Program-made: the position numbers and the translations under genes
The notes under the pieces: generated by a model
Seen by the model: the letters and a program-made list of their open reading frames with translations, nothing else
What the model was told of the DNA's origin: nothing
Databases searched by the model: none
From: a virus
Reading direction: 5' to 3' (one strand)
DNA length: 64,000 nucleotides
IMG/VR virus record: IMGVR_UViG_3300036770_002724
Span: 75,037-139,036 of that record
Part shown: in pieces, positions 1 to 64,000 of the stretch
How the letters are laid out: every line of letters begins with the position of its first letter
Position numbering within the stretch: position 1 is the stretch's first letter

Positions 1-129
1 GGAGGCGCCCATGCCCAGGAGGGCTCTCGTGTGCGTAAGGTCGCCTGCTCCGAGATCCCAGACGGCTCGGTTCCAGACGAAGTTTGCGACGACCCGCTCC
101 ATCTCGCGGGTCAGTGAGCCGTAGGGCAT
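1..129 (-). CDS. Partial ORF running off the left edge; possible SAM-dependent methyltransferase
   Basis: ATG at 129 with AAGGAGG upstream; translates MPYGSLTREMERVVANFVWNRAVWDLGAGDL..., containing a DLGAG motif-I-like segment. Confidence 0.4.
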   Translation of the reverse strand, partial: MPYGSLTREMERVVANFVWNRAVWDLGAGDLTHTRALLGMGAS

Positions 130-136
130 AGCCCCT

Positions 137-280
137 CCTTGTGCCCTCCAGAGAGGACGCCTCAAAACCCGTACCCTTTGGGTAGCGGGCTTTAGCCCCG
201 GAGCCGGACAACGAAACAGCCCCGGGACTTCATCAGGTGGGAGGCGAGATGTCGAGGCGCCCTCCCGGGAGGGCACAAGG
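137..280 (-). other. 144-bp structured element: 27-bp terminal inverted repeats, 4-bp CCCT flanking duplication; MITE-like or cis-regulatory RNA
   Basis: 137-163 pairs with 254-280 (one mismatch, two G-U on - strand); two internal hairpins; CCCT at 133-136 and 281-284. Confidence 0.6.
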
Positions 281-290
281 CCCTCTGATA

Positions 291-509
291 CTACCGGGGC
301 CGGACCAGCCGGTAGTACTCGGTCGTCTTGTCTGCGGCGTCGGTGACGCGCATGAAGCGGGCTCCCGGCCCGCTCTCATACTTGTCGTCCGCCGCGAACT
401 CCAGGGTCACCATCTGACCCTGGAAGGCGCGGGGGACATCCCAGCGCCCCTCCGCCACCTTGGCGGGGACGGTCTTAGTCGCCTTGTAGTTGAAACCGTT
501 GACCTTCAT
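291..509 (-). CDS. Small hypothetical protein (72 aa), putative leaderless early gene
   Basis: ATG at 509 lies 7 nt after the conserved promoter motif. Confidence 0.7.
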   Translation of the reverse strand: MKVNGFNYKATKTVPAKVAEGRWDVPRAFQGQMVTLEFAADDKYESGPGARFMRVTDAADKTTEYYRLVRPR

Positions 510-516
510 GCCATAG

Positions 517-547
517 CTACTCGTGACCGAGCCCGGTTTAGCCACAA
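517..547 (-). promoter_or_regulatory. Class A motif copy 1 (TTGTGGCTAAAC-N13-GAGTAG)
   Basis: Exact consensus; 7 nt to ATG. Confidence 0.8.
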
Positions 548-612
548 AACGACAGACGCTTCCCGAATTCCCACGGGGGTCTCGCTTTTTGTTCAATGCA
601 CTCAATCAAGTG

Positions 613-948
613 ATGAGCACCCTACGTTCCAAGCTGATCCGACTGGCTCGCCAGCAGCCTACCCTTCGCCCGCACTTGCTGCCCCTACTGAGGGAGGCTT
701 CTTCTATGGATGATGATCTGGAGTTGTCGGTCTATGAACTCTTTCCCCGCCCCGAGACTGCTAGGGCTGAAGCTGAGATCCGAAAAGAAATCGACGACGC
801 CGTCATGGCTACCGTCAAATCCTACAAGAACATCGAAAAACTGATTAAAAAGTACAGCCACCTGGGCACGGAAGACACCGAGTCTCGGAAGCTGATCTGG
901 GACGACTGGGAAATCTCTATGGAGAAGGCCCTTCGCGGAAAGATGTGA
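613..948 (+). CDS. Hypothetical protein with shared N-terminal leader (putative internal virion protein)
   Basis: Starts MSTLRSKLIRLARQQPTLRPHLLPLLREA, near-identical to the leader of the next gene. Confidence 0.7.
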   Translation: MSTLRSKLIRLARQQPTLRPHLLPLLREASSMDDDLELSVYELFPRPETARAEAEIRKEIDDAVMATVKSYKNIEKLIKKYSHLGTEDTESRKLIWDDWEISMEKALRGKM

Positions 949-1074
949 CGGACGCTTCCCACACGGGTTTGCGGGAGAGGGTTCGACCGTGGGTATTCTA
1001 CGTTCCAAGCTGATTCGACTGGCTCACCAGCAGCCTCATCTGCGGCCCGATCTGTTGCCCCTACTGAGGGAAGC
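622..1074 (+). repeat. 77-bp direct repeat (622-698 and 998-1074) encoding the leader peptide
   Basis: Manual alignment: 64/77 nt and 23/26 aa identical. Confidence 0.9.
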
Positions 1075-1630
1075 GGGATTTGCCAGGCGCGCGGTGGATA
1101 CCACCTATGAGACGAAGCTGCTTCCTCCTGTCCTCAAGACCGTATTGGGCGGTCTAGGCTTCCGGAAGCGTCTGGTCAACGTGAGGGTGAGCACCCAGTA
1201 TTCGATGGCTTCTCCAGGTAACGAGGGCAGCCGGGGTTTCTTCGGTATGGTCAGCTTGAATCCTCCCAAGCTGGTCGGGTCCATCCAGTACGGTAACTGG
1301 GGCGGAGGCGGCTTGGGTAAGCCTTCCCCTGTGGACACGGATACGACCTCCCGTTCTCTTGCTGATGGGATGGTCGTGGTCCAGGGTCAAACCGGGGGCT
1401 ACGTTTACGTCAATCTCGTGATGACCCCGGAGACCTTTGAGTTCATCCAACAGGATCCCCGGATGCCCCGGAAGCCCCAAAAGAGCCTTCTGCCGGTCTA
1501 TGTCCTGAAGAATCACAATGGGGTCGAGCTGGCCCGGCATACGGACATCCGAAAGCTCACGGATGAGATGTTGCGCTACGAGATGCAGACCGGAAATCCG
1601 ACCCGAATCGAGATTCTTCAGGACTCGTAA
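989..1630 (+). CDS. Hypothetical protein with shared N-terminal leader (putative internal virion protein)
   Basis: Starts MGILRSKLIRLAHQQPHLRPDLLPLLREA; body unrelated to the previous gene. Confidence 0.75.
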   Translation: MGILRSKLIRLAHQQPHLRPDLLPLLREAGFARRAVDTTYETKLLPPVLKTVLGGLGFRKRLVNVRVSTQYSMASPGNEGSRGFFGMVSLNPPKLVGSIQYGNWGGGGLGKPSPVDTDTTSRSLADGMVVVQGQTGGYVYVNLVMTPETFEFIQQDPRMPRKPQKSLLPVYVLKNHNGVELARHTDIRKLTDEMLRYEMQTGNPTRIEILQDS

Positions 1631-1638
1631 GCCGTAGG

Positions 1639-2007
1639 TCAAGTCTCTTCCTTTGGTTTGATCGGGGGGCAGCACCCCGTCTCAGTCCACCACCAGTCCA
1701 CGACCTCCAGATCGAGCTTATCCCAGATCCACTCGGGAAGCTCGGGCAGCGAGTCGTAGGCGAACCACTCCTCGCCTCCTCTCGTCCGTCCGCGTCGCAG
1801 TCGCTCGTGGAGCATCCCCTCCAGGTGCCCTTGATCCTTGAGCACCAGGATGATTCTTAGCTTGTAGGGGCTTCCCGTCTGAAGCTGCTTGAGGCGACGC
1901 TCCGGATCCCTCGACCGACCGATCTTCACGGCCCCCGTCGTATGGCTCTGGATGAGGTAGAGGTGAACCCCGGGTGTCGGGTTCTGTGGGGGGCTGGTGT
2001 ATCGCAA
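1639..2007 (-). CDS. T5orf172/MUG113-family (GIY-YIG-like) nuclease domain protein
   Basis: YLIQS...VKIGRSRDPERRLKQLQTGSP...EGMLHERL...EWF pattern. Confidence 0.85.
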   Translation of the reverse strand: MRYTSPPQNPTPGVHLYLIQSHTTGAVKIGRSRDPERRLKQLQTGSPYKLRIILVLKDQGHLEGMLHERLRRGRTRGGEEWFAYDSLPELPEWIWDKLDLEVVDWWWTETGCCPPIKPKEET

Positions 2008-2082
2008 CTCGGGGGCCTTTTTGGGGGACCGGCTATCGTCATTTTACCCTGATGGTTTTTTCAGGTTCGGGTATGTAGAGGC

Positions 2083-2361
2083 ATGACAAGGCTTCAACTC
2101 GTCAAGCTGGCAAGGCAGAGGGGCATCAAGGGGGCGTCGAAGATGCGAGTCGACGAACTCAAGTACCATCTGTCCGATAACGGGGTGTTGCCCCAGATCC
2201 CCGAAGAGGATACGGTAGTGGAGGACGAAACGCCTCGTCCTCCTGAGATCACGATTCGACTGAACACTCCGATGTTCCGGCACCGTCCTGTCCTGATGGC
2301 GTTCGCGGAGCTTGTCATCGCCCTCAAGGAAGCCGAGGAACTGGGCATCATCGAGACATGA
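2083..2361 (+). CDS. Rho N-terminal-like (HeH) domain protein
   Basis: TRLQLVKLARQRGIKGASKMRVDELKYHL matches the Rho_N pattern. Confidence 0.65.
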   Translation: MTRLQLVKLARQRGIKGASKMRVDELKYHLSDNGVLPQIPEEDTVVEDETPRPPEITIRLNTPMFRHRPVLMAFAELVIALKEAEELGIIET

Positions 2362-3029
2362 AGGACAAGCACATTCGGGTTCGGATTGAGCAGTGCCTTC
2401 TGCTGGCCAAGGCGTCGAATTGCCCTCGCAGGTCTTTCGGTGCCCTTCTGCTCGACCCCGAGCGTAACGTCGTTCTCGCGGACGGCTACAACGGTGCTCC
2501 CCGTGGAGGAGGGTCTCTCTGCGGGGGGCACCGTTGTCTTCGCGACGGGCTCGCTCCCGATCAGGTCGAGATCCGTTCTTTCGGAGACCAATGCGCCGTC
2601 CACATTCGTTCGGGACAATCTTGGGAGTCTGCCCTCTATCCAGACGGGCGGGTCTTGGGGTCTCCCGATCAAGCAGATGCCTTGAAGGCCCGGCTCCTCA
2701 AAGAAAACCTCCCCGTCGCTTCGGGGACGCGCGTCGAGATCGGGTGCGTCCACGCCGAAATGAACGTCATCTGTAACGCGGCGGCGGGCGGGGTAAAGTC
2801 AGCAGGGGCTTGGTTGATCGTGACCGGCGAGCCCTGCCTCCAATGCGCCAAGCTCGTCCATCACGCGGGAATCGTCCACGTCATCGTGGTCGCGGGCGGG
2901 TACGCCGGGGCGAATGGACTGGAGTATCTGCGGGAGCACAAGGTTCGAGTGACCGAGGTGGACGGTCCGCAGGATCCCCGGCTTGGGAAGGCGGTTCAGT
3001 CTGGTATGTGTACGTCCTCCAGTCTTTAG
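2358..3029 (+). CDS. dCMP/cytidine deaminase family protein with internal insertion
   Basis: SNCPRR, GYNGAPRG, HAEMN and PCLQC zinc motifs. Confidence 0.9.
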   Translation: MKDKHIRVRIEQCLLLAKASNCPRRSFGALLLDPERNVVLADGYNGAPRGGGSLCGGHRCLRDGLAPDQVEIRSFGDQCAVHIRSGQSWESALYPDGRVLGSPDQADALKARLLKENLPVASGTRVEIGCVHAEMNVICNAAAGGVKSAGAWLIVTGEPCLQCAKLVHHAGIVHVIVVAGGYAGANGLEYLREHKVRVTEVDGPQDPRLGKAVQSGMCTSSSL

Positions 3030-3346
3030 AGCCTCGACCCCGAGGACTCCCTGGCTTCCACTACGTCGGCTGTACCACAGATCCCGTCCGGCGACTTCGC
3101 CAGCACAACGGTGAGATCGTCGGCGGAGCCAAGTACACGTCAAAGCATCGCCCGTGGGTCGCCCGTGCATTGTACGGTCCCTATTCCGGAAAGGTCTCTG
3201 CCATGAAGGCGGAGTACGCCCTGAAGCATGGGAAGCGGGGGACGGCCCGTACTCGATGGTCCCCCGAGGATTCGATCTGGTGTCGCGGGGCGGGACCGGA
3301 TCATCCTTGGGTAAGCGACCCGACGAAAGACCCTTCCTGGGACTGA
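3008..3346 (+). CDS. GIY-YIG nuclease (SLX1-like); start uncertain
   Basis: YVYVLQS...YVGCTTDPVRRLRQHNGEIVGGAKYT..RPW; only nearby in-frame start is GTG 3008. Confidence 0.85.
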   Translation: MYVLQSLEPRPRGLPGFHYVGCTTDPVRRLRQHNGEIVGGAKYTSKHRPWVARALYGPYSGKVSAMKAEYALKHGKRGTARTRWSPEDSIWCRGAGPDHPWVSDPTKDPSWD

Positions 3347-3349
3347 GCC

Positions 3350-3363
3350 TAGTCCTCCTATAG
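3350..3363 (+). promoter_or_regulatory. Putative late-type motif TAG-N6-TATAG
   Basis: Similar 14-mers at 10975, 41335, 58381, 48712, 40216 upstream of + strand genes. Confidence 0.35.
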
Positions 3364-3389
3364 TCCGTCTCCTTTCGAGGGAGATCGCG

Positions 3390-3677
3390 ATGCCCGAATC
3401 TGCACCGAGGCGGGGGAACGAAGTTACCGTCACGCTGAACTGGGTTGAGATCCTGTTCAAAGTTCTTGCGGCTTCCGTCTTACCGCTCCTCTTGTGGGGG
3501 GTTCGGCTGGAGTCCAAGCAGACGACGCAGGAACTGAAGATCCAGCAGATAACGGAGGAGGTGGCGGCGACCCGGGGTCACGCCACGGCGCTCGTTCGAC
3601 TGGAGGAGCAGGTCAAGTCCGCGAACGAAAAGCTGGTCGAGATCAAGGTTCTTCTGAACAAGAGGCCCGTGGAGTGA
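3390..3677 (+). CDS. Single-TM plus coiled-coil protein (holin/spanin-like possible)
   Basis: WVEILFKVLAASVLPLLLWGV hydrophobic helix followed by heptad-like region. Confidence 0.55.
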   Translation: MPESAPRRGNEVTVTLNWVEILFKVLAASVLPLLLWGVRLESKQTTQELKIQQITEEVAATRGHATALVRLEEQVKSANEKLVEIKVLLNKRPVE

Positions 3678-4039
3678 TGAAGGATTTACGGAAGCCGCTT
3701 TTCCTAGCGGTCATTTTCACGACGATCTTTGTTTCCGTGCTATTCGTGAGCTTTCCCTCGCCGCTCCCTTCCGAAGAGGTTACGGTCATACGGCTACCTC
3801 TCCCGAAGTCGGAGACGAGTACCTTGACGCTAGGGACCGCGACGACGGCGATCAGTCGGATCGAGAGGGACCTGTCGGCTATCCAGAAGACCCTCGAAGA
3901 TCGAAGGGCGAAAGAAATCGAAGGTTACGCACGAAGAAACGGCTGGGACAAAAAGCTCCCCACCAAGGTCAAAGACCCGATCCTCTACGACGAGTGGAAA
4001 GACCTTCGGGCCAAGGGAAAGGTCTATGGGACTCCCTAG
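3677..4039 (+). CDS. N-terminal TM plus coiled-coil protein
   Basis: ATG overlaps upstream TGA; PLFLAVIFTTIFVSVLFVSF helix. Confidence 0.6.
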   Translation: MKDLRKPLFLAVIFTTIFVSVLFVSFPSPLPSEEVTVIRLPLPKSETSTLTLGTATTAISRIERDLSAIQKTLEDRRAKEIEGYARRNGWDKKLPTKVKDPILYDEWKDLRAKGKVYGTP

Positions 4040-4220
4040 AATCTACGAATACAAGGCCGAGGACGGAACGACCTACTGGACGTTCAAGCTCATCCAAGGG
4101 AAGATCACCCCTCCTACGAGGCTAGAAGTCCAGAGCCGTCTAGGCATACACCTGATCAACTTTCTTGTCTGGCTTCGGGCCGAGGGTCGCCGTCGGTCTG
4201 AGGGTAACATCCCGGAATGA
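4026..4220 (+). CDS. Small hypothetical protein
   Basis: Overlapping start/stop with neighbours in the operon. Confidence 0.55.
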   Translation: MGLPRIYEYKAEDGTTYWTFKLIQGKITPPTRLEVQSRLGIHLINFLVWLRAEGRRRSEGNIPE

Positions 4221-4549
4221 ACGACACCGAGATCCCCACTCCTGTTGAAACTTCGTCCGAGGCTTCGAGCGATCCTCGCATCAAGGGTTACCTGAGCCCT
4301 CAAAAGCTGAAAGCCATGCAGGCACTCCGGCAATCTGGGCGTGACCTCGTGACTGAAATCGGGATGCTGGAGGTCCGCAAGACTCGGCTCATGTCGAATC
4401 TCGCTCAGATCGAGGCTCAGGGAGAGGCTCTTGTGACTGAAGAAGCTCGAAAGGTGGGTGTTCCCGAGGGTGCTGCTTTTTCGGTGACGCCCGAGGGTGC
4501 GATTCTCGTGAACGGACCCGTTGCAGTACCTGCCCCCGACGGGGGTTGA
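4217..4549 (+). CDS. Hypothetical coiled-coil protein
   Basis: ATGA coupling; helical composition. Confidence 0.6.
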   Translation: MNDTEIPTPVETSSEASSDPRIKGYLSPQKLKAMQALRQSGRDLVTEIGMLEVRKTRLMSNLAQIEAQGEALVTEEARKVGVPEGAAFSVTPEGAILVNGPVAVPAPDGG

Positions 4550-4567
4550 GAACACCAGGAGGGGGCC

Positions 4568-6061
4568 ATGCCCGAGGGATGGGATCCGACATCAACCGAC
4601 CGACCGTTGCCTCCGCAGAACGGTCAGGCGGTCAGTCCTTTCATCACGGGCATCTTGGACATCCGCTGGGATGACCCCGCCCTTCTCGCGGGAAACAGCA
4701 TCTACACGGTCGTAGGCGTCAACGTCTATCGCTCTGACGCCTCCGACCGTGGACCCTACTTTCGGCTCAACGCCCTTCCCGTCGGCGGCGGGTTCTACCG
4801 CGACCTCACCGACATGGTTCCGGTTCACCGGGAGGTCATCCCCTGGGATACCGGCTGGATCTTCCGAGGTGACGCCCCTAACCTTCGGCGGTGGACTCTG
4901 CGGACCTCGCAGCCTATCGTGAAGGCGGTCTTTCAACCGCCCTACAGCCGGGCGACGCCTGCGAACTCGCCTTCTGACGTTACCGTTTACATCAACGGCA
5001 TCCTCGTTCCGGTCGAGTCGGTTTTCGGTCCCACGGGAGAAGTGACCCTCGTCAATCTGGGGGACATCGACGTTGCTCGCCAGAAGATCGACAACCCGGT
5101 TTTGCCGACGGAGACGTCCACGGTCGAGGTTTCTTACTTCGCCGCCCAGAACATCGTTCGGTCGGGCCTCGAACTCCACAGCTACTACCGGCTGACGACG
5201 GTCGTGATCGATCCGACGACTCCTTCCGGATACCGGGAGTCGGGTCTAGGCTACTGTCCGCCGATCATCAGCAAGCAAACGGAAGCCCTCGATTACATCT
5301 GGCGCGAGGCGGTTCGTCGGAACCAGTGGATCGTTCAGCAGGGCGGGGAGCGGGCCAAGATTTTCATTCGCAGAACCGCTGGGATCCCTTGTACGCACGG
5401 CATGGATCCCCGGACCATTGAGTTTGGGGGTCAGCCTTCGATTCGGTGTCAGATTTGCTTCGGCACGGGTTTCGTCGGGGGCTATGACGGGCCTTTCGAC
5501 GTTCTTATCGCGCCGGATGACGCCGAGCGGAAGATCACCCAGACGATGACGGGTCGGCGCAGGGAGCACACGCAGGACGTCTGGATAGGGCCGAGCCCCG
5601 TCGTCACGATGAGGGACTTCATCGTGAAGCAAACGAACGAGCGGTACTCCATTGGGCCTGTCAGGAGGCCCACCAATCGAGGCGTCTACCTTCAGCAGCA
5701 CTTTATGATCGGCTCTCTGGACGAGGCGGACATCCGTTACGCGGTCCCCATCGACGGAGTCGAGAAGTACGCCTGGCCCCAGAACCGCTGGTCTATCGTC
5801 CAGACGCCGACCTCTTTCGTGGACGGCTACCCGCCGACCCCCCAGCAGCGCCAGATCAACGGTCTCACGCCGACTGCCGATCCGTGGCCCCTTGGACCTA
5901 CGGCAGAGGCTCCGATGGGAACCTCGAACGGTTCCTCTCCGCCCGAGCTTGAGCAGAGAGGCCGAACGACGGTCTGGTCCAACATTTCTCGCGCTTTCTG
6001 GCCTATACTTCTGCTTCCTAGTATGTGGGAGACATTCTGTGCAGTATCTTGGCCCCTGTGA
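4568..6061 (+). CDS. Putative neck/head-tail connector protein (FN3-like N-terminus, CxxCxGxG motif)
   Basis: Position at the head of the tail operon; VVGVNVYRS beta motif; RCQICFGTGFVGGY. Confidence 0.55.
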   Translation: MPEGWDPTSTDRPLPPQNGQAVSPFITGILDIRWDDPALLAGNSIYTVVGVNVYRSDASDRGPYFRLNALPVGGGFYRDLTDMVPVHREVIPWDTGWIFRGDAPNLRRWTLRTSQPIVKAVFQPPYSRATPANSPSDVTVYINGILVPVESVFGPTGEVTLVNLGDIDVARQKIDNPVLPTETSTVEVSYFAAQNIVRSGLELHSYYRLTTVVIDPTTPSGYRESGLGYCPPIISKQTEALDYIWREAVRRNQWIVQQGGERAKIFIRRTAGIPCTHGMDPRTIEFGGQPSIRCQICFGTGFVGGYDGPFDVLIAPDDAERKITQTMTGRRREHTQDVWIGPSPVVTMRDFIVKQTNERYSIGPVRRPTNRGVYLQQHFMIGSLDEADIRYAVPIDGVEKYAWPQNRWSIVQTPTSFVDGYPPTPQQRQINGLTPTADPWPLGPTAEAPMGTSNGSSPPELEQRGRTTVWSNISRAFWPILLLPSMWETFCAVSWPL

Positions 6062-7067
6062 AGTTTGCGGGAAACTGAACCGAAACTATAGGGCACTGGC
6101 AGCACATCTTCGTCACACGTCCGATCAAGCACATCGGGATTTGCTCTTCAAATGGCATCATTGGCGTTCCGAGTACAGGGCTACTCTTCGTTGTCGAAAG
6201 TGTGGTCAGCTTTGGACCACGAAACACAAAGCTGACCACGAAAACAAGCGGTGCCCAAGATGTGAGGAACTGAGGCGTGTTCTTGGGAAACGTCGATATG
6301 AACAGCTAAAGTTTGATATGGTCTCCGACACCCGCCATGTGATGACTGATTCTGGAACGAAGGCGGGTTGGGACGGGCTGGAAAAACGACATACCGTTTG
6401 GGTTATGGGGGATGACCTAACTTGGAAGGTTTTCGAGGCTTTTGAGGAGGGGCTTCCAGTCAATAAGGTAATTCATAGCCTGGGCATTACATATCAGGTC
6501 TATGCTGACATTTTGATGGCTATTTTAGGTGCGGACGTGTATCAAGCCGCCCACAAAAGACGTAAGAGATTGGTGGGGTCGGTAAACGTGCAGCGCGCCC
6601 ATGCTAAGTGGGCTTCCATGTCCTCAGACGACAAGGCTGCGTATTATCAGAAGCATTTCGGTAAAGGTTCAGCCTTAGAGGCAGGTTTTGCTGGTGCTTT
6701 ACGTCGTTCTGGGATTACCGATCTATTGCTGAACGTGTGGCAATCTTTGAGTGTGGGGGGTCGTGTGTGTCCCCGTGAAGCGGACATCAAGATTTCCCTC
6801 GAAGACGGTCGAAAAGCGGTCATATTGTGTGACGGTGAGGCTTTTCACGGCCCCAGATTCATTTACGGGTCACCAACTGCCCGCATCGCAGAAGACGTTG
6901 CAACCGCAGAGGCTTACTTCGATGTAGGCTATTCTGTGTTTCGATATTCAGAAACGGAGATAAAGTCTGGTTGGGCTTTAGATCATCTATTGGGTGCTCT
7001 AATAAGGCTTAGGTCAGGTACGTCGAAGATTTACCGCACTTGGTGTCCTTCGGAAGAACGGGCTTCT
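5990..7067 (+). mobile_element. AT-richer insertion carrying a free-standing endonuclease, bounded by TTCT repeats
   Basis: TTCT at 5986-5989 and 7064-7067; removal gives AAC ATT TCT TAG TT ATG, restoring a stop next to the following gene. Confidence 0.5.
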
Positions 7068-7070
7068 TAG
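6039..7070 (+). CDS. Zinc-finger plus Vsr/DUF559-like (PD-D/ExK) endonuclease, homing-endonuclease-like
   Basis: CEVC...H...H, CRKC and CPRC motifs; C-terminal EADI...ILCDGEAFHG...YSVFRYSETEIK; GTG start with GGAG. Confidence 0.8.
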   Translation: MQYLGPCEVCGKLNRNYRALAAHLRHTSDQAHRDLLFKWHHWRSEYRATLRCRKCGQLWTTKHKADHENKRCPRCEELRRVLGKRRYEQLKFDMVSDTRHVMTDSGTKAGWDGLEKRHTVWVMGDDLTWKVFEAFEEGLPVNKVIHSLGITYQVYADILMAILGADVYQAAHKRRKRLVGSVNVQRAHAKWASMSSDDKAAYYQKHFGKGSALEAGFAGALRRSGITDLLLNVWQSLSVGGRVCPREADIKISLEDGRKAVILCDGEAFHGPRFIYGSPTARIAEDVATAEAYFDVGYSVFRYSETEIKSGWALDHLLGALIRLRSGTSKIYRTWCPSEERAS

Positions 7071-7072
7071 TT

Positions 7073-7678
7073 ATGGCGAAGATCCAGATGCGGAGGGTTC
7101 GAGGGAAGCCTTGGTCCAAGACCAAGGAGATTCCCTTGACCCCTTCGACGTTGCGGCGTCTCGGTTATGCCATCGTCAAAGAGTTGAAACGGGAAGCAGC
7201 CAAGGACTTCGCCAAACGGGGGTGGTCAGGCGAGGATCCGATGGGAGGCAAGCCGATCTGGGAGTCCTTCCACTTCAGCGTGAGGGGTCAAGATGTGATC
7301 GTTTACTCGACCTTCTATGGGATGAAGGAACTTGCGAAGGGGGACATCCCGGCTCGGAAGATGACATGGCTCACGCAGAAGGCCAAAGAGGAGCACCCCT
7401 CCCAGTATGCACTCACCGACCGCGAAAAAGAACTCGGTATGAGGGTCACGGGCAAGCCGAGCAAAGGTGAGCGTCTGCCTCTGATCGTTCCGGTGGAGTC
7501 GAACGGGTCCGTTGTTTTTCGGGTCGCGCCGCTTCGTTTCGCAGATGCTTGGGTCCATCCTGGGATTGCCAAGTTCACGTTCTTTGGGCGGGCGATACGA
7601 AAGGGTCGGGAAGCCTGCATGGAGATCATCGCGGAGGAGATCGCGAAAGCCCTTGCCGAAGGGGATCCGACCCGATGA
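7073..7678 (+). CDS. Putative neck/tail-completion protein
   Basis: Basic protein in neck cluster; W.HPGI..FTFFGRA C-terminus; context only. Confidence 0.45.
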   Translation: MAKIQMRRVRGKPWSKTKEIPLTPSTLRRLGYAIVKELKREAAKDFAKRGWSGEDPMGGKPIWESFHFSVRGQDVIVYSTFYGMKELAKGDIPARKMTWLTQKAKEEHPSQYALTDREKELGMRVTGKPSKGERLPLIVPVESNGSVVFRVAPLRFADAWVHPGIAKFTFFGRAIRKGREACMEIIAEEIAKALAEGDPTR

Positions 7679-8277
7679 GAGAAGCGGAGATCACCTGCTT
7701 GTGTTCGCCTGGGGTCCAGATTGCGGACCTGGGACTCTCTTTGAAACGTGGGGATGTCATTTACCTCTCCGAAGACAAGATCCGTCGGTCGCAGCACTTG
7801 GAGACGGTTCGGCGCGCGAACGGGGTGTCCGTCCGATGGGTCGAACGCTGTCGAGAAAAGCGCGAACCTAAGATCGAAGCTCCCTTCATGGCTCCTGTCT
7901 CATCATCCCCTTCGCCTGTTCTGGGGGTTCCCCTTGCACCCATTCCGGAGACTTCCTCTGGGTTGCCCTTGGATATGGTCGAACTGGAAGCCCTCCTCAA
8001 GCGGGTCGTCAGTCCTTTGATCGAACAGGTGTCCGCCTTGCGGCAAGAGATCGCCCAGCGACCTTCCGTGGTCATGGCCCGTGAGGCGGTTCCTGTTTCT
8101 TCACGACCCTCGATTCCCGGGTCGGGTACGGTGGCTTCTGAAGCCCCTTTGTTCATCCCTAGCGATCTGGTGAATTCGGGGCTCAAAGCGGACATCGCCT
8201 TCGTCGAGAAGGAGCAGTCGGTAGGGGGGCTGGACTCTGCTACTGAGGCTCTGAAGGCGCTCAAGAAAAAACGGTGA
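7675..8277 (+). CDS. Hypothetical protein with Pro-rich linker and coiled coil
   Basis: ATGA coupling; directly upstream of the actin gene. Confidence 0.6.
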   Translation: MREAEITCLCSPGVQIADLGLSLKRGDVIYLSEDKIRRSQHLETVRRANGVSVRWVERCREKREPKIEAPFMAPVSSSPSPVLGVPLAPIPETSSGLPLDMVELEALLKRVVSPLIEQVSALRQEIAQRPSVVMAREAVPVSSRPSIPGSGTVASEAPLFIPSDLVNSGLKADIAFVEKEQSVGGLDSATEALKALKKKR

Positions 8278-8281
8278 AATC

Positions 8282-9289
8282 ATGTCGGAGAAGATCATCA
8301 AGGGGCGCGGCCTCGACATCGGGACGATGAACATCGTAGCGGCTCGTCGGACTTCCAAGGGGGTCACGACGTCCCGTATGCGGGACGTGTTCCTCGACCT
8401 CCCGGCAAGCGCCAAGAAGATGCTCCGTCTCGCGAAGACGAGCTTCGTGGAGCGGGGAGACGAGGTCTATATCCTGGGGGATGCCGCTCTGGAGACGGCC
8501 AACATCTTTGGTCGCGAGCCCCGTCGCCCGCTCTCCGCCGGTCTGGTTTCGGCAGGGGAGACTGAGGCTCTCGAAGTCCTCGCTCTCCTCATCAAGCACG
8601 TCTTGGGCGAGCCTTCGTCGCCGGGAGAGGCTTGCTACTTCTCGGTCCCGGCGGCGCCTATCGATCAGCCGGATCGGGACATCGTTTACCATCGAGGGGT
8701 CTTTGACCGCATCGTTCGGGACTGCGGTTATCGCCCTGTCGCCTCGAACGAGGCTATGGGGATCATCTTCAGCGAGTGCGCCGAAGACGGTTTCTCTGGA
8801 GTGGCGCTCTCCTTCGGAAGCGGGATGACGAACTGTGCCCTCGCGATCAACACCATCGAAGGTCTTTCCTTCAGCGTCGCGAGGGGCGGCGATTGGATCG
8901 ACGCCGGAGCGGCCAACTCGGTCGGTTCGACCAAGGCCCGTATTTGTGCGATCAAGGAAGCGGGGGTGGACCTCAACGCCCCCAAGGGTCGAGATCAGGA
9001 GGCTATCGCCTTCTACTACAAGAACTTGATTGAGTACGCGCTCGACCAGATCGCGCTCCGCTTCAAGGCCATGCAAGGCCAGTTTGCCCTCCCTCGGCCT
9101 ATCCCGATGGTCATCTCAGGGGGAACGAGCATGGCGGGCGGGTTCATGGAGTTCTTCACCAAGGTTTTTGAGGAGAAGCAAAAGCGGTTTCCGATCCAGG
9201 TGTCGGACATCCGGGCTGCCAAGGATCCGCTGAACGCTGTGGCTTATGGGATGCTTGTTCAGGCCATGCAAGATGACGATGATGCCTGA
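8282..9289 (+). CDS. Actin-family ATPase (MreB/ParM/Alp-like)
   Basis: Phosphate-1 GLDIGTMN, connect EAMG, phosphate-2-like SFGSGMTN, adenosine ISGGTS; 335 aa. Confidence 0.85.
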   Translation: MSEKIIKGRGLDIGTMNIVAARRTSKGVTTSRMRDVFLDLPASAKKMLRLAKTSFVERGDEVYILGDAALETANIFGREPRRPLSAGLVSAGETEALEVLALLIKHVLGEPSSPGEACYFSVPAAPIDQPDRDIVYHRGVFDRIVRDCGYRPVASNEAMGIIFSECAEDGFSGVALSFGSGMTNCALAINTIEGLSFSVARGGDWIDAGAANSVGSTKARICAIKEAGVDLNAPKGRDQEAIAFYYKNLIEYALDQIALRFKAMQGQFALPRPIPMVISGGTSMAGGFMEFFTKVFEEKQKRFPIQVSDIRAAKDPLNAVAYGMLVQAMQDDDDA

Positions 9290-9306
9290 ACGGCGGAGGC
9301 GTTGAC

Positions 9307-10521
9307 GTGTACTACCAGCTTTCGGCGGCGCTCAAGAACCGTTTTGTCATGGAGCTACGCCGGTTCTGGGCGACGCATCCGAAGTACCGAGACCTTGTGG
9401 ACCGAATCCAGGGCAAGTACAGCTTTCGTGAGCGCCCTCAGTTCGGGATCATCGTCAAGACCTCGGGGGCCAACAAGATCGATCTCGCCGCCGATAACTA
9501 CGTCGGTGTCGTCCAGAGCTACACCTATCTGACGCGGGTCAAGAACTCTCCCGGTCTAGCTATCGAGTGGGTTCGCGAAGACTCCCTGGCGATCCAGCGG
9601 AACGATGGGATGTTTCCTTCTCCACCTGGGGTCTACTACATCGAGATCGTGGAGGGTCCGAGAACCGCGACCGGGCTGGAGACTCTTCAGTTCTACGTCG
9701 ACCCCCTCTTGGACGTGAACCACGAACAGGTGATGCAGATCGACGAGACGACGGCGCAGCTTGCTCACCCTCCATTGGACGGGACGCTGCGGCTGTACGA
9801 GTCGCCCTCCGGCTATATGCTTCAAGAGGGCATTGAGTACGTCGTAGACTCCACGGGCCTCATCACGATGACTCGTCCGGTGAACCGGGGTCGGTCCTTG
9901 GTTGCAGACTACAGGTATCCCATCGACACCCGGGGGCCTTTTCCTTATCACGAGAACACGGCGAACAACTCGGCCATCCCAGGGGTGGTCATGGCTTTTG
10001 GGCGCCGGGGGGAAAAGGGGGACAAGCTCGCGGTGGTCGTTCACCCGATCCGTATGCCAGCAGCTTTGGAGTACGGGGGACGCTGGGACGTCAGCCTGGA
10101 GTTCGAGGTCATCGCCCGTGATGTCTATGCCCAGCAGGAGATCACCGATCTTTCGGTCATGTTCATGCTAGGCGTCCTTCGCACGGCCCTCACCAAAGAA
10201 GGCATCGAGATTACCGAGCTTTCGATGGGAGGGGAGAGCGAGGAAGTCTACGACGAGACGGGAGACGACTATTTCTACAACGCGACCTTCTCTGCGACCG
10301 TCCAGACTGACTGGTCGATCCACGTCCCCCTCGACCTGATGATTCGTGCCGTCACCCCTCTCACGAATGAGGAAGCCAAGATCCAGGCGAACCTCCCTGA
10401 AGACGAGCAGGAGTCCATGAGTCAGGCGGGGAACATCAGAGTCCTTGAGGGGCTCGGTCTTGAGGGGCTCACGGATCCGTTTTTCCGGGACCGTACAGCG
10501 ACCTTTGAGCTTATCCGCTAG
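9307..10521 (+). CDS. Putative tail terminator/sheath-completion protein
   Basis: Directly precedes sheath; SLEFEVIARD...Q.EITD...F.ATVQTDW pattern typical of terminator folds. Confidence 0.5.
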   Translation: MYYQLSAALKNRFVMELRRFWATHPKYRDLVDRIQGKYSFRERPQFGIIVKTSGANKIDLAADNYVGVVQSYTYLTRVKNSPGLAIEWVREDSLAIQRNDGMFPSPPGVYYIEIVEGPRTATGLETLQFYVDPLLDVNHEQVMQIDETTAQLAHPPLDGTLRLYESPSGYMLQEGIEYVVDSTGLITMTRPVNRGRSLVADYRYPIDTRGPFPYHENTANNSAIPGVVMAFGRRGEKGDKLAVVVHPIRMPAALEYGGRWDVSLEFEVIARDVYAQQEITDLSVMFMLGVLRTALTKEGIEITELSMGGESEEVYDETGDDYFYNATFSATVQTDWSIHVPLDLMIRAVTPLTNEEAKIQANLPEDEQESMSQAGNIRVLEGLGLEGLTDPFFRDRTATFELIR

Positions 10522-10530
10522 GGGGCCGTC

Positions 10531-10977
10531 ATGCCTGTGTACCGATGGCAGTGCTTTGAGTGCGGTCTTCAGTTCGACGCCTCGGCGTCGCTGTCTCAGC
10601 GTAACGACAAGAAACCCTGCCCGGACTGTCAGGCTCTCTCTGAGCGCATGGTCCCCGAAAGCGTCACCGGATTTTTCAACAAGTCCGTCACCGGGCCGGT
10701 CCCTCAGAACACGGGCATCTCTCAGCTTGATACCCACATTGATCGGGCCATCGGAACACACGCTCATCAAGGGTGGGAGGCACACCAGCAGCGCGAAGTG
10801 GACAAGCGCAAGACCTTTGCCCACCAAGGGGTTCATAGGGCTCCGCTTTCCAAGAATCCTGATGGCTCCTACCGGGTGATGTCTGCGAACGAAACCGAAG
10901 TCCAGAGACGCGCCCTCAACATTCACGATCTGGCGATGCAGAATCGCAAGGTCGCCAAGGGTCCGCCCTCTCGCTAA
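10531..10977 (+). CDS. FmdB-family zinc-ribbon protein
   Basis: MPVYRWQCFECG...F...PCPDC signature. Confidence 0.85.
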   Translation: MPVYRWQCFECGLQFDASASLSQRNDKKPCPDCQALSERMVPESVTGFFNKSVTGPVPQNTGISQLDTHIDRAIGTHAHQGWEAHQQREVDKRKTFAHQGVHRAPLSKNPDGSYRVMSANETEVQRRALNIHDLAMQNRKVAKGPPSR

Positions 10978-11087
10978 TCACCTTATCCGAAGCCCGTTTC
11001 AGAGAACCCTCAGTTCTTCCGGCCCCCGGGTCGGCCTGATGCACAACTCTCCTTGGGCTACGCTTCGGATACGAGAGGATAACCCCG

Positions 11088-14000
11088 ATGGCATTTCCGA
11101 ATGATCAGTACGCCCCTCCTGGGGTATACACCCAGACCAACTTTGAGAACCCGCTGGCCTCGACCCTTGCTTCGGTCAAGGTGCCCGTGATGATCGGGGA
11201 GGGAAACGAGTCCCTCTTTCAGCGAAACCTCGAAGTCGTCCGGGGTTCCTCGAAGTCCGTAGACATCTTTGTTCCCCAGGAGGACGAGACGGGTCGGGCG
11301 GTCGTTTCGATTTCCCAGACGGGCCAGGTGACCCTCGGGGACTTCGACGGAATCCGCACCCGTTTCCGGGTCCGCCAGTTTCCCATCGTCACGGGCGACG
11401 GGACCGCGACGACCACGAACAATCGGTCGGACGTTCAAGTCACGACGACGAACAATCAGCCCCTCGTGGTCCTCTCGGTCGATGGCGCTCGGGGCATCAT
11501 CGAACTGGCCCAGCCCCCGGCGGTCGGTCAGGTCGTCCGCTGCTCTTACTACTTTGACCGGACGGACACCCTGGCGACCGACAACGTGTCGGATCAGGTG
11601 ACCCCGACTCCGGCTCTTATCCGAGCCGTCACCGGGATCATCGACGCCAACTCCCCGAACCAGACGGGTCCGCAGACGCCCCTCACTTTCTACGGGGACG
11701 TCCTGAACTCGCTCGGTCAGGTGGTCGTTCCGGCGAACAACGTCCTCCTGCTTACCGTGGACGGGGTCGGACGGAACATCGTCATTCCGCCTCGCACCGG
11801 GTACACGATGGCTCAGGTGGCTTCGGCCATCTCGGCGGCGGCGGTCGGAACGCTCACCGCTTCGACCTTCGTGAACCAGTACGGTATGTCCGCCCTCTCC
11901 CTCTCGGCGGACTTTGACATCACCGTAGGGGCAGGGTCGGCTAACGCGCTCCTGGGCCTGGTCGAAGGGGCTTCGTCGAACCGGACGAATGTCTTTTACG
12001 TCTTCAACGGGCCGATCACCGACGGCTCAAACGGCGGCGTGACCACCACCGACACCGCACACGTCACCGTGAAGGTCGATGGGCGTCAGGTCATCCCGAC
12101 CAAGGTAGACGGTACGACCCGGGCGGTCACGCTCCCCTACGCGCCCAAGGCGGGCTCGACGGTCGCGATCACCTACTACTGGAACACTTGGCAGGATACG
12201 TTCGATTACCTTGCGAACATCGGGGTCAGCCAGATCACCGCTTGCGGCTTTACCCCGGGCGGTTCGGACTACATCCAGGGGGCCGACTTCATCCTCAAGG
12301 ATGACAAGGTCGTCTGGGGTACGGCTTCTTTGGTGGCGGCGGGGGTCAATACCTCGGGGAGCGAGTTCTTCAACGAGTCGAAGATCACTCCGGTCCTCGT
12401 GGACAACAAGACCTTCCTCTCGCCGTGCGACCCTATCGTGGACGTGACCACGGGCGTCGCTTCGGCGCGGGACTTCACCCTTCCGTTCCAGCCGACCCTC
12501 GGAAACGGTCGAGACACTTCGCTCGGCCAGAGCCTTTTCCAGAGCGTCAGCAACGGGCGTATCGACCTCCCGGTCAATCGCCCAGACGTGATCGACGCCT
12601 ACTGGGGCTATGACGTTCCCGACGCTCTCGCTCGCGGGAAGATCAACGTCACCAAGGTCGATGGTCTGGTCATCACCCTGGAGTCGGATGTCCCGGTGGG
12701 GGCGAACGTCTACGCGACGTTCTACTACAACCGGCTGGTCGATCAGGAGTACACGCTTACCTGCACGATTCCCGGGGTCTCGGGTGTCGGTCAGTACACG
12801 ATTCAGGACAATGGCGCGAACGACCTCTTCAACGCCAAGTTCCCCACTAGCTCGAAAGGTTCGTCGCTCAACGGCGTGACCATCGAGTTCCCGTCAGGCT
12901 CGGAGTTGACTCCCGACCTTCGTCACGAGGGGTTGAGCGGGTCGGACTTCATTGGTCCGGTCGAAGAAACCGTGACCGTCCAGTTCGCCTCTCGGTGGGC
13001 GGGTCCGGCTCGGTTCTCCCTTCCGGGTTCGGCTCCATACCAGTTCATCCCGGGCCAGTCGGATCGTCTGCGGATCCAGATCGACGGTTCGGATCTCGTG
13101 TCGGGCCTTACGGGCGCGAGCCTCAACGCGATCACGACTTCGACGAGCGCGTTTGGCAGCCTCCTCGGAAACGAGATTGCGTACACGGGCGGGACGGGCG
13201 CTACGGTCGGCCTGACCTACAGCCTAGACTCCGATGAGACGGTCAGCCTTCTCATCGACGGTTCGGATGTCGAGGTCACGGTCCCGGCGGCGAACAACGT
13301 CAACGCTAGCGTTTTCGTGGATCGCATCAACGAGGCGGCGTCGGGTCACTCCAGCACGGCGGCGGCGGGTGCAGCGGCGAACACCGAGATCGTCCTCAAC
13401 GCGACGCCTCGGTCGAGCATCAACGGCTACTATGTGGGCTGGGTGGTCGTCATCGGTAACGGCGCAGCCGGTGCCGTTGCGGGTACGACGGCGGTCGTTA
13501 CCGCGTACAACGGGTCCACGGGCGTCGCGACCGTGGGTTCTTCGCTCGGTGGTATCCCGCTGGCTCTCGACCCATACCACATCTACAATCCGACGGCTCG
13601 AAGCTACCTGAAGGGTGCGACGAAGTTCAGCGGTCCCGTCACGATCACGGCGGGTCAGCACGACGACCTCCAGTTTACCTACATTGGAACGCCTTCTGGA
13701 ACCTTCACGGATACCATCACGATCACGGCGGGGACTTACGCGAGCGTCGCAGCCCTCGTGACCGAGATCGAGACCCAGCTTGCGGCTTCCATCGGCGGTG
13801 CGGGTGCGGCGTTCGCGGGCCTCGACATCGAATGTTCGGCGGACGCCGACGGACGGCTCCAGTTCGCTATCCAGCTTCCGGGTGCCGATTCGGCGGGGTC
13901 GCTCCAGTTCCTCAACGCAGCTTCGGTTGCTCAGGACTTCGCCATCCTCGCCGGACTCGATACGGCGGCGGCAAGCGGCGGCGGTCAGGCGGCGCTCATC

Positions 14001-16364
14001 CAGGCTCCGGTCGCGGTCCTCTATACGGTCACTTCGGGCGGTGTCCGACCGTATGACCGGATTATCCTACGGAACCGGATTCTTTCGGGCGGCGGAGCCA
14101 ACAGTTCGATGGCTCCGGCTTCTGCGGAAGCCCAGACGGGCCTCGTAGTCCGGGGTGGAACCGGGCTGACGAAGGCAGGTTTGGAGCAGGGGTCGTTCGC
14201 GGAGGCCACGGCGAAAGCGGTGGTTCGTGCGGCGACGATTGCGGGCGAGGTGGTTCAGGACGGCGGTTACAGCGCCAACAGCGAGCTTCAGGTCACGTTC
14301 TATGACGGGACCGGAAGCGTGGCGGCGAACAACCAGTTCGCCTTCACGATGGACGGAGTTGCGGTGAACTTCGCTTTCATCGCTTCCGCGACGGGAACCG
14401 TCACTCCGCTGGGTCCGATCACGACTGCGACTACGGTCCTCGGTCAGATTGCGGCGGCGATGGCGGCGGTCGCCGGGCAGCCCTTCGGTAACGCGGCGGC
14501 GATCATCGCGGCCCGCTATGTCCGTCAGGAAGGTCTGGGGATCCGGCTCACCAGTTCGCTCTTCTCGGAGCAGTCGGTCATTACCGTCGGTTCGGGGAGC
14601 GCCAACGCGGTCCTCGGATTCACGGCAGGGACCACGGTGCAGAGGACGCTGGTGACGGCTAAGGCTTTGGCTTCGGCGGTCATGGGTCAGCGTCACGCGA
14701 CGTTCAGCACCCTCCTGCTCGGGCTCGCGTCGTCGAACACCTACTTCTTCGACGAAGCCTTGGCGGGCGTCATCGAGGATGCGGCGGGGGCGGAGTACCT
14801 GTACCTCCAGTCTCGGACGGTCGGGACTAGCTCCCAGGTTCGGATTCGCTTCACGAGCGTGGGCGGTATTCGGACCCAGGACGCGACGTTCCCGGGAACC
14901 GGCCTCGACGTTCAGGATTCGGCGGGCGACATCGGAGAGGCGGCGATCAACGGGTTCTTTGTGACCTCGAACGTCGTGAACGGCTCCGGGTCGGCTAACG
15001 ACTCCATCTTGAACAACGGGACCGGGTCGGACGGTGTGATCGGCCAGACGTACCGGGATGCGGTCACGGGCCTGACCTTCACCATCTTGCCGAGGGGCTT
15101 CCAGACGAACTCGACCGGCCCGTGGGTTGCGTATCCGACGGGGGCCAATGCGACGTTCCGGGTCCAGGTCTCGAAGACGGTCACCTGTGACGCGAACCTT
15201 CCGATCACCGCTTTGCCGGGGGTCGAGTTGAAGGTGGCGAACACCTTCAACGTAGCGGCGGGGGACACGGGCATCGTCAGCACCTTCAAGCGAGGGGGCA
15301 ACGAGCCTGCGATTGGCGACCTCTACTACGTCAGCTACATCTACGAGAAGCAGGACTACAACACCCAGTTCTTCACGAAGATGTCGTCCATTGAGGCGGC
15401 GTTCGGTTCGATCTCGCCGGACAACCCGGTTTCCCTTGCGAGCTACCTGGCGATCTTGAACGGCGCGATCCTGATCGGGATCAAGCAGGTCAAGAAGGCA
15501 GAGGGGTCGCAGCAGGGCAGTTTGGAGTCGTACCGGGCGGCTATCGAGGATCTGGAAGGGGTGCAGCCGGGCCAAGTGGCTCCGGATCTCATCACTCCGC
15601 TTCGCGGGGATTCGCTGGAGCTATTCCAGATCCTCAAGAAGTCGAACGCGATCATGTCCTCGATTCGCTATCGCTCGGAGCGGACGAGCATCATCGGGCT
15701 CTCGGCGGGGACGCTTCCTGATGCGGCGCAGCGGGTCGCGGAGCAGCTTCGCGATACTCGGATGCGTCTCGTCTATCCGGACATTGTGACCGTGGACATC
15801 ACGGATGCCTTTGGCCGGATCAAGGAATACCTGGTAGACGGGACGTACCTTGCGGCGGCGATGACGGGTTCGGTGGTCTCTCCGAACTACGACGTAGCGA
15901 CTCCGTGGACGAACCGGCTTCTCACCGGGTTCAACAGTCTCGCTCGCATCCTCGATGCGGTCGAGATGAACCAGATCGCGGTGTCGGGCGTCACGGTGCT
16001 TGAGCAGCGGGGGAACAATATCCGGGTGCGCCACGGGCTTACCACGGACATGACCAACCAGCTAACCAAGCTCCCGACGATCATCCAGATCGCGGATGAG
16101 GTTCAGCGTCAGGCTCGGGCGACGTTGGAGCGGTTCATCGGCCTCAAGTACCTGCCGGGCATCGCTTCGCAGGTCGAGGGTCGGTTGTCGATGATGTTCA
16201 AGAACCTGGTCGCCGCTCAGATTGTTGCGGCGTACACGGGGGTGAAGGCGACTCCGGATGCGGAGGATCCGACGCTCTTGAACGTGGAGGCGTACTACAG
16301 CCCGATCTTCCCGCTGCTGTACATCGTGATCACGTTCAACCTGCGGTCGCGGTTGGCTGCCTAG
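11088..16364 (+). CDS. Contractile tail sheath protein, greatly enlarged (1758 aa)
   Basis: N-terminal PPGVYT; C-terminal sheath core (RTSIIG...R..LVYP...RVRHGLTT...VEAYYSPIFPLLYIVITF). Confidence 0.9.
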   Translation: MAFPNDQYAPPGVYTQTNFENPLASTLASVKVPVMIGEGNESLFQRNLEVVRGSSKSVDIFVPQEDETGRAVVSISQTGQVTLGDFDGIRTRFRVRQFPIVTGDGTATTTNNRSDVQVTTTNNQPLVVLSVDGARGIIELAQPPAVGQVVRCSYYFDRTDTLATDNVSDQVTPTPALIRAVTGIIDANSPNQTGPQTPLTFYGDVLNSLGQVVVPANNVLLLTVDGVGRNIVIPPRTGYTMAQVASAISAAAVGTLTASTFVNQYGMSALSLSADFDITVGAGSANALLGLVEGASSNRTNVFYVFNGPITDGSNGGVTTTDTAHVTVKVDGRQVIPTKVDGTTRAVTLPYAPKAGSTVAITYYWNTWQDTFDYLANIGVSQITACGFTPGGSDYIQGADFILKDDKVVWGTASLVAAGVNTSGSEFFNESKITPVLVDNKTFLSPCDPIVDVTTGVASARDFTLPFQPTLGNGRDTSLGQSLFQSVSNGRIDLPVNRPDVIDAYWGYDVPDALARGKINVTKVDGLVITLESDVPVGANVYATFYYNRLVDQEYTLTCTIPGVSGVGQYTIQDNGANDLFNAKFPTSSKGSSLNGVTIEFPSGSELTPDLRHEGLSGSDFIGPVEETVTVQFASRWAGPARFSLPGSAPYQFIPGQSDRLRIQIDGSDLVSGLTGASLNAITTSTSAFGSLLGNEIAYTGGTGATVGLTYSLDSDETVSLLIDGSDVEVTVPAANNVNASVFVDRINEAASGHSSTAAAGAAANTEIVLNATPRSSINGYYVGWVVVIGNGAAGAVAGTTAVVTAYNGSTGVATVGSSLGGIPLALDPYHIYNPTARSYLKGATKFSGPVTITAGQHDDLQFTYIGTPSGTFTDTITITAGTYASVAALVTEIETQLAASIGGAGAAFAGLDIECSADADGRLQFAIQLPGADSAGSLQFLNAASVAQDFAILAGLDTAAASGGGQAALIQAPVAVLYTVTSGGVRPYDRIILRNRILSGGGANSSMAPASAEAQTGLVVRGGTGLTKAGLEQGSFAEATAKAVVRAATIAGEVVQDGGYSANSELQVTFYDGTGSVAANNQFAFTMDGVAVNFAFIASATGTVTPLGPITTATTVLGQIAAAMAAVAGQPFGNAAAIIAARYVRQEGLGIRLTSSLFSEQSVITVGSGSANAVLGFTAGTTVQRTLVTAKALASAVMGQRHATFSTLLLGLASSNTYFFDEALAGVIEDAAGAEYLYLQSRTVGTSSQVRIRFTSVGGIRTQDATFPGTGLDVQDSAGDIGEAAINGFFVTSNVVNGSGSANDSILNNGTGSDGVIGQTYRDAVTGLTFTILPRGFQTNSTGPWVAYPTGANATFRVQVSKTVTCDANLPITALPGVELKVANTFNVAAGDTGIVSTFKRGGNEPAIGDLYYVSYIYEKQDYNTQFFTKMSSIEAAFGSISPDNPVSLASYLAILNGAILIGIKQVKKAEGSQQGSLESYRAAIEDLEGVQPGQVAPDLITPLRGDSLELFQILKKSNAIMSSIRYRSERTSIIGLSAGTLPDAAQRVAEQLRDTRMRLVYPDIVTVDITDAFGRIKEYLVDGTYLAAAMTGSVVSPNYDVATPWTNRLLTGFNSLARILDAVEMNQIAVSGVTVLEQRGNNIRVRHGLTTDMTNQLTKLPTIIQIADEVQRQARATLERFIGLKYLPGIASQVEGRLSMMFKNLVAAQIVAAYTGVKATPDAEDPTLLNVEAYYSPIFPLLYIVITFNLRSRLAA

Positions 16365-16384
16365 TCCATGACGGATTAGGACTG

Positions 16385-16422
16385 GGAAGGGGGTGTCGGG
16401 TGAGAGCCTGACACCCCCTTCC
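16385..16422. terminator. Probable bidirectional terminator hairpin
   Basis: 16-bp stem GGAAGGGGGTGTCGGG / CCTGACACCCCCTTCC with 6-nt loop, between convergent genes. Confidence 0.8.
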
Positions 16423-16436
16423 TGTTTCCTGGGAGT

Positions 16437-16904
16437 TCAAGCGGCAGCGGCGAGTCCGTCAAGCTGCTTGAGGATCTGCACCTTCCGCTCATTCGAGGGC
16501 TTCACGCCCGAGGGGAAGTAGCTGTTCACGGTCTCAGCGTCCACACCGAGGTCCAGAGCCCGCTTGCAAATCTCCTCCTTCGAGGGGAGCGCCACCCGGC
16601 CCTTGTCCGAGACGGTGAGCGTGAAGCCCGCGAGGGTGCGAGTCTCACCCGACGGGGCCTCGGCCTTGTCGGTGGCCTCCTCGACCTTGGCCTCGGCCTT
16701 GGGCTTCCGCTTCACCACGACCTTCTCGGCCTTCGGAGCCTTGGGCGCCTTCGGAGCCTTCTCGGCCTTGGGCGCCTCGACGGTCTCGGTGGTCGCGGCG
16801 GGCTTCGCCTTCAGCGACTCGATCTCGTTGAGCGCCGCCTGAGCGGCGTTCGCGAGCGCGAGCGACTGGTGGTACACGGTCTTGAGGTGCATTTCGAGCG
16901 ACAT
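16437..16904 (-). CDS. Lys/Ala/Pro-rich, histone-H1-like protein on the antisense strand
   Basis: KAEKAPKAPKAPKAEK repeats; AAGGA RBS; strong codon periodicity. Confidence 0.75.
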   Translation of the reverse strand: MSLEMHLKTVYHQSLALANAAQAALNEIESLKAKPAATTETVEAPKAEKAPKAPKAPKAEKVVVKRKPKAEAKVEEATDKAEAPSGETRTLAGFTLTVSDKGRVALPSKEEICKRALDLGVDAETVNSYFPSGVKPSNERKVQILKQLDGLAAAA

Positions 16905-17105
16905 TGTTTTGTCCTTTCGTTTTGAGGTCTTTGCTGACCCGGCCTTTACCTTACCTGCCTTTTCGTTTTCCGCTACCCTTTTTTTATCGCGTCTTCGTTT
17001 TTTTCCTTTTCTCGTGCGCTAGGCTTTACCCTTCATTGAGGGTTCTGGCCTCCCGTTTGCCAGCCTATACTGACCACTTCAGAGAAGACCTCGGGAGGTC
17101 CACAC

Positions 17106-17942
17106 ATGGTTGCCAGCAGCGATAAGAACCCACAGAACGGCGTACAGGGTACGTCGTACCTCTATCAGTTTGGTACGACTCCAAACACGAGGACTGCGGT
17201 ATCTCAGCGTAACCGCGTCCTGACTCCCGTCTACGGCAACAATGCGGCGCTTCATCAGATGGGCGTCTTGGGGACGTTTGGTGTCGATCAGTCGCGGACC
17301 ATCGACAATGTCCGTGGCATCGGCTTCGGAGACAAGGTCGCGGAGCTTGTCCCTTCGATCCAGGAGCCTGTGACCGTCAGCCTGGAGCGTGCCCTTCTTT
17401 ACCTCTGCAACATCTGGCAGGCGACCGGCTACGCAGCGGGAGTAGACGGCCCCGTGCGTATGCTCACGCACCATCGCTGGCCCTTCGACATTGAGCAGCA
17501 GTTGGTTTTCTCGACGCTCGCGGATGCGGACATCGGGGCTGCTTCGACGGGCGGTTACGGTGGGACTTCGGGTAACTTCGACGGTGGCGTAAAGGCCATC
17601 GCATATCCCGAGGTCACCCAGGATGCGGGCAATCCTCGGAGCCCGACTTCTGCATCGCGCGGTCACACGGCGATCATCACGATCTACGAGGCGTGCTGGT
17701 TCAACGCTACGGGCTCTTCTTTTGCCAAAGACTCCGGGCTTGTCATGGAGACGGCGAACGTCACGGTGTCGGACATTCACGATTTCGCTTCGGTCTACGG
17801 CGAGTTTCTCGCGACCGGAAACGATCCGACCATCGGGCAGCTAGGCTCGATTCGTTTCGCTTCGCTGGAGGGCGCTCGATTCGACGGCGCTAGCGGTAGC
17901 GGAATCGGGGGCGGGGGTGCTGCTCTTCAGCTAGGCGGATGA
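17106..17942 (+). CDS. Tail tube protein
   Basis: Follows sheath; RGIGFGD..AELVP, LERALLY, WPFDIEQQ, IYEACWF motifs of T4 gp19-like tubes. Confidence 0.8.
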   Translation: MVASSDKNPQNGVQGTSYLYQFGTTPNTRTAVSQRNRVLTPVYGNNAALHQMGVLGTFGVDQSRTIDNVRGIGFGDKVAELVPSIQEPVTVSLERALLYLCNIWQATGYAAGVDGPVRMLTHHRWPFDIEQQLVFSTLADADIGAASTGGYGGTSGNFDGGVKAIAYPEVTQDAGNPRSPTSASRGHTAIITIYEACWFNATGSSFAKDSGLVMETANVTVSDIHDFASVYGEFLATGNDPTIGQLGSIRFASLEGARFDGASGSGIGGGGAALQLGG

Positions 17943-18169
17943 TGCTAGCCCCTTTGATGGGGTAACGTGACCTCAACAGCTTCGGTGGCATCCGACCGAC
18001 AGACGTACAAGAACGTATTATCCTTGTGCTTTCCCCGGCCCGTGTTGATAAGGGTCGGGGCCTCCGGCCAGACAAGCCGGTCAGACAGACGAGACGACTG
18101 AGAACGACATCGCATTGTGCTGTCTAGGGCCGACCGTTGCTGTTCCCTACCAGGACCAAGGGAGCAGAT

Positions 18170-19315
18170 ATGACCCTCACACTACAGGCACTAGAGAAAG
18201 CACTTGATACCATTGGCTCCGTCGGCAAAGGCGAGATTGCCTTTGATGTCGCCGGTACGTCCGTTGTTCTTCGGATCATTCCCCCTGAAGAGGAAGCCCT
18301 GATTCACAGGCAAGCCTCTCAGATGATCGTCGCTGACGAGTCCGGGAAGCAAGATCAGTATTCCGCTTTGGCCTACATCAACGAGGTCAAAACCGGCATC
18401 GTCGCCCATGCTCTCATCGAGATCGATGGGATAGACCTCCGGGGCTCCCCGTTCATTGAGACAGGGGAGAAGCTCCCGAACGGCAAGGCGGTCAAGATTT
18501 CGCGTGCGGAGGCCATCCGCAAGATCATCCGGCAAAAGGAGTGGTCAAGTACGCTCCAGGCCATGATGTTCCGCAAATACGGCGAGTTGATCGAAGAGGT
18601 CGAACGCCAGGCGGAGAAGGCCATCGTCTTCAACCCTTCGGATCGACCTGCCGAGATCGACCGGCTGCGGAAGCGGCTTGAAGAACTTGAGGAGCAGGAG
18701 CGCCAAGCCAAGGAAGAGGGTGAAAAGACCGTAGGGACCGAGTTCGCCCGGAAGGTCCGGTCCATCGTCGCGATGGAGGACCGCGAGGAGTCCCCAGAGC
18801 CCCCCGTCCAGGAGGTCCCTCCCCAGCCGGAACCTCAACTACCGGAGCAGGAGCCTATGGGGGCGGCTCCCAGTCGTCGTCCCTTGATCCCGCAGAGGGC
18901 CACCCCTCCCGCCCCCGTGGCTCAGACGGTAGTCCCTGATAGCCCTCCCCCCCAAGTTCTTCCTGTGGTGGACGACTCGTTCCTCGACACGAGCGACTCC
19001 GATGAAGCGATGCGGGAAATCGAGGCAGAGAATCAGCGGTTGCTGCGGGCTCGCATGGGGGCGGGTCAAGCCCTATCCCCGGCCCCTGAGTCGGCGCTTA
19101 CGGCTCCGAGGGCAGCACGGCGTCCACCACACCTCGATGCCTTGGAGGCCAGTCAGCCAGACAGGAACTTTCTTGGTGGTCTGAACCAAGGGTCTTCTTC
19201 GCTCAAGGCTCCAGTAGAGGAGGTGTCGCGAGGCCCACAGCCGTCACGTCAGGTGTCGATCAACACGCCCGCCAAGGGTGGGTCGAATCCTCGGTTCAAG
19301 CCCACGGGTAGGTGA
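18170..19315 (+). CDS. Putative tail assembly chaperone 1 with long Pro-rich tail
   Basis: Position between tube and tape measure; GGAG before ATG 18170. Confidence 0.55.
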   Translation: MTLTLQALEKALDTIGSVGKGEIAFDVAGTSVVLRIIPPEEEALIHRQASQMIVADESGKQDQYSALAYINEVKTGIVAHALIEIDGIDLRGSPFIETGEKLPNGKAVKISRAEAIRKIIRQKEWSSTLQAMMFRKYGELIEEVERQAEKAIVFNPSDRPAEIDRLRKRLEELEEQERQAKEEGEKTVGTEFARKVRSIVAMEDREESPEPPVQEVPPQPEPQLPEQEPMGAAPSRRPLIPQRATPPAPVAQTVVPDSPPPQVLPVVDDSFLDTSDSDEAMREIEAENQRLLRARMGAGQALSPAPESALTAPRAARRPPHLDALEASQPDRNFLGGLNQGSSSLKAPVEEVSRGPQPSRQVSINTPAKGGSNPRFKPTGR

Positions 19316-20523
19316 GCCTCATGTCGCTTCTCCCGGAGACGACGGCGGCGCAACGGGATCCTTTTTACGAGGACGTCGAGTCCTTGTTGCTCCCGGGTTT
19401 TTTGTCTCATCCCGTCGTCGTCCAAGACACCCCCCTTTGTCTGCGGACCCTTGGGCCGGGTGACATGTTCGCCCTCAAGGCCCGGATGACCACGTTGAGT
19501 TCGGAGTGGCGAGCCTGGACCGTAGCCTCGTCAATCTGGATGATCAACGGGATCAGTCTGTTGGATGAGCCGGGTCTGGTTCCTCGATTGGCCGACACTG
19601 TCCGGTCGCTCCCAAAGAACGCCCAAGACATCCTGTTCGCCGTCATCGTCGGTTTGTTCGCGCGCCAGAACCGGGCGGGGACTTCCATCGAGTCCTACTG
19701 TTACGAGATCCAGTCCCGCTACCAATGGCGGTCCTTGAAGGGCACCAGTTTTCCGGACCATGCGGGCATACCGGGTGTCCAGCGGCTTGGGACGAACGTC
19801 ATCCAGCGGATGTGGTCGGCGTACAACATGTACGAAGACCAGCGGGAGCAAGATGACACCTTGTGGGAGGGCTTCAAGCTCTCCGCGTCTGCGATGTCAC
19901 CCAAGGGCATCCAGAAACTCGACCAAAGGGACAAGGAGCGACGCTCCAAGGAGAACCAGCGTCGCCAGGAGGTGATGGATCGGTTCTTCTACTGGAAGCT
20001 CGGGATCTTGGATACCCCGAAGACGTCCGGTGACCGTCGCAGGTCGCTCGATCACGGGTCTGGCGGGTCGAAGTCGGTCGAGGAACTAGAGGAGGAGATG
20101 CGGCGTTGGGTCAGCGGGGAAGAGGACTGGCACGACCGCGTTGTCCGCGAATACAAGCAGAAGATCGTCGCCCGGATCGAATCTGACAAGATCGAACAGG
20201 ACCGACGTATCGCAGCCCTACAAGCAGAGGCTGCGGCACAGGGTGCAGACCTGCGACCGAGTACGGCCCTTGTCGGCTACACCCCGGATCAGCTTACCAA
20301 TATCGTGGGGGATCGTCAGGTAGGTGCTCCTGGAACCCGCAGGGTCTCCTTGGGTGGCGGTCAGCAAGAATACCTCTATGAGAAGTACCTTGGGAGTGCT
20401 CTGACGCCGGGCAAGCTCAAGGTCGAGGGTGAGAAGCTCGTGGTGGAAGAGGACGCACAGCGGGCCAGTTTGTCCGAGCAGGTTGCTCAACGGCAAGTGC
20501 CCTTCACAAATGGGGGTAGCTAG
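19312..20523 (+). CDS. Putative tail assembly chaperone 2
   Basis: GTGA overlap with chaperone 1; precedes tape measure. Confidence 0.5.
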   Translation: MSLMSLLPETTAAQRDPFYEDVESLLLPGFLSHPVVVQDTPLCLRTLGPGDMFALKARMTTLSSEWRAWTVASSIWMINGISLLDEPGLVPRLADTVRSLPKNAQDILFAVIVGLFARQNRAGTSIESYCYEIQSRYQWRSLKGTSFPDHAGIPGVQRLGTNVIQRMWSAYNMYEDQREQDDTLWEGFKLSASAMSPKGIQKLDQRDKERRSKENQRRQEVMDRFFYWKLGILDTPKTSGDRRRSLDHGSGGSKSVEELEEEMRRWVSGEEDWHDRVVREYKQKIVARIESDKIEQDRRIAALQAEAAAQGADLRPSTALVGYTPDQLTNIVGDRQVGAPGTRRVSLGGGQQEYLYEKYLGSALTPGKLKVEGEKLVVEEDAQRASLSEQVAQRQVPFTNGGS

Positions 20524-20525
20524 CG

Positions 20526-23417
20526 ATGGCTTCATCGGCAGTACTGAATCTTCTTGTAACTCCCCAGTTCACCAATGATGCGAGCTATCTCAGGCTATGG
20601 AATAGGCTGGCGGGTAGGCAGGGGGATACTCTCCGTAAGAAAATTCAGGAGGCCGTCGGAGCGGCTACGACCAAGGGCTTTTCGATCCAAGCGGCGGATC
20701 GATATGGTCAGAGGCTATTGCAGCAAGCCTCCAGGATCTCGGACCTTCAGGAAGCTCAGATCCATCGGGACGCCGAGCTTGAGCGGAAACTCCAGAGTGA
20801 ACTTCTCAGCGACCGGGAGAAGCAGACTCTACGAATTGAATACCTCCGTCACCAGCAGGAAATCGACAACCTTGAACGCAAGTTCAAGCGTGAGATGGAG
20901 GAAGCTGAGAAGATAGGTGACGCGATTGCGGAAAACGCCGCCAAGTCTTTCAGTGAGCGTTCCGAAGAAATAGGTGAAGGGATTTCGGGTGCCTTCCAAG
21001 ACGCTATGAAGGCGGACCTCAAGAGCTGGGGTGATCTGCTGAAAAGCGCAGGCCAACAAGCTCAAGTCTCTGGTGCCCAAATGGGGGACGCTGGTGGCAT
21101 CGGGAAGATGCTCGGACCCCTCCTCGGGAAGATCGGCAAGTTTCTTACCCTCGTAGGTCCGCTGCTCTCTGGGTTTGGTTCCATCCTGACCATGTTCTTT
21201 GAGCTAGACGCTGCCTTGAAGGAATTCAACAAAGAACTGTTTGATGGCGGGGCGGCGGCAGGCGAGTTGATAGACCAGTTCGGGGACATGGAGCAGAGCC
21301 TCGACAATGTTCGCGACGCTTTCACCAGCTTTGAGGGAATCAACATCAGTCGGTTGTATGGGACAACCGCCAAGGAAAACGCCAAGATCATCGGTCAGTT
21401 CGCCGCAGCCGGGCATACCTATCAGGAGTTGACCCACGGGATCCAGGACGCCACCAAGGCCCAAGAAAAGCTCCGTGACGCGACTGAGACAACGCTCATC
21501 TACTCCCGGCTCTTCGGTGAGGAGGCGGGGCAAATGTCGGAGCGGGTCTCTGACTACATGGAGTCTCTTGGCTACAGCCTAGAATCGGTCGCTCAGAGTC
21601 TATCCCAAGTCCACATGCAGGCCATGCAGTCGGGGTTCGGGATCAAGCGGTTCTTCACCCTGCTCAACCAGGCGACGGCGGACATGTCCATGTACAACGT
21701 CCGTCTGGAGGAGGCAGGTCAGCTTCTCGCTAATCTCGGGAAGGTCATGGGGGCTGAAGAAGCCGGACAGCAAGTCGCGGGCTTGACTAAGGGCTTTGCC
21801 GAGGAAAGCGTTGAGGCGAGGCGCAAGCGCATCTTGACCACGCCGGGGATGGCGGAGTTGATGAAGAGGAGTGCCGAAACTGCCTCTGACATGTTTGTCA
21901 AGAACCTTGAGACGGCCAGAGGCGGCAGTATACTCAAGGACGTGCTCACAGGGGCCGGGTTGGAGGTCACCCCTGGTGGTCTTGTCTCCGGATTGGGCGC
22001 CATGTCCAAGGAGGAACAGGCAAAACTGCTGGTAGAGGCCGGGAAGTCGGGGAACGACGATCTGGTGCGATCTCTCGAAGTCTTGATGAGGGCTTCGGCA
22101 GGGGCTACGGGATCTATGGAGGGCATGATTGCGGGTATGGGAGCCCTTGGTCCTGGAGCGAAGCTCGTCGCCATGATGACTCAGGGCATGGATATCTTCG
22201 GGGCGGGCAAAGCTCTGTACCAGTTCACCAGCGTCCAGAGGCAAGCCTTTGAGACCTTCACGGGCATCTCTGGTCAGCAGTACGAGCAGCTTTCCGCTCT
22301 CAGCAAGATGATGGAGGGTCGCTTCCTGAAGCTCCAGGAGGTCTTGAAATCGGGCGAGACCATGACTGAGGCTCAAGAAAAAGAGCTGATCAAGCTGACC
22401 GGCGCGACGATTGAAAACGGCAAGATCGTCCAGGCTGCCATCAAAGATGACCAGATCGTGAGAGGCAAGCGGGAGGTGAAGTCCTCCAACGACCTTCTGA
22501 TGATGGACGAAAGTATGTCCAACATCCTCGCGCAAGGTGTGGATCAGGACAAACTTCTCGCGCAACAGATGGCGAGCCGTGTCACGGAAATCTCCAAGAT
22601 CCTTGAGGTTGGGATCGAAGCGTTGCTTCTTCGGATCGCGGGGGCTGTAGACAATATCTGGTCCCACATCAGTTTCTCTGGCCTAGATGAAGACGAGAAG
22701 GCAAACCTCAGAGTCATCCTCGAAAAGCTGGAGGCCCGGACCAACGAACTCCGAAATCAGGAAGCAGAGACAACCAAAGAGCAAAGAAGAATCTCAAGTG
22801 AGATTGAGAGGGCGTCCCAAGCCGGAGATGTGGCGAAGATCACCGAACTGAAAAGTGAAGGCGATCTACTGGAAAAGAAACTCGGTCAGATCAGAACGCA
22901 GCAAGACATTATCGCTAAGGCTCGCAAAGAGGCTAGGGAGTCCAAAGGTCAGGGCATAGGCAGCAAGACCGTTGATGAATTCTCAGTAGCAATCACTAAA
23001 AAACTGAAGGAGACGGCTCGGGAAGAGGACGTCTATGAGGCTCTGGGGTCTATTGCTGCGAAAGCCCGCGAGGAATACCTGCCGGGTGAGACCTACTTGA
23101 TGCGACAGGAAAGACTGAGGGCAAGTGGTAGTCAACTCCCAACCGATAGTGCCCAAGGCATCCCTCCTGCACAAGACTTCTTGCTCCAGGTGGGTTCCGG
23201 TGGTCGGGTCAAGTTCGCTCAGAGGGTGGACGCGAACGACGTCGCCGTCCTGTCCAAACCGGGTGGCGCCATCGACCGAGCACGAGGTTCTGCTGCGATA
23301 GCAGGTACGGCTGCCGTCCCTGGGGCCGGGGGTGTGACCAACGTCTTCCACCTGTATAATGACGCTCCGGGCATAGTCAGCGCCATCGCCAAGGCGCAGC
23401 GCGCGGGGGTTCTCTAA
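20526..23417 (+). CDS. Tape measure protein
   Basis: 963 aa, helical Ala/Gly/Gln-rich, canonical position. Confidence 0.8.
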   Translation: MASSAVLNLLVTPQFTNDASYLRLWNRLAGRQGDTLRKKIQEAVGAATTKGFSIQAADRYGQRLLQQASRISDLQEAQIHRDAELERKLQSELLSDREKQTLRIEYLRHQQEIDNLERKFKREMEEAEKIGDAIAENAAKSFSERSEEIGEGISGAFQDAMKADLKSWGDLLKSAGQQAQVSGAQMGDAGGIGKMLGPLLGKIGKFLTLVGPLLSGFGSILTMFFELDAALKEFNKELFDGGAAAGELIDQFGDMEQSLDNVRDAFTSFEGINISRLYGTTAKENAKIIGQFAAAGHTYQELTHGIQDATKAQEKLRDATETTLIYSRLFGEEAGQMSERVSDYMESLGYSLESVAQSLSQVHMQAMQSGFGIKRFFTLLNQATADMSMYNVRLEEAGQLLANLGKVMGAEEAGQQVAGLTKGFAEESVEARRKRILTTPGMAELMKRSAETASDMFVKNLETARGGSILKDVLTGAGLEVTPGGLVSGLGAMSKEEQAKLLVEAGKSGNDDLVRSLEVLMRASAGATGSMEGMIAGMGALGPGAKLVAMMTQGMDIFGAGKALYQFTSVQRQAFETFTGISGQQYEQLSALSKMMEGRFLKLQEVLKSGETMTEAQEKELIKLTGATIENGKIVQAAIKDDQIVRGKREVKSSNDLLMMDESMSNILAQGVDQDKLLAQQMASRVTEISKILEVGIEALLLRIAGAVDNIWSHISFSGLDEDEKANLRVILEKLEARTNELRNQEAETTKEQRRISSEIERASQAGDVAKITELKSEGDLLEKKLGQIRTQQDIIAKARKEARESKGQGIGSKTVDEFSVAITKKLKETAREEDVYEALGSIAAKAREEYLPGETYLMRQERLRASGSQLPTDSAQGIPPAQDFLLQVGSGGRVKFAQRVDANDVAVLSKPGGAIDRARGSAAIAGTAAVPGAGGVTNVFHLYNDAPGIVSAIAKAQRAGVL

Positions 23418-23420
23418 GCC

Positions 23421-24119
23421 ATGTTGCCGGGAAGTCGCAGCAAAAGCGCGCCGGTATTCCGAAGTGCCTTTATGAGCCCCGACGATGGGGCCACAGGGCT
23501 CGGTATCCGTCCCGTCGTTTTCGACATCCTTGCTCCTGATATGGAGACCAGCATCCTCCCTCCCGACATCCGCATGGTCCTCCACGTCAATCCGAACTCG
23601 ATGGCCCTCCAGTACGAGAAGGCCATTGAGCGGATCCAGACGAAGGGGGGCTATGTCGAGCAGCACTGGGGCGAAGGCTCGAAGTCCATCGACTTCACCG
23701 CAGCGACCGGGGGGTTCAAGCGGCTTTACACGGGCCTGTCTCACATCACCGGAGGCGGGATTGACGTCGGCGGGACACGCCGTGAAACCATCGCTTACGA
23801 CAAGTACCTGGATTTCTTGGCTCTGTTCCACAACAACGGGTCGGTCTATGACACCACGGGCCAGATCGTTTTCCAGGGAATCATCAAGGTTCTCTTCGAC
23901 GGGGGGATCTACCTCGGCTGGTTCAACAACTTCGTCGTCACGGAGACTGCCGAAAAGGGCTTCATGTTCGAGCTAACCGCCAGCTTTGGCATCAAGCACG
24001 AGGTCTTGCGCCTCCGGTCGCTGCCGTACACGGCCCCCACTCCAGACCAGAGCCGTAATGGCTCCTTGGTCTCTCGTGCAGGAAACTTCGTCGGCGGTCT
24101 CTTCTCCGACGAGACGTAG
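23421..24119 (+). CDS. Baseplate tube-initiator-like protein
   Basis: LHVNPNSM...IQTKGGYVEQHWG...G.F..F...E.A...F.FEL. Confidence 0.6.
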   Translation: MLPGSRSKSAPVFRSAFMSPDDGATGLGIRPVVFDILAPDMETSILPPDIRMVLHVNPNSMALQYEKAIERIQTKGGYVEQHWGEGSKSIDFTAATGGFKRLYTGLSHITGGGIDVGGTRRETIAYDKYLDFLALFHNNGSVYDTTGQIVFQGIIKVLFDGGIYLGWFNNFVVTETAEKGFMFELTASFGIKHEVLRLRSLPYTAPTPDQSRNGSLVSRAGNFVGGLFSDET

Positions 24120-24128
24120 GAGCGAGTC

Positions 24129-25616
24129 GTGGTAATTCGTGTAGACTCCGTCGATTTCTCTGAGTCTGAGGGGGCTCGCATAGAGGTTCCACGACCCGCA
24201 GGGGCGTCTCCTGGTCGAATCGCCTCTCCGCCTGCGGCCCAAGGGGGGCCTCTTGCGGCCTCCCTTGGGGCTGATGCAAATGTCTCCACGCCTGACCCGC
24301 AGGCAGCACAGGCAGACCGGGTGGGTTCCGTGGCGGTCCCGGAGCGTGGTGGGACCACCCTCAATGCACAACGGGTGACGGAACCCTCGCCCCCTCTCGC
24401 TTACCAAGGGTTGCGAACCGGACCTGAACTACAGATCGAGTACGAAGCCCCTCAAGAACTGCCCGTGTCGGCAGCTTCCAACCTTCTTCGTAATCTGTCC
24501 CCCTTCGTCATCCAGGTCGAGCCTCCACTAGTCTTTGGAAATCTCCCGCCCCGTGAAGGTCGTGCGAAACGTCGCCTGGTGGGGATCTACGACTCTGCCG
24601 CCAATGCTTCGGCGTCTAGCTACAGCGCCGCACGGTCCCGTCTTGACCAAGAACCCTACGCGAGCCCTAGCTTTGGCGGGGCTACTGATGAGGTGCGGGC
24701 TCTCAACTCTACGGGGGTTCAGAAATCTAGTTCTAGTGATGGGCAGGCTCCCCCGGTATCGGCGGACGGCTCAGGGCGACTGGCGGCACCCGCCATCGCG
24801 GATCTCCAGACCGCTATGGACATCGCGATGCAGCTACGGGCGATTCGGGACACGCCTCCGCTTGTCCTGTTGATCAACCCCCAGAGCCTTCAGCGGACCT
24901 TCACCAAGGTCCAGCAGTACAGCGACCGATCTCGGTACGGGTACATCTTTCAGGCATGGGGTGAGGATCAGCCCAAGCTCGGGATCAGCGGCAAGGTCGG
25001 AGCCTACATATCAGGGACACGAGGCGTCCAGTTTGCCAGTCGCAGGGACTCTGCGGCTTGGCAGAACTTGATGACGCTTTTCCACGTCTACAAGAACAAC
25101 GGCTACATCTACGATACGATAGGCCGGTCGAACGCTCACCATCACGTTGGAGCCCTTTCCATCCGGTATGACCAATGGGTCTACTACGGGCACATGCAGT
25201 CATTCAGCTTCACGCTCGACGAGTCCAACGTCTATGGCGGGTTGACCTTTGAGATGCAGTTCGTGGTTTCGGCCATGCAGGATACGGCTCAGACCGTCAC
25301 GGCTGTGCAGCCTATGAGGGCTCCTACGCCAAGCTGGAGCGACCCTCGCTATACAGGACAAGGGAGTCGGGCTCGAAATGAACCTGGTGCCTACTACGGT
25401 TTCGAGTCCGAGGAGCCCATCCAGTACTCCCCACCTCCGACCGGATTCGAGGCGAGGACCGCATCCTCGGCGCGACCTACTTCGCAGCCGGTGAACAGTC
25501 AAGGTTTTCAGCCGGTAGTCTCGACTTCTCCGGCGCAACCACAACAGGCTCCGGCCAATAGCCGGTCCCTTCGCGTTCCCTTCACCTTGGCTCGGACGGG
25601 GGTCAACCTTCCATGA
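24129..25616 (+). CDS. Second tube-initiator-like paralog with disordered flanks
   Basis: LLINPQSL...YIFQAWG...YYGHMQSFSFT..E mirrors the previous gene. Confidence 0.55.
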   Translation: MVIRVDSVDFSESEGARIEVPRPAGASPGRIASPPAAQGGPLAASLGADANVSTPDPQAAQADRVGSVAVPERGGTTLNAQRVTEPSPPLAYQGLRTGPELQIEYEAPQELPVSAASNLLRNLSPFVIQVEPPLVFGNLPPREGRAKRRLVGIYDSAANASASSYSAARSRLDQEPYASPSFGGATDEVRALNSTGVQKSSSSDGQAPPVSADGSGRLAAPAIADLQTAMDIAMQLRAIRDTPPLVLLINPQSLQRTFTKVQQYSDRSRYGYIFQAWGEDQPKLGISGKVGAYISGTRGVQFASRRDSAAWQNLMTLFHVYKNNGYIYDTIGRSNAHHHVGALSIRYDQWVYYGHMQSFSFTLDESNVYGGLTFEMQFVVSAMQDTAQTVTAVQPMRAPTPSWSDPRYTGQGSRARNEPGAYYGFESEEPIQYSPPPTGFEARTASSARPTSQPVNSQGFQPVVSTSPAQPQQAPANSRSLRVPFTLARTGVNLP

Positions 25617-28600
25617 CGCTTGCCAACTCCCCTTATGTCGGGACGTGGAAGATCGACGGGAAGCGGCTCGTCCAGCACACCCCGGACGCTCTCGTTTACC
25701 TGAACGGGGATACTGCTCTTCCCGGTTGCCAGAAGTGTCATCGGCGCATCGACGTCCAGCAGTTTTTGACCGAGGTCGGTGTCGAGGCCGGGACGGAACC
25801 GGGAGGGGCGTCGGCCAACTTCAGCCTCACCGTCCCGATGCACCACACGGACAGCTTCGCTCGGGACGCCAAGTTCTTGTTGCGTCCTGGCTTGGAGGTC
25901 CACATCTACTACCGGGGCTACTTCCCTACGGATGGGATGTTTTCAGCCCTGGACAAGCCGACCATTCAGGCCGAGGTTCAGACTGGGACGACGGTCGTCG
26001 AAGAAGCCCAGCTTACCGAAGAAGAGCGAAAAGAGCGCGAACTCAAGCTCCAGCAGCAGCGAGAGCAAGAGGCCAAGGCACGTCAGCAGCAGGGCCGCAT
26101 ATCGGCGGAGTACGTCAATCCGCCCATCTTTGACCCGGAGAAGGGTTTGACGCGCCGAGACGTGAACGACTGGGCTCGCCGTCTCAACGTCACCGAAGAC
26201 ATGCTGATGGCGGCTATCGTCGTGAAGTCCGAGACGGAACGCCCCGACGAGTCGATCACGATTGCCCACACGCTGTTCAATCGCCAAGCGACGGGTCAGT
26301 ACCGGAATCCCCGGAACGGCGACAACTCCATCTGGTACATCGCCAACAAGGGCAACACCTATACTGCGGCTCAGGATGTTGGGTCTCGGGAGTATAGCAC
26401 CGGACGAATTCCGACCGGAAAGGATCTGGATCGAAGGCTTGCTTTGGTTGAAGACACCCTTCGTCAGCGCCAAAGGGGCGAGACTGCGGAGGCGGTCGTC
26501 AACTTCGTCCACAGCGACACCCAAGAGAAAGAGCACGCGGAATGGGTAGCCGGTGGAAGAAAAGGGACGCGCTATCGGAGCACGGCTGAAGTCTTGAAGT
26601 CTTGGGAAAAAGAGGGGCTGAGTCCTGTTTCCCTTGGCTACAACCCGAATCGGGTCATTTTCCTCTCCTCCAAGTACCAGAGAAGACGAGCGACCCCAAG
26701 CGCAGCCGCTTTCTTTGCGACTCAGGCGCTCGGACCTTACGACCCTACAGCGGCCCCCCCATTGGGGACTGTGGCGGAACCCGGAAAGCCCTATGTCCTG
26801 AAGCAACAGGTCGGAGACGCTGACCCCAAGCAGGGACCATCCCTTCTCGACACCCTCGGCTTGGGGGACTCTGGGATCGATGAGGTCATCGCTTACCCTT
26901 ACTACCATGTCTTTCATGGTGTTGTGACCCAGGTGACCTTCAACTACTCAGGGGGCTTTCAGAACATCACCGTTCAGTGCGGGTCGATCCTCCACTTCTG
27001 GTCGTACCAGCAGCTATCGGAAAACGCTTCCTTCCTCGGCGCGCGTCCCACCAACTCCAAGCTGAAGATGAGTCTCGTGGGGAGCAACTTCAGCGGCAAG
27101 CACCCCTACCAAGTTCTTTACGAGCTATACTCCGACGTAGGCGGAGCCGCTCACGGGGTGGGCTGGGCGCTCGGGTCTACGACTAACCAAGAGGCTCTGT
27201 CTTTCAACGGGGAGAGCCTGTTTTCCATCAACCTGAGCTACTGGGAAAAGCGGTTCAAGAGCCGGATGAACAAGCTCCGGCTCCACGGAGCTTCGGGAGA
27301 GCTTTTCAGTGCCGCTCAGGCAGCGTACCTGTCTCGACTCTCGACGACGGACCTCGTCAACCAGATCAAGAATCGCCATACGCTCGCCCAACCGGCCTCC
27401 AACGATGCCAAGGCTTTCCTCAACAACTCGTGGGCCTTGCACGTCAGGACCAAGGCTGCGCTAGACGCTTTCATCCAGCAGCAGCGAAGTCGCCCCCAAG
27501 GAGAGGCTCGGGAGGAGTCCCAGATCCAGGAGCTTTCCGAAGGGGAGCTTCAGGGGTCTTCGGCCAATCCGCAGGTCAACATCGCGGAGATGCAGCCCTT
27601 CCCCTTGGATCTCGGGAAGATAGGCCAGTTCGAGCTTTTTGAGTCCACCTACGTCTCGAAGCTCGACGTGGCCCAAAAGGTCATGGAGGTCACGGGCTTC
27701 GAGTTCTATCAGGACGTGGACGGGGATTTCGTCTTCAAGCCCCCCATGTACAACCTCGACACCAGTTCATCGCGCGTGTACCGGATCGAGGACATTGACA
27801 TCATCAGCATCAACTTCTCAGAGAAGGAACCCGAGGCGACGTATGTCACAGCCAAGGGGTCGCATTTCAAGAACCTCCAAGGGACGGGTCTCGAAAGCGA
27901 GTGGGGTGTTCGAGGTCAGTACATCGACTATCGCTTGGTGGCTCAGTTCGGGTGGCGACCGGGATCGCTGGATACGACGTACTTCAATGACCCCAAGTCC
28001 TTGTTCTTTGCGGCGGTCAACCGACTCGACATTATGAACGCCGGGGTCAACTCCGCATCCGCGACCATCCCTCTGCGTCCGGAGATGCGGCCCGGTTACC
28101 CCGTCTACATTCCGTATCTCGACTGCTACTACTACTGTCCGAGCTTCAGCCATTCCTTCTCGGTCGGGGGTTCGTGTCAGACCACCCTTCAGCTTGTCGC
28201 CAAGCGGTCAAAGTTCTTTGCGCCTGGTGTAGTGACCCCCGGCATCGAAGGGATTGACGCTATCGACCTCAGTCGTCCGGAACTGCCGGAACGCCCACTA
28301 CAGGTGATGGGCCAAGACGGGCGTCCTCGACTGTCCGGGTTTCCCAACGTCGTCATGGCGCTCGATCCGTACCGACTGAACCCCGCGTTCTTTTTGCTCG
28401 GGACGGACATTGATAACCTGTCTGACCCGGAGACGCTGCAAAACCTGCTCGACATGGCAGTCGAGTTTGGGGTCATCCGATTCGACGACAAGACGGGCTT
28501 CTACACCTACGAGGCCCTGGACGCCTCCTCTCAGCCCCAGAATGTCTACTTCAGCTTGCAGGCCCCCGGTAACAATCCGGACCCACGGCTACCAAGAGAG

Positions 28601-30985
28601 GGGGCCAAGGTCATCGACCTTCTGACCGTGGGTGAATCCTACACTCAGCTTACCGCGACCCGAGCCAAGGAGAAGGATGCCCTTCAGACCCAACTCATCG
28701 AAGTCCGAAGCGAGATTCAGAGGAACGAGAACATCCTCCAGGATGCTCGACCCAATGTCCAGCCGGGGGAAAAAGAAATCGCTCGCGCTCTCTTGTACGG
28801 GGCTCCGGCAGGGTCCACTCCGACACCGCAAGCCCAGACCGACGCAGGTCAGCCGGGGTCGAACCCAAGTGGTCAGCAGGCTCAGAGCATCAAGGATCAA
28901 GAGGTCCGTACCGGGCTCTACGACCAGCGGAGCGACTTGGAAAAGCAACTCAGCGATCTCAATAACTCGACCACCAACGATAAGCTCAACGCCCAGATCA
29001 ACGGGCTACCTGAACTGATCCAGCTTATCGAGCGGACAGGGTCGAAGCTGCGGATCTCCGGGCGCCAAGAAGTTCCCGATCTGGAATCCACGGTCAACCT
29101 TCTCGACCTTCTCAGCGAAAAGAAGGCCGTCTTTTCCAACGGTCAACAGCCCGGTTACTACCGCTACTACTCGGCCTCGCACCCCAAAAAGGAGATGCAG
29201 GGTCAACCTCTCATCCGGCAAACCCGGGAGCCCAAGACCCCTGCTGGGGGCGAAAACGCCAAAGGGGCTCCTATTCTCGACCCTGTCTACCAGAACGCCA
29301 CCGTCTTGGGTTATCGCCCTGCGCCGACATCCATTTTCCCTGGTGGGGAGCGTCCTGAGTCGGAGCTTGCCGAGGACCAGCCCGTGACCTGGGGCATCCG
29401 CATCCAGACATCGGATGTGACCAAGTATCCCAAGGGCATAGTGACTCCAACCCACTTGATTCGTGAACTGTCGTTCGCGCGGCATGAATCAAAACTCCGC
29501 CGCCCTTTGTCCAACACGAACAGGACCGAGATCCCCTTGGTGTCCACCGGGGTCACGGAAGCCCTCAATGGGGTCTTCGAGCAGCAGAGCAACAACTTGC
29601 CCGACAAGGCAGCCTCTATCTCCAGTTTCTTCAAGGAAATCTGGACTGCCAACGCAACCTATCTGAAGGACGCTCGGGATGTCGCAGCGTTGGCCGTCCA
29701 AGGGCAAGAGACGGTCCCCGACATCACCCCGCCTGAATTTCCCCTGTCCGTCTTGCTCAATGGACTCGATGTCGAATCCATCGTGGCCTTGGAATCCTTC
29801 TTTGGCGCGATGGACTACTCCGGAACGTCTTCCTCTCTGGAGGACCTGACGGCTCCTGACCCCCAAGCCCAAGCAGTCCAAGCGATGACCTCCAACTCGC
29901 CGCAGACCTTCATGCAGATGGCTGGGGTGTCCTTGGGGCTTGCCCTCAGTGTGGACGTCCAGCAGGTTCGCGGGGATTGGATAAGCCGGATCGAGGTCAA
30001 AAACCCTGAGAACCGGGAGAAGATCATCGCGACCTTCGACTCGACCCTTTCCGCCAAGCTAGGGGTCAAGAGCGTCCCGAACGACAAGGTCAAGAAAAAG
30101 GAAGACTTCTCCCTAGAGACGGTATTTGAGAGTCCCGTGTTCCCGGTCTCGGATGAAAAGGGCTACCACGTCTATGGGACGTACCGCTACGGTCGCGGTA
30201 TCAGCGTCGAGCCTAATGGGGTCTTCGACGTCCTGCACAAGCAAGATCCTGTTTCGATGTTGTCCCGACCTCTCGTGGAGAACATCATACGGGTGCTGGT
30301 GGACGGACAGGCTGATGTCACCGTCTTCGTCGAGGAAGTCACCCCGAACGGGCAGATCAAGCGCGTGCCCAGGACACCACAAGGCGAGGGTGCAGCAAGA
30401 CTCCAGAGCGCCCTCTCCCTGCTTGAACAAGCGGCGCTCCAAGAGCTACGGAACAAGAACGTCACGGACAAAGACCTTCTGGACCTCGGACTGGCGACCC
30501 GGACGGACAACCCTTCGGTCATACAGCTTTCGCTCCAGAACTTCTACGCGAACAAGAAGGAATCCTTGATGAAGGTTCCTTTGCTGAACGCCGCGTACTC
30601 CTTGGCTGACCTTACTGAAGTCTCTTCGGGGTACGTCTGTTCCTGTAAGGCTGCCGAAGCTGGAGTTCTTCTGGAGGCTTTCGGCCAAGCGGGCTTCGTG
30701 AGCGTGGATCCCACAGCCGCTTCGTCCGAGGCCCTGGAGAGCCCCGACAAGTTGACTCAGTGGCTCGGACAGCGTGTAGCCGAAGCCGTTCCTCCGTGGG
30801 CGCTTCAGCAGCAGGCGCTTCGTGGGACGGTCCTCGACCGAAGAGGGACGAACATCATCGACACCTTCAATGATCTAAGGAACTTCTCCGCTAGTGATGC
30901 CATCACCCAAGCGGAACGATCCTTCAACACCTCTGTGGGCCGGTTCAACCAAGCGGTTGAAAACCTGGGTGACGAGGAGGCTTGA
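25613..30985 (+). CDS. Baseplate hub protein (1790 aa) with inserted domains including a cell-wall-hydrolase-like segment
   Basis: YHVFHGVVTQV...ITVQC; FEFYQDVDGDFVFKPPMYN; ASATIPLRPEMRPGYPVY are gp27/gpD-like; position. Confidence 0.7.
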   Translation: MTLANSPYVGTWKIDGKRLVQHTPDALVYLNGDTALPGCQKCHRRIDVQQFLTEVGVEAGTEPGGASANFSLTVPMHHTDSFARDAKFLLRPGLEVHIYYRGYFPTDGMFSALDKPTIQAEVQTGTTVVEEAQLTEEERKERELKLQQQREQEAKARQQQGRISAEYVNPPIFDPEKGLTRRDVNDWARRLNVTEDMLMAAIVVKSETERPDESITIAHTLFNRQATGQYRNPRNGDNSIWYIANKGNTYTAAQDVGSREYSTGRIPTGKDLDRRLALVEDTLRQRQRGETAEAVVNFVHSDTQEKEHAEWVAGGRKGTRYRSTAEVLKSWEKEGLSPVSLGYNPNRVIFLSSKYQRRRATPSAAAFFATQALGPYDPTAAPPLGTVAEPGKPYVLKQQVGDADPKQGPSLLDTLGLGDSGIDEVIAYPYYHVFHGVVTQVTFNYSGGFQNITVQCGSILHFWSYQQLSENASFLGARPTNSKLKMSLVGSNFSGKHPYQVLYELYSDVGGAAHGVGWALGSTTNQEALSFNGESLFSINLSYWEKRFKSRMNKLRLHGASGELFSAAQAAYLSRLSTTDLVNQIKNRHTLAQPASNDAKAFLNNSWALHVRTKAALDAFIQQQRSRPQGEAREESQIQELSEGELQGSSANPQVNIAEMQPFPLDLGKIGQFELFESTYVSKLDVAQKVMEVTGFEFYQDVDGDFVFKPPMYNLDTSSSRVYRIEDIDIISINFSEKEPEATYVTAKGSHFKNLQGTGLESEWGVRGQYIDYRLVAQFGWRPGSLDTTYFNDPKSLFFAAVNRLDIMNAGVNSASATIPLRPEMRPGYPVYIPYLDCYYYCPSFSHSFSVGGSCQTTLQLVAKRSKFFAPGVVTPGIEGIDAIDLSRPELPERPLQVMGQDGRPRLSGFPNVVMALDPYRLNPAFFLLGTDIDNLSDPETLQNLLDMAVEFGVIRFDDKTGFYTYEALDASSQPQNVYFSLQAPGNNPDPRLPREGAKVIDLLTVGESYTQLTATRAKEKDALQTQLIEVRSEIQRNENILQDARPNVQPGEKEIARALLYGAPAGSTPTPQAQTDAGQPGSNPSGQQAQSIKDQEVRTGLYDQRSDLEKQLSDLNNSTTNDKLNAQINGLPELIQLIERTGSKLRISGRQEVPDLESTVNLLDLLSEKKAVFSNGQQPGYYRYYSASHPKKEMQGQPLIRQTREPKTPAGGENAKGAPILDPVYQNATVLGYRPAPTSIFPGGERPESELAEDQPVTWGIRIQTSDVTKYPKGIVTPTHLIRELSFARHESKLRRPLSNTNRTEIPLVSTGVTEALNGVFEQQSNNLPDKAASISSFFKEIWTANATYLKDARDVAALAVQGQETVPDITPPEFPLSVLLNGLDVESIVALESFFGAMDYSGTSSSLEDLTAPDPQAQAVQAMTSNSPQTFMQMAGVSLGLALSVDVQQVRGDWISRIEVKNPENREKIIATFDSTLSAKLGVKSVPNDKVKKKEDFSLETVFESPVFPVSDEKGYHVYGTYRYGRGISVEPNGVFDVLHKQDPVSMLSRPLVENIIRVLVDGQADVTVFVEEVTPNGQIKRVPRTPQGEGAARLQSALSLLEQAALQELRNKNVTDKDLLDLGLATRTDNPSVIQLSLQNFYANKKESLMKVPLLNAAYSLADLTEVSSGYVCSCKAAEAGVLLEAFGQAGFVSVDPTAASSEALESPDKLTQWLGQRVAEAVPPWALQQQALRGTVLDRRGTNIIDTFNDLRNFSASDAITQAERSFNTSVGRFNQAVENLGDEEA

Positions 30986-33420
30986 TGAGCCGCACGCATT
31001 TGACTCGACGCCCTATCACCGTACTGGAATCCGTCCGTCGGGGCAGCCTCCTTGTCTCCTCGGAAAAAGCTCGCCGTGACAAGGAGCGGATGCGCCCTGA
31101 GTCGGGCAACGTCCTCGGTATCGGACGGGTCGTCAATCTCGACTACGAGGAGTTCTTCGTCACCCTGAAGATCGTCGGCGGGAATTCCGTGGACTCTGTC
31201 CGGGTGCCCGTTCCTATGACCTTCCCTGGTGCTGGGAACCGGCATTTCTTTGGGGCTCTCCCCCAGATCGGGGACTACTGCGTTGTCGGCTGGATGAACC
31301 AAGAAAGCAGTCAAAAGTCGGATCGGTCTCCCGTCATCTTGGCCTGGCTACTCCCCGGCATCTTCCCGGGCCGTGACTGGGTCACGACGGCGGAGTTTGA
31401 GAAGGACGAGTTCGACATCGAGTCCCCCAAAGACAAGGCTCTCTTTGACGGGATCTTCAATCCGATTCGACACAAGCTACGGCACATCCAGCCGGGAAAC
31501 ATCGTCGGCTCCTCGGCCCAAGGCTCTGACCTCGTGCTCGACGAAGGCGTGATCTTGGCGAACCGGCGAGGTAACGAGTTCCGTCTACGGGACCAAGATC
31601 AAGCGGCGGTCACTCGCGCCCTTCAGCGATTCGACGCCTTGGCGGGTGTTCGGGCCTATCAGGGCATGGTCCAGCGGGACGCGACGCTGCTCGCCCCGTA
31701 CATGGTGTCCGACAGCTACCAGTGGGATGCTAAAGAACAGATGATCGGGGATGACCCGGTTCGCCAATCTCAGCTTCCCCTCGACGCTCGCGCACCCAAA
31801 GGCTTCCTGACACCTGCGGGAGTCCTCCGCAAATCCCCCCAACTTGGGACAGCGGATCAACCTTCCGCGACCTTGAGTCGTCCTCGTCTGCCCTTGGACC
31901 GTGACCTCGACCCCTATGAGTTTCTTCAGCGCGGCGGCTTCATTGACTCGACAGGTTTCGTTGTAGATGACAAGCACCTCCCAACGGCTCTGTATGGTGG
32001 CAAGCCCATCCTGCGGGTCGCCGCACAGACCCGCGCCAATCCGGTCTTGGACCCAGATGCTCCGACCCTGACCGAATACCGGGTCGAAGTCACGCACACG
32101 TCGGATGGCCGTCTCCCGGTTACTGAGCAGACCGACCTCTTTGACGCGGAACGTCTGCCGGGGGTCAATCCTTCGAGCATCCAGGGATTGCCGCCCAACA
32201 TGCCCTTCATCGAATGGGTCATGGGCAGCGTGGTCGGCAACGATCCGTTCAGTCAGACAGGTCGAGCCAAGTACGGCTTGCCCCTGAAGGCCATCATCTT
32301 CGAGGGGGACCGTCCGGTCCCTAGACTCGAAGCCATTCCCCTCCCTCGGAACGCAAACAACCAGACGAAGCCTGTATCCCTGGGGGACCATGCCGCTACC
32401 CTGTTTCGCCTCTCTCCCATAGCGGGAGGGGCGGACACCTTCTGGTCCGTCAACAAGAAAGGTCAAATGCGGGCTTCTCTCGGAGGCCCTGCTGCGGAAA
32501 ACTCCCTTGAGGCTTATCTCCAAGGAGGGCTCAAGCTGGGGGTCGCTGGAAAGTTCGACATCCTGCTGAACGGCCACATTGGCTTTCGGACGCTCGGGAA
32601 GTCGAGCATGAACTTCACGGCAGATGACGGGTCCGTCGTCATCTACGGTGGAGGTCCGGTCAAAGACGCCTCCGCGATGGGCGAACGTCTCTTCGGCTCG
32701 GGCGGTGGCGAAGGCGCCCTCCCTGCGGTGAAGATCGAAGCCCGGACGAACACGCTGATCACGTCGGGAAAGACCACGACCGTCCAAGGGAACATCGTAG
32801 ACGTCCAGGGGCCTTCGGTTCGTTTGCGGGCGAATCAGGACATGGCCCTTGAAGCCGTGGACCGCATCGGCATGAGCACAGAGACGCTCAGTGTCGCGGT
32901 CAACGGGAAGGCGTCGGAGACGTTCAGCGGCCCGAAGAACCTGCTACCGACGAACGGAGCCCTCCACGAACGGACCTACGTCCACTTGCTCGCTGGGACG
33001 TGCGAGAGCGTGACCTATGCTCTCGGAAGCCGGGAGGAGACCTTCGTCCTCGGAAATCACGATACGACGATTCTCGTGGGGAACCTGTCGTACACGACTT
33101 TGGCCGGGACGTACACGGCGAGAGCGGTCACGTCGAGCATGGAGCTAGGCCCGACCGGAGTAGCCGGAACGGCGCTCGCGGGCAACGTGACGCTCCAGGC
33201 AGTCGCAGGAGCGGCGGTGATGACGGGGCTGACCTCGGCTAGCCTCGTGGCGACCGCCGGTCCTGCGGTCGTCCGGGGTTCTACTAGTGTCTATCTAGGG
33301 GCGCCCGTCGTCGGGACGGAGTTCGGCGGCATCCTGTCCTCGGGGACTCGCGAGCCCTTCACGAACTTGCCCTTCGCGACCTGGGGCCTCGGGAGCCCGA
33401 CGCATATCCTCGGCGTGTGA
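30982..33420 (+). CDS. Baseplate central spike (gp5/gpV/VgrG-like)
   Basis: N-terminal OB-fold with GALPQIGDYCVVGW; beta-helix-like repetitive C-terminus. Confidence 0.75.
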   Translation: MMSRTHLTRRPITVLESVRRGSLLVSSEKARRDKERMRPESGNVLGIGRVVNLDYEEFFVTLKIVGGNSVDSVRVPVPMTFPGAGNRHFFGALPQIGDYCVVGWMNQESSQKSDRSPVILAWLLPGIFPGRDWVTTAEFEKDEFDIESPKDKALFDGIFNPIRHKLRHIQPGNIVGSSAQGSDLVLDEGVILANRRGNEFRLRDQDQAAVTRALQRFDALAGVRAYQGMVQRDATLLAPYMVSDSYQWDAKEQMIGDDPVRQSQLPLDARAPKGFLTPAGVLRKSPQLGTADQPSATLSRPRLPLDRDLDPYEFLQRGGFIDSTGFVVDDKHLPTALYGGKPILRVAAQTRANPVLDPDAPTLTEYRVEVTHTSDGRLPVTEQTDLFDAERLPGVNPSSIQGLPPNMPFIEWVMGSVVGNDPFSQTGRAKYGLPLKAIIFEGDRPVPRLEAIPLPRNANNQTKPVSLGDHAATLFRLSPIAGGADTFWSVNKKGQMRASLGGPAAENSLEAYLQGGLKLGVAGKFDILLNGHIGFRTLGKSSMNFTADDGSVVIYGGGPVKDASAMGERLFGSGGGEGALPAVKIEARTNTLITSGKTTTVQGNIVDVQGPSVRLRANQDMALEAVDRIGMSTETLSVAVNGKASETFSGPKNLLPTNGALHERTYVHLLAGTCESVTYALGSREETFVLGNHDTTILVGNLSYTTLAGTYTARAVTSSMELGPTGVAGTALAGNVTLQAVAGAAVMTGLTSASLVATAGPAVVRGSTSVYLGAPVVGTEFGGILSSGTREPFTNLPFATWGLGSPTHILGV

Positions 33421-33631
33421 CCTGGGGCTCGGGGAACAACCTTCGGTACATGAACCGGGTCGGTAGATAGGCCAGCCCTAGCGCCAGCGGGACCGGGATC
33501 AACAAGGCCATTGGAGGCATCCAGTCGGAGGCTGCGATACCTTGGAGCGAAAGGCCCAAGGTCGCTCCGAAGACCGCTCCGAAGGTCACGATGACGGTCA
33601 AGAACCGAGTCCAGAAATCCAGTGTCCACAT
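33359..33631 (-). CDS. Small two-TM membrane protein (putative immunity protein)
   Basis: Two hydrophobic helices; ATG one base after upstream TGA with GGAGG. Confidence 0.6.
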   Translation of the reverse strand: MWTLDFWTRFLTVIVTFGAVFGATLGLSLQGIAASDWMPPMALLIPVPLALGLAYLPTRFMYRRLFPEPQVTRRGYASGSRGPRSRRASS

Positions 33632-33632
33632 A

Positions 33633-34676
33633 TCAGACCCTCCTCTGCGCCAGGAACGACGCGACGGGCTTCGGCCCCCTCGGGCCTCGAACCGTCTTGT
33701 CCTCTGGGTTCTCTGAGTCCGGGTTCACCGGGCGACTCACCGTATCGAGGGGCTTCCGGACCCCCACTTTCAATCGCGCCCCCTTGTCGATCTTGGTCGT
33801 CTCGGTCGGCGTCGTCACCCCTTCGGTCTTTCGACGCGCGATGGCGTCCTGATTCACGGCTCCCACGTCCGCCTCTTCGACCCCCGGACGAGTTGCGAGT
33901 TCACGACGGCTGACCCAGCCCGTGCGCTCGTGTCGCGAGGGCGGGACGATGAGGACGCCGTCGGGAGCGGACTCCTGACCGGGCACCATGCTCGACTTAG
34001 CTTTCTGCTCGGCAGGCTTCGTCTCAGACGGCTTTTCCGTAGGCTTTTCGGACCCTTCCGTACCCTCCGCCGCTTTCGGCGGAGGGTCTTTGGCGGCGGG
34101 CTTCGGTGCGTCCGGGTTCATCTTCTCGTAGACGGTGTCGGCCATCGTCTCTCCCGCGAGAGCCGTGTACGTCTCGTCGATCAGGTTCCCGACCGTAGCG
34201 CCCGCCAACCCGGCTGCGCCTACGGCACCAGCGGCGCCGACGATCTCCGCTACGGTTCCGGCTCCGGCGATCAGTCCGACCCCTTCCTTGAGGATCGATG
34301 AGACGCTGACCGCTTCCTTGATCGCGTTGAAGGCTGCGGCACCTGCTGCGATAGCGGCGTCTCCGACCTTCGAGCCCAGTTGGTCCCCCATAGAGGGTCG
34401 ATCACGTCCCGACATAGAGCCCGGCATCGGAACGTCGGATCCGAAGAAGTCTGCCTTACCGCCCGTCTGGCTCGCGAGCTTCTCGTTGGGGAGCAGATCG
34501 CCCTCCCGGTCCACGGGCTTCTTTCCCAGATCGAGTTCCGTCAGTCGGGTCGCCGCCCGATCCAGTCCGTGGCGCTCGAAACGGTCTACGGGCTTTTGGG
34601 CTACAGGCTTCTCGGCCAGGGTCAGGAGATTGGTTGAAAGGGTCGTCTGTCGAACGTCGTTTTTCGTGATTTTCAT
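33633..34676 (-). CDS. Glycine-zipper protein with disordered flanks (putative membrane-active toxin/effector)
   Basis: GVGLIAGAGTVAEIVGAAGAVGAAGLAGATVG; start MKITK with GAGGTG. Confidence 0.55.
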   Translation of the reverse strand: MKITKNDVRQTTLSTNLLTLAEKPVAQKPVDRFERHGLDRAATRLTELDLGKKPVDREGDLLPNEKLASQTGGKADFFGSDVPMPGSMSGRDRPSMGDQLGSKVGDAAIAAGAAAFNAIKEAVSVSSILKEGVGLIAGAGTVAEIVGAAGAVGAAGLAGATVGNLIDETYTALAGETMADTVYEKMNPDAPKPAAKDPPPKAAEGTEGSEKPTEKPSETKPAEQKAKSSMVPGQESAPDGVLIVPPSRHERTGWVSRRELATRPGVEEADVGAVNQDAIARRKTEGVTTPTETTKIDKGARLKVGVRKPLDTVSRPVNPDSENPEDKTVRGPRGPKPVASFLAQRRV

Positions 34677-34686
34677 GTGTCTCACC

Positions 34687-35148
34687 TCACCGGAGGTACA
34701 GGGTCAAAGCTAGGCTCGCCAGGATCATCGTGACCCCACAGAACACTCCACAGGCGAACGCCAAGGGGGGCCAGGAGGGCAGGTAGGAGCCCGTCGGGAT
34801 GATCTCCCGACGGCTTCTCTTCATGTTGACGGGAGCTTCGGCCCCCGGAGGAAGACGAGGTGCAACCAGAAGTGGAGGTGGCACCTCTTTGACCACACGG
34901 CTCGTTTTCCTTGGAGCAGGCGCAGGGACCAAAGTCGGAGTTGGCAGAGGCAGGTTCCTAGCGTACTCGGGAACCTCCATGTCTTTGAGCGTCGGCCCTG
35001 ATGACCTCCAAGAGAAGTCGGCTGGAGGGGGCGGAAGCTCCGCGAAAAGGTCCAAGAGCATGGGGACCGTATGGACAATCTCAGGTCTCTCCCTTGAGAT
35101 GTCCCTCGGGTGTACGAGATGTCCAGGTGATGTTTTTGCTCGGTTCAA
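34687..35148 (-). CDS. Pro-rich protein with C-terminal TM anchor
   Basis: PPLAFACGVFCGVTMILASLALTLYL terminus. Confidence 0.55.
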   Translation of the reverse strand: MNRAKTSPGHLVHPRDISRERPEIVHTVPMLLDLFAELPPPPADFSWRSSGPTLKDMEVPEYARNLPLPTPTLVPAPAPRKTSRVVKEVPPPLLVAPRLPPGAEAPVNMKRSRREIIPTGSYLPSWPPLAFACGVFCGVTMILASLALTLYLR

Positions 35149-35326
35149 GGTCGCCTTTCCCTGACCCTCGTTTCGGGGGGTCCGTCTGACCCTTGCTACT
35201 CGGTTCCGACGGGAACCGACGAGGGCCGCACCGCTTTTAGCGAGCGGGACGCCGACGGAAAGGATTGGGTTTTTCGGGCTGCGAGGCGTAACGCGAACGT
35301 ACAGGGGTGTACGTCCAAGGCTGGAG

Positions 35327-35998
35327 TTACGCTTTCAGGGCATCCAGAAAGCGTCCCAAGGCTCGCTTACCCGTAGGGGTCGAGAGCCACCGTTCGGCGT
35401 AGGGCTTGTCCGGGTCGGGGTGCTCGAAGTCGAGGTCTTGACTCCGCTGCCACACGAGCGAGGTCGTCTCGAACCCGTAGAACCGGAAGACTTCTTCAAG
35501 GTGTTGGGCGACACCCTGCGCGTTCCAATGGAGTCCGCCGACCACGACTCCGAGACGCTTTCCTCGGAGCGGGTTCGGCTCCCCGTAAGAAACGTGCCGG
35601 TTCTCCAGGGTGTTCATCCGCTCGATGATCGACTGAGCGAGGGCGTTGTGGCTTCCCCATCGAACGGACACCCCGAAGAGGACCGCGTCGGCCCAGGCGA
35701 GTCCGTCGTAGATGACGGGCATCTCATCTTTCCCCCCGTACTTCTCGGGATCCTGTACGGACAGGTGATGCGCCCAGCATCGGTAGGGACCAGCCTTGGG
35801 GTCAGCGCAGTTCTTTTTACCTCCCGCGTAGCAAGAGAGGTTGGGGACGATGTGGAGGTCCGCCGCATGGACGGTCTTCACCTCCACGTCGAGGTCGGGC
35901 TGCGTCTGTAGGGCGACGAGGGCAGCGTCGATCAGGGCGACCGACGTGGACTTCTTGGGGTCGTGGGTCGTCGTCGAGAGGGCAAGGACGCGCATCAA
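35327..35998 (-). CDS. Flavodoxin-family / NAD(P)H-dependent FMN reductase, iron-sulfur-flavoprotein-like
   Basis: RVLALSTTTH...STS, DEM..IY..L..ADAVLFG.SVRWG.HNA...IERMN; three Cys in the Isf-type loop. Confidence 0.8.
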   Translation of the reverse strand: MMRVLALSTTTHDPKKSTSVALIDAALVALQTQPDLDVEVKTVHAADLHIVPNLSCYAGGKKNCADPKAGPYRCWAHHLSVQDPEKYGGKDEMPVIYDGLAWADAVLFGVSVRWGSHNALAQSIIERMNTLENRHVSYGEPNPLRGKRLGVVVGGLHWNAQGVAQHLEEVFRFYGFETTSLVWQRSQDLDFEHPDPDKPYAERWLSTPTGKRALGRFLDALKA

Positions 35999-36019
35999 AG
36001 ACCGGAAACTATCGGGCCT

Positions 36020-36244
36020 TTAGGGTCCAGTCCACGAGTCCTTCTGATTTCTTTCGATGATCCGGGCTCGTTGTCGGAGCGAAGGAATGACGTGGACTCG
36101 AATGTGCTCGATCTCCTCGGGTGGCCCATCCTTTTCGGTCAAGGCTTCAAGGAGGTCCGCTGCGAGATCCCAAGCTCTAGCCTTCATCGACTTCATCAGG
36201 GAGGTCATACGCTTTCGGCAGGGGCTTCCCGATGTGTTCGGCAT
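36020..36244 (-). CDS. Small hypothetical protein
   Basis: ORF in co-directional cluster. Confidence 0.45.
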   Translation of the reverse strand: MPNTSGSPCRKRMTSLMKSMKARAWDLAADLLEALTEKDGPPEEIEHIRVHVIPSLRQRARIIERNQKDSWTGP

Positions 36245-36695
36245 GATTCCGACCTCGGTAGACGACTCGACGGATTTGCGCCTCAGTCATTCCGAGCGTT
36301 GCGGCGAGCATCGCCCATCGCTTCGTCCCGTGACCTTCGTTACGCAACCGTAGCTCTTCCTGAGCTACGCGGAGGGCTTCGGCCTTGGGAGTCAGCCCTT
36401 TTCGCTCGTGGTCGGTGACGGGGGCGAGCCATCGTCGGATGCTCTGCGCTCCGACTCCTAGACGGCGAGCGATTTCCTTCTGGTTTAGCCCTTCGAGGGC
36501 GAGGTCCAGGGCAGCGATCTCCAGGGCCTCTCGCTTGTACGCCTGACTTCGGATCATGGCGGGGTCGCGAAGAACAAGGTGGTGGTAGACGGTTCGGGCA
36601 GACCGACCTTCGCGCTTCGCGATGCTCGCGGTCGATTCCCCTCCCTGGTAGGCTTCAGCCCACCGGGAGACATCCTCTTCGGTCACGGCTCTCAT
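36177..36695 (-). CDS. Multi-HTH DNA-binding protein (three HTH repeats)
   Basis: STASIAKREGRSARTVY; NQKEIARRLGVGAQSIRRWL; LAATLGMTEAQIRRVV. Confidence 0.75.
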   Translation of the reverse strand: MRAVTEEDVSRWAEAYQGGESTASIAKREGRSARTVYHHLVLRDPAMIRSQAYKREALEIAALDLALEGLNQKEIARRLGVGAQSIRRWLAPVTDHERKGLTPKAEALRVAQEELRLRNEGHGTKRWAMLAATLGMTEAQIRRVVYRGRNHAEHIGKPLPKAYDLPDEVDEG

Positions 36696-37120
36696 TCGGG
36701 CTCGTCCAGGTACACGGGATTTGCGCCTTCGGGAAGCGGCTCGACCTTGATCATGGATCGGCCAACATAGCCCGTCACCGAATCCCTGTACTCGCATCCG
36801 GTACAGCGCACCGCTCCCGACCAAGGGGAGGAGAGCATGAGCCCCTTGGTCCGCTCCAGCCTTGCGTTGCACCGGGGGCAGTCGAAGCCTTCGGGCGCCG
36901 GTTCCCAGGAGATAGAGAAGAGGTTAGTTATCTGGAGCGGGATCGGGTTCTTCAGAGCTTCGAGAAGCAGCCGCGCTTGTTCGGTGGTGTCCGGCAACCG
37001 CTTCTTCAGGCACCACTTGCACGTCACGTCCGTCCAGTCGGCGGACTGTTGAGCGACGGCTTTAGGGGTGCGACCGCAGATCGGTTCGGCGTCCGGCTTT
37101 TCGCGGTAGTGGGTTTTCAT
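36692..37120 (-). CDS. Zinc-binding protein
   Basis: HY...ICG...VTCKWC plus CPRC...CTGC. Confidence 0.7.
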   Translation of the reverse strand: MKTHYREKPDAEPICGRTPKAVAQQSADWTDVTCKWCLKKRLPDTTEQARLLLEALKNPIPLQITNLFSISWEPAPEGFDCPRCNARLERTKGLMLSSPWSGAVRCTGCEYRDSVTGYVGRSMIKVEPLPEGANPVYLDEPE

Positions 37121-37135
37121 GTCCTGCCTTTCGGG

Positions 37136-37306
37136 TCAAAGACCGATCTCAACGAAGCCTTCGGGGAGAGATTCTTCCGACACCCCGCTGAACGAGCACC
37201 TAGTACATCCTATGGCGACCCCTTCATCCGGGGGCGTAAGCGGGGTGGATTGAACATCGGACCCGCACTCCGGACAAGTCTTTGGGATGACGGGAGCGTC
37301 GCTCAT
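37136..37306 (-). CDS. 56-aa zinc-ribbon mini-protein (absent from ORF track)
   Basis: MSDAPVIPKTCPECGS...AIGCTRCSFSG...; translated by hand. Confidence 0.7.
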   Translation of the reverse strand: MSDAPVIPKTCPECGSDVQSTPLTPPDEGVAIGCTRCSFSGVSEESLPEGFVEIGL

Positions 37307-37334
37307 CTTCTCTCTTACTCAAAAATCGTCTGTC

Positions 37335-37568
37335 TTACCGCTCGCCCGGCGGATAACATCGAGTGCAGCCGACGCCAGTCCCATCGACGGGGAACGGGCG
37401 AACCGGGGCTCCGCAGAGGTCGCACATCGCGCTAGGAAGCTCAAAGACCTCGGTCGGAGGTCCGACCTCAGTACAGGGGTTTCGTTCCCGCTCGGGGAAC
37501 GGGATCAGGTGTCGGTCCCCGACGAGGGTTCCGAAGGGAGGGGCGGAAGGGAAGTTTCGGTTCGTCAT
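37335..37568 (-). CDS. Zinc-ribbon mini-protein
   Basis: CDLC...GVGCTRC. Confidence 0.55.
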   Translation of the reverse strand: MTNRNFPSAPPFGTLVGDRHLIPFPERERNPCTEVGPPTEVFELPSAMCDLCGAPVRPFPVDGTGVGCTRCYPPGER

Positions 37569-37607
37569 AGCTTCTTACCCGGTCATGTTTGATCAGAAAC
37601 TGAGATT

Positions 37608-38195
37608 TCACCCCGCCTTCTTTTTCAAGATGAGGGGGCGAGTGAGGTCTCCCGGACGCAATACCAAGAAATCCGTGCTGCCGTCAATTTGAAGAAAGTC
37701 CGCAGACCTCAGAAGCCCCTCTTCCCAGCAGGCTTGTACGACAAGCTGGTTTTCCATGATTGGGAGTCCTGCCCAGGTTTTGATGTCCATCCCGCTAGGG
37801 ATCATCGTCCTGGTGCGGGAGAGCCACGGGGCGATCAGACGGTCGTCCCTCACGACGATGCTATGCTGGGATGATCGTATGACGCTTCCAGGTCTCAATC
37901 TGAGGTCGTTGCGAAACGAAAGCGGGGTTTCTACGGAAACCCGAATGTCCTCTTCCACCCAGTTCAGTTCGACTTGTGTGTCCCGGAACTTCGGTACACA
38001 CAGCCGCACATGGATCTGGTGCATTTCAGCCAGCCTGCTTGGGGCCGTGGCTGATGCGACATAGGCGTGGACTTCCAAGGCTTCGATCTGGTGAAGAACT
38101 TGGATGACTGCCAGAGGGAAAAGCGTTGTCAGGTAGTTGATGACCGTCTTCGTCCGTTCCAGGGCAACGGCTTCCTTCTGTTCGGCAGGTGTCAT
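37608..38195 (-). CDS. Hypothetical protein
   Basis: ATGA coupling with upstream gene. Confidence 0.6.
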   Translation of the reverse strand: MTPAEQKEAVALERTKTVINYLTTLFPLAVIQVLHQIEALEVHAYVASATAPSRLAEMHQIHVRLCVPKFRDTQVELNWVEEDIRVSVETPLSFRNDLRLRPGSVIRSSQHSIVVRDDRLIAPWLSRTRTMIPSGMDIKTWAGLPIMENQLVVQACWEEGLLRSADFLQIDGSTDFLVLRPGDLTRPLILKKKAG

Positions 38196-38464
38196 GGGAT
38201 TTCTTCCGAACGGATCCGGGCTGCCAGGTCCGACCAGACCTTGTGGTCTTCGGGCCAGCCCAGCGTCTTACCGACACGGGTTCGCATCTCAAGCTCCTCT
38301 TCGATCTCGCGCATGACTTGGAGCCTCATGTCTCGGCTCAAGCAGCCCCGGTATCGCGCGTACATCTCCGCGCAAAGAGTCGGCATGTAGGTCGCCCTGC
38401 CCATCGAATACCGGATCGTCGAGAGGAGCATGACCCAGAGGTCTTCCAGCGGAACTTCGTTCAT
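38192..38464 (-). CDS. Small hypothetical protein
   Basis: LLSTIRYSMGRATYMP pattern common in phage small proteins. Confidence 0.6.
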   Translation of the reverse strand: MNEVPLEDLWVMLLSTIRYSMGRATYMPTLCAEMYARYRGCLSRDMRLQVMREIEEELEMRTRVGKTLGWPEDHKVWSDLAARIRSEEIP

Positions 38465-38502
38465 TGGAGCGGGTTTCCTTCCGTCAGTGGGGAAGCGTCG
38501 GT

Positions 38503-39465
38503 CTAGGACGAGGGCTTCGACTCCCAGGAGTATGCCTCCTGACCGTGGATCGCTACGCGAGCGGAGACCTTCTGGTCCTCTTGCGGACCCGGACTCGCTT
38601 CGTATTGCTTGTGCGCCTCGCAACAAGCCGCGAACTCTGCCTCCAAGACTTCGAGTCGAGGCTTGGGGTCGAATCCGTCCAGACGCCTGACCATATCCTT
38701 GAACTTGTGCTCGTAGTGGAAACGTCGTCCCGCGATGCGAAGGGCCAGGACGAGACGGTTTTCCGGCGTCATCTCTCGCTGAAGCCTCCAAGCGTCCCAC
38801 TCCATGATCTCGGCCAGGTCCGAGTCGACCATCGGTCGAGACAGATCGTGGTGGATGTGTTCCTCGACGAAAAAGGTCCGGACGGGATCGTTCTGGTCTA
38901 CTCCGTAGAGAGCCGCGACAATCCGGTGAAGGACGTAGGCTTTCGTGAACGCCTCGCTCTTCCTGAAAAAGCCGTAGCAGGCCCCCTGTAGATCCGCTAC
39001 GACCTTGTCGAGCCGGGAAAGCTCGCGAAGGAAATCGTCGTCGTATCGACGCAAGGCGTAAGACAGACTCTCCGATAGCGCGAATACGTCGTAAACGATC
39101 TTACAGACCCGCCCCTCCCGATCCTGGGCGATCAGGGACGACACGCTAAGACCGTCGAAGACGGGATCGTACTCCCGACAAGAGTCTTCGTTTCGCGAAT
39201 CGGAGATGTTCCGAAGGATCGCGGCGCTCCAAGGACCGTTCGGGGCCACGACATCGTTCGAGGCGTCCCCCCCGAAGATCCAGAACCCCGAGTGCCGGTG
39301 GTGTCCGATGAAGGCGTACCAGAGCTTGTCGGCTTCCTTTCGGATCGCCTTGAAGTCGGCCCTCTGATGAGAGGGGATCTTGATCCCCGTCGTGTCGAGG
39401 CAATCCTTGATCTGGCGGATCACCTCGTAGATGTTGGAGGTCCGCTCCTCGTTTGACAGCCCCAT
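38503..39465 (-). CDS. Hypothetical helical protein (320 aa)
   Basis: Long ORF with natural composition. Confidence 0.7.
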   Translation of the reverse strand: MGLSNEERTSNIYEVIRQIKDCLDTTGIKIPSHQRADFKAIRKEADKLWYAFIGHHRHSGFWIFGGDASNDVVAPNGPWSAAILRNISDSRNEDSCREYDPVFDGLSVSSLIAQDREGRVCKIVYDVFALSESLSYALRRYDDDFLRELSRLDKVVADLQGACYGFFRKSEAFTKAYVLHRIVAALYGVDQNDPVRTFFVEEHIHHDLSRPMVDSDLAEIMEWDAWRLQREMTPENRLVLALRIAGRRFHYEHKFKDMVRRLDGFDPKPRLEVLEAEFAACCEAHKQYEASPGPQEDQKVSARVAIHGQEAYSWESKPSS

Positions 39466-39491
39466 ATGATCCTCTGATCCTCAGATCGCGA

Positions 39492-39638
39492 TCAGCGAAG
39501 GAAAGGCCCGACCTCGTAGGCGAGGAGGCAGGCCACGGCTACGGCCAGCCCCAGCAGGGCAGACAAAGCCATGTTGAGGAGGACCGGCTCGCGGTCCTCG
39601 ACCTCGATCTTCGACTGGCGGTTCATGTGGCGGTTCAT
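39492..39638 (-). CDS. 48-aa single-TM protein (absent from ORF track)
   Basis: GGAG RBS; MNRHMNRQSKIEVEDREPVLLNMALSALLGLAVAVACLLAYEVGPFLR. Confidence 0.6.
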   Translation of the reverse strand: MNRHMNRQSKIEVEDREPVLLNMALSALLGLAVAVACLLAYEVGPFLR

Positions 39639-39678
39639 GGTCGCTCTCTCCTTACTCGATCTGGGGGTGGAAGGGATG

Positions 39679-39701
39679 GGGGCGGGAGCACATCCCGCCC
39701 C
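39679..39701 (-). terminator. GC-rich hairpin downstream of 39708-40139
   Basis: GGGGCGGGA / TCCCGCCCC stem. Confidence 0.45.
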
Positions 39702-39707
39702 TCCGTC

Positions 39708-40139
39708 TCAGTAGTCGTCGCCGCTGCTCCAGCGTGCTTCCAGGGCGCACGAGTAGCCCTTCGCCTTCGCTGCCCGCTCCTTGGCGGCGTAGGCGAACTC
39801 CTCCGCCACCGCTTCGGCGGCGTTGACCCACGCGGCGGGGGTCACGTCGCCGTCCATGCGGCGGCGGCAGAGGGTCTCAAACCCCCGCGCCGACCGCACC
39901 CCGGAGGCCAGGGCCTCCGCCCGGAAGGTCGCGAACGCCTTCCGGTACTGGAGTCGGACGTGCTCCGAGATCCCCTCAAAGTCGTCCGACTCCGGGTGGA
40001 ACTTGTCACCTGCGTTGTGCAGGTGGCACGGGTCCACCGAGTCAAAGTCTGAGACGGCCCAGCCGTGACCCCGGCAAGGGCAGCGGGCGGGGTTCATTTC
40101 CGCCCAGTTACGCGAGTCAACTTCCTGCCAGATTTCCAT
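39708..40139 (-). CDS. Cys/His-containing hypothetical protein under class A motif
   Basis: CPCRGHGW...PCHLH; GGAGG RBS. Confidence 0.7.
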   Translation of the reverse strand: MEIWQEVDSRNWAEMNPARCPCRGHGWAVSDFDSVDPCHLHNAGDKFHPESDDFEGISEHVRLQYRKAFATFRAEALASGVRSARGFETLCRRRMDGDVTPAAWVNAAEAVAEEFAYAAKERAAKAKGYSCALEARWSSGDDY

Positions 40140-40160
40140 GATTGCCTCCCTACACCATAG

Positions 40161-40191
40161 CTATCCGCGACCCGGCTCGGTTTAGCCACAA
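40161..40191 (-). promoter_or_regulatory. Class A motif copy 2
   Basis: TTGTGGCTAAAC-N13-GGATAG; 21 nt to ATG with its own GGAGG. Confidence 0.8.
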
Positions 40192-40249
40192 AAGTGATGC
40201 AGGGTTTTCCGGCAGCAGGTTTCTTATCTAGCGGGTGGTACAGTTGAGC

Positions 40250-40768
40250 ATGAGCGACTTCGAGCAAGCCCTTGCCTTGACCCTTCAGTTTGAGGGTGGC
40301 TATTCCAACCATCCCAAGGATCCGGGGGGCGCCACGATGAAGGGTGTCACGCAGCGGGTTTTCGACAAGTACTGCACGGACAACCGGATTCCTCATCGGG
40401 ACGTCCGCACGATCACGGACGACGAGGTGGAGGACATCTACCTCAACCGCTACTGGATTCCGGCGAAGTGCATGTTGTTTTCTTGGCCCCTCAACGCGGC
40501 CATCTTCGACTTCGCGGTGAACTCGGGGGTCTCTCGGGCCATCATCGAGCTTCAGCGATGTGTCGGGGTCAAGACGGACGGGATCTTCGGTCCCGTCACG
40601 AAGAAAGCGGCGACTCAGATGGACCAGACGAAGCTCGTCGGTCAGTATCTCGACGCGCGCGTGGCTTTCCTGGAGGTCATTATGAAGCAGAACCCGGCGC
40701 TCGAAGCCTTTAGGAAGGGCTGGATGCGTCGGGTCGCTACGCTTCGGAAGGGGCTTTTGGGGAAGTGA
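40250..40768 (+). CDS. GH108 lysozyme-family endolysin with peptidoglycan-binding C-terminus
   Basis: EGGYSNHPKDPGGAT..GVT; FDFAVNSG; F.KGWMRR. Confidence 0.92.
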   Translation: MSDFEQALALTLQFEGGYSNHPKDPGGATMKGVTQRVFDKYCTDNRIPHRDVRTITDDEVEDIYLNRYWIPAKCMLFSWPLNAAIFDFAVNSGVSRAIIELQRCVGVKTDGIFGPVTKKAATQMDQTKLVGQYLDARVAFLEVIMKQNPALEAFRKGWMRRVATLRKGLLGK

Positions 40769-41297
40769 TGTTCGCGGCCTTACGTTCCATGCGCCGGGCT
40801 CGAAGGCTCTTTTTCAGTTCGTCGAACAACGCCCACAGGTGAGGGTCATGGGGTTTACGGACTTGCTCAAGGACATCTTCGACGGTGGCTTCGGGCAAGG
40901 CTTTCTTCAAGTGGGAGAGGCACTTCTGGTAGAAGACGTAGAGGATTCCTCGGGGCTGCGCCGACCATCCCAGAGCCTCCACCACGTCCAGGGAGTCTCC
41001 GGCAGCCATGATCGTCTGGGCGATGACCTCGGGAGCGATGATCGCCCCCTCGTAGATCGTAGGGAACAGGGGTGTCCAGGAGCCTTCGTCGGCGTTTGAT
41101 GTCAGATAGTTCGCCCCTTGGCATATCCAAAATAGCTGGTCCTCAAGGGGGAAAAGGCTGACCGGGGGCCAGCCTTCGGGCAAGGCATTGGTGGACGCTT
41201 TCGGGCGGTCGTGTCGAAGGTTCCGTTGCTTTTCGAGTCTTTTGCGTCGGGACGTTTTCTTTTCGTCCGCCCGTTTATCTCGTCTCGTTTTGGTCAT
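40737..41297 (-). CDS. Hypothetical protein with basic N-terminus
   Basis: MTKTRRDKRADEKKTSRRKRLEKQR then globular region. Confidence 0.65.
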   Translation of the reverse strand: MTKTRRDKRADEKKTSRRKRLEKQRNLRHDRPKASTNALPEGWPPVSLFPLEDQLFWICQGANYLTSNADEGSWTPLFPTIYEGAIIAPEVIAQTIMAAGDSLDVVEALGWSAQPRGILYVFYQKCLSHLKKALPEATVEDVLEQVRKPHDPHLWALFDELKKSLRARRMERKAANITSPKAPSEA

Positions 41298-41409
41298 GCC
41301 GAAGAACCTTACCCGCAGACCCTGCAAGCCTCGTTAGACTTCTTATAGCCTCGCTTCAAGTGACGACACGGGTTCGTGTCGATGGACCGATCTCTGGAGG
41401 AAGATTGAC

Positions 41410-42297
41410 ATGAGCAGGTCTCGTTCTCAGATGCTTCGTATGGCGGCTTCGCTCCCTGCGGGGTCTCCGCAGCGGCGTCACATCCTTGACCGCCTTGAGG
41501 CTACTCGTACCGCTTCGCTCTCGAAGCTGGCCGTCTCTGCCGACACCGAGGACTTCATCGAGTGGGTGCTAAAGACCCAGGCACCGATGAAGTCGGATAA
41601 GGTTGAGCGGATCATCGAAATGGCGACCGGGATGACGCCGAAGGCTCCGTCGGCCAAGGCTCCCCGCAAGACCGGCGACCTTTCCGTTGGTGAGACCGTT
41701 CTTGTGGACAGATACAAGAACACCAATCCGGCCAACACGGACGCCTGCGAGCAGTATCACAACCGGGTAGGCATGGTTGAGAGCCTGACCTCTAGTGGTG
41801 TGTCCATCGCGTTTTACCGGGGCGATGCTGAGAATCCGAGCACGGACCTCTCGGGGGACAAGCAGTTCTTTGACGGTCTCGCGACGGGCAAGTCGAGTGG
41901 TCTGTATCGCTGGACCCCGAAGCCCGCTTATGCTTCGGGCGTTGGCGATGGTGAGGGGGGCGGCAAGCGCATCATGTTCGAGCTTGTCTATCTCCGCGAG
42001 GGTCAGGCCGTGGATCGTCGCTCCATCGAGCAGATCGAGAAGTACGTTGAAATGGGTGAGCAGAAGGGCGAGAACCGGAGCCGGGTCTATTACACCGGCC
42101 TGATCGTCAACTTCGCTTACGGCCAGGATGGTTCTATGTACTTCGGTCTTGCCGCCCAGCAGCGAGATCGTCCGACCTTCATCAACCCCTCGAAAGGCAA
42201 GCTCCTCTACATCGCTCCTCTCGGTAAGCGCCCGGCGGGCTGGAAAGCCGAGGCTATCGAGTTGGGGATTCGCACGGACTCTTCGTCGGAGGAGTAG
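41410..42297 (+). CDS. Hypothetical protein with variant N-terminal leader
   Basis: MSRSRSQMLRMAASLPAGSPQRRHILDRLEA resembles the 613/989 leader. Confidence 0.7.
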   Translation: MSRSRSQMLRMAASLPAGSPQRRHILDRLEATRTASLSKLAVSADTEDFIEWVLKTQAPMKSDKVERIIEMATGMTPKAPSAKAPRKTGDLSVGETVLVDRYKNTNPANTDACEQYHNRVGMVESLTSSGVSIAFYRGDAENPSTDLSGDKQFFDGLATGKSSGLYRWTPKPAYASGVGDGEGGGKRIMFELVYLREGQAVDRRSIEQIEKYVEMGEQKGENRSRVYYTGLIVNFAYGQDGSMYFGLAAQQRDRPTFINPSKGKLLYIAPLGKRPAGWKAEAIELGIRTDSSSEE

Positions 42298-42963
42298 TCA
42301 CTCTCTCCCAAGGGAACCGTCCAGCACCCGCCTCACCATCTCCGTCACCCGGTCGATCTCCGACTGCCCGTCCAGGATGACGGGTTTGCAGTCTGGGTGA
42401 AGAAAAGCCCCCAACCGGGCGTCGTCGAGCAAATTGAGATACCTCTGACGGACCCTCTCCAGGATGTCCCGTTGCTCGTAGACCTCGACGTTCGTCCGCA
42501 GGTCGATTCGCTCTGCACTTGTCTTGGGGTCTACATCAAGGACGACCAGGTGCGTCGGTTGAACGGGGAGCTTCGTGTGCAGCGCGTAGAGCCAGTCAAG
42601 GGGCCATTGTTCTTGCTGGTACACAAGGGTCGAGAGGAACGACCGGCAAGAAATGACCGGGCGCCCCTCCGCGAGCGCAGGCAGGATGACCTCGTGCTGA
42701 AGCGCCAGACGGTTTGCAAGAAAAAGGGCTGCGTGGCTCTCGGGATGCCCGCCCGTTTTCAGTAGCTTGCGAAGAAGCTGGCCGAACGGGTTTTTCTCGT
42801 AGGGCTCCTCGACGCGAAGTACGTCGTAGCCTTCCCCGCGCAAGAGCCCGGACAGGCGATACGACTGCGTGGACTTCCCAGAACCGTCCGGGCCTTCGAT
42901 CACAATGTAGACAGGTTTTGAGGTTCGACGGGACACGGCGAACCGTACCCCGTCGGACCTCAA
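42298..42963 (-). CDS. tmk: Thymidylate (dTMP) kinase
   Basis: IVIEGPDGSGKSTQ P-loop; LFLANR; R..LSTLVYQ; VLDVDP. Confidence 0.92.
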   Translation of the reverse strand: MRSDGVRFAVSRRTSKPVYIVIEGPDGSGKSTQSYRLSGLLRGEGYDVLRVEEPYEKNPFGQLLRKLLKTGGHPESHAALFLANRLALQHEVILPALAEGRPVISCRSFLSTLVYQQEQWPLDWLYALHTKLPVQPTHLVVLDVDPKTSAERIDLRTNVEVYEQRDILERVRQRYLNLLDDARLGAFLHPDCKPVILDGQSEIDRVTEMVRRVLDGSLGRE

Positions 42964-42969
42964 AAGTCC

Positions 42970-43323
42970 TCAGTTGGGGATCCCAGCAGGGGTCGGGCGC
43001 AAGCGCCACACGCGGGCATACTGCGCGACGAAGCCCGCAGGGACATCGACGCCCAGATCGTCGAACAGCCCCGTTGCGAGGATGCGCTGGAGGCAATCCT
43101 CGTAGTTGTGGGACCGGACGAAAAAGCACCCCTCGGGCAAGGGCTCATCCGGCAGGTTGACGGTGAGCATCATGTCCGGTTCCCACCAGACTTCACCGTC
43201 TTCCCGCACCTCGACCTCCAATCCCAGGGCAGGACGCCCGTTGGGATAGGCCCCCGTGGTGAACCGGCGAACACCCTGCTCGCCGGGGATCTGGACCTCT
43301 CGGCCCTTCAGGGACTCAAACAT
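42970..43323 (-). CDS. DUF4313-like small protein
   Basis: YPNGRPAL.L...EP...LTVNLP...FV. Confidence 0.55.
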   Translation of the reverse strand: MFESLKGREVQIPGEQGVRRFTTGAYPNGRPALGLEVEVREDGEVWWEPDMMLTVNLPDEPLPEGCFFVRSHNYEDCLQRILATGLFDDLGVDVPAGFVAQYARVWRLRPTPAGIPN

Positions 43324-43472
43324 CACACCCCCTCCTTGGGCCGGACGACCAGCCAATGATGCCCGTCCACGACTTCGTGGACGACCGTGAAACGGGGCGC
43401 CACAGGCGCCTCGTCGCAGTCGGGCTCCATCGCGAGGAGCTGGACTGCGGTGAAGTCGATCTCGTTGCTCAT
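43323..43472 (-). CDS. 49-aa hypothetical, putative leaderless gene
   Basis: ATG 7 nt after class A motif; TGATG coupling to next gene. Confidence 0.65.
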   Translation of the reverse strand: MSNEIDFTAVQLLAMEPDCDEAPVAPRFTVVHEVVDGHHWLVVRPKEGV

Positions 43473-43479
43473 GTCTATC

Positions 43480-43566
43480 CTATCCGCGACCCGACCCCTT
43501 TTAGCCACAATCGGAAAAGGTCGCCCCTTGTCGTTTTGTGGCTAAACCGAGGTCGGTCGAGAGTAG
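43480..43566. promoter_or_regulatory. Divergent pair of class A motifs (copy 3 at 43480-43510 minus; copy 4 at 43536-43566 plus)
   Basis: Both have the fixed N13 spacer; 7 and 10 nt to ATG. Confidence 0.85.
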
Positions 43567-43576
43567 CTAAGGGGAG

Positions 43577-43924
43577 ATGAACATCATCAACCTCACTCCC
43601 CACCCCATCAACCTCCGAGCCGCCGACGGCTCGGACACCATCATCCCCGCTTCGGGGACCGTCGCCCGGGTGACCTCGACCCCGGGCACCGCGACCTCGG
43701 TCGCGGGCGTGCCTGTCCCGGTCTATGGCCGGGACTCCTATGGGGAGGTCACCGGCCTCCCCGCCCCCTCCGAGGGGACCTTCCTGATCGTCTCCGCCCT
43801 CGTGGGCGGGGCGGTCGCCGGGACTCGGGACGATGTCCTGGTCCCGGGCACTGGCCCCGCCGACGGGGCCATCCGCGATGATGCGGGTCGCATCATCGCC
43901 GTGACCCGCCTCAAGCGGGTCTGA
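43577..43924 (+). CDS. NLTPH-motif small protein; putative Crn4-like ring nuclease
   Basis: IINLTPHPI...IPASGTVARV...LPAP..G..LIVS...R.DVLVPG...RD..GRI; family assignment from memory. Confidence 0.5.
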   Translation: MNIINLTPHPINLRAADGSDTIIPASGTVARVTSTPGTATSVAGVPVPVYGRDSYGEVTGLPAPSEGTFLIVSALVGGAVAGTRDDVLVPGTGPADGAIRDDAGRIIAVTRLKRV

Positions 43925-43930
43925 CCCGGC

Positions 43931-43964
43931 ATCCCCATGCAGCCTCCCCCGCCTGCATGGGGAT
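43931..43964. other. Perfect 12-bp hairpin between co-directional genes
   Basis: ATCCCCATGCAG / CTGCATGGGGAT, 10-nt loop, no U tract. Confidence 0.6.
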
Positions 43965-43979
43965 CAAACGGAACCCCCC

Positions 43980-44465
43980 ATGAACATCTTTCACGTTGAC
44001 CGAAGCCCTGTGGTCGCGGCTCAAGCTCTGTGCGACGTCCACGTCGTCAAGATGGTGGTCGAAAGCGCCCAACTCCTTTCGACCGCCCAGCACACGTTCG
44101 GGCTCGCCGCTCCCTACAAGCCGACGCATCGGAAGCATCCCTGCGCGCTATGGGTTCAGGAAGGGGTCGAAAACTACCTCTGGCTCCTCGACCATCTCAA
44201 AGCCCTGTGCGTTGAATACACGGCGCGCTACAAGCGCAAGCACTCCACGGAGCGTCACCTGTGGGACTTGATGCACGTCCCTACTGACATCCCAATCCGG
44301 TGGACATCCCCACCTCAAGCGATGCCCGATCAGTTCAAGCACCATGACCCCGTTCAGGCGTACCGAGCCTACTACCGCCACAAGGCAAAGACCCTGCCCC
44401 GTTTCAGCTACAAGGGACGCCAGCCGCCCGCTTGGCTCTCCGAGGTTCCGGATGCGACCAGATGA
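43980..44465 (+). CDS. Pyrimidine-dimer DNA glycosylase family (endonuclease V-like)
   Basis: MNIF...A..LCD.HVVKM..ESAQLLSTA...YKPTH..HPC..WV...NY.WL. Confidence 0.88.
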   Translation: MNIFHVDRSPVVAAQALCDVHVVKMVVESAQLLSTAQHTFGLAAPYKPTHRKHPCALWVQEGVENYLWLLDHLKALCVEYTARYKRKHSTERHLWDLMHVPTDIPIRWTSPPQAMPDQFKHHDPVQAYRAYYRHKAKTLPRFSYKGRQPPAWLSEVPDATR

Positions 44466-44709
44466 GCGCCAGTCGGGTTCGAGGGTCCGGGTCGTCCAAC
44501 TGCTCTCGACGCAGGGACTCCTGGTCGAGCCTGCCTATCTGGACCAACGCCGATCAGGGGCCGAGGGCGTCCTGGTTCGGGCGCTCCGAGGCAACGCCGA
44601 CTTCTGGTGGGTTCGACATCCTGACGGGTCGATGGCCCCCTACTCCTATCTGGAGGTCCAGCCCCTTGAGCCCCTGGTCTCCGAGGGCTGGGAAGACTCG
44701 CCCCTGTAG
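44452..44709 (+). CDS. Small SH3-like hypothetical protein
   Basis: Overlaps upstream stop; WWVRHPDGSMAPY. Confidence 0.55.
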   Translation: MRPDERQSGSRVRVVQLLSTQGLLVEPAYLDQRRSGAEGVLVRALRGNADFWWVRHPDGSMAPYSYLEVQPLEPLVSEGWEDSPL

Positions 44710-44767
44710 ACGACGCGGGTATCTTTCATCCTGTGAACCGTTACGACGGTAAACACAGGGCAGCTAG

Positions 44768-47700
44768 ATGAAGACCGCCGTTTTCTTTGTCGCCACGACG
44801 TACCGGCCCACGCTTCTTCGACAATCCTTGAAGCGGCTCACGAGGCAACGGGGCGTCCCTTCCGATTGGAGGATCGAGGTCCATGTCGCTGGCGAGCCCG
44901 GAGATCCAGGAAAGGGGGTCGTATCGAATCACCCAGGGACTTTCTACCACGATGTCGGTAGCAGGTCGGTCACGGACAAGCTCAACTCGCTTCTGGTAGC
45001 CACCAAAAGCGATCTGGTGATGCTCGCGGACGATGACGACATCCAGTCATGGGATCGAGCGGCAGAAGCTATCAAAGCCTACGAGAACGGAGCGGAGTGG
45101 TCCTGTTCGGGGACGTGTCTCTACTACGATCTTCACCACGATCTGTTGACCCGGTGGACCGGGGTGTCCGCCGAAGGGCTCATCGGGACGATGGCTTCTT
45201 TCGCGACCCCCTTGCTCCAGGCGGTTCGCGGATGGCCCTCGGTGTCTCGCGGCAAGGACGGTCGGTTGGTAGCCCGGATACGGTCGCTCCGGCGTCCTGT
45301 TCGGTTCGCGGATTTGACGGTGGCTCTAGGCAACAAGACGATCTGCCTCCAACACGATAAGAATCTTTGGAACCGCCCCCTTGTCCCTCAAGGGGCAACG
45401 GATCGTCGAGGTCGTCATGCTATCCTGGGCTTGGGGGGAATCGCGAGCAACGTCGCCCTTCTGGGGGAGGACACCGTAAGTCTCTTGACTGAAACGGCGG
45501 GAGAACTCAGGTCCAGAAAAGCCGAAAGCTCTTCCCTCCCGCCGCCTTCTCCATCCCAGCCTCCCCCTCCTATTCCGGCGAGGATTTCTGCCTATCTACC
45601 GAAGGCTCCTGCTCCGTTCCAGGCTCCGGCTCCTCCCTTGTCACCCGCTGTTCTGGAACGACCCCCGCGACCCGCACACCCGAAAGAAAGCCTTGGAACC
45701 GTTTGCGACGTACACGTCGCCATAACGACCTACAATCGTCCGGGTCCGCTTGCGGATCTTCTGAAGGACCTTGTTCGGGAGCGCGGGGATCGAAAGGTCC
45801 ACGTCGTCATCTACGACGATGGAAGCGATCAGGATTACAGCGAAGTGCGCGCTTTCGCTATTTCCCAAGGGTGGTTGTTCCGTAGGTCGGATTCCAATCG
45901 GGGCAAGAAAGGCTACTACAGGACGGTGTCCGAGGCTCTGAAGGAAGCAGAGCGGAGTCAGACAGATCGCTTCCTGTTCATACAGGACGATATGCGCTTG
46001 TGTGCCGATTTCTTTAGTCGGGTCTTTGACTTGTGGGACCAGATCCAAGACCCCAAAAAAGTCTCGCTCTATCTTCTCAGGGACAGTAACAGGTCCGAGA
46101 TCGGGACCGTCTGCTGGACTGGGTTTCGGTCCCGGGTCGAAGGTCCCGTCGAACGAACCCAATGGGTAGACTGCAACGCTTTCCTTTTCAACCGGGACTT
46201 CTTGGATGTCCTGGGCGCGGAGCTTCGACCCATACCGGAAAGCCGTTGGCTCAAAGGCGACGTCTTGTCCTCGGGTGTCGGCCAACAACTCAGCCTTCGT
46301 CTTCACCACGCCGGGAGGGGGCTCTACCGGAGTCTCTTGTCCTACGTCTCTCATTCCGAGGGTCCGTCTAGGATGAACCCGAAGATCCGAAAGAGGGTTC
46401 CGATGACGACAGAGTCCTTCGCAGACGAGAAAGTTGTTCAGAAGGCCCGCTACTCGGATAAAGTTACGGCCCCGGCCCTACCGGAAGCTGGACGAAAGTC
46501 GCTTCCTTCCGCCCAGACTGTCTCGGTCTTGATTGCCGCCTACAGGGCCGACAAGTGGCTGATCGAATCCGTGAATAGCGTTCTGAGCCAAGAACTTCCT
46601 CCTGGCTGGAATCTGGAAGTCCTCGTAGGGGTGGACGGTTGCCCGGAGACGCTCGCCGTCGCTCAGACTATTGAGGACAGGCGGTTTGGCGTGGTTTCCT
46701 TCCCGGTAAATAGCGGGACTTACGTCACCTTCAACTCCCTCGTTCCCTTGTCCAGAGGCTCTATTCTTGTACGTCACGATGCGGATGACGTGATGCTTCC
46801 GACGCGCCTGCACAAGATGATCAGAGCGTTCGAGGACCCGGAGGTGGGCCGCGTAACGACGTGGGTCGCGGAAAAAAATGTATACCCTGAGCCTCTTATA
46901 GAGTCCCCCTCTAAGGGCCGCAAAATACGCGACGGAACGTGGTCTTACCGTCGAGATGTCTTTGAGAATCTTCTCGGAGGTTTCCTACCTTGGAGGTGTG
47001 CGGCAGACACGGAAATGGATCTCAGGTCTCGTTCTTTGGGGGTCAAGTCGCACATAGTGTGTGAATACTTATATCTTCGACGTTCGCATCCCGGCCAACT
47101 CACTCAGACTGAAGAAACGGGCTACGGAAGCGCCCTTCGGAAAGACTACGCGAAGCGTATAGACGAATTGATAATAGAATACGCGGCGAATAAGCCTAAG
47201 CCCGTCGTCCCCACCAGAGTTGAGGGGGTCAGGCTTGGGGGCTTGTTCTCCGACAAGATCACAGCCTCGATGGCTTCGATCCCCGGTCGTCGCGAAGGGC
47301 TTGAAAAGGTTGTCCGAAGCCTGCTCCCGCAGGTCGATCACCTGAACGTCTACCTGAATGAGACCCCTTCGATTCCGGGGATTGAGTATCCGCACACCCC
47401 GGATTTCTTGAGACACCCTAAGATCACGGCGATCTGGTCACGGGATACGCCGTTCGGAGATAGAGGGGATGCCGGGAAGTTCTACTGGGCGGATGAGGTC
47501 CAGGGTTACCACGTCATCTGCGACGACGACCTCCTATACCCTTCAGACTTCGTTGAGACGTTGATCGCGGGTGTCGAAAGGTACGGTCGAAAGGCTGCGG
47601 TCGGGTTCCACGGGGCCGTGCTTACCGAACCTTTCACCGAATACTACAGGTCGCGCCGGGTTTACCACTTTCAGCGATCCCTCGACGCCGACGCTCCCGT

Positions 47701-48682
47701 TCACGTCCTCGGGTCAGGCACGCTCGCCTACCATACAAGCGCGCTCGTCTTGACGCGAGAGGACTTCAGAACGGCGAACATGGCTGACATCTGGTTTGGC
47801 TTGAAAGCCCAGCGAGAAGAGGTTCTTCTAGTCTGTCTGGCCCACAAAGAAGGGTGGTTGACGGACGATTCGTCCACAAGGACGGATTCGATCTACGCGC
47901 ACTCAATCAAGAAGGCTCAGACTCAAAAGAACACGGCGGATCTACAGACGAAGGTAGTCAAAGAGTCTTGGCCTTGGACGCTCCCAGTAGACAGGAAGGG
48001 AGGGGCCGTCTGCAAATCCGATCCTTCGGTACTTGAGGTCAAAGGACCGACTCGGACTGCTAGGATCTCGGTCGAGTCTGGAGACCATACCCACAAGTTC
48101 ATCTGCGCTACAGGGACCTACTACGAGTTCGACCTTCTTCATGCCGTTCGAGACCTGAAGATAGAAGGGCTCTATGTTGACGTTGGGGCTAATACGGGGA
48201 ACCATACGACGTTCTTCCGTCTGGAGTGCCCTTCGACTCGGGTGGTAGCTATCGAGCCCGACTCGGAAAACCTGGCCCATCTTTACAGGACGATCCGTCT
48301 GAACGACCTCGAAGAGTCCGTGGACGTGCGACCTGTCGCGATCCACCCGACGCTTTCTCGCGTTTCGATGGTCCAAGGTATCCCGAAAAACAAAGGGACC
48401 ATGCGAATCGAAGGCGAGGGGGACATCGAGGCTCAGACCTTGGATCGTTGCCTGGAAGGTCTTGAACCCGCCTTGATCAAGATCGACGTCGAGGGCTTGC
48501 CCCTAGAAGTGCTTCGCTCTGGGAGGAGTATCGTCGAGCGTTGCCTTCCCGTGATTGTCTGCGAAGCCAATGATCACGAGGCTTCCTCGATAGACGCTTT
48601 CCTCGGTGATTTGGGGTACGAAAGAAACCCCAAGCGGTACTGCGCCACCGCGACTTGGATATGGCAGGCGAAGACCGGGTGA
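44768..48682 (+). CDS. Multidomain protein: four GT-A/GT2-like glycosyltransferase domains plus FkbM methyltransferase
   Basis: DxD-type motifs MLADDDD, FIQDD, RHDADD, ICDDDLLYP; VDVGANTGNH...AIEP...IKIDVEG. Confidence 0.88.
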   Translation: MKTAVFFVATTYRPTLLRQSLKRLTRQRGVPSDWRIEVHVAGEPGDPGKGVVSNHPGTFYHDVGSRSVTDKLNSLLVATKSDLVMLADDDDIQSWDRAAEAIKAYENGAEWSCSGTCLYYDLHHDLLTRWTGVSAEGLIGTMASFATPLLQAVRGWPSVSRGKDGRLVARIRSLRRPVRFADLTVALGNKTICLQHDKNLWNRPLVPQGATDRRGRHAILGLGGIASNVALLGEDTVSLLTETAGELRSRKAESSSLPPPSPSQPPPPIPARISAYLPKAPAPFQAPAPPLSPAVLERPPRPAHPKESLGTVCDVHVAITTYNRPGPLADLLKDLVRERGDRKVHVVIYDDGSDQDYSEVRAFAISQGWLFRRSDSNRGKKGYYRTVSEALKEAERSQTDRFLFIQDDMRLCADFFSRVFDLWDQIQDPKKVSLYLLRDSNRSEIGTVCWTGFRSRVEGPVERTQWVDCNAFLFNRDFLDVLGAELRPIPESRWLKGDVLSSGVGQQLSLRLHHAGRGLYRSLLSYVSHSEGPSRMNPKIRKRVPMTTESFADEKVVQKARYSDKVTAPALPEAGRKSLPSAQTVSVLIAAYRADKWLIESVNSVLSQELPPGWNLEVLVGVDGCPETLAVAQTIEDRRFGVVSFPVNSGTYVTFNSLVPLSRGSILVRHDADDVMLPTRLHKMIRAFEDPEVGRVTTWVAEKNVYPEPLIESPSKGRKIRDGTWSYRRDVFENLLGGFLPWRCAADTEMDLRSRSLGVKSHIVCEYLYLRRSHPGQLTQTEETGYGSALRKDYAKRIDELIIEYAANKPKPVVPTRVEGVRLGGLFSDKITASMASIPGRREGLEKVVRSLLPQVDHLNVYLNETPSIPGIEYPHTPDFLRHPKITAIWSRDTPFGDRGDAGKFYWADEVQGYHVICDDDLLYPSDFVETLIAGVERYGRKAAVGFHGAVLTEPFTEYYRSRRVYHFQRSLDADAPVHVLGSGTLAYHTSALVLTREDFRTANMADIWFGLKAQREEVLLVCLAHKEGWLTDDSSTRTDSIYAHSIKKAQTQKNTADLQTKVVKESWPWTLPVDRKGGAVCKSDPSVLEVKGPTRTARISVESGDHTHKFICATGTYYEFDLLHAVRDLKIEGLYVDVGANTGNHTTFFRLECPSTRVVAIEPDSENLAHLYRTIRLNDLEESVDVRPVAIHPTLSRVSMVQGIPKNKGTMRIEGEGDIEAQTLDRCLEGLEPALIKIDVEGLPLEVLRSGRSIVERCLPVIVCEANDHEASSIDAFLGDLGYERNPKRYCATATWIWQAKTG

Positions 48683-48737
48683 GGATCGAGGAGGCGGGTC
48701 GGAGACTTCGCGATTTTCTTTATAGCCAAAGATAGAG

Positions 48738-49043
48738 GTGAGCAACCTTATCAGGCGCATCGCTTCGCGCTACATCCGAGCCGCCCGTTTCCGACGCGGG
48801 GATCTCGCGACTTACAAGGGTAAGACCTATCGGATCGGCTTCGCTGGTCCGACGAAGTTCGGGGATCGGGCGAAGCTCGTGTTCCTCGACGGAAGCAAAG
48901 AGTTCTGGGTCGATCTTAGTCTCGTCTCTCCCGCAGAGGAGAGCGAGGAGCGCGTCTCCTGGGAGGAAGCCCAGCTTCTCGACGAAGACATGGGAATCTA
49001 CCGGCCCGATAGCTACTACCGCAGCCGTTACCGCCGGGGCTGA
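48738..49043 (+). CDS. Small protein with basic RRIASRY leader and SH3-like domain
   Basis: MSNLIRRIASRYIRAA; KLVFLDGSKEFWVD. Confidence 0.7.
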   Translation: MSNLIRRIASRYIRAARFRRGDLATYKGKTYRIGFAGPTKFGDRAKLVFLDGSKEFWVDLSLVSPAEESEERVSWEEAQLLDEDMGIYRPDSYYRSRYRRG

Positions 49044-49053
49044 TCCGACTTGA

Positions 49054-49419
49054 TCAGGCGTCGTAAGCGCCCTTCAGAAGCGCGATCTCCGTTCGGGCCT
49101 CTACCAAGGCTTTCTCGGCTTGTTCAGCCCGCCGCTTCCAGTCATCCGCGTCCACAGGGCTTGGTTCCGCACCCAGAAGGAAGGTCGCGAACCCTGGGGT
49201 ATACTCCCCAACGTAGGCCCCTTGCTTGTTGGACGAGAAGTAGTCCTCGGCTTCTTCGTAAGACATGCCCTCATCAATGAGGATGCGGATGCACTTGTCC
49301 CGGTCGTACAAGGCCACGACGCTGGTGAACACCTCAACGTAACCGACCAAAGCCTCATCAAACCCGTCTGCGAACATTAGGTCCGGATGGATCTCTGCTA
49401 GGCGTTCTTTTCTGTTCAT
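49054..49419 (-). CDS. Conserved phage hypothetical protein
   Basis: ADGFDEALVG...YDRDKCI.IL...MSYEEA.DYF..N..GAYVGE.TP. Confidence 0.75.
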   Translation of the reverse strand: MNRKERLAEIHPDLMFADGFDEALVGYVEVFTSVVALYDRDKCIRILIDEGMSYEEAEDYFSSNKQGAYVGEYTPGFATFLLGAEPSPVDADDWKRRAEQAEKALVEARTEIALLKGAYDA

Positions 49420-49841
49420 GGTTCCTCCTCCCCGTCCAGGAGGCTCACGGGAGTCTCGGGTGTCTTGAGGTAGGTGCAGGCCATTGTGATAGCCTGCACG
49501 ACTCCCATGAGGCTCTGACGGACCCGCTCTAGTTCCGCTCGAAGCTCCGGCATATCCCCTGTTGCCAGGGACCTGACGACCCGGGGCTGTTGCTTCATGT
49601 CATCCGAGGGGTACTCCATGAGCATGAAGACAGCATCCCCAGATTTCTCAATCTCGTTCATCGCCTCCAGCGTGACCGAGACGTTGACCTTGTAGCGCCA
49701 TACTTGGACTTCGTAGCAGACTCCGCCAATGCGGTCCCACTTCTTCAGTCGCGACCCGGGAAACAAGTCATTGAGCGCGACCTCTACGGCGTTGGGTCGG
49801 ACCTTGATTTTCACCGGCTCCAACGGATCCAAGGTGTCCAT
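49416..49841 (-). CDS. Hypothetical protein
   Basis: Coupled ORF in minus-strand cluster. Confidence 0.6.
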   Translation of the reverse strand: MDTLDPLEPVKIKVRPNAVEVALNDLFPGSRLKKWDRIGGVCYEVQVWRYKVNVSVTLEAMNEIEKSGDAVFMLMEYPSDDMKQQPRVVRSLATGDMPELRAELERVRQSLMGVVQAITMACTYLKTPETPVSLLDGEEEP

Positions 49842-49849
49842 TTCGCCCC

Positions 49850-50110
49850 CTACCCAGAGATCATGCTGAAGACCAAGACAAGAAGCCCTGCAAAGAGCAG
49901 TAGCCCGCCTAGTCCTGAAGTCACAAGGGCGCGGATGATCTTCTGATCTTCCGCATCTTCGTCGATGATCGGGTCGTTCCAAGACCGGAGGTGACTCATG
50001 GATCCCCTCCGGTTCGGTCGCTTCCGGTACACGGACGCTAGCTCGGATGCGATCACCGCGATGACCAAAGTCAGTCCGAAGACTGAGAGGAGAAGCCCCA
50101 AGATGATCAT
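49850..50110 (-). CDS. Two-TM small membrane protein
   Basis: Two hydrophobic helices. Confidence 0.6.
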   Translation of the reverse strand: MIILGLLLSVFGLTLVIAVIASELASVYRKRPNRRGSMSHLRSWNDPIIDEDAEDQKIIRALVTSGLGGLLLFAGLLVLVFSMISG

Positions 50111-50409
50111 GTCGTCTGGCGGGTGGCCAACTCGGTTGTCAGTTCTTCCGTCGAATAGAAGCTCAGAGGCGTGCGAAACATCCCCCTCTGGAACGAGAGG
50201 ACGATAGCCTGGGGCGCGTTCACGGCACCCAGCTTCTCAAAGATCCGCGCGCGGTGTGCTTCGACGGTCTTGACCGAGATCGACATCTTCTGTGCGATCT
50301 GGCTGTTTGTTTCACCCCCGGCGAGGCTCAAGAGAACCTCGGTTTCCCGAGGGCTCAAGTCTCGACCCAAGAGCTTCTTTCGATCTGACGGCAACTCGAC
50401 TTCGTTCAT
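50107..50409 (-). CDS. LuxR/NarL-type HTH-only transcriptional regulator
   Basis: LSPRETEVLLSLAGGETNSQIAQKMSISVKTVEAHRARIFEKLG. Confidence 0.92.
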   Translation of the reverse strand: MNEVELPSDRKKLLGRDLSPRETEVLLSLAGGETNSQIAQKMSISVKTVEAHRARIFEKLGAVNAPQAIVLSFQRGMFRTPLSFYSTEELTTELATRQTT

Positions 50410-50512
50410 GTCTTTTTTACTCCGTAGGCAGGAAACCATACCCGCCGCCGCTTTTCTACTCGATCCAGGGCTTCTTTCAACCGTCCGGCCTGTCTTCGTT
50501 GGGCTTTTACGA

Positions 50513-50543
50513 TTGTGGCTAAACTGAGGTCCGATTGGAGTAG
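50513..50543 (+). promoter_or_regulatory. Class A motif copy 5
   Basis: TTGTGGCTAAAC-N13-GAGTAG; 8 nt to ligase ATG. Confidence 0.8.
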
Positions 50544-50551
50544 CTAGGGAT

Positions 50552-52468
50552 ATGGAGATCGAAGCCCTCGTCACGAGGCTGGAAGCGGCACGGGATGCCT
50601 ACTACAACGGCATCCCGTGTATGTCGGATGCGGAGTACGACGCTCTGGAGGACTCCCTCCGAAGTATCGATCCGCAGCATCCCTTCCTGGGGAAGATCGG
50701 GGCGATGGTCCCGGTCAACGGTGCGTGGCCCAAGGTCGCGCACCGTCAGCCCATGTCCTCGCTCAACAAGGCCCAGACGGCAAGCGACTTCGCCGCCTGG
50801 TGGCGGGACTGCGGCTACAATGAACTGCGACCGGACCTGTGTCCGGTCCTGGTGATGGAAAAGCTCGACGGAGCCTCCATCTCCCTGGAGTACCGTCGGG
50901 GTCGCCTGGTCCGCGCCGTCACGCGGGGTGATGGCACGACCGGGGAGGACGTGACCCGGAACGTCCGTCTGATGCAAGGGACGGTCAAGCAGGTCCCCGG
51001 CTTCGACGGGTTCATCCGGGGTGAGGTGATCGTCACCCGGTCCAACTTCAAGCGGTACTTCCCGGGCGAGTCGAATCCGAGGAACACCGCTGCGGGAACG
51101 ATGAAGCGCCAGTCAGGGAACGACAAGTGCCGTTACCTGACGGTCATGGCTTACCGCGTCATCTCGGATGATCATACGTTCGAGGATTCGATGGCGGAGA
51201 TCGTCACCCTCAACAACTGGGGGTTCCTGACGCCTTTCGCCCTTCGGTGCGACTACATCGCGGACGTGGACGCTCTGTATTACGAGTACGTCAACCACAA
51301 GCGGGAGTCGCTCGACTACGACATCGACGGTCTGGTGGTCGAAGTCCTGAGCGCCGGTCACCGGGAGCATCTGGGCGAACTGAACAATCGACCGAAGGGT
51401 GCGGTAGCCTACAAGTTCCCTCACGAGCAAAAGCAGACCTTCCTGCGGGCGATCAACTGGCAGGTGGGGAACAGCGGGCGCATTACGCCCGTGGCCGTGT
51501 TCGACACGGTCAATCTCGCAGGCGCCAACGTCAGTCAGGCTAGCCTCCACAACGTGAGCTACGTCAGGGAGCTTGCCCAGCAGGTCGGGAATCCCTCGTT
51601 GGCCTTCGGTGATACGATCCTCGTGTCCCGTCGGAATGACGTGATCCCCTATGTCGAGGCTGTGCTTGCGACGGCGAAGATCGCGCCTTATGACATCCCG
51701 ACGGCGTGTCCGTGCTGCGCTTCGACCCTCCTGATGGAAGGGGAGTACCTCGTCTGCCGGAATGAGGACTGTGACGCCCAAGCCTCGGGTGCGGTCAAGC
51801 GTTGGGTCAAAAAGGTAGGCATCCTCCACCTTGGGGATGCCATCATTGAAGCCTTGATCGACCAGCAGATCATCCAGGATGTTGCTGACCTCTACACGCT
51901 GACTGAGGACAAGCTGGCTTCCGTGGACATGGACGGAAAGGTCGTCGGGGGGAACGCCTCCCGGATCGTGAAGCAGATCCAAGGGAAGCGAGTCCTCCCG
52001 CTTCACGTCTTTGTGGGGTCACTCGGTATCCCGCTCATCGGGCGGTCGATGGCAAAGACCATCGTGGATGCGGGTTACGACAGCCTACACAAGATGGCGA
52101 AGGCAAAGATCGCAGAGGTGGCGACCATTCCGGGGGTGGGGCAAACCAAGGCGGACGCCTTCGTTCGCGGCTACTGGGCGAAAATGCACATCGTCGCCAA
52201 GCTGATTGCCAACGGGGTCGAGATCCAAAAGGTCGTGACCGGGTCTATGTCCGGCAAGTCCGTCTGCATGACGGGCTTCCGCGACAAGACGATGGAGGAC
52301 GAGGTCGAGGCCCAGGGGGGAACGATCAAGTCGGGTGTCTCCAAGGGCTTGACCTATCTGGTGGCGTCTGACCCGAACAGTAACTCCTCCAAGATCCAGA
52401 AGGCTCGCGAGTACGGGACGCAGATTGTCGGGATCCAGGAGATGTGGAGCTTGCTTGGTCGGCCTTGA
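50552..52468 (+). CDS. ligA: NAD+-dependent DNA ligase
   Basis: YYNG...SDAEYD, EKLDG, TRGDGTTGEDVT, DGLVV, zinc finger CPCC..C..C, HhH repeats, BRCT. Confidence 0.97.
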   Translation: MEIEALVTRLEAARDAYYNGIPCMSDAEYDALEDSLRSIDPQHPFLGKIGAMVPVNGAWPKVAHRQPMSSLNKAQTASDFAAWWRDCGYNELRPDLCPVLVMEKLDGASISLEYRRGRLVRAVTRGDGTTGEDVTRNVRLMQGTVKQVPGFDGFIRGEVIVTRSNFKRYFPGESNPRNTAAGTMKRQSGNDKCRYLTVMAYRVISDDHTFEDSMAEIVTLNNWGFLTPFALRCDYIADVDALYYEYVNHKRESLDYDIDGLVVEVLSAGHREHLGELNNRPKGAVAYKFPHEQKQTFLRAINWQVGNSGRITPVAVFDTVNLAGANVSQASLHNVSYVRELAQQVGNPSLAFGDTILVSRRNDVIPYVEAVLATAKIAPYDIPTACPCCASTLLMEGEYLVCRNEDCDAQASGAVKRWVKKVGILHLGDAIIEALIDQQIIQDVADLYTLTEDKLASVDMDGKVVGGNASRIVKQIQGKRVLPLHVFVGSLGIPLIGRSMAKTIVDAGYDSLHKMAKAKIAEVATIPGVGQTKADAFVRGYWAKMHIVAKLIANGVEIQKVVTGSMSGKSVCMTGFRDKTMEDEVEAQGGTIKSGVSKGLTYLVASDPNSNSSKIQKAREYGTQIVGIQEMWSLLGRP

Positions 52469-52548
52469 CGCTCTAAAGTGCCTATCGGCCCCGTTCCTTT
52501 GCGGAGCCAAGGGGCTTCGCTCGTTCGCCGGGGTAAAGAGCAACCACA

Positions 52549-52998
52549 ATGGATCGTTTCCGTTCTGATCGTCCCAAGCTAGAGTTCGTCACCGTCCACA
52601 CCATCCAGGGGTCGCAGGAGACCGAGGTCCGGATCTCCCGGGCTGGAGATCAACGGCCTCTGTATAGCGTCCAGATCGGTCGTCGCAAGAAGGTTCCTGA
52701 CGAGTTCAACCGTTTGTCGCCCTTCGTCCCGGTACGAATCGTGTTCAGCGGCGACTCGCTCGACGTGGATCGTTCTGCCGAAGACCTGATGCGGCAGGCC
52801 CACGAGTGGATTCGCGAGGACGTGAAGAACTTTCAGGCCAACTACTCCTCGGCGGACACTCGCCCGCGCACGGAGTTCGTCGAGGAGAAGGTACAGCGTC
52901 CGTCTTGGGACCGAGATCGTGGTCGGGACCGGGAATCGAATCGAGGCGGACGGGGGCGTGGTGGGCGAGATCGTGATCGAGGCTGGGGGGAAGACTGA
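52549..52998 (+). CDS. Putative nucleic-acid-binding protein with RD/RGG-rich tail
   Basis: WDRDRGRDRESNRGGRGRGGRDRDRGW. Confidence 0.55.
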   Translation: MDRFRSDRPKLEFVTVHTIQGSQETEVRISRAGDQRPLYSVQIGRRKKVPDEFNRLSPFVPVRIVFSGDSLDVDRSAEDLMRQAHEWIREDVKNFQANYSSADTRPRTEFVEEKVQRPSWDRDRGRDRESNRGGRGRGGRDRDRGWGED

Positions 52999-53315
52999 TG
53001 ATGACTTTCGCTGACCTCTTGGAGCCGGTCGCTCGCCCATCGGAATGTGCGGTGGTCTACCCGTGGAAGCCGGAGACGTACCCGGATCAAGATCGCATGG
53101 CGATCACGAGAGGCGGCGATGTCTTGGTTCATCTTCAGGTGCTCGACCTGAAAAAGCGCCGCTTTCTCCTCGTGTCCGATGAGGTCCAACCGGAGTACCT
53201 GGGGCTGTTCCGCGAAGTCCTGGGGAGGGAGCGGATCAAAAACCAGCCTTTCGGTATGCCTCATCTGACTGAGGTTCTTCGCCGGGCTCCTAAGAATCCT
53301 GCGACCGTTTTCTAG
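52998..53315 (+). CDS. Hypothetical protein
   Basis: TGATG coupling. Confidence 0.6.
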   Translation: MMTFADLLEPVARPSECAVVYPWKPETYPDQDRMAITRGGDVLVHLQVLDLKKRRFLLVSDEVQPEYLGLFREVLGRERIKNQPFGMPHLTEVLRRAPKNPATVF

Positions 53316-53366
53316 TCTATCCCGCCTTCTCGGTAGGGCGCTTCGTGCGCTTTGTCGAGGTGGTCT

Positions 53367-54524
53367 ATGTCGATCCCTACTACGGGAACTCTCGGGCTAG
53401 GAAGTCTTCTTGATCGGCTCCCGACGAACTACAACGTCACGAGCGTCGCCTCCAACCAAGTTCTTTCGGACGTCGACGTAGGTAAGAATTACCTCGTTAC
53501 GACGGGGGTCTCGAACATCTCGATCACGCTTCCCGCAGCCGCCAGCACGTCGGGGAAGACGATCCAGATCACCAAAGCCGATTCGGGCGCGGGTCGAGTC
53601 GAGATCAATACGTCCTTCGCCCACCTGTACGCGCAGGGGGATACGGTAACGGTCCAGTCGGACGGGACTTCGTGGAGCGCGGTCTCGGTGAAGATCGCCC
53701 CTCTCAGTCAGATTTTCGTTTCGAGCGGGACGTATACCCTTCCGCCCCTCGCGACCCGGCTCACCATCGAAGCCTACGGGGGCGGGGGCGGGGGCGGTCG
53801 GGGCTTCGCGGGAGCTGGAGGGACCGCTCGAAGCGGAGGTGGGGGCGGAGGAGGCGGCGGCTATTCTAGCGTCACCGTGACCACTCAGGGGCTATCCTCG
53901 CCGTTGCCCGTGACCATCGCATCGGGAGGAAACGGCGCCTCTGCGGGTTCCGGGATTAGCGGGGGCTCCGGCTCCCTTGGTGGGAATACCAGCCTGGGGG
54001 ATCTGTCCGCGCCCCTCCTTCGAGCTTTCGGTGCTTTCGGAGGCGTCGCTGGCTCTGACGTTTCTGCTCAAACGAGCGGGGGGACCGGCGCCGCTGCTTA
54101 CGGAGGCGACGGGGCTCGTCAACTTTCTCCCGGTTTTTCTCCTCCCACGCCCGTAACGGTTGGTGCGGGGGCCGGAGGAGGGGGGGGAGGCGCGATCACA
54201 GGAGGGGGTTCGATTGCAGGGGGTAGTAACGGGGGCTTCGGCGGTCGGCTTCGAGGTCCAGGGACTCAAGGGGGTCTTAGAGGTCTAACCGACGGTGAAA
54301 CAGGCCAGACCCCGACAGCAGCCGTCCCTACGGCTCTCAACTTCGTCGCCAACGGAGGCGGGGGCGGGGGCGCCGCTTCGGTCCTCGGAACGTCGGGCGC
54401 AGGAGGTGCCGGGGGCTATCCGGCGGGCGGCGGGGGCGGCTCAGGAGCCGCTACGTCAGGAAATACGGCAGCAGCGGGCGGAAGGGGCGGCGACGGGGTG
54501 CTTCTCGTGACCGCTATGTTCTGA
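53367..54524 (+). CDS. Glycine-rich fibre/decoration protein
   Basis: ITLPAA...GKTIQITKAD...QSDGTSW fibre-type domain followed by GGGGGGG-rich domain ending GGRGGDGVLLV. Confidence 0.75.
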   Translation: MSIPTTGTLGLGSLLDRLPTNYNVTSVASNQVLSDVDVGKNYLVTTGVSNISITLPAAASTSGKTIQITKADSGAGRVEINTSFAHLYAQGDTVTVQSDGTSWSAVSVKIAPLSQIFVSSGTYTLPPLATRLTIEAYGGGGGGGRGFAGAGGTARSGGGGGGGGGYSSVTVTTQGLSSPLPVTIASGGNGASAGSGISGGSGSLGGNTSLGDLSAPLLRAFGAFGGVAGSDVSAQTSGGTGAAAYGGDGARQLSPGFSPPTPVTVGAGAGGGGGGAITGGGSIAGGSNGGFGGRLRGPGTQGGLRGLTDGETGQTPTAAVPTALNFVANGGGGGGAASVLGTSGAGGAGGYPAGGGGGSGAATSGNTAAAGGRGGDGVLLVTAMF

Positions 54525-54532
54525 GGTGACCT

Positions 54533-54712
54533 ATGCGATTCGCACACGTTCTAAACGGTCGCGTTGATAACGTCTCGGTCTGGGACCACATCCCAACGGC
54601 AGAGGAACGCGCCTTTTACGCCGAGGAACTCCTCGACGTAACGAACATCGACTGCGGGCCGGAATGGTCTTACGACCCCGTCACCGGAGTTTTCTCGCCT
54701 CCTCAAGAATAA
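54533..54712 (+). CDS. 59-aa fibre-assembly-type partner protein (absent from ORF track)
   Basis: MRFAHVLNGRVDNVSVW...GPEWSYDPVTGVFSPP, typical of small genes following Gly-rich fibres. Confidence 0.7.
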   Translation: MRFAHVLNGRVDNVSVWDHIPTAEERAFYAEELLDVTNIDCGPEWSYDPVTGVFSPPQE

Positions 54713-54760
54713 CTCGGATGTATCGGGCCGTTACCTGCCTTATTCGATCCCCCTTGTGAG

Positions 54761-54970
54761 ATGGTCCAGACGTTAGCCTCCGGCGGGTCGGTCCTCATCA
54801 ATCACGGCTACGGTATCCCGCCCGTTGTCTACCTGCTGAAACAGGTCGGAATTCTTTGGGTCGAAGCTGTTGGAACCTACGATGCCGCTCACGATGCCGC
54901 CTTCAACACCTTGACGATCACGAACACGACCCCTTTCGCGATAACCTACTACATCCGTTTGGCAAACTAG
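54761..54970 (+). CDS. Small beta-rich putative virion protein
   Basis: INHGYGIPPVV...NTLTIT. Confidence 0.55.
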   Translation: MVQTLASGGSVLINHGYGIPPVVYLLKQVGILWVEAVGTYDAAHDAAFNTLTITNTTPFAITYYIRLAN

Positions 54971-54983
54971 ACCCGGAGCCCCT

Positions 54984-55496
54984 ATGACTATAGCAACTGA
55001 TGGCTTCGGCACGATCATCGACGACATCCTCGCTGGGGCGGGGGCCACGGGGGCTACAGGCCCGACCGGGGCTACAGGCCCGACCGGGGCAGGAGCCACG
55101 GGGGCCACGGGGGCCACGGGGGCCACGGGGGCCACGGGGGCTACAGGCCCGACGGGAGCGGGGTCGGGGACGAGCACGATACGGCTCATCCTGAGTCCGG
55201 AGACGATGACCGGAACGGTGGAGACGGCGGTCGGGTCGGTCTATCTGAGCGCCGCTACGGCTACGACAATCAGGGCTTTCATAGGATGTCAGGACGCCCT
55301 ACAGGCGGCGACGATGGTGCTCCGGCGTAGTAGCGACTCCTCTTTGATTACCACCATTGGTGGCGTTGCTGGCGGGGTCACGGAGCGGACGGTGTCTTCG
55401 GTGTCCTTCCCCTCAACCGGCTGGTACGACATCTTTCTCTACACGAACAACGTCTCGGGGGTCGGCATCGCGCGCGGCCTCACCTTGGAGTTCTGA
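54984..55496 (+). CDS. Collagen-like (G-X-T) protein with C-terminal beta domain
   Basis: GATGATGPTGATGPTG-A-GATGATGATGATGATGPTG. Confidence 0.8.
   Translation: MTIATDGFGTIIDDILAGAGATGATGPTGATGPTGAGATGATGATGATGATGATGPTGAGSGTSTIRLILSPETMTGTVETAVGSVYLSAATATTIRAFIGCQDALQAATMVLRRSSDSSLITTIGGVAGGVTERTVSSVSFPSTGWYDIFLYTNNVSGVGIARGLTLEF
55041..55157 (+). repeat. 9-bp tandem repeats (GGGGCCACG and variants) encoding collagen triplets
   Basis: Direct reading. Confidence 0.9.
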
Positions 55497-55499
55497 CGG

Positions 55500-55751
55500 A
55501 TGATCTACGCCATCAATGAAGAAGAGGCTCCGATCCTGATTGACCCGACGGGGTCGGATTGCGTGGTCGAATGGCTCGTTACGGGCGTCGTTTCTTATTC
55601 GGTCACCGGGGGTTCTTGGACTGAAGACGTGGGCGGAGCGACGTCGATCCACGCTTCGGTATCTCCCGACGGGATGTTTTCCGTTTCGACCGGAAGCTGG
55701 AAAAAGACCTATCAGTTCAGCGGGACTGAGCTTGTGGAGGTTGCGTCGTGA
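55500..55751 (+). CDS. Small hypothetical protein
   Basis: Coupled within cluster. Confidence 0.55.
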   Translation: MIYAINEEEAPILIDPTGSDCVVEWLVTGVVSYSVTGGSWTEDVGGATSIHASVSPDGMFSVSTGSWKKTYQFSGTELVEVAS

Positions 55752-56791
55752 CGACTTTCCAAAAGAACTGGGGCGGGACCAACGGTCGGGGCTCATGGAA
55801 CAATGTCCCGACGGCGCAGACGACGGCTCTGGAGCAGTCGCAGAGTATGCTCTTTGCCCTCAAAGGGTGGCTCGTGAGCCTGGGCTGGACGGTCGATTGT
55901 AGTTCGGATAGCGTGTCGGCTTCGGGTCCGTCCGGCGGAACAGACTACTGGGTTTCGGAAACGAACCTTGTTTGGGCAGCGAGCGGGTCAGCACATTCTT
56001 GGATCTGGCTTCGGAGCCCCAACAACTTCCCGACTACGGGAAGAAACTACTGGCTCCTCATCGACTGCAACAACGCCAGCAACCATTTCGCGTCGTTCTC
56101 TTTTGCCTCGGGTGTCCCCACGGGTTCGGTTGCGGCGGGCGCGGGAAACTTCAACGTCAACTACTCGGGGACCGCGACGAACGCTAACGCCTTCGCCGCA
56201 AAGCAGTTTCGTCACACCTCCCTGGTGGCGAGCAAGTACCACATGCTCGGGACTACGGAGGGGGACTTCATCTTCACGACCTCCGAAGACCTGTCCGGCT
56301 ACTACCAGTTCGGATTGGCCATTCTCAAGACTCGCGACTACAAGACGGCAGATCTTTGGCCTGCCGTAGAGATCGCTAACTGGGTCAGGACAACGGTCAA
56401 CACGGTCAATCAGGGAGCCTGGGGTGTTCAGTCTCTCGGCCACGGCGCTACTACGGCGGTGAATGGACACCATGCGCTTACCGGAGCCGCAGGCGCAACG
56501 GCGGGTGTCGCCAATTTCTACGGCCAATCCAGCTATTCGCTTCAGGCACAGGCGTTCAATGACATCGACGGGCTTGAAGTTGACATGCCCGTAGTCATCT
56601 GGTCTCAGACGTCCCCTTCTCGGGACTTCCGGGGCTACTTGCCGGATATTCGGGCTGCTGCTACAGCCTCCATCACCACCCCTCCGACGCAGAACATTGG
56701 AGACGTAGAACCGACGTCCCCTCCGGCGACCATCGACTCAACGCGGGTAGGGGGCTTTTGGTTCCCCTGCGACGTCGTCCCGTCCCTTTGA
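55748..56791 (+). CDS. Putative virion structural protein (S/T/G/A/W-rich)
   Basis: 347 aa beta-type composition; context. Confidence 0.5.
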   Translation: MTTFQKNWGGTNGRGSWNNVPTAQTTALEQSQSMLFALKGWLVSLGWTVDCSSDSVSASGPSGGTDYWVSETNLVWAASGSAHSWIWLRSPNNFPTTGRNYWLLIDCNNASNHFASFSFASGVPTGSVAAGAGNFNVNYSGTATNANAFAAKQFRHTSLVASKYHMLGTTEGDFIFTTSEDLSGYYQFGLAILKTRDYKTADLWPAVEIANWVRTTVNTVNQGAWGVQSLGHGATTAVNGHHALTGAAGATAGVANFYGQSSYSLQAQAFNDIDGLEVDMPVVIWSQTSPSRDFRGYLPDIRAAATASITTPPTQNIGDVEPTSPPATIDSTRVGGFWFPCDVVPSL

Positions 56792-56802
56792 GGTAGTGAA
56801 GA

Positions 56803-57069
56803 ATGGCAGTCGTAGATCGCGCCCAAATACCGTATCCTCCGGCGAATCAATACCGGAACCCCTATTCGCGAGGAAATCGGGCTCAGACCAACTTCAACGG
56901 GCTGCTTTTCTTGACCTATCTGATGCGGGCTCTCGATTCGGGAACCGGGGGCTACGTCTACTGGACGACGACCAACCCTTTGGCGACGCCCACGACGACG
57001 AGCCCCCAGTTCACCGGGACGCTCTCCGCGACTTCGATCCAGCGGACGTACTACGCGAACATCGGGTAG
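56803..57069 (+). CDS. Small putative virion protein
   Basis: GAGGT RBS; Y/T/N-rich. Confidence 0.6.
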   Translation: MAVVDRAQIPYPPANQYRNPYSRGNRAQTNFNGLLFLTYLMRALDSGTGGYVYWTTTNPLATPTTTSPQFTGTLSATSIQRTYYANIG

Positions 57070-57093
57070 GGTAGACCGTCCGGGAGAGAGCGG

Positions 57094-57122
57094 AGCCCTG
57101 GTTTTTGCCGCTTCCCAGGGCT
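57094..57122. terminator. Hairpin between convergent genes
   Basis: AGCCCTGG / CCAGGGCT stem. Confidence 0.5.
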
Positions 57123-57128
57123 TGTCAA

Positions 57129-57455
57129 TCACTGAAGCAGAGCGGCGTCAGGTGTTGGACGCTCCTCTCCCGGACTCTCTGTCATGCCGCTGACGATGGA
57201 TGCCAGGACTTCCTGACGCAGTCGAACATCGGCCTCGGCCTTGAACCGTGCGGCGTCAATAGCGTGCTCCGGCGTCAGCCCGGAGCCGATCCATAGGATC
57301 ACCCCTTCCCGGTCCATGAAAGCGGCCACATAGGGCCGGTCACTGGACTCCTTGTAGGTCAGTTCGATCTGACCCTTGACCGCACCCGGTCGGTTTCCGT
57401 CGAGCGGCATCCAACCTGGCCCCATTCGACTCGCGATCTTTTTTGAGTTCATCAT
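57129..57455 (-). CDS. Hypothetical protein
   Basis: Start overlaps upstream TGA. Confidence 0.6.
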   Translation of the reverse strand: MMNSKKIASRMGPGWMPLDGNRPGAVKGQIELTYKESSDRPYVAAFMDREGVILWIGSGLTPEHAIDAARFKAEADVRLRQEVLASIVSGMTESPGEERPTPDAALLQ

Positions 57456-57637
57456 TCCCTTTTGTACTCGCACAGCCCCTGCTTTACCAGGTCATGCGCG
57501 ATTCGTCCGTATGACCCCTGGAGTACAGAGATCATCCCTGAGTCGATCAGCTTCTGGAAAAAGCTGATCGACTCGTCTTCGTCCATGTCCCCCGCCTCGA
57601 AGCGGAGGACCTGCTCAGTCAACTCAGTCAACTCCAT
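57452..57637 (-). CDS. Conserved small phage protein
   Basis: RFEAGDMDEDESISFFQKLIDSGM...LQGSYGR.A. Confidence 0.75.
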   Translation of the reverse strand: MELTELTEQVLRFEAGDMDEDESISFFQKLIDSGMISVLQGSYGRIAHDLVKQGLCEYKRE

Positions 57638-57646
57638 GACTCCCTT

Positions 57647-58087
57647 TCAGGACCAGGCGAGATCCCGCTCCAGATCCCGCTGCCGGTCCATCTCCTCCGC
57701 ATACCTGCGGTCAGCCTCCACCTGGAGGTGCTGGATGGCGCGGCTCTCTGCGATGAGCCGCGCAAGCTCCACGAGGGCTCCCGAAAGGGAGTCGTGGAGC
57801 GAGTGCTCCACGGGCTCGCACCCGTAGAGCCCAACCGAGGGGTCGGAGGCATCGACCAGCCGGTCGATAGCCCACCGGACCATCGGGCGGGAGCCCGCGA
57901 TGGTCCTCTTCTCCCCCATGATGGGGTAGAGGTCGAACTCATGGTCCACCATGACGGAGGCCACGGGCTCCCCGTCCCGCCCGTCATGGTCCGACCCCGA
58001 CACCACCTCAAGGTGGACAGGTCGGCTGAACATGTCCTCCAGGTAGGTCTGGAGGAAGTTCACGGTGTTGTCGGTGTTGTGCTCCAT
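57647..58087 (-). CDS. Hypothetical protein, putative leaderless early gene
   Basis: ATG 7 nt after class A motif. Confidence 0.75.
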   Translation of the reverse strand: MEHNTDNTVNFLQTYLEDMFSRPVHLEVVSGSDHDGRDGEPVASVMVDHEFDLYPIMGEKRTIAGSRPMVRWAIDRLVDASDPSVGLYGCEPVEHSLHDSLSGALVELARLIAESRAIQHLQVEADRRYAEEMDRQRDLERDLAWS

Positions 58088-58094
58088 GTCTAAG

Positions 58095-58172
58095 CTACTC
58101 GTGACCAAGCCCCGTTTAGCCACAATCGGCATCTTCACCTTTTGTGGCTAAACGGGGGCCGCTCACGGATAG
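58095..58172. promoter_or_regulatory. Divergent pair of class A motifs (copy 6 at 58095-58125 minus; copy 7 at 58142-58172 plus)
   Basis: Both N13, both 7 nt to ATG. Confidence 0.85.
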
Positions 58173-58179
58173 GTTTGGC

Positions 58180-58383
58180 ATGAACGACCTCGACGCCCTG
58201 TTCACCACCATCGCCAAGCGGGAGCTTTGCATCGAGTCGCTGGAGACGCGGAACATGGACTCCAGCGACTTCCACGAGGTCGCTGTCTGGTCCGTGAAGG
58301 CAGCCCTTGAGGCTGCCTATCAGGCGGGACTCGCCGCCGGATCGAAGAGCCGTCAGGCTCGACGGAAGGGGACCAGTCGTTAG
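58180..58383 (+). CDS. DUF6900-like small protein
   Basis: IAKREL.IESLETRNMDSSDFHEVAVWSVKAALEAAYQAG. Confidence 0.75.
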   Translation: MNDLDALFTTIAKRELCIESLETRNMDSSDFHEVAVWSVKAALEAAYQAGLAAGSKSRQARRKGTSR

Positions 58384-58406
58384 CCCTTCGATAGCCCGGG
58401 AGAGGT

Positions 58407-58709
58407 ATGAGCACTCCCGGCACCCCTATCGTATCTCGTATCTCCGTCTCGGTCAGCTTCGGAGAATTTCAGTTCTCTGGTCCTACCCAGTTTCTTCAGG
58501 TCAGTAATGAAGGGGCGAACGCCATCCGGATTTACTTCACGGCCCAAGATTTCACCTTGGACCAGAACTACATCACGCTCGCGCCTACGGTCGGGTACTT
58601 TGAAGGCCCCGTCGCTCTAGGGGAGAACGCCTCTTCCCTCTTTCTTCGCGCAGTAGGCGGAACTTCGGCTTCCGTGGTCGTCGTCGGGTACAAGCCGCTA
58701 GCCTCTTGA
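58407..58709 (+). CDS. Small beta-sandwich putative virion protein
   Basis: GAGG RBS; jelly-roll-like alternating pattern. Confidence 0.55.
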   Translation: MSTPGTPIVSRISVSVSFGEFQFSGPTQFLQVSNEGANAIRIYFTAQDFTLDQNYITLAPTVGYFEGPVALGENASSLFLRAVGGTSASVVVVGYKPLAS

Positions 58710-58724
58710 TTCTGAGGTCCGAAC

Positions 58725-60884
58725 ATGCAGAACAGGTCACTCGCCGCTCTCGCGGCGCTCACCCTTTCCGGGGGAGCGGTCGTCGCCTGGAATCAACTTG
58801 GCCCGCTATCCTGGGGCGACAGGCTCCAGCTTGTAACCCCCAACTTCGACGCGAGCATCTGGTATCCTCCGGATTCGGGTCCCGGAGTCCCAGACTCGGG
58901 CGTCATCGACATCGTTCTTTGGCTCTCTCAGAGCTACGGGGACCCGGGGAGCAACTACGGGCCTCCTTACTACTCCGGGGTCCAGTATTGCTCGGATGAC
59001 GCGACGGTTTGCGCCTATCGGGCCGAAGACGGGGGAGTCTTTGCTGCCGTCGAGCCCGACTCCGGATTGGGGATCACGCCCCAGGTAGGGGCGATCCAAG
59101 TTCTCGGGCGGGCTCTTGACCGTCCGGTCGTCCTCATTGATCGCGCCTTTCCAGGGGCCTTTGTTTCTGCCTACAGCACGGTCACGATGCTCTCTGACCT
59201 CGACGATGCCGTGTCCTGGGTGAACGCTCAGGGGGCGCAGGCAAGAATCTCGATCCTTACCGACAACTCGGGAGGTTATCGGGAGGCGCTGAACGGAGAC
59301 CCGTTCAGCACCTACACTACGGCTCTCGAAGTTCACCGAACCGCCGTGAACGACCACATCGCGAGTCGCATCGACGCGGGTACGCCAGGATGGCTCCCCA
59401 GTTTTTCTGGCGTTCGCTTCGCTCTCAACAGCGGAACGGCCCAGCAGTGGGGTCCAGGGGGTATTTCTCGCCACCCGTACAACGGAGACTTCGTCCCCTA
59501 TACGGACAACCTGGCTAACAACGCGGCTCTTTGCGGTCAGCTATACAACGTCGAAACGGGAATCGACGAACTACACCCGGACGTAGCGGGAGGGATCGCG
59601 ATGGCCGACCTCTACGGTCGGTGTTGGGAGCGGATGATTCAAGGGACGCCTACTCGGGTAAGCGCGAGCCTTCAAGGGGTGACGATGTTGGACTCGACGA
59701 CTCTTCGCGCCACGTTCTTTGTCCCTTGTCGCGCCGAAGGAGTTTGTTCAGACGACCCCCCGATCAGCTTGAACACCACCGCCGTCGTAGGTCAGCAGAC
59801 GGCAGGGAACGTCCTCACTTACGGTTTCCATTTCTATCTGAGCGGGGTTCTACAGACTCCAGGCGCTGCGACGGCGGTGACCCCGCTTTCTTGTCCTGTC
59901 CCGGCGACACTATGCGACGTAGAGATCGAATTCGCCTCTTTGCCGAACTTTGACCAGATCAGCTATGCGGATACGGCAGAGCCGAATACGGCGGTGAGCC
60001 CGACGAACCCTCGCGGCGGCGGAGGAAACTTCATCGCGAACATCAATCCTGATGCGGGCGGGACTTGCGGCGACTACTCGCCTTGCGGCGACTGGACCGT
60101 ATCGAATGTCGTTTCAGTCTCTCCCTTTGATGCGGGAGCCGACGGGGGTGTGGACGGAGGTGTGGACGGAGGACCCGACGGAGGTGTTTACACGAACCAG
60201 TACTTCATTGAGAGCAACTCTGGGGGGTATCTGGAACTCAATCCGGTCCCGGCGGCGCTCAACCTTCTTGGTGACTTCACCGTATGCTTCGCTGTCCGGA
60301 ATCGAGGGACTTTCGCCCCTCCGATCTCGCGGTGGCAGGCTGGGGGGGCCGCGCAAGAGATGTTTTGGTTCATGGGAAGAATCGGGTCGGAATGGGCCAC
60401 GGGGATCGAACAAGGGGGGCAGGGGATGACCGTGACGAGCCCGACCGTCGTAGACGACCAATGGACGCACGTTTGCTTGATCATCGCGGGGGCGTTGAGC
60501 CAGACCTGGATTGATGGTCAGTTGGCGACGTTCGTCGTCAACGGACCCCCGCCGAACCCGGTTACCGATGACGGGGTTCCGCTCAGGTTCCTCGGAGAGA
60601 ACCCCCTGTACTCAGCAAACTCGGATCTGGATAGCGTCGTCTTCTACAACGCGATCCTTTCGCAGACGGACATGGACGCCCACCGCTGTGTACTGACCAA
60701 CATCGTCGGAGGAAACCCCTGTTCAGGTCAGGTCTTGGCGGATGTGCAGAATACCACCGGATACGTTGAGGCGTACCTGTTCGACCTGCTAGGGAGCCCG
60801 GAGACGAGTTACTCGAACACGTTGAACCGGAACTTCTCTGCGGGTGGGTCTGGGGTCAACCAAGTAGCGAGCCCCTTGCCGTGA
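58725..60884 (+). CDS. Signal-peptide protein with SGNH-like esterase domain, DAG/DGG linker and LamG-like lectin domain
   Basis: N-terminal hydrophobic stretch; LWLSQSYG and DELHP; DAGADGGVDGGVDGGPDGG; WTHVCL...TWIDG...LDSVVFYN..LS. Confidence 0.65.
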   Translation: MQNRSLAALAALTLSGGAVVAWNQLGPLSWGDRLQLVTPNFDASIWYPPDSGPGVPDSGVIDIVLWLSQSYGDPGSNYGPPYYSGVQYCSDDATVCAYRAEDGGVFAAVEPDSGLGITPQVGAIQVLGRALDRPVVLIDRAFPGAFVSAYSTVTMLSDLDDAVSWVNAQGAQARISILTDNSGGYREALNGDPFSTYTTALEVHRTAVNDHIASRIDAGTPGWLPSFSGVRFALNSGTAQQWGPGGISRHPYNGDFVPYTDNLANNAALCGQLYNVETGIDELHPDVAGGIAMADLYGRCWERMIQGTPTRVSASLQGVTMLDSTTLRATFFVPCRAEGVCSDDPPISLNTTAVVGQQTAGNVLTYGFHFYLSGVLQTPGAATAVTPLSCPVPATLCDVEIEFASLPNFDQISYADTAEPNTAVSPTNPRGGGGNFIANINPDAGGTCGDYSPCGDWTVSNVVSVSPFDAGADGGVDGGVDGGPDGGVYTNQYFIESNSGGYLELNPVPAALNLLGDFTVCFAVRNRGTFAPPISRWQAGGAAQEMFWFMGRIGSEWATGIEQGGQGMTVTSPTVVDDQWTHVCLIIAGALSQTWIDGQLATFVVNGPPPNPVTDDGVPLRFLGENPLYSANSDLDSVVFYNAILSQTDMDAHRCVLTNIVGGNPCSGQVLADVQNTTGYVEAYLFDLLGSPETSYSNTLNRNFSAGGSGVNQVASPLP

Positions 60885-61264
60885 AGACCAAGAACTTCAG
60901 CTTGGGCGAGCTACGTTGTAAATGCGGCTGTAAGATGCCCGCGTCCGTCATCGTCCGGCTGGAGAGGCTGATGGCCCAACTGGAGGTCATCCGAGCGGAG
61001 GTCAAAGCCCCCGTCCAAGTGATCTCAGGCTACCGCTGCGAGAAGCGGAACCGGGCTGTGGGTGGCGCGAAAGAATCCCGCCACCTCTGGGGCGACGCCG
61101 TGGACCTTCAAGTCGAAGGGCGCACCGGCAAGGAACTACGGGAGATCGTTGAGGGGCTCATCGCCTTTGGCAAGATCCCGGATGGAGGGTTGGGAACCTA
61201 CGAGTCCCGCCCTCGGACCCTCCATTACGACATGCGATTGACCCCCGCTCGATGGCACACCTGA
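60881..61264 (+). CDS. Peptidase M15A (Zn D-Ala-D-Ala carboxypeptidase-like) lysin
   Basis: NFS..EL.CKCGC, SGYRC...N..VGGA..SRHL.GDAVD, LHYD. Confidence 0.9.
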   Translation: MKTKNFSLGELRCKCGCKMPASVIVRLERLMAQLEVIRAEVKAPVQVISGYRCEKRNRAVGGAKESRHLWGDAVDLQVEGRTGKELREIVEGLIAFGKIPDGGLGTYESRPRTLHYDMRLTPARWHT

Positions 61265-61265
61265 G

Positions 61266-61886
61266 CTACGACGGAAGTTCTTCGTCCGAGGCCCGGGGGA
61301 TGGCTCCGGTCCATCGCCAAAGGTCAGGCGGAAACAAGATCTGGACTTGATCTCCGCCTACGTTCGTCTGGATGAGCAGGTTGCCGTCGTCCTGAAGGAA
61401 CGCCTTCCCAGCCAGGTTCGCAGGCTTCATCTTGACCTCGGAGTAGACCTGCTCCAGTACCTCGACCCCTTCGTCCGTGAAGATGACGTGGGGGCTCATG
61501 TCCATCTGATCGATTTTCCCGCGCCGTTTTCTTTGCTTGCAGGGGGCGCACATGGGCTGCCAGTTCGACAGGTCGTCGGACGTCCCGACGGACTTGGGGA
61601 AGATGGAATCCTTCACCATGAGGATTTCTTGTCCTTCGGCGTCTTCGGCGTAGAGGTTGAACTGGAACGTGTTTTCCTCAGATCGACGTTCCTTGAAGAA
61701 CTTTCGGCCTTCGATTCCACAGCGGGCACAGCGCAGTCCGTACCGAGCGAACGTCCGCAAACGGTCACTTCCCATCTCTACGGGATCCCCGTCAAACACG
61801 ACCTTGGAGTCCGGGTTTCGCTTTGATCTCCGAACGACCAGCGGAAGAATCTCGAATGGGGCGTAGGCTTTCCCTTTGCGGATCAT
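61266..61886 (-). CDS. HNH-like domain protein with degenerate active site plus C-terminal domain
   Basis: CARC...VKDSIFPKS...DDLSNWQPMCAPCKQRK. Confidence 0.7.
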   Translation of the reverse strand: MIRKGKAYAPFEILPLVVRRSKRNPDSKVVFDGDPVEMGSDRLRTFARYGLRCARCGIEGRKFFKERRSEENTFQFNLYAEDAEGQEILMVKDSIFPKSVGTSDDLSNWQPMCAPCKQRKRRGKIDQMDMSPHVIFTDEGVEVLEQVYSEVKMKPANLAGKAFLQDDGNLLIQTNVGGDQVQILFPPDLWRWTGAIPRASDEELPS

Positions 61887-61939
61887 CTGAGGTAACCTAG
61901 AGATAGATAGCTATCGAAGGAGCGGAGGTCTCTTACGAC

Positions 61940-62206
61940 GTGGAACGGAAACTAAAGAAGACCCTGCGGCTTCAGGCTTACCACAAGCAGGTCAAGTCAG
62001 CTTTTGAGAAACAGCTTGATCGGGGGATCAAGAGGATCCGGGAAGCGGCGCAGGGTCGAACTTGTGGGGGATGCCGACACTACAGCGCGCCTCTTTGCCT
62101 CTATCACGTCAGCCCCTCAACGGGAGGGTCGTTGACGGTCCTCCGGGCAGAGGCCCCTGCTTGTCCGCAGTGGGATCCTATCAGGAAGGGGTCTGGCGGG
62201 CTTTGA
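61940..62206 (+). CDS. Small Cys-containing protein
   Basis: TCGGCRHY...C...AC..W. Confidence 0.65.
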   Translation: MERKLKKTLRLQAYHKQVKSAFEKQLDRGIKRIREAAQGRTCGGCRHYSAPLCLYHVSPSTGGSLTVLRAEAPACPQWDPIRKGSGGL

Positions 62207-62492
62207 TGCGGTCAATGGCGCTCAGGATCTCTCGGATCTGATTGACCATAGCCCAGGGGACTCGGGGTGCAACCGGGGACTCTCCTGGCTCGAACAGCTT
62301 GCAGATGTCGGGAGGCAAACCGATGCTCTCCGGTCGCACCAGCACCCCTGCTTGGAGGAGAGCGATCTCGGCATTGAGGTAGGTGTCGCCCTCCTGGTCG
62401 TAATCGCAGTAGTGCGTAGGACCCACCTGTACCGAGAGCTTCACGTCCCCGTACACTTCGTGGGGCCACGGATCTCTGGGCATCGTGTACAT
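62181..62492 (-). CDS. Hypothetical protein
   Basis: GGAGG RBS. Confidence 0.65.
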   Translation of the reverse strand: MYTMPRDPWPHEVYGDVKLSVQVGPTHYCDYDQEGDTYLNAEIALLQAGVLVRPESIGLPPDICKLFEPGESPVAPRVPWAMVNQIREILSAIDRIKARQTPS

Positions 62493-62501
62493 CGAAACCT
62501 C

Positions 62502-62859
62502 CTATGACGCAAGGCCCGCATCAAACATCGGGATGATGACTTGGGGGTTCCATACCGGCTTGGGGGCCAGGAAAATCGACGTCAACGGGTGATGCTGGAA
62601 CATGAGCCAGTTCCCCATGACCTCGGCCTTTTTCCTGGCTTCCTCCAAGGTCGGAAAATCCTTGCCCCCCTGAAGGATCATCCGGTTGCTGTCACCGTCG
62701 GACACAGAGACGGCTTCCACCGCGTAAGCTCCGGGTCCACCGTAAATCCGCAGGACGACCTGCTGATCCTCGGTCCTCTGACCTGCCTCGTAGCCCCAGA
62801 ACGACCGGGCTCCGCTCTCCGACCACGACCAGTCGGAGGGGGTTCGCGGGGTCGAGGGC
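62502..62859 (-). CDS. Globular-looking reading frame lacking an obvious start
   Basis: DWSWSESGARSFWGYE...; no ATG/GTG/TTG near its 5' end. Confidence 0.4.
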
Positions 62860-63120
62860 TTAGGCTCCGTCGTCTTCCTCGTCTTCCGTTTCGGGGTTGA
62901 GGTCTTCGACGTCTTCGAGGTAGCCCTCCTCGTAGGGGTCACTTTCGTCCTCGAAGTCTTCGAGGTCTTCGTCGCCCTCGTCTTCGCCTTCGTCGTCGCC
63001 TTCGTCGTCCTCGTCGTCTTCAAAGTCGTCACCATCGTCCTCATCGTTCGGGTCCGAATCGGACTCGAAGTCCTTCCGCTCCTCGTACTCGGAAGCGGTC
63101 CCCTTTTTACGTTCCGGCAT
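62860..63120 (-). CDS. Extremely acidic 86-aa protein (possible DNA mimic)
   Basis: About 49 of 86 residues D/E by hand count; AGGAGG RBS. Confidence 0.75.
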   Translation of the reverse strand: MPERKKGTASEYEERKDFESDSDPNDEDDGDDFEDDEDDEGDDEGEDEGDEDLEDFEDESDPYEEGYLEDVEDLNPETEDEEDDGA

Positions 63121-63132
63121 GGTTCCTCCTGC

Positions 63133-63546
63133 TCACTGATAGCTATAGGGCGGCGGAGCGTAGCCCAGAGCGACCGCCGCCGCAAGGAAGGCCCGACGGT
63201 GCTCGTCGGCCTGCGCGGTTCGCAGGGGAAGCCCCCGGGAGCGCGCCTTCCTGCTGACCCCCTCCCAGTACTCCATGCGGTCGAGGAGGTGGTCATACAC
63301 CATCTCGCGCTCCAGGCCGGAGAGGTCGTCCCAGAGACGGGACTTGGAGGGGCTCACCGGCAGCGTGAACCCGAGCTTCACCGCCGCAGCGGCGCCGCAG
63401 CCGTTGTTGAACACCGGGCCGGTGTAGGAGGTCAGGACCTCCTCCACCACCTTCCGGTGATCCTTCGCAACATCCTCCCAAGCCGGGAGGGTCATGGTCA
63501 TGGTCGTGCTCATGGTCGTGCTCATGGTCGTGCTCATGGTCTTCAC
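63133..63546 (-). CDS. Hypothetical protein with MSTT-repeat N-terminus
   Basis: 12-bp tandem repeat x3 at 63499-63534. Confidence 0.65.
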   Translation of the reverse strand: MKTMSTTMSTTMSTTMTMTLPAWEDVAKDHRKVVEEVLTSYTGPVFNNGCGAAAAVKLGFTLPVSPSKSRLWDDLSGLEREMVYDHLLDRMEYWEGVSRKARSRGLPLRTAQADEHRRAFLAAAVALGYAPPPYSYQ

Positions 63547-63806
63547 CAGTACACCCTCATCGTCTCGTCCCCGATGTACGGGGCCATCTCAGTAGGGCGC
63601 CCGTCGGCCTCCCACTTCGCGCATCCCTGGGGTCCGAGCCACTTGACGTAGCCGAACCCCTTGTAGTTGTTGGTGTCCATCAGGACACCTTCCAGCACTC
63701 TCGCGAGTGCCGTCCGGGTCTCCGACCCCGACTGGGGGTCGGCCAGCATCAGGTTGATGCGCTTCCGCAGCGCCTCAACCTCAACCGTCTTTCGCTTCCT
63801 CGCCAT
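63543..63806 (-). CDS. Hypothetical protein, putative leaderless early gene
   Basis: MARKRKTVEV start 7 nt after class A motif. Confidence 0.75.
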   Translation of the reverse strand: MARKRKTVEVEALRKRINLMLADPQSGSETRTALARVLEGVLMDTNNYKGFGYVKWLGPQGCAKWEADGRPTEMAPYIGDETMRVYW

Positions 63807-63813
63807 GACATAG

Positions 63814-63921
63814 CTATCCCGAACCACGCTCGGTTTAGCCACAAAAAAACAGGAATCGTACAAGACCCCATAATCGCTGCGGTTTTACGATTGTGGCTAA
63901 ACGGGGTCGGGTCGCGGATAG
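63814..63921. promoter_or_regulatory. Divergent pair of class A motifs (copy 8 at 63814-63844 minus; copy 9 at 63891-63921 plus)
   Basis: Both N13, both 7 nt to ATG. Confidence 0.85.
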
Positions 63922-63928
63922 GTATGTC

Positions 63929-64000
63929 ATGTGGACCAAGGATGACCCGGAGATCGCCAACATCCTCGCCTTCGTCGAGCACCTGCTCGACGAAGGGCGG
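63929..64000 (+). CDS. Partial ORF running off the right edge
   Basis: MWTKDDPEIANILAFVEHLLDEGR; ATG 7 nt after class A motif. Confidence 0.65.
   Translation, partial: MWTKDDPEIANILAFVEHLLDEGR

Follow-up and report, generated by a model that had tools for sequence, protein, structure and literature searches.

A portable 26-residue tag on unrelated proteins of uncultured huge phages as a candidate docking signal

Introduction

Two adjacent genes of a viral sequence, here called H and I, open with almost the same 26 residues and then diverge completely, which raises the question of what a short peptide is for that is kept while the proteins behind it differ. The DNA analysed (the window) comprises 64,000 nucleotides, bases 75037-139036 of a single 139,036-bp viral record (IMG/VR IMGVR_UViG_3300036770_002724; 60% G+C), and window positions are genome positions minus 75036. 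Judged by the CheckV estimates of related contigs, the record probably represents about a third of a huge-phage genome of ~0.45-0.5 Mb. The original prediction had read the leader of the two genes as a portable N-terminal signal, selected as a peptide, that loads diverse cargo into the phage head and is removed by the prohead protease in the manner of phage T4.

Results

A common tag on two otherwise unrelated genes

The tag copies of H and I (Table 1) are identical at 23 of 26 residues and 64 of 78 nucleotides. Both read LRSKLIRLA...LLPLLREA, with differences only at positions 10 (R/H), 14 (T/H) and 18 (H/D). Eight codon differences are synonymous, rather than the seven first claimed, and three are non-synonymous, as first counted. 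The flanks of the tag are unrelated (21 of 90 nucleotides identical per side) and the best 26-residue comparison of the two bodies gives 7 identities, in full agreement with the description of a shared leader followed by divergence. A 13-nt element, ACRGACGCTTCCC, occurs twice in the 139-kb record, once ahead of H and once ahead of I; it may be a leftover of the copied cassette or a regulatory site.

Neither protein has a family match in Pfam, PHROGs or NCBIfam. The AF2 model of protein H (mean pLDDT 84; helices 4-14, 16-43, 47-80 and 89-110) was computed from a 77-sequence alignment that covers the tag only, and Foldseek found no match for it in the PDB. Protein H has a tagged orthologue in the related contig G005, 45% identical across the full length, and the body of protein I shares 39% identity over residues 2-151 with a tagged 380-aa ORF situated ~5.5 kb downstream of the major capsid gene of the related contig G001. 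Word-based homologue searches returned one near-identical fragment for H and, with residues 1-40 of protein I, no match. The genes 3′ of the pair, one with a T5orf172/MUG113 domain and the other for a dCMP deaminase, indicate that the window runs on into a nucleotide-metabolism region.

Table 1. Coordinates of the tandem pair, the tag carriers and the head module (window, 64,000-nt stretch; genome, 139,036-bp record)
Feature	Position	Strand	Description or basis
Gene H	window 613-948	+	ORF; 111-aa all-helical protein, N-terminal tag
Gene I	window 989-1630	+	ORF; 213-aa protein, GTG start, N-terminal tag
Tag copy 1 (gene H)	window 622-699	+	26 aa directly after Met-Ser-Thr; HMM 59.8 bits
Tag copy 2 (gene I)	window 998-1075	+	26 aa directly after Met(GTG)-Gly-Ile; HMM 60.7 bits
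13-nt element ACRGACGCTTCCC	window 552-564	+	5′ of gene H
13-nt element ACRGACGCTTCCC, second copy	window 948-960	+	before gene I
T5orf172/MUG113-domain gene	window 1639-2007	-	downstream of H/I pair
dCMP deaminase gene	window 2358-3029	+	downstream of H/I pair
Tag carrier, 138-aa ORF	genome 24511		
Tag carrier, 118-aa ORF	genome 63337		
Tag carrier, 261-aa ORF	genome 68464	-	
Tag carrier, 314-aa HExxH protein	genome 68556-69500		tag at extreme C-terminus
Tag carrier, 272-aa ORF	genome 70497	-	
Tag carrier, 190-aa ORF	genome 71079	-	
Tag carrier, RNA ligase			Pfam PF09414, E 2e-27; tag between ligase domain and 53-aa tail
Large terminase	genome 33146-35014		
Portal	genome 35660-37351		
1,425-aa protein adjoining portal gene	genome 38494-42771 (L003:11494-15768)		eukaryotic-type topoisomerase IB core PF01028, E 1e-28
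Protease-like protein, 913 aa, intein-interrupted	genome 44539-47280 (L004:539-3277)		gene position, weak phrog_18299 match
Acidic scaffold-like protein	genome 47287-49203		gene position, composition, orthology
Inserted 80-aa Cys-containing module	genome 47842-48111 (L004:3842-4111)		residues 193-272 of scaffold-like protein
Major capsid protein, 290 aa	genome 50139-51011		phrog_2522, E 2e-48
679-aa ORF directly 3′ of capsid gene	genome 51083-53122 (L004:7083-9119)		LAGLIDADG homing-endonuclease and DNA-methyltransferase PHROG matches
Weak connector match	genome 65571-66524		
[RK][IV]A[SA]R[YW]L sites	genome 24194-24511, 27469-28443, 28517-29164, 43933-44529, 56798-57184 (loci L002-L004, upstream of window); L001:9420-9460		

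Nine copies in the record, selected as peptide

A profile HMM made from the two leaders and rebuilt once from its own matches was run against the six-frame translation of the whole record. It detected nine copies (E 2e-11 to 2e-16; next match at E > 1), seven of them upstream of the window, at 24.5 kb and at 63-72 kb, where genes were called by crude ORF picking. The motif therefore extends well beyond the tandem pair, to which its restriction had been named as the finding that would speak against the original prediction. Each of the nine carriers has a single tag and none of their bodies resembles another; in seven the tag begins 2-3 residues past the initiator.

Residues L1, R2, R7, L8, A9, R16, L20, P21 and L22 are invariant across the nine copies, and each of them is encoded by 2-5 different codons. 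Selection thus acts on the peptide and not on the DNA, as had been supposed from the pair. The upstream regions of the nine tagged genes contain no common promoter that would date their expression.

Distribution beyond this genome

Five related contigs (G001-G005), the longest of 485 kb, each contain 10-15 copies of the motif LRSKxIRLAxxxPELRxxLLPLLK, scattered genome-wide. A profile of the nine copies, searched against 1.84 billion representatives of clusters at 50% identity, retrieved 3,671 proteins at E<=1e-3 and 486 at E<=1e-10. The ten matches looked up are unnamed metagenomic proteins, and the top matches carry 2-7 tags separated by K/E/D-rich low-complexity linkers.

A degenerate DNA pattern of the motif was found in 98 stretches of IMG/VR, on contigs of up to 485 kb, and in at least 120 stretches of metagenome contigs; 596 Gb of prokaryote genomes gave 9 stretches only. 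These nine comprise four loci with clear copies (two of them short MAG contigs), two weak partial matches and three stretches without an HMM match. Among GenBank phages the motif is present only in the unannotated 485-kb LR745208.1, at 11 places. The tag is essentially phage-specific. It has no match in Pfam, PHROGs or NCBIfam, a sequence-profile search of the PDB gave chance matches to designed proteins only, the ESM Atlas returned nothing usable, and no relevant paper came up in literature searches on the motif strings or on huge-phage targeting peptides.

The strong conservation of the tag is paralleled by that of the 290-aa major capsid protein: of the 22 tag-bearing contigs tested, 13 encode it at 84-90% identity, and G001 (485 kb, 92% complete) belongs to these.

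Anatomy and position of the tag

The tag comprises 24-26 residues and is basic and amphipathic, with three invariant Arg, one or two Lys and an invariant LAxxxP...LPL core. In the AF2 model of protein H it folds as helix 4-14 and a second helix that begins at residue 16, with residue 15 as the kink between them, at block mean pLDDT values of 82 (residues 1-10), 96 (11-20) and 89 (21-30). A natural 115-aa protein of G004 has one tag per end, and a single-sequence AF2 run shows it as two separate helix-kink-helix units (pLDDT 80-89) joined by a low-confidence linker (pTM 0.26). The model fits tags that would behave as independent hairpins on a flexible tether.

Placement was counted for 311 unique copies from viral and metagenome loci. 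A Met within five residues upstream is found for 222 (71%), the tag ends the protein in 22 (7%), 10 belong to mini-ORFs and 57 (18%) are internal or unclear in position; some tagged proteins are multi-copy, with 2-7 tags. The description as a strictly N-terminal leader is not supported by these counts. Glutamate at the P1 position of a T4-type L-x-E site is present in three of the nine copies of this genome, which end LL(R/K)EA, and in 75 of 304 unique copies elsewhere (25%), with K, T, Q, A and R also common. Because of these low proportions, T4-type (L/I)-x-E is not a conserved feature of the tag, and the cleavage after L-R-E that had been proposed from the pair is not borne out. A and E are only slightly over-represented in the segment behind the tag.

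What the tag is attached to

When the tag was masked in 137 tagged proteins (9 from the record, 128 from related loci), BLAST resolved them into 91 clusters, 67 of them singletons. Portability, anticipated from two genes, is hereby established on a broad range of unrelated proteins. Pfam matches among 127 tagged proteins are ART-PolyVal (five), DUF2958 (three) and RelA_SpoT (two), together with one each of 2H-SAK, Zeta_toxin, pentapeptide repeats, DUF5710, DUF7007, DUF7717, DUF7919 and DUF3990. In the ART-PolyVal member examined, the tag covers residues 5-30 and the ART domain starts at ~46; the other four members of the cluster have the tag N-terminal too (residues 3-30). In a 1,238-aa protein of G004, ParB-like (DGHHR) modules alternate with several tags. 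ART, RelA/SpoT, 2H, zincin peptidase (MPTase) and ParB-like nuclease domains are hubs of the polyvalent proteins, which are known or predicted to be packaged in virions (PMC5512222), and effector domains of this list are present on tagged proteins as ART-PolyVal (five), RelA_SpoT (two), 2H-SAK, ParB-like DGHHR and HExxH.

Gain or loss of the tag on conserved enzymes is evident from two comparisons with G001, whose orthologues end where the tag-bearing extension begins. The RNA ligase of G001 (52% identical) stops exactly ahead of the tag position, and its HExxH protein (48% identical) is without the C-terminal extension that bears the tag here. In the latter extension Met-Ser-Asp immediately precedes the tag, and the whole looks as though the beginning of a tagged gene had been captured. 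In place of the C-terminal tag and tail, the RNA ligase of G001 (L132, G001:246445-250092) has an HNH-like extension at its N-terminus.

Further short motifs were noticed on tagged proteins. EW(K/A)xxxxxxHxxxHPGAxxxDHT(I/V) recurs behind several tags (L118:3184-6900, L156:1908-2729) and also opens the 1,238-aa ParB-like protein of G004. The distant multi-tag proteins P0004, P0012, P0018, P0053 and P0075 share CEKLPxGPMRxNC, GEVPEAFKxQW and FDPxEI...PYMKGxFT, a commonality that suggests that further portable peptides circulate among other uncultured phages. All three are absent from this genome and nearly so from the related viral loci, which contain one PYMKG-type match. A related-locus search with the scaffold-like multi-tag protein P0006/P0151 found none in viral or metagenome contigs.

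Tagged genes and the head module

The head module of the record lies upstream of the window (Table 1). Its protease-like protein matches phrog_18299, 'head maturation protease', weakly (E 4e-6), and Pfam assigns no protease family to it. The intein in this protein is recognized by Hint and LAGLIDADG Pfam matches, which the 474-aa G001 counterpart lacks. The multidomain topoisomerase IB protein adjoining the portal gene has the look of a polyvalent protein.

In this record one tagged gene (at 63337) lies within the same-strand late/head block and five more follow directly after the block. A tagged gene stands between the scaffold-like and major capsid genes in G001/L223 and L192, between a head gene and the protease in L181, and ~2 kb downstream of the capsid gene in L185, L140, L218/L209 and G003; in L155 and L156 tagged genes flank a connector homologue on both sides. 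In four of six contigs (G000, G002, G004, G005), 12-33 kb separate the capsid gene from the closest tagged gene. We consider the neighbourhood as moderate support for a link to the head, since the association with head genes is not universal and the loci examined had been chosen because they carry tags.

A second short portable motif, [RK][IV]A[SA]R[YW]L, occurs at or near the termini of several head-module proteins, with five matches to a regular expression defined post hoc, compared with 0.03 expected from shuffles. A variant outside the expression, RIASRYA, is placed ~20 residues upstream of the C-terminal tag in the HExxH protein, and KVAARYL ends a protein of G004 (L118:6910-7884).

A tagged module inside the scaffold-like protein

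The scaffold-like protein is orthologous in its N- and C-terminal regions (E 1e-38 and 5e-10) to a G001 protein whose gene lies between those of the protease-like and major capsid proteins. Inserted into it here is the 80-aa module of Table 1 ('domain X'), with the motif MLAGRTWG...PPAGxNGS...YNxWFRxNVCP..CG. The same module is found immediately behind the tag in four small proteins (L135, L162, L210, L212), at the C-terminus of large proteins behind the tag (L144, G002:44637-44924) and without a tag in L175 and L180. It offers a Rosetta-stone-type link of the tag to the scaffold, the latter being assigned only by its place in the gene order, its composition and its orthology. Such a module, integral to the scaffold-like protein of one phage but tagged in the proteins of others, would be expected if the tag delivers proteins to the scaffold's site. 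As a universal receptor of the tag, the module was considered and rejected: it is missing from the 92%-complete G001, which has 11 tags.

Discussion

Based on the collective evidence, the tag is understood as a portable docking element by which unrelated phage proteins would bind one common partner, a reading that we place at a probability of roughly 0.8. It is suggested by the combination of portability, selection on the peptide, restriction to phages, independent folding, attachment to ~90 or more different bodies, and gain or loss in orthologues, which together point to a docking or targeting function towards a partner that is itself conserved.

As to the identity of that partner, we tentatively favour the assembling procapsid, a proposal to which we give somewhat less than even odds. 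It is favoured because the cargo types are those of proteins known or predicted to travel in virions, because tagged genes are situated among head genes and because of the scaffold module link. The scenario would be as follows. A clade of huge phages of ~0.45-0.5 Mb puts the tag on many unrelated accessory proteins, all of which would bind one conserved phage partner, namely the scaffold/core or the inner shell face of the procapsid. The tagged enzymes (ADP-ribosyltransferases, RelA/SpoT-type, 2H and zeta-type proteins, the RNA ligase and the HExxH protein) would thereby become encapsidated and be delivered with the DNA to the next host. Proteins with several tags on charged disordered linkers might serve as multivalent glue, and new cargo would be acquired when the short cassette recombines or becomes fused. 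Removal of the tag is left out of the model because no conserved cleavage site is evident. Capsid targeting and ejection of the tagged proteins, as originally predicted, are plausible on this basis.

The common partner could alternatively be a hub other than the capsid, such as a replication or transcription factory, a DNA-end/pilot complex, a chaperone or a conserved host protein, with the enzymes acting only in the producing cell. Position independence and multi-copy forms would suit a generic docking motif, tagged genes are spread over the whole 485-kb genome of G001, many cargo domains target nucleic acids or nucleotides, and the repertoire would equally suit effectors working inside the infected cell and never packaged. 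However, no candidate hub was found, the cargo corresponds to domains for which packaging is known or predicted, and tagged genes recur in head modules, with one tagged module fused to the scaffold-like protein here. We judge a non-capsid hub unlikely.

Association of the tags with one another was also considered. Hairpins of different proteins could bundle, so that multi-tag proteins form a condensate or network with the single-tag proteins as clients, in or out of the head. The amphipathic character of the hairpin is consistent with such a sticker, as are the 2-7 tags on K/E/D-rich linkers in the top database matches and, within the clade, the 115-aa protein tagged at each end and the 1,238-aa protein with several tags. 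Yet all nine carriers of the record are single-tagged, and the AF2 model of the two-tag protein, with its two independent hairpins and pTM of 0.26, shows no confident tag-tag packing, although the argument from the model is weak because it was a single-sequence run. On balance, the homotypic reading appears improbable.

The docking tag invites comparison above all with the capsid-targeting sequences (CTS) of T4, the closest precedent and the source of the original prediction. These are 10-20-residue N-terminal propeptides on diverse defence proteins (PMC3012670, PMC5694885), which may have only the targeting sequence in common (PMC3012670). The CTS of the internal proteins IPI-III and of Alt is, like the present tag, a short portable peptide common to unrelated, fast-evolving anti-host proteins (PMC3012670, PMC5512222), and Alt, the prototype of an ART with a capsid-targeting sequence (PMC5512222), shows the same architecture of N-terminal tag and ADP-ribosyltransferase as the tagged ART here. 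A strict T4-type propeptide, N-terminal and cut by the prohead protease after (L/I)-x-E, would agree with the ~71% of copies directly behind the start Met, with the three copies here that end LL(R/K)EA and with a protease-like gene in the head module. It is difficult to reconcile with P1 glutamate in only a quarter of the 304 copies and with the extreme C-terminal and internal copies, which cannot be N-terminal propeptides. The tag, at 24-26 residues, is moreover longer and far more conserved than the T4 sequences, to which it has no sequence relation, and it lacks their conserved cleavage site. To our knowledge, no T4-type targeting sequence occurs at the C-terminus, internally or in multiple copies, as the tag does. 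The strict form of the T4 analogy is accordingly seen as distinctly improbable.

Still less credit is given to a basic, helix-turn-helix-like element that tethers enzymes to phage DNA or RNA. The three invariant Arg with one or two Lys might serve such a purpose, and the RNA ligase and ParB-like cargo domains act on nucleic acids. Against this, the tag has no similarity to DNA-binding families in Pfam, NCBIfam or PDB sequences, conservation of its hydrophobic core equals that of the Arg residues, as is usual for protein-protein interfaces, and ART, zeta toxin and pentapeptide cargos need no tethering to DNA. A solenoid repeat unit (LRV or HEAT-like), suggested by the similar unit length of ~24 aa and by one of 88 multi-copy proteins matching Pfam LRV and LRV_2, is largely refuted by the single-copy, terminal architecture of most proteins, as multiple copies lie 30-300 residues apart on low-complexity linkers and not in tandem, none of 127 tagged proteins matches LRV or HEAT models, and AF2 shows isolated hairpins.

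With docking to a common partner as the preferred reading, other known systems delineate what the tag resembles. In the giant phage SPN3US, the head paralogues gp53 and gp54 have identical N-terminal 15 residues and are otherwise diverged, which was interpreted as a targeting propeptide (PMC5694885). Those proteins are paralogues cut at AxE/SxE (PMC5694885), whereas the tag sits on unrelated bodies and has no conserved cleavage motif. Polyvalent proteins use the same effector vocabulary as the tagged cargo and are predicted to enter the host with the DNA (PMC5512222). In each of them two to fifteen effector domains are joined in a single chain, frequently together with MuF (PMC5512222), in contrast to the separate effectors with a common tag found here, which may be thought of as an 'unbundled' solution. 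The tagged proteins examined individually have at most one recognizable domain, with the exception of the 1,238-aa G004 protein and its two ParB-like modules.

In length, position tolerance, multiple copies, conservation and the lack of a conserved cleavage site, the tag would by analogy be closer to the cargo peptides of cellular compartments than to T4. Encapsulin cargo-loading peptides and the encapsulation peptides of microcompartments are short, sit on flexible linkers at the N- or C-terminus or between domains, and bind the shell interior; the encapsulin shell has the HK97 fold. The tag is likewise short, linked flexibly, at either terminus or interdomain, and found on unrelated cargo. 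CsoS2, a multivalent disordered organizer with repeated motifs, offers a possible counterpart of the multi-tag proteins. Encapsulins and microcompartments are, however, cellular structures of unrelated sequence, and binding of the tag to a shell is putative. The C-terminal coat-binding domain of the P22 scaffolding protein, a small basic helix-turn-helix, attaches that protein inside the procapsid; it belongs to one scaffolding protein, as opposed to the many cargos of the tag, and has no sequence match to it.

Lastly, the finding has importance for how half-megabase phages might equip their heads. We entertain, with a little more reserve than the procapsid assignment itself, that this clade loads its heads with a changing arsenal of 10-15 separate effector enzymes by means of one encapsidation peptide, universal and independent of position, with multi-tag disordered proteins as an internal matrix. 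It would constitute a second, sequence-unrelated and mechanistically different solution to the problem solved by T4. Even with a partner other than the capsid, the tag is a very widespread mini-domain (3,671 cluster representatives) outside the curated libraries searched. Should it serve as a label for encapsidation or docking, one profile search is enough to list the injected or co-localized effectors of a whole uncultured clade, and hundreds of proteins in ~90 or more families, mostly without a function so far, become candidates for counter-defence and host takeover. If it is an encapsidation label specifically, it would provide a compact 26-residue handle for the loading of foreign proteins into large capsids, and viruses would be seen to use an encapsulin-like, position-independent cargo peptide.

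Follow-up and report, generated by a model that had tools for sequence, protein, structure and literature searches.

The window (the whole 64,000-nucleotide stretch of viral DNA analysed here) comes from an uncultured phage with a genome of about half a megabase, of which the 139-kb record that contains it represents ~26%. A single uninterrupted open reading frame of 1304 codons, beginning at the first start codon past the upstream stop, lies on its plus strand (Table 1), and comparison with known protein families confirms the proposal, made in a preliminary description of this DNA, that its product joins four predicted sugar-adding domains (D1 to D4) and one predicted methyl-adding domain of the FkbM family; profiles, the AF2 model and Foldseek search of D1 and the PmHS2 and KfiA matches of D4 (below) all agree on this. 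All of the motifs quoted in that description are present in the reading frame, as is a proline-rich linker. The public gene call (P0002) is 769 amino acids long and starts at Met536 (nucleotide 46373), and thereby lacks D1 and the greater part of D2; the public annotation is thus wrong by 535 residues and two missing domains. No transmembrane segment was found in the 1304-residue protein, in which no hydrophobic 19-mer reaches transmembrane level (maximum KD 1.19), and the enzyme is predicted from this to be soluble. D1, the linker and D2 form basic stretches (pI 9.0-10.3), and the R[VI]AxR[YWF] tag, a known head-docking tag, is absent from the protein.

Table 1. Positions, in the window, of the multidomain gene, its parts and nearby features.
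Feature	Position	Strand	Basis
Thymidylate-kinase gene, conserved syntenic neighbour	42298..42963	-	PF02223, E 1.2e-30
Putative phage bipartite promoter-like motif (context only)	43536..43566	+	Sequence read; at the head of the co-directional run that includes the enzyme gene
Whole gene, predicted five-domain glycosyltransferase/methyltransferase, 1304 aa	44768..48682	+	Single ORF; collinear relative P0003
D1, GT2-like GT-A domain, residues 1-250, DDDD 88-91	44768..45517	+	AF2, Foldseek, D1 profile
Pro-rich linker, residues 251-305	45518..45682	+	36% proline, pI 10.3
D2, GT2 domain, residues 306-570, DD 350-351, DD 407-408	45683..46477	+	PF00535
D3, GT2 domain, residues 571-830, D623, DADD 671-674, D747	46478..47257	+	PF00535
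D4, GT45-like retaining transferase domain, residues 831-1080, DDD 919-921, NMAD 1004-1007	47258..48007	+	PmHS2, KfiA
FkbM-family SAM methyltransferase domain, residues 1081-1304	48008..48679	+	TIGR01444, PF05050, phrog_8156
Candidate acceptor (speculative), collagen-like protein, 170 aa, 13 G-A/P-T triplets	54984..55496	+	Translation, regex scan

The first three domains are confirmed as GT2-type GT-A domains by their sequence matches and, for D1, by its modelled fold, a profile and a related copy, as follows: D1 itself matches Pfam weakly (E = 0.003; 18.1 bits against PF13641, under threshold), a profile of four D1 sequences matches the GT2 structure 9jma (E = 9.5e-5), and the copy of D1 in the viral relative L007 matches PF00535 with E = 2.3e-19 (70 bits). 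The AlphaFold (AF2) model of D1 has a pLDDT of 90.2 and the expected GT-A, Rossmann-like fold; Foldseek returned 398 PDB matches at E <= 1e-3, among the matches listed all are GT-A glycosyltransferases, and the best (6p61, AvpGT (9jn3), SpsA, WrtF and PmHS2) have a probability of 1.00. The D1 motifs are FFVATTYRP (6-14) and MLADDDD (85-91), and its invariant residues D46, D88-91, D164 and D182 are kept. D2 (VAITTYNRP 317-325, IYDDGS 348-353, FIQDD 404-408) matches PF00535 with E = 1.6e-6 (28.6 bits, cut-off 23.3) and GlfT2 with E = 2e-4, and also aligns with the A1 domain of the chondroitin polymerase K4CP. D3 (VSVLIAAY 585-592, RHDADD 669-674) matches PF00535 with E = 3.5e-14 (53.5 bits, cut-off 23.3) and 6p61 with E = 2.7e-6, as well as the A2 domain of K4CP and the GlcA-transferase half of PmHS2. 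The acidic residues D88-D91, D350/351, D407/408, D623, D671/673/674 and D747 all lie in columns that are at least 90% conserved among relatives.

The preliminary description saw the fourth domain as a glycosyltransferase of no particular kind; it is a glycosyltransferase, but by homology it is clearly GT45-like, a retaining alpha-HexNAc-transferase type, and not a generic one. D4 (ITASMASIPGR 831-841, ICDDDLLYP 917-925) matches the GlcNAc-transferase half of PmHS2, a heparosan synthase of Pasteurella multocida (chain residues 304-532), with E = 1.1e-34 and residues 6-210 of KfiA from E. coli K5 with E = 2e-17. Its DDD (919-921) aligns with the CDDD of PmHS2, and D1007 of its NMAD, shared by at least 90% of 103 D4 relatives, is matched in the alignment by the Asp of MAD in PmHS2 and of FVD in KfiA. 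D1007 is probably the equivalent of PmHS2 Asp569, an equation made from spacing with an assumed PDB chain offset; Asp569 is near-universally conserved and is the proposed nucleophile (bioRxiv 10.64898/2026.10.20.760405). D3 and D4 together are collinear with PmHS2 (residues 583-686 with 35-138 and 833-1070 with 303-532), the likeness of D3 to the GlcA-transferase half being at a generic GT2 level (E = 1e-3). The C-terminal FkbM domain (VDVGANTGNH 1137-1146, KIDVEG 1238-1243) scores 76.1 bits against TIGR01444 (cut-off 37.7) and 60.2 bits against PF05050 (cut-off 22.7; E = 3.6e-16), also matches phrog_8156, and retains the conserved motif I residues D1138, G1140, A1141 and G1144 together with E1163 and D1240/E1242. 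A loss of catalytic residues, which the preliminary description had allowed for, is not what was found: the catalytic motifs are intact in all five domains, and no domain has lost a residue that at least 90% of its relatives share.

The gene sits amid nucleotide and DNA-repair genes (dTMP kinase, DenV-like glycosylase, NAD ligase), outside the structural block, and homologs of the thymidylate kinase (48-54% identity) lie upstream of the multi-glycosyltransferase (multi-GT) gene in L007 and a second viral relative, L012. No sigma-70-like promoter was found within 43300-50700. As first read, sugar-synthesis genes are lacking, no nucleotide-sugar genes being found in the 139-kb record (~26% of the genome).

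A tblastn search of 50,697 GenBank phage records with the whole protein gave no relative, nor was a GT45 domain found in those records, which is in keeping with the earlier view that such a fusion is unusual for a bacteriophage; uncultured huge phages, however, hold equally complex fusions. These are re-ordered versions found at an equivalent place in the genome (D2'-D1-D2-D4-D1, D1-D4-D2-MT and D1-GT2-GTB-MT, where MT is the methyltransferase), some with extra methyltransferase or GT-B domains swapped in, and a D2-D4 or D3-D4 adjacency is seen again in almost all relatives. In the closest relative (P0003), which lacks D3, collinearity holds over D1-D2, likewise separated by a linker of comparable length, and from D4 to the methyltransferase. 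Re-ordering of modules at a syntenic locus is what would be expected if glycan structure is the varying trait. In one relative with a complete genome (L089, 436 kb) the multi-GT gene is flanked by a set of genes that includes extra methyltransferases, one of them a separate gene, a GDSL-like protein, a radical SAM protein, a GDP-fucose-synthase-like gene, a GDP-mannose 4,6-dehydratase (E = 9e-149) and an APS kinase; this set amounts to a glycan pathway.

Bacteria encode many proteins of 700-1800 amino acids that combine FkbM and multiple glycosyltransferase domains. Among these are GT2-GT45-FkbM proteins of Actinomycetes (~740-790 aa), whose gene neighbours are giant proteins (eCIS-core) with no transporter among the adjoining ORFs tested, and FkbM-GT45 proteins (~600 aa) of Rhizobium and Aquabacterium, which lie within flagellar clusters and adjoin two to three flagellin genes; an Agrobacterium FkbM-GT45 homolog is near FliI and FlgG. 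Flagellar loci make up only 3 of the 26 distinct bacterial GT45-bearing loci. We found no experimental study of these homologs in the literature; flagellin glycosylation islands are known to include FkbM methyltransferases and glycosyltransferase-methyltransferase fusions (PMC4875605). The bacterial fusions resemble the phage enzyme in having homologous D2, D4 and methyltransferase modules (35-45% identity), in being soluble and in adjoining candidate protein substrates, but differ in having fewer domains, none of the D1 type, in another arrangement, with the methyltransferase at the N-terminus in proteobacteria. The suspicion that a common host enzyme had recently been acquired therefore holds in its first part only: sub-architectures are frequent in bacteria, but identity to the closest bacterial counterparts is ~41-45%, and in the D4 tree they are separated from the phage domain by at least 2.1 substitutions per site, so the acquisition was not recent. 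On these sequence comparisons the fusion is not unique; what is new here is a variant of the shuffled glycosyltransferase/methyltransferase fusions known from huge phages and bacteria.

Three known systems offer comparison. Among the capsule glycosaminoglycan enzymes PmHS2, KfiA and K4CP (the bifunctional chondroitin polymerase of K4), the GT45 half is homologous to D4 (E = 1e-34), the alignment pairing both DDD and the MAD-type Asp, the GT2-then-GT45 order and spacing are those of D3-D4, and an integral membrane part is likewise lacking; the phage enzyme differs in being phage-encoded, in adding two GT2-like domains and a methyltransferase and in a GT2 half that is only generically similar, and genes for UDP-GlcA supply and capsule export are not seen in the phage record. 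The chlorovirus PBCV-1 protein A064R has two rhamnosyltransferase domains and a methyltransferase, and A111/114R has three glycosyltransferase domains (PMC9614988, PMC7826918). A064R, whose target is the major capsid protein, is also viral, soluble and multidomain, and performs consecutive glycan steps with methylation of the terminal sugar (PMC9614988, PMC7826918), but it is from a eukaryotic virus and has three domains against five, so the resemblance is an analogy in architecture; a BLAST search of its methyltransferase domain, given in a review, returned class-I SAM-dependent methyltransferases, and the A064R-D1 structure is neither among our PDB sequence matches at E <= 0.01 nor among the D1 Foldseek matches listed. 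Finally, phage-encoded cytoplasmic glycosyltransferases decorate capsid and tail-tube proteins of the mycobacteriophages Che8, Corndog and Myrna (Freeman et al. 2023, cited in PMC12619734) but, unlike the present enzyme, are the products of separate single-domain genes; the whole-protein search of the 50,697 phage records gave no mycobacteriophage match, so at this level of sensitivity they and the present enzyme are unrelated.

What might such an enzyme build, and on what? The reading we tentatively prefer is a soluble multi-step enzyme that builds a short, methyl-capped glycan on a protein synthesised in the course of infection, the most plausible choice being a structural or fibre protein of the phage. 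Several glycan-building steps would then take place on one cytoplasmic chain, with nucleotide sugars presumably supplied by the host: by class, the three GT2-type domains would be inverting and metal/DxD-dependent and the GT45-type domain would be a retaining alpha-HexNAc/hexose transferase, so that up to four different sugars might be added, or a short alternating repeat by the D3-D4 pair, and the FkbM domain would then O-methylate a sugar hydroxyl and so cap the chain. Genomic context leans modestly toward a protein acceptor, given the flagellin-adjoining homologs, the giant-protein neighbours of the Actinomycete genes, the two BclA-like collagen proteins of this phage (below), and the flagellin islands (PMC4875605) and the chlorovirus and mycobacteriophage precedents, which the proposed acceptor would parallel. 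The position of the gene outside the structural block, the few flagellar loci among the GT45-bearing ones, the scarcity of collagen-like repeats in relatives (below) and the absence of the head-docking tag count against it. To our knowledge the GT2 and GT45 relatives with solved function use sugar or lipid-linked acceptors, and none directly a protein.

It is possible, though rather unlikely, that the enzyme instead remodels the host envelope, acting at the inner membrane face on an undecaprenyl-linked or other host glycan (O-antigen, capsule, teichoic-type polymer or EPS), and that the extended, methyl-capped surface glycan would, for example, block superinfection or slow progeny adsorption. 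Its closest solved relatives, PmHS2, KfiA and K4CP, are capsule polymerases and peripheral membrane enzymes, the weak best NCBIfam matches are EPS, teichuronic-acid and PNAG enzymes, and bacteria hold many FkbM plus multi-GT proteins of 1100-1800 aa; the basic D1, linker and D2 would suit a membrane or anionic surface, and terminal methylation is a well-established chain-stop signal in ABC-transporter-dependent O-antigen synthesis (WbdD). However, this 1304-residue enzyme has no transmembrane segment or obvious amphipathic anchor, Wzm/Wzt, flippase and polymerase genes are absent near the phage gene and among the ORFs tested beside the Kribbella homolog, and the readable bacterial context is flagellar or giant-protein rather than LPS.

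The phage encodes two BclA-like G-X-T collagen proteins, the 170-residue protein 6 kb downstream (Table 1) and a much longer GPT/GDT protein at the 5' end of the record (at least 49 triplets), and the collagen region of BclA is densely O-glycosylated (PMC10050317). A methyl-capped tetrasaccharide on the threonines of these fibres, forming a glycan coat diversified by domain shuffling as part of an arms race against hosts or grazers, is nevertheless an unlikely product. Collagen-like repeats are absent from all of the records from close relatives that were searched (G001-G004, of which two are just 23-24% complete) and occur within 10 kb of the viral glycosyltransferase locus at only 1 of ~80 loci, so a collagen-fibre acceptor cannot hold family-wide.

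It is quite improbable that a free glycosaminoglycan-like polymer is made, in which a GT2 domain (D3 or D2) and D4 would alternate, the others would prime or branch and the methyltransferase would terminate the chain. Chloroviruses do produce hyaluronan (PMC9614988), D3-D4 is collinear with both PmHS2 halves, the D2-D4 or D3-D4 adjacency recurs and the GT45 NMAD Asp is kept family-wide, but D3 is only generically like the GlcA-transferase half, UDP-glucose dehydrogenase was not found in the record (~26% of the genome), there is no export route, and a two-sugar product needs fewer than four different glycosyltransferase domains and a methyltransferase. Very improbable is a methylated oligosaccharide on a hydroxymethylated base of the phage DNA, evading restriction: the DNA-metabolism neighbours (dTMP kinase syntenic), a UDG and a weak ThyA-like ORF (PF00303) ~2 kb past the L089 cluster, basic D1 and D2 and the phage GT-A and GT-B enzymes that put up to a trihexose on 5hmC (bioRxiv 10.1101/2023.12.21.572611) fit it, but a ThyA-like hydroxymethylase (PF00303) is absent from the phage's own record (26% complete) and from a 402-kb relative, GT45 and these GT2 subfamilies differ from JGT/TarP-like or T4-like DNA glycosyltransferases, the L089 partners (GDP-6-deoxyhexose genes and APS kinase) are typical of glycans and not known for DNA, and the bacterial homologs lie in flagellar or giant-protein loci. 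TET/JBP (PF12851) gave no match in five records, and likewise none in control genomes.

If active, the protein would unite more domains than any glycan-building enzyme so far seen in bacteriophages and would contain the first bacteriophage GT45 (heparosan-synthase-type) domain, as judged against the 50,697 GenBank phage records. For chemoenzymatic synthesis, its five domains offer candidate transferases in compact form. The flagellin-adjoining FkbM-GT45 proteins and the GT2-GT45-FkbM proteins beside eCIS-core giant proteins are candidate protein glycosylation systems in bacteria. Huge phages appear to own modular glycosylation machinery that is re-assorted between relatives, and this re-assortment, together with its coupling in L089 to GDP-sugar, methyltransferase and APS kinase genes, suggests that glycans specified by the phage are a trait that varies, as they are in giant eukaryotic viruses.

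The enzyme is encoded by one uninterrupted frame of 1304 codons, whose start is the first start codon past the upstream stop; since five domains lie in this frame, the claim of the preliminary description that four glycosyltransferase (GT) domains and a methyltransferase are joined in a single polypeptide is borne out. The public gene call (P0002) is too short: its 769 aa are identical to residues 536-1304 and it starts at Met536, directly past an antisense ORF, so that D1 and most of D2 are lost, and the two domains it omits have clear same-frame homologs. Because GAGGG is present 12-16 nt upstream of this internal ATG, a shorter isoform starting at Met536 may also be made. A promoter and terminator scan of window positions 43300-50700 gave results no better than shuffles. 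The IMG/VR virus record of 139 kb, of which the window takes up bases 75037-139036, is 26% complete (CheckV) and is thus a fragment of a phage genome of about half a megabase.

The five domains were identified as follows: D1 (residues 1-250) gives a weak Pfam match (E 0.003) and, as a single sequence, no direct sequence match in the PDB, but a profile made from four D1 orthologs matches the GT2 structure 9jma (E 9.5e-5), the orthologous copy in the huge-phage relative L007 matches PF00535 (E 2.3e-19), and an AlphaFold2 model built from six D1 sequences (mean pLDDT 90.2) finds 398 PDB matches at E<=1e-3 with Foldseek, led by the GT-A enzymes 6p61, AvpGT, SpsA, WrtF and PmHS2. The modelled fold settles D1 as a GT2-like GT-A domain. 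A 55-residue linker (251-305; 36% proline) follows, and D2 (306-570) and D3 (571-830) are both above the GT2 gathering threshold and align with both domains of K4CP, the chondroitin polymerase, with GlfT2 and with 6p61. D4 (831-1080) can be assigned more closely than to glycosyltransferases in general, namely to GT45: over its whole length it matches KfiA of E. coli (E 2e-17) and, in the heparosan synthase PmHS2 of Pasteurella, the half that acts as GT45 GlcNAc transferase (E 1.1e-34). Its DDD (919-921) is aligned with the CDDD of PmHS2, and its Asp1007 (N-M-A-D) with the aspartates that end M-A-D in PmHS2 and F-V-D in KfiA. A near-universally conserved GT45 Asp (PmHS2 Asp569) is proposed as the covalent nucleophile in a 2026 preprint (bioRxiv 10.64898/2026.10.20.760405), and D1007 would, by its spacing, fit as the counterpart. 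The C-terminal domain (1081-1304) scores 76 bits with TIGR01444 and 60 bits with PF05050, which identifies it as an FkbM-family methyltransferase. When each domain was aligned with 13-103 relatives, every column conserved at 90% or more kept its consensus residue in the enzyme, and there is thus no sign that any domain is dead. None of the GT domains is represented by a family in PHROGs. No 19-residue window of the protein reaches transmembrane hydrophobicity (maximum 1.19). Head-cargo tagging is unsupported, as the protein has no R[VI]AxR[YWF] motif.

With confidence, the enzyme is predicted to be a soluble protein in which a retaining GT45 domain and an O-methyltransferase of the FkbM family are combined with three GT-A domains of inverting type, a set that would let it form as many as four glycosidic bonds, mixed in anomeric outcome, and carry out one methylation. 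D3 and D4 follow the order of the two PmHS2 halves, with which they align collinearly (residues 583-686 to 35-138, residues 833-1070 to 303-532), and a GT2+GT45 pair, D2-D4 or D3-D4, is the recurring unit in nearly all relatives, which makes a short alternating repeat as possible a product as a strictly linear four-sugar chain. The sugar chain would be built stepwise and then methylated by the FkbM domain, presumably as a cap. Two analogies point to such a role, the second of them being WbdD-type O-antigen termination. In the first, the third domain of chlorovirus A064R 2-O-methylates the terminal rhamnose (PMC9614988).

Coordinates and module orders of the enzyme, its relatives and other genes (window positions unless another record or locus is named; GTB, GT-B domain)
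Feature	Position	Description
Volactin-like gene	8282-9289 (+)	335-aa ORF; end-to-end Pfam Volactin (PF25216) match, E 1.7e-74
Upstream ORF	40740-41333	
Thymidylate kinase	42298-42963	
DenV-like pyrimidine-dimer DNA glycosylase	43980-44465 (+)	PF03013, E 4.7e-9; 300 nt upstream of enzyme
Enzyme	44768-48682 (+)	D1-D2-D3-D4-FkbM
Antisense ORF	45641-46354	237 codons
Start of P0002	46373	ATG, Met536
Helix-turn-helix gene	50107-50574 (-)	155 aa; GerE/LuxR-type helix-turn-helix and sigma-70 region-4 match (E 2.5e-18)
Glycine-run gene	53352-54524 (+)	390 aa, mostly glycine runs
Collagen-like gene	54984-55496	170 aa; 13 G-A/P-T triplets
347-aa protein gene	55748-56791 (+)	
LamG-domain gene	58725-60884	
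Collagen-like ORF outside window	G000:C1:1-1389 (L201)	Runs off 5' end of the window's own record; at least 49 consecutive GPT/GDT/GVT triplets
Collagen-like regions, e.g.	G005: 9118-9299, 103653-105565, 186101-186300, 248658-248920	
Cluster directly after L089 multi-GT gene	L089: 11339-16538	Methyltransferase, GDSL-like, radical-SAM, GDP-fucose-synthase-like, GDP-mannose 4,6-dehydratase, APS kinase
Kribbella cluster	L099: 4408-22153	
Rhizobium flagellar cluster	L112: 2705-20003	
L089 multi-GT protein		1328 aa; D1-GT2-GTB-methyltransferase
L007 multi-GT gene		D2'-D1-D2-D4-D1
L012 multi-GT gene		D1-D4-D2-FkbM
P0003		D1-D2-D4-Methyltransf_24-FkbM
P0004		D2-D4-D1-FkbM
P0009		D2-D1-D4-D2-FkbM
P0011		D1-D4-D2-FkbM
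P0012		D1-D2-D4-GT4
P0010		D1-D3-D4 and two class-I methyltransferases

In blastn and tblastn searches of 50,697 GenBank phage records neither D4 nor the whole enzyme had a relative; the whole enzyme gave three short, unrelated domain matches only. A collection of 5.8 billion protein clusters holds no protein with the same five-domain order and many with the same modules in other orders (the P00xx proteins of the table), the closest being P0003 with 80% identity in D1. Scanning IMG/VR with a single D1 sequence gave zero matches, and a profile was needed to detect D1 relatives. At least 80 IMG/VR loci carry modules of the enzyme. At one extreme, three single-domain genes lie side by side on small contigs rich in AT (on one of which PHROGs identified nothing among the neighbours except one endolysin); at the other, contigs of 120-436 kb encode fusions of 1200-1300 aa. 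Two large contigs, L007 (123 kb) and L012 (402 kb, with terminal repeats), show synteny to the window: just upstream of their multi-GT genes, whose module orders differ, lie homologs of the thymidylate kinase and of ORF 40740-41333, so one locus of related huge phages carries differently assembled enzymes. The expectation that such a fusion would be unusual in a bacteriophage is right for GenBank and for cultured phages; it does not extend to uncultured huge phages, in which the enzyme is one member of a family of shuffled multi-domain glyco-enzymes with widespread bacterial cousins.

In Actinomycetes (Kribbella, Actinomadura and several MAGs) a D2-D4-FkbM core of 740-790 aa is a chromosomal gene, whose products are 53-77% identical to the core alignment; with such proteins the modules of the phage share 41-45% identity. 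Its conserved neighbours (L094-L098, L099) encode a 1356-aa protein of no known function, a 1352-aa eCIS-core (DUF4157) protein and a 648-aa GT2 protein, and in Kribbella trypsin/endonuclease and AAA_16 genes flank this cluster, which may be a locus for a glycosylated toxin, for eCIS cargo or for defence. An FkbM-GT45 form of about 600 aa is found inside a Rhizobium flagellar cluster, where it adjoins three flagellin genes, MotB, FliP, FlgI, FlgG and FliI; its gene adjoins two flagellins in Aquabacterium and is near FliI and FlgG in Agrobacterium. These genes of Rhizobiales and Aquabacterium are a candidate uncharacterised flagellin glycosylation system; islands for flagellin glycosylation are known to include both FkbM methyltransferases and fusions of a GT with a methyltransferase (PMC4875605; PMC5109656). 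A conserved 568-aa partner of no known function often accompanies them (L112; also L111, L113 and L117). Larger proteobacterial forms (1100-1800 aa) are of Hyphomicrobium, Bosea, Pseudoxanthomonas and Achromobacter types. The preliminary description had allowed for a common host enzyme recently acquired, and bacteria do share the family, but the window's copy is no recent acquisition: a maximum-likelihood tree built from 128 D4 domains places its D4 nearest to other multi-domain proteins from metagenomes, at 0.6-1.9 substitutions per site, and every copy from a bacterial genome at a distance of 2.1 or more, and the GC3 of the enzyme domains (0.62-0.70) is only slightly lower than that of other phage genes (0.67-0.82). 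Recent capture from the host is rejected on these grounds.

The multi-GT gene of the complete 436-kb relative L089 and the genes that follow it, including a GDP-mannose 4,6-dehydratase (E 9e-149), make up a self-contained glycan pathway. The APS kinase of this cluster hints at sulfation, and a PG_binding_1 protein and a UDG are encoded upstream. In the window's own record, which is 26% of the genome, there is no further GT2, UDP-glucose dehydrogenase, epimerase/dehydratase or nucleotidyltransferase, as the earlier remark that no sugar-synthesis genes were seen had it. A 308-kb viral record (G005, that of locus L009) has a D4-bearing gene, three epimerase-family genes and at least four long collagen-like regions (G-X-Y, often G-P-T).

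A protein is the favoured acceptor because the readable bacterial contexts are protein-centred (flagellins, giant proteins) with no transporters among the ORFs tested, because the enzyme is soluble and without an export partner, and because viruses offer precedents: the capsid of chloroviruses, and both the capsid and the tail tube of mycobacteriophages (Freeman 2023, cited in PMC12619734). An ABC2_membrane search of five bacterial genomes gave matches that may lie at or away from the homolog loci, so they weigh neither for nor against an LPS-type context. The window's record encodes two collagen-like proteins, the one outside the window having a 310-aa C-terminal domain without a PDB sequence match; against the PDB these proteins give low-complexity matches to BclA only (E 0.07). 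In Bacillus BclA a pentasaccharide is O-linked at high density along the collagen-like region (PMC10050317). No collagen-like GXY repeat is present in the four close-relative records G001-G004 (two only 23-24% complete), so a collagen-like acceptor is rejected as a family-wide rule; among about 80 viral GT loci, just one lies within 10 kb of such a repeat, and the acceptor would be lineage-specific at best. The glycine-run and 347-aa protein genes lie on either side of the window's collagen-like gene, and together with the LamG-domain gene these look like a fibre or decoration module.

Remodelling of the host surface by the enzyme, for which the capsule-polymerase ancestry of D3 and D4 and the basic N-terminal half speak, is unlikely, given that it has neither a membrane anchor nor an export gene. 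Synthesis of a free heparosan-like polymer is a good deal less probable, as there was no sign of the UDP-GlcA or the export route that it would need. DNA glycosylation is very improbable: the dTMP kinase, DenV-like glycosylase and NAD ligase neighbours, the UDG and weak ThyA-like ORF of L089, and the up to three hexoses that phage glycosyltransferases place on 5hmC (bioRxiv 10.1101/2023.12.21.572611) are in its favour, but neither the window's record (26% complete) nor the 402-kb relative showed a hydroxymethylating route (a TET/JBP family search had no match in five records, and control genomes gave none either), the enzyme's domain families differ from those of known DNA glycosyltransferases, and the GDP-6-deoxyhexose genes and APS kinase of L089 indicate conventional glycans.

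At six other viral loci (L029-L032, L049 and L084) homologs of the DenV-like glycosylase (38-39% identity) lie downstream of unrelated GT genes that carry D4, at a distance of a few kb. The Volactin-like product looks like an actin-family cytoskeletal protein of a huge phage, and the helix-turn-helix gene is divergent from the NAD-dependent ligase gene.

With protein as its favoured acceptor, the enzyme is of value for the modular diversification seen at a syntenic locus and as a concrete candidate for phage-directed protein glycosylation.
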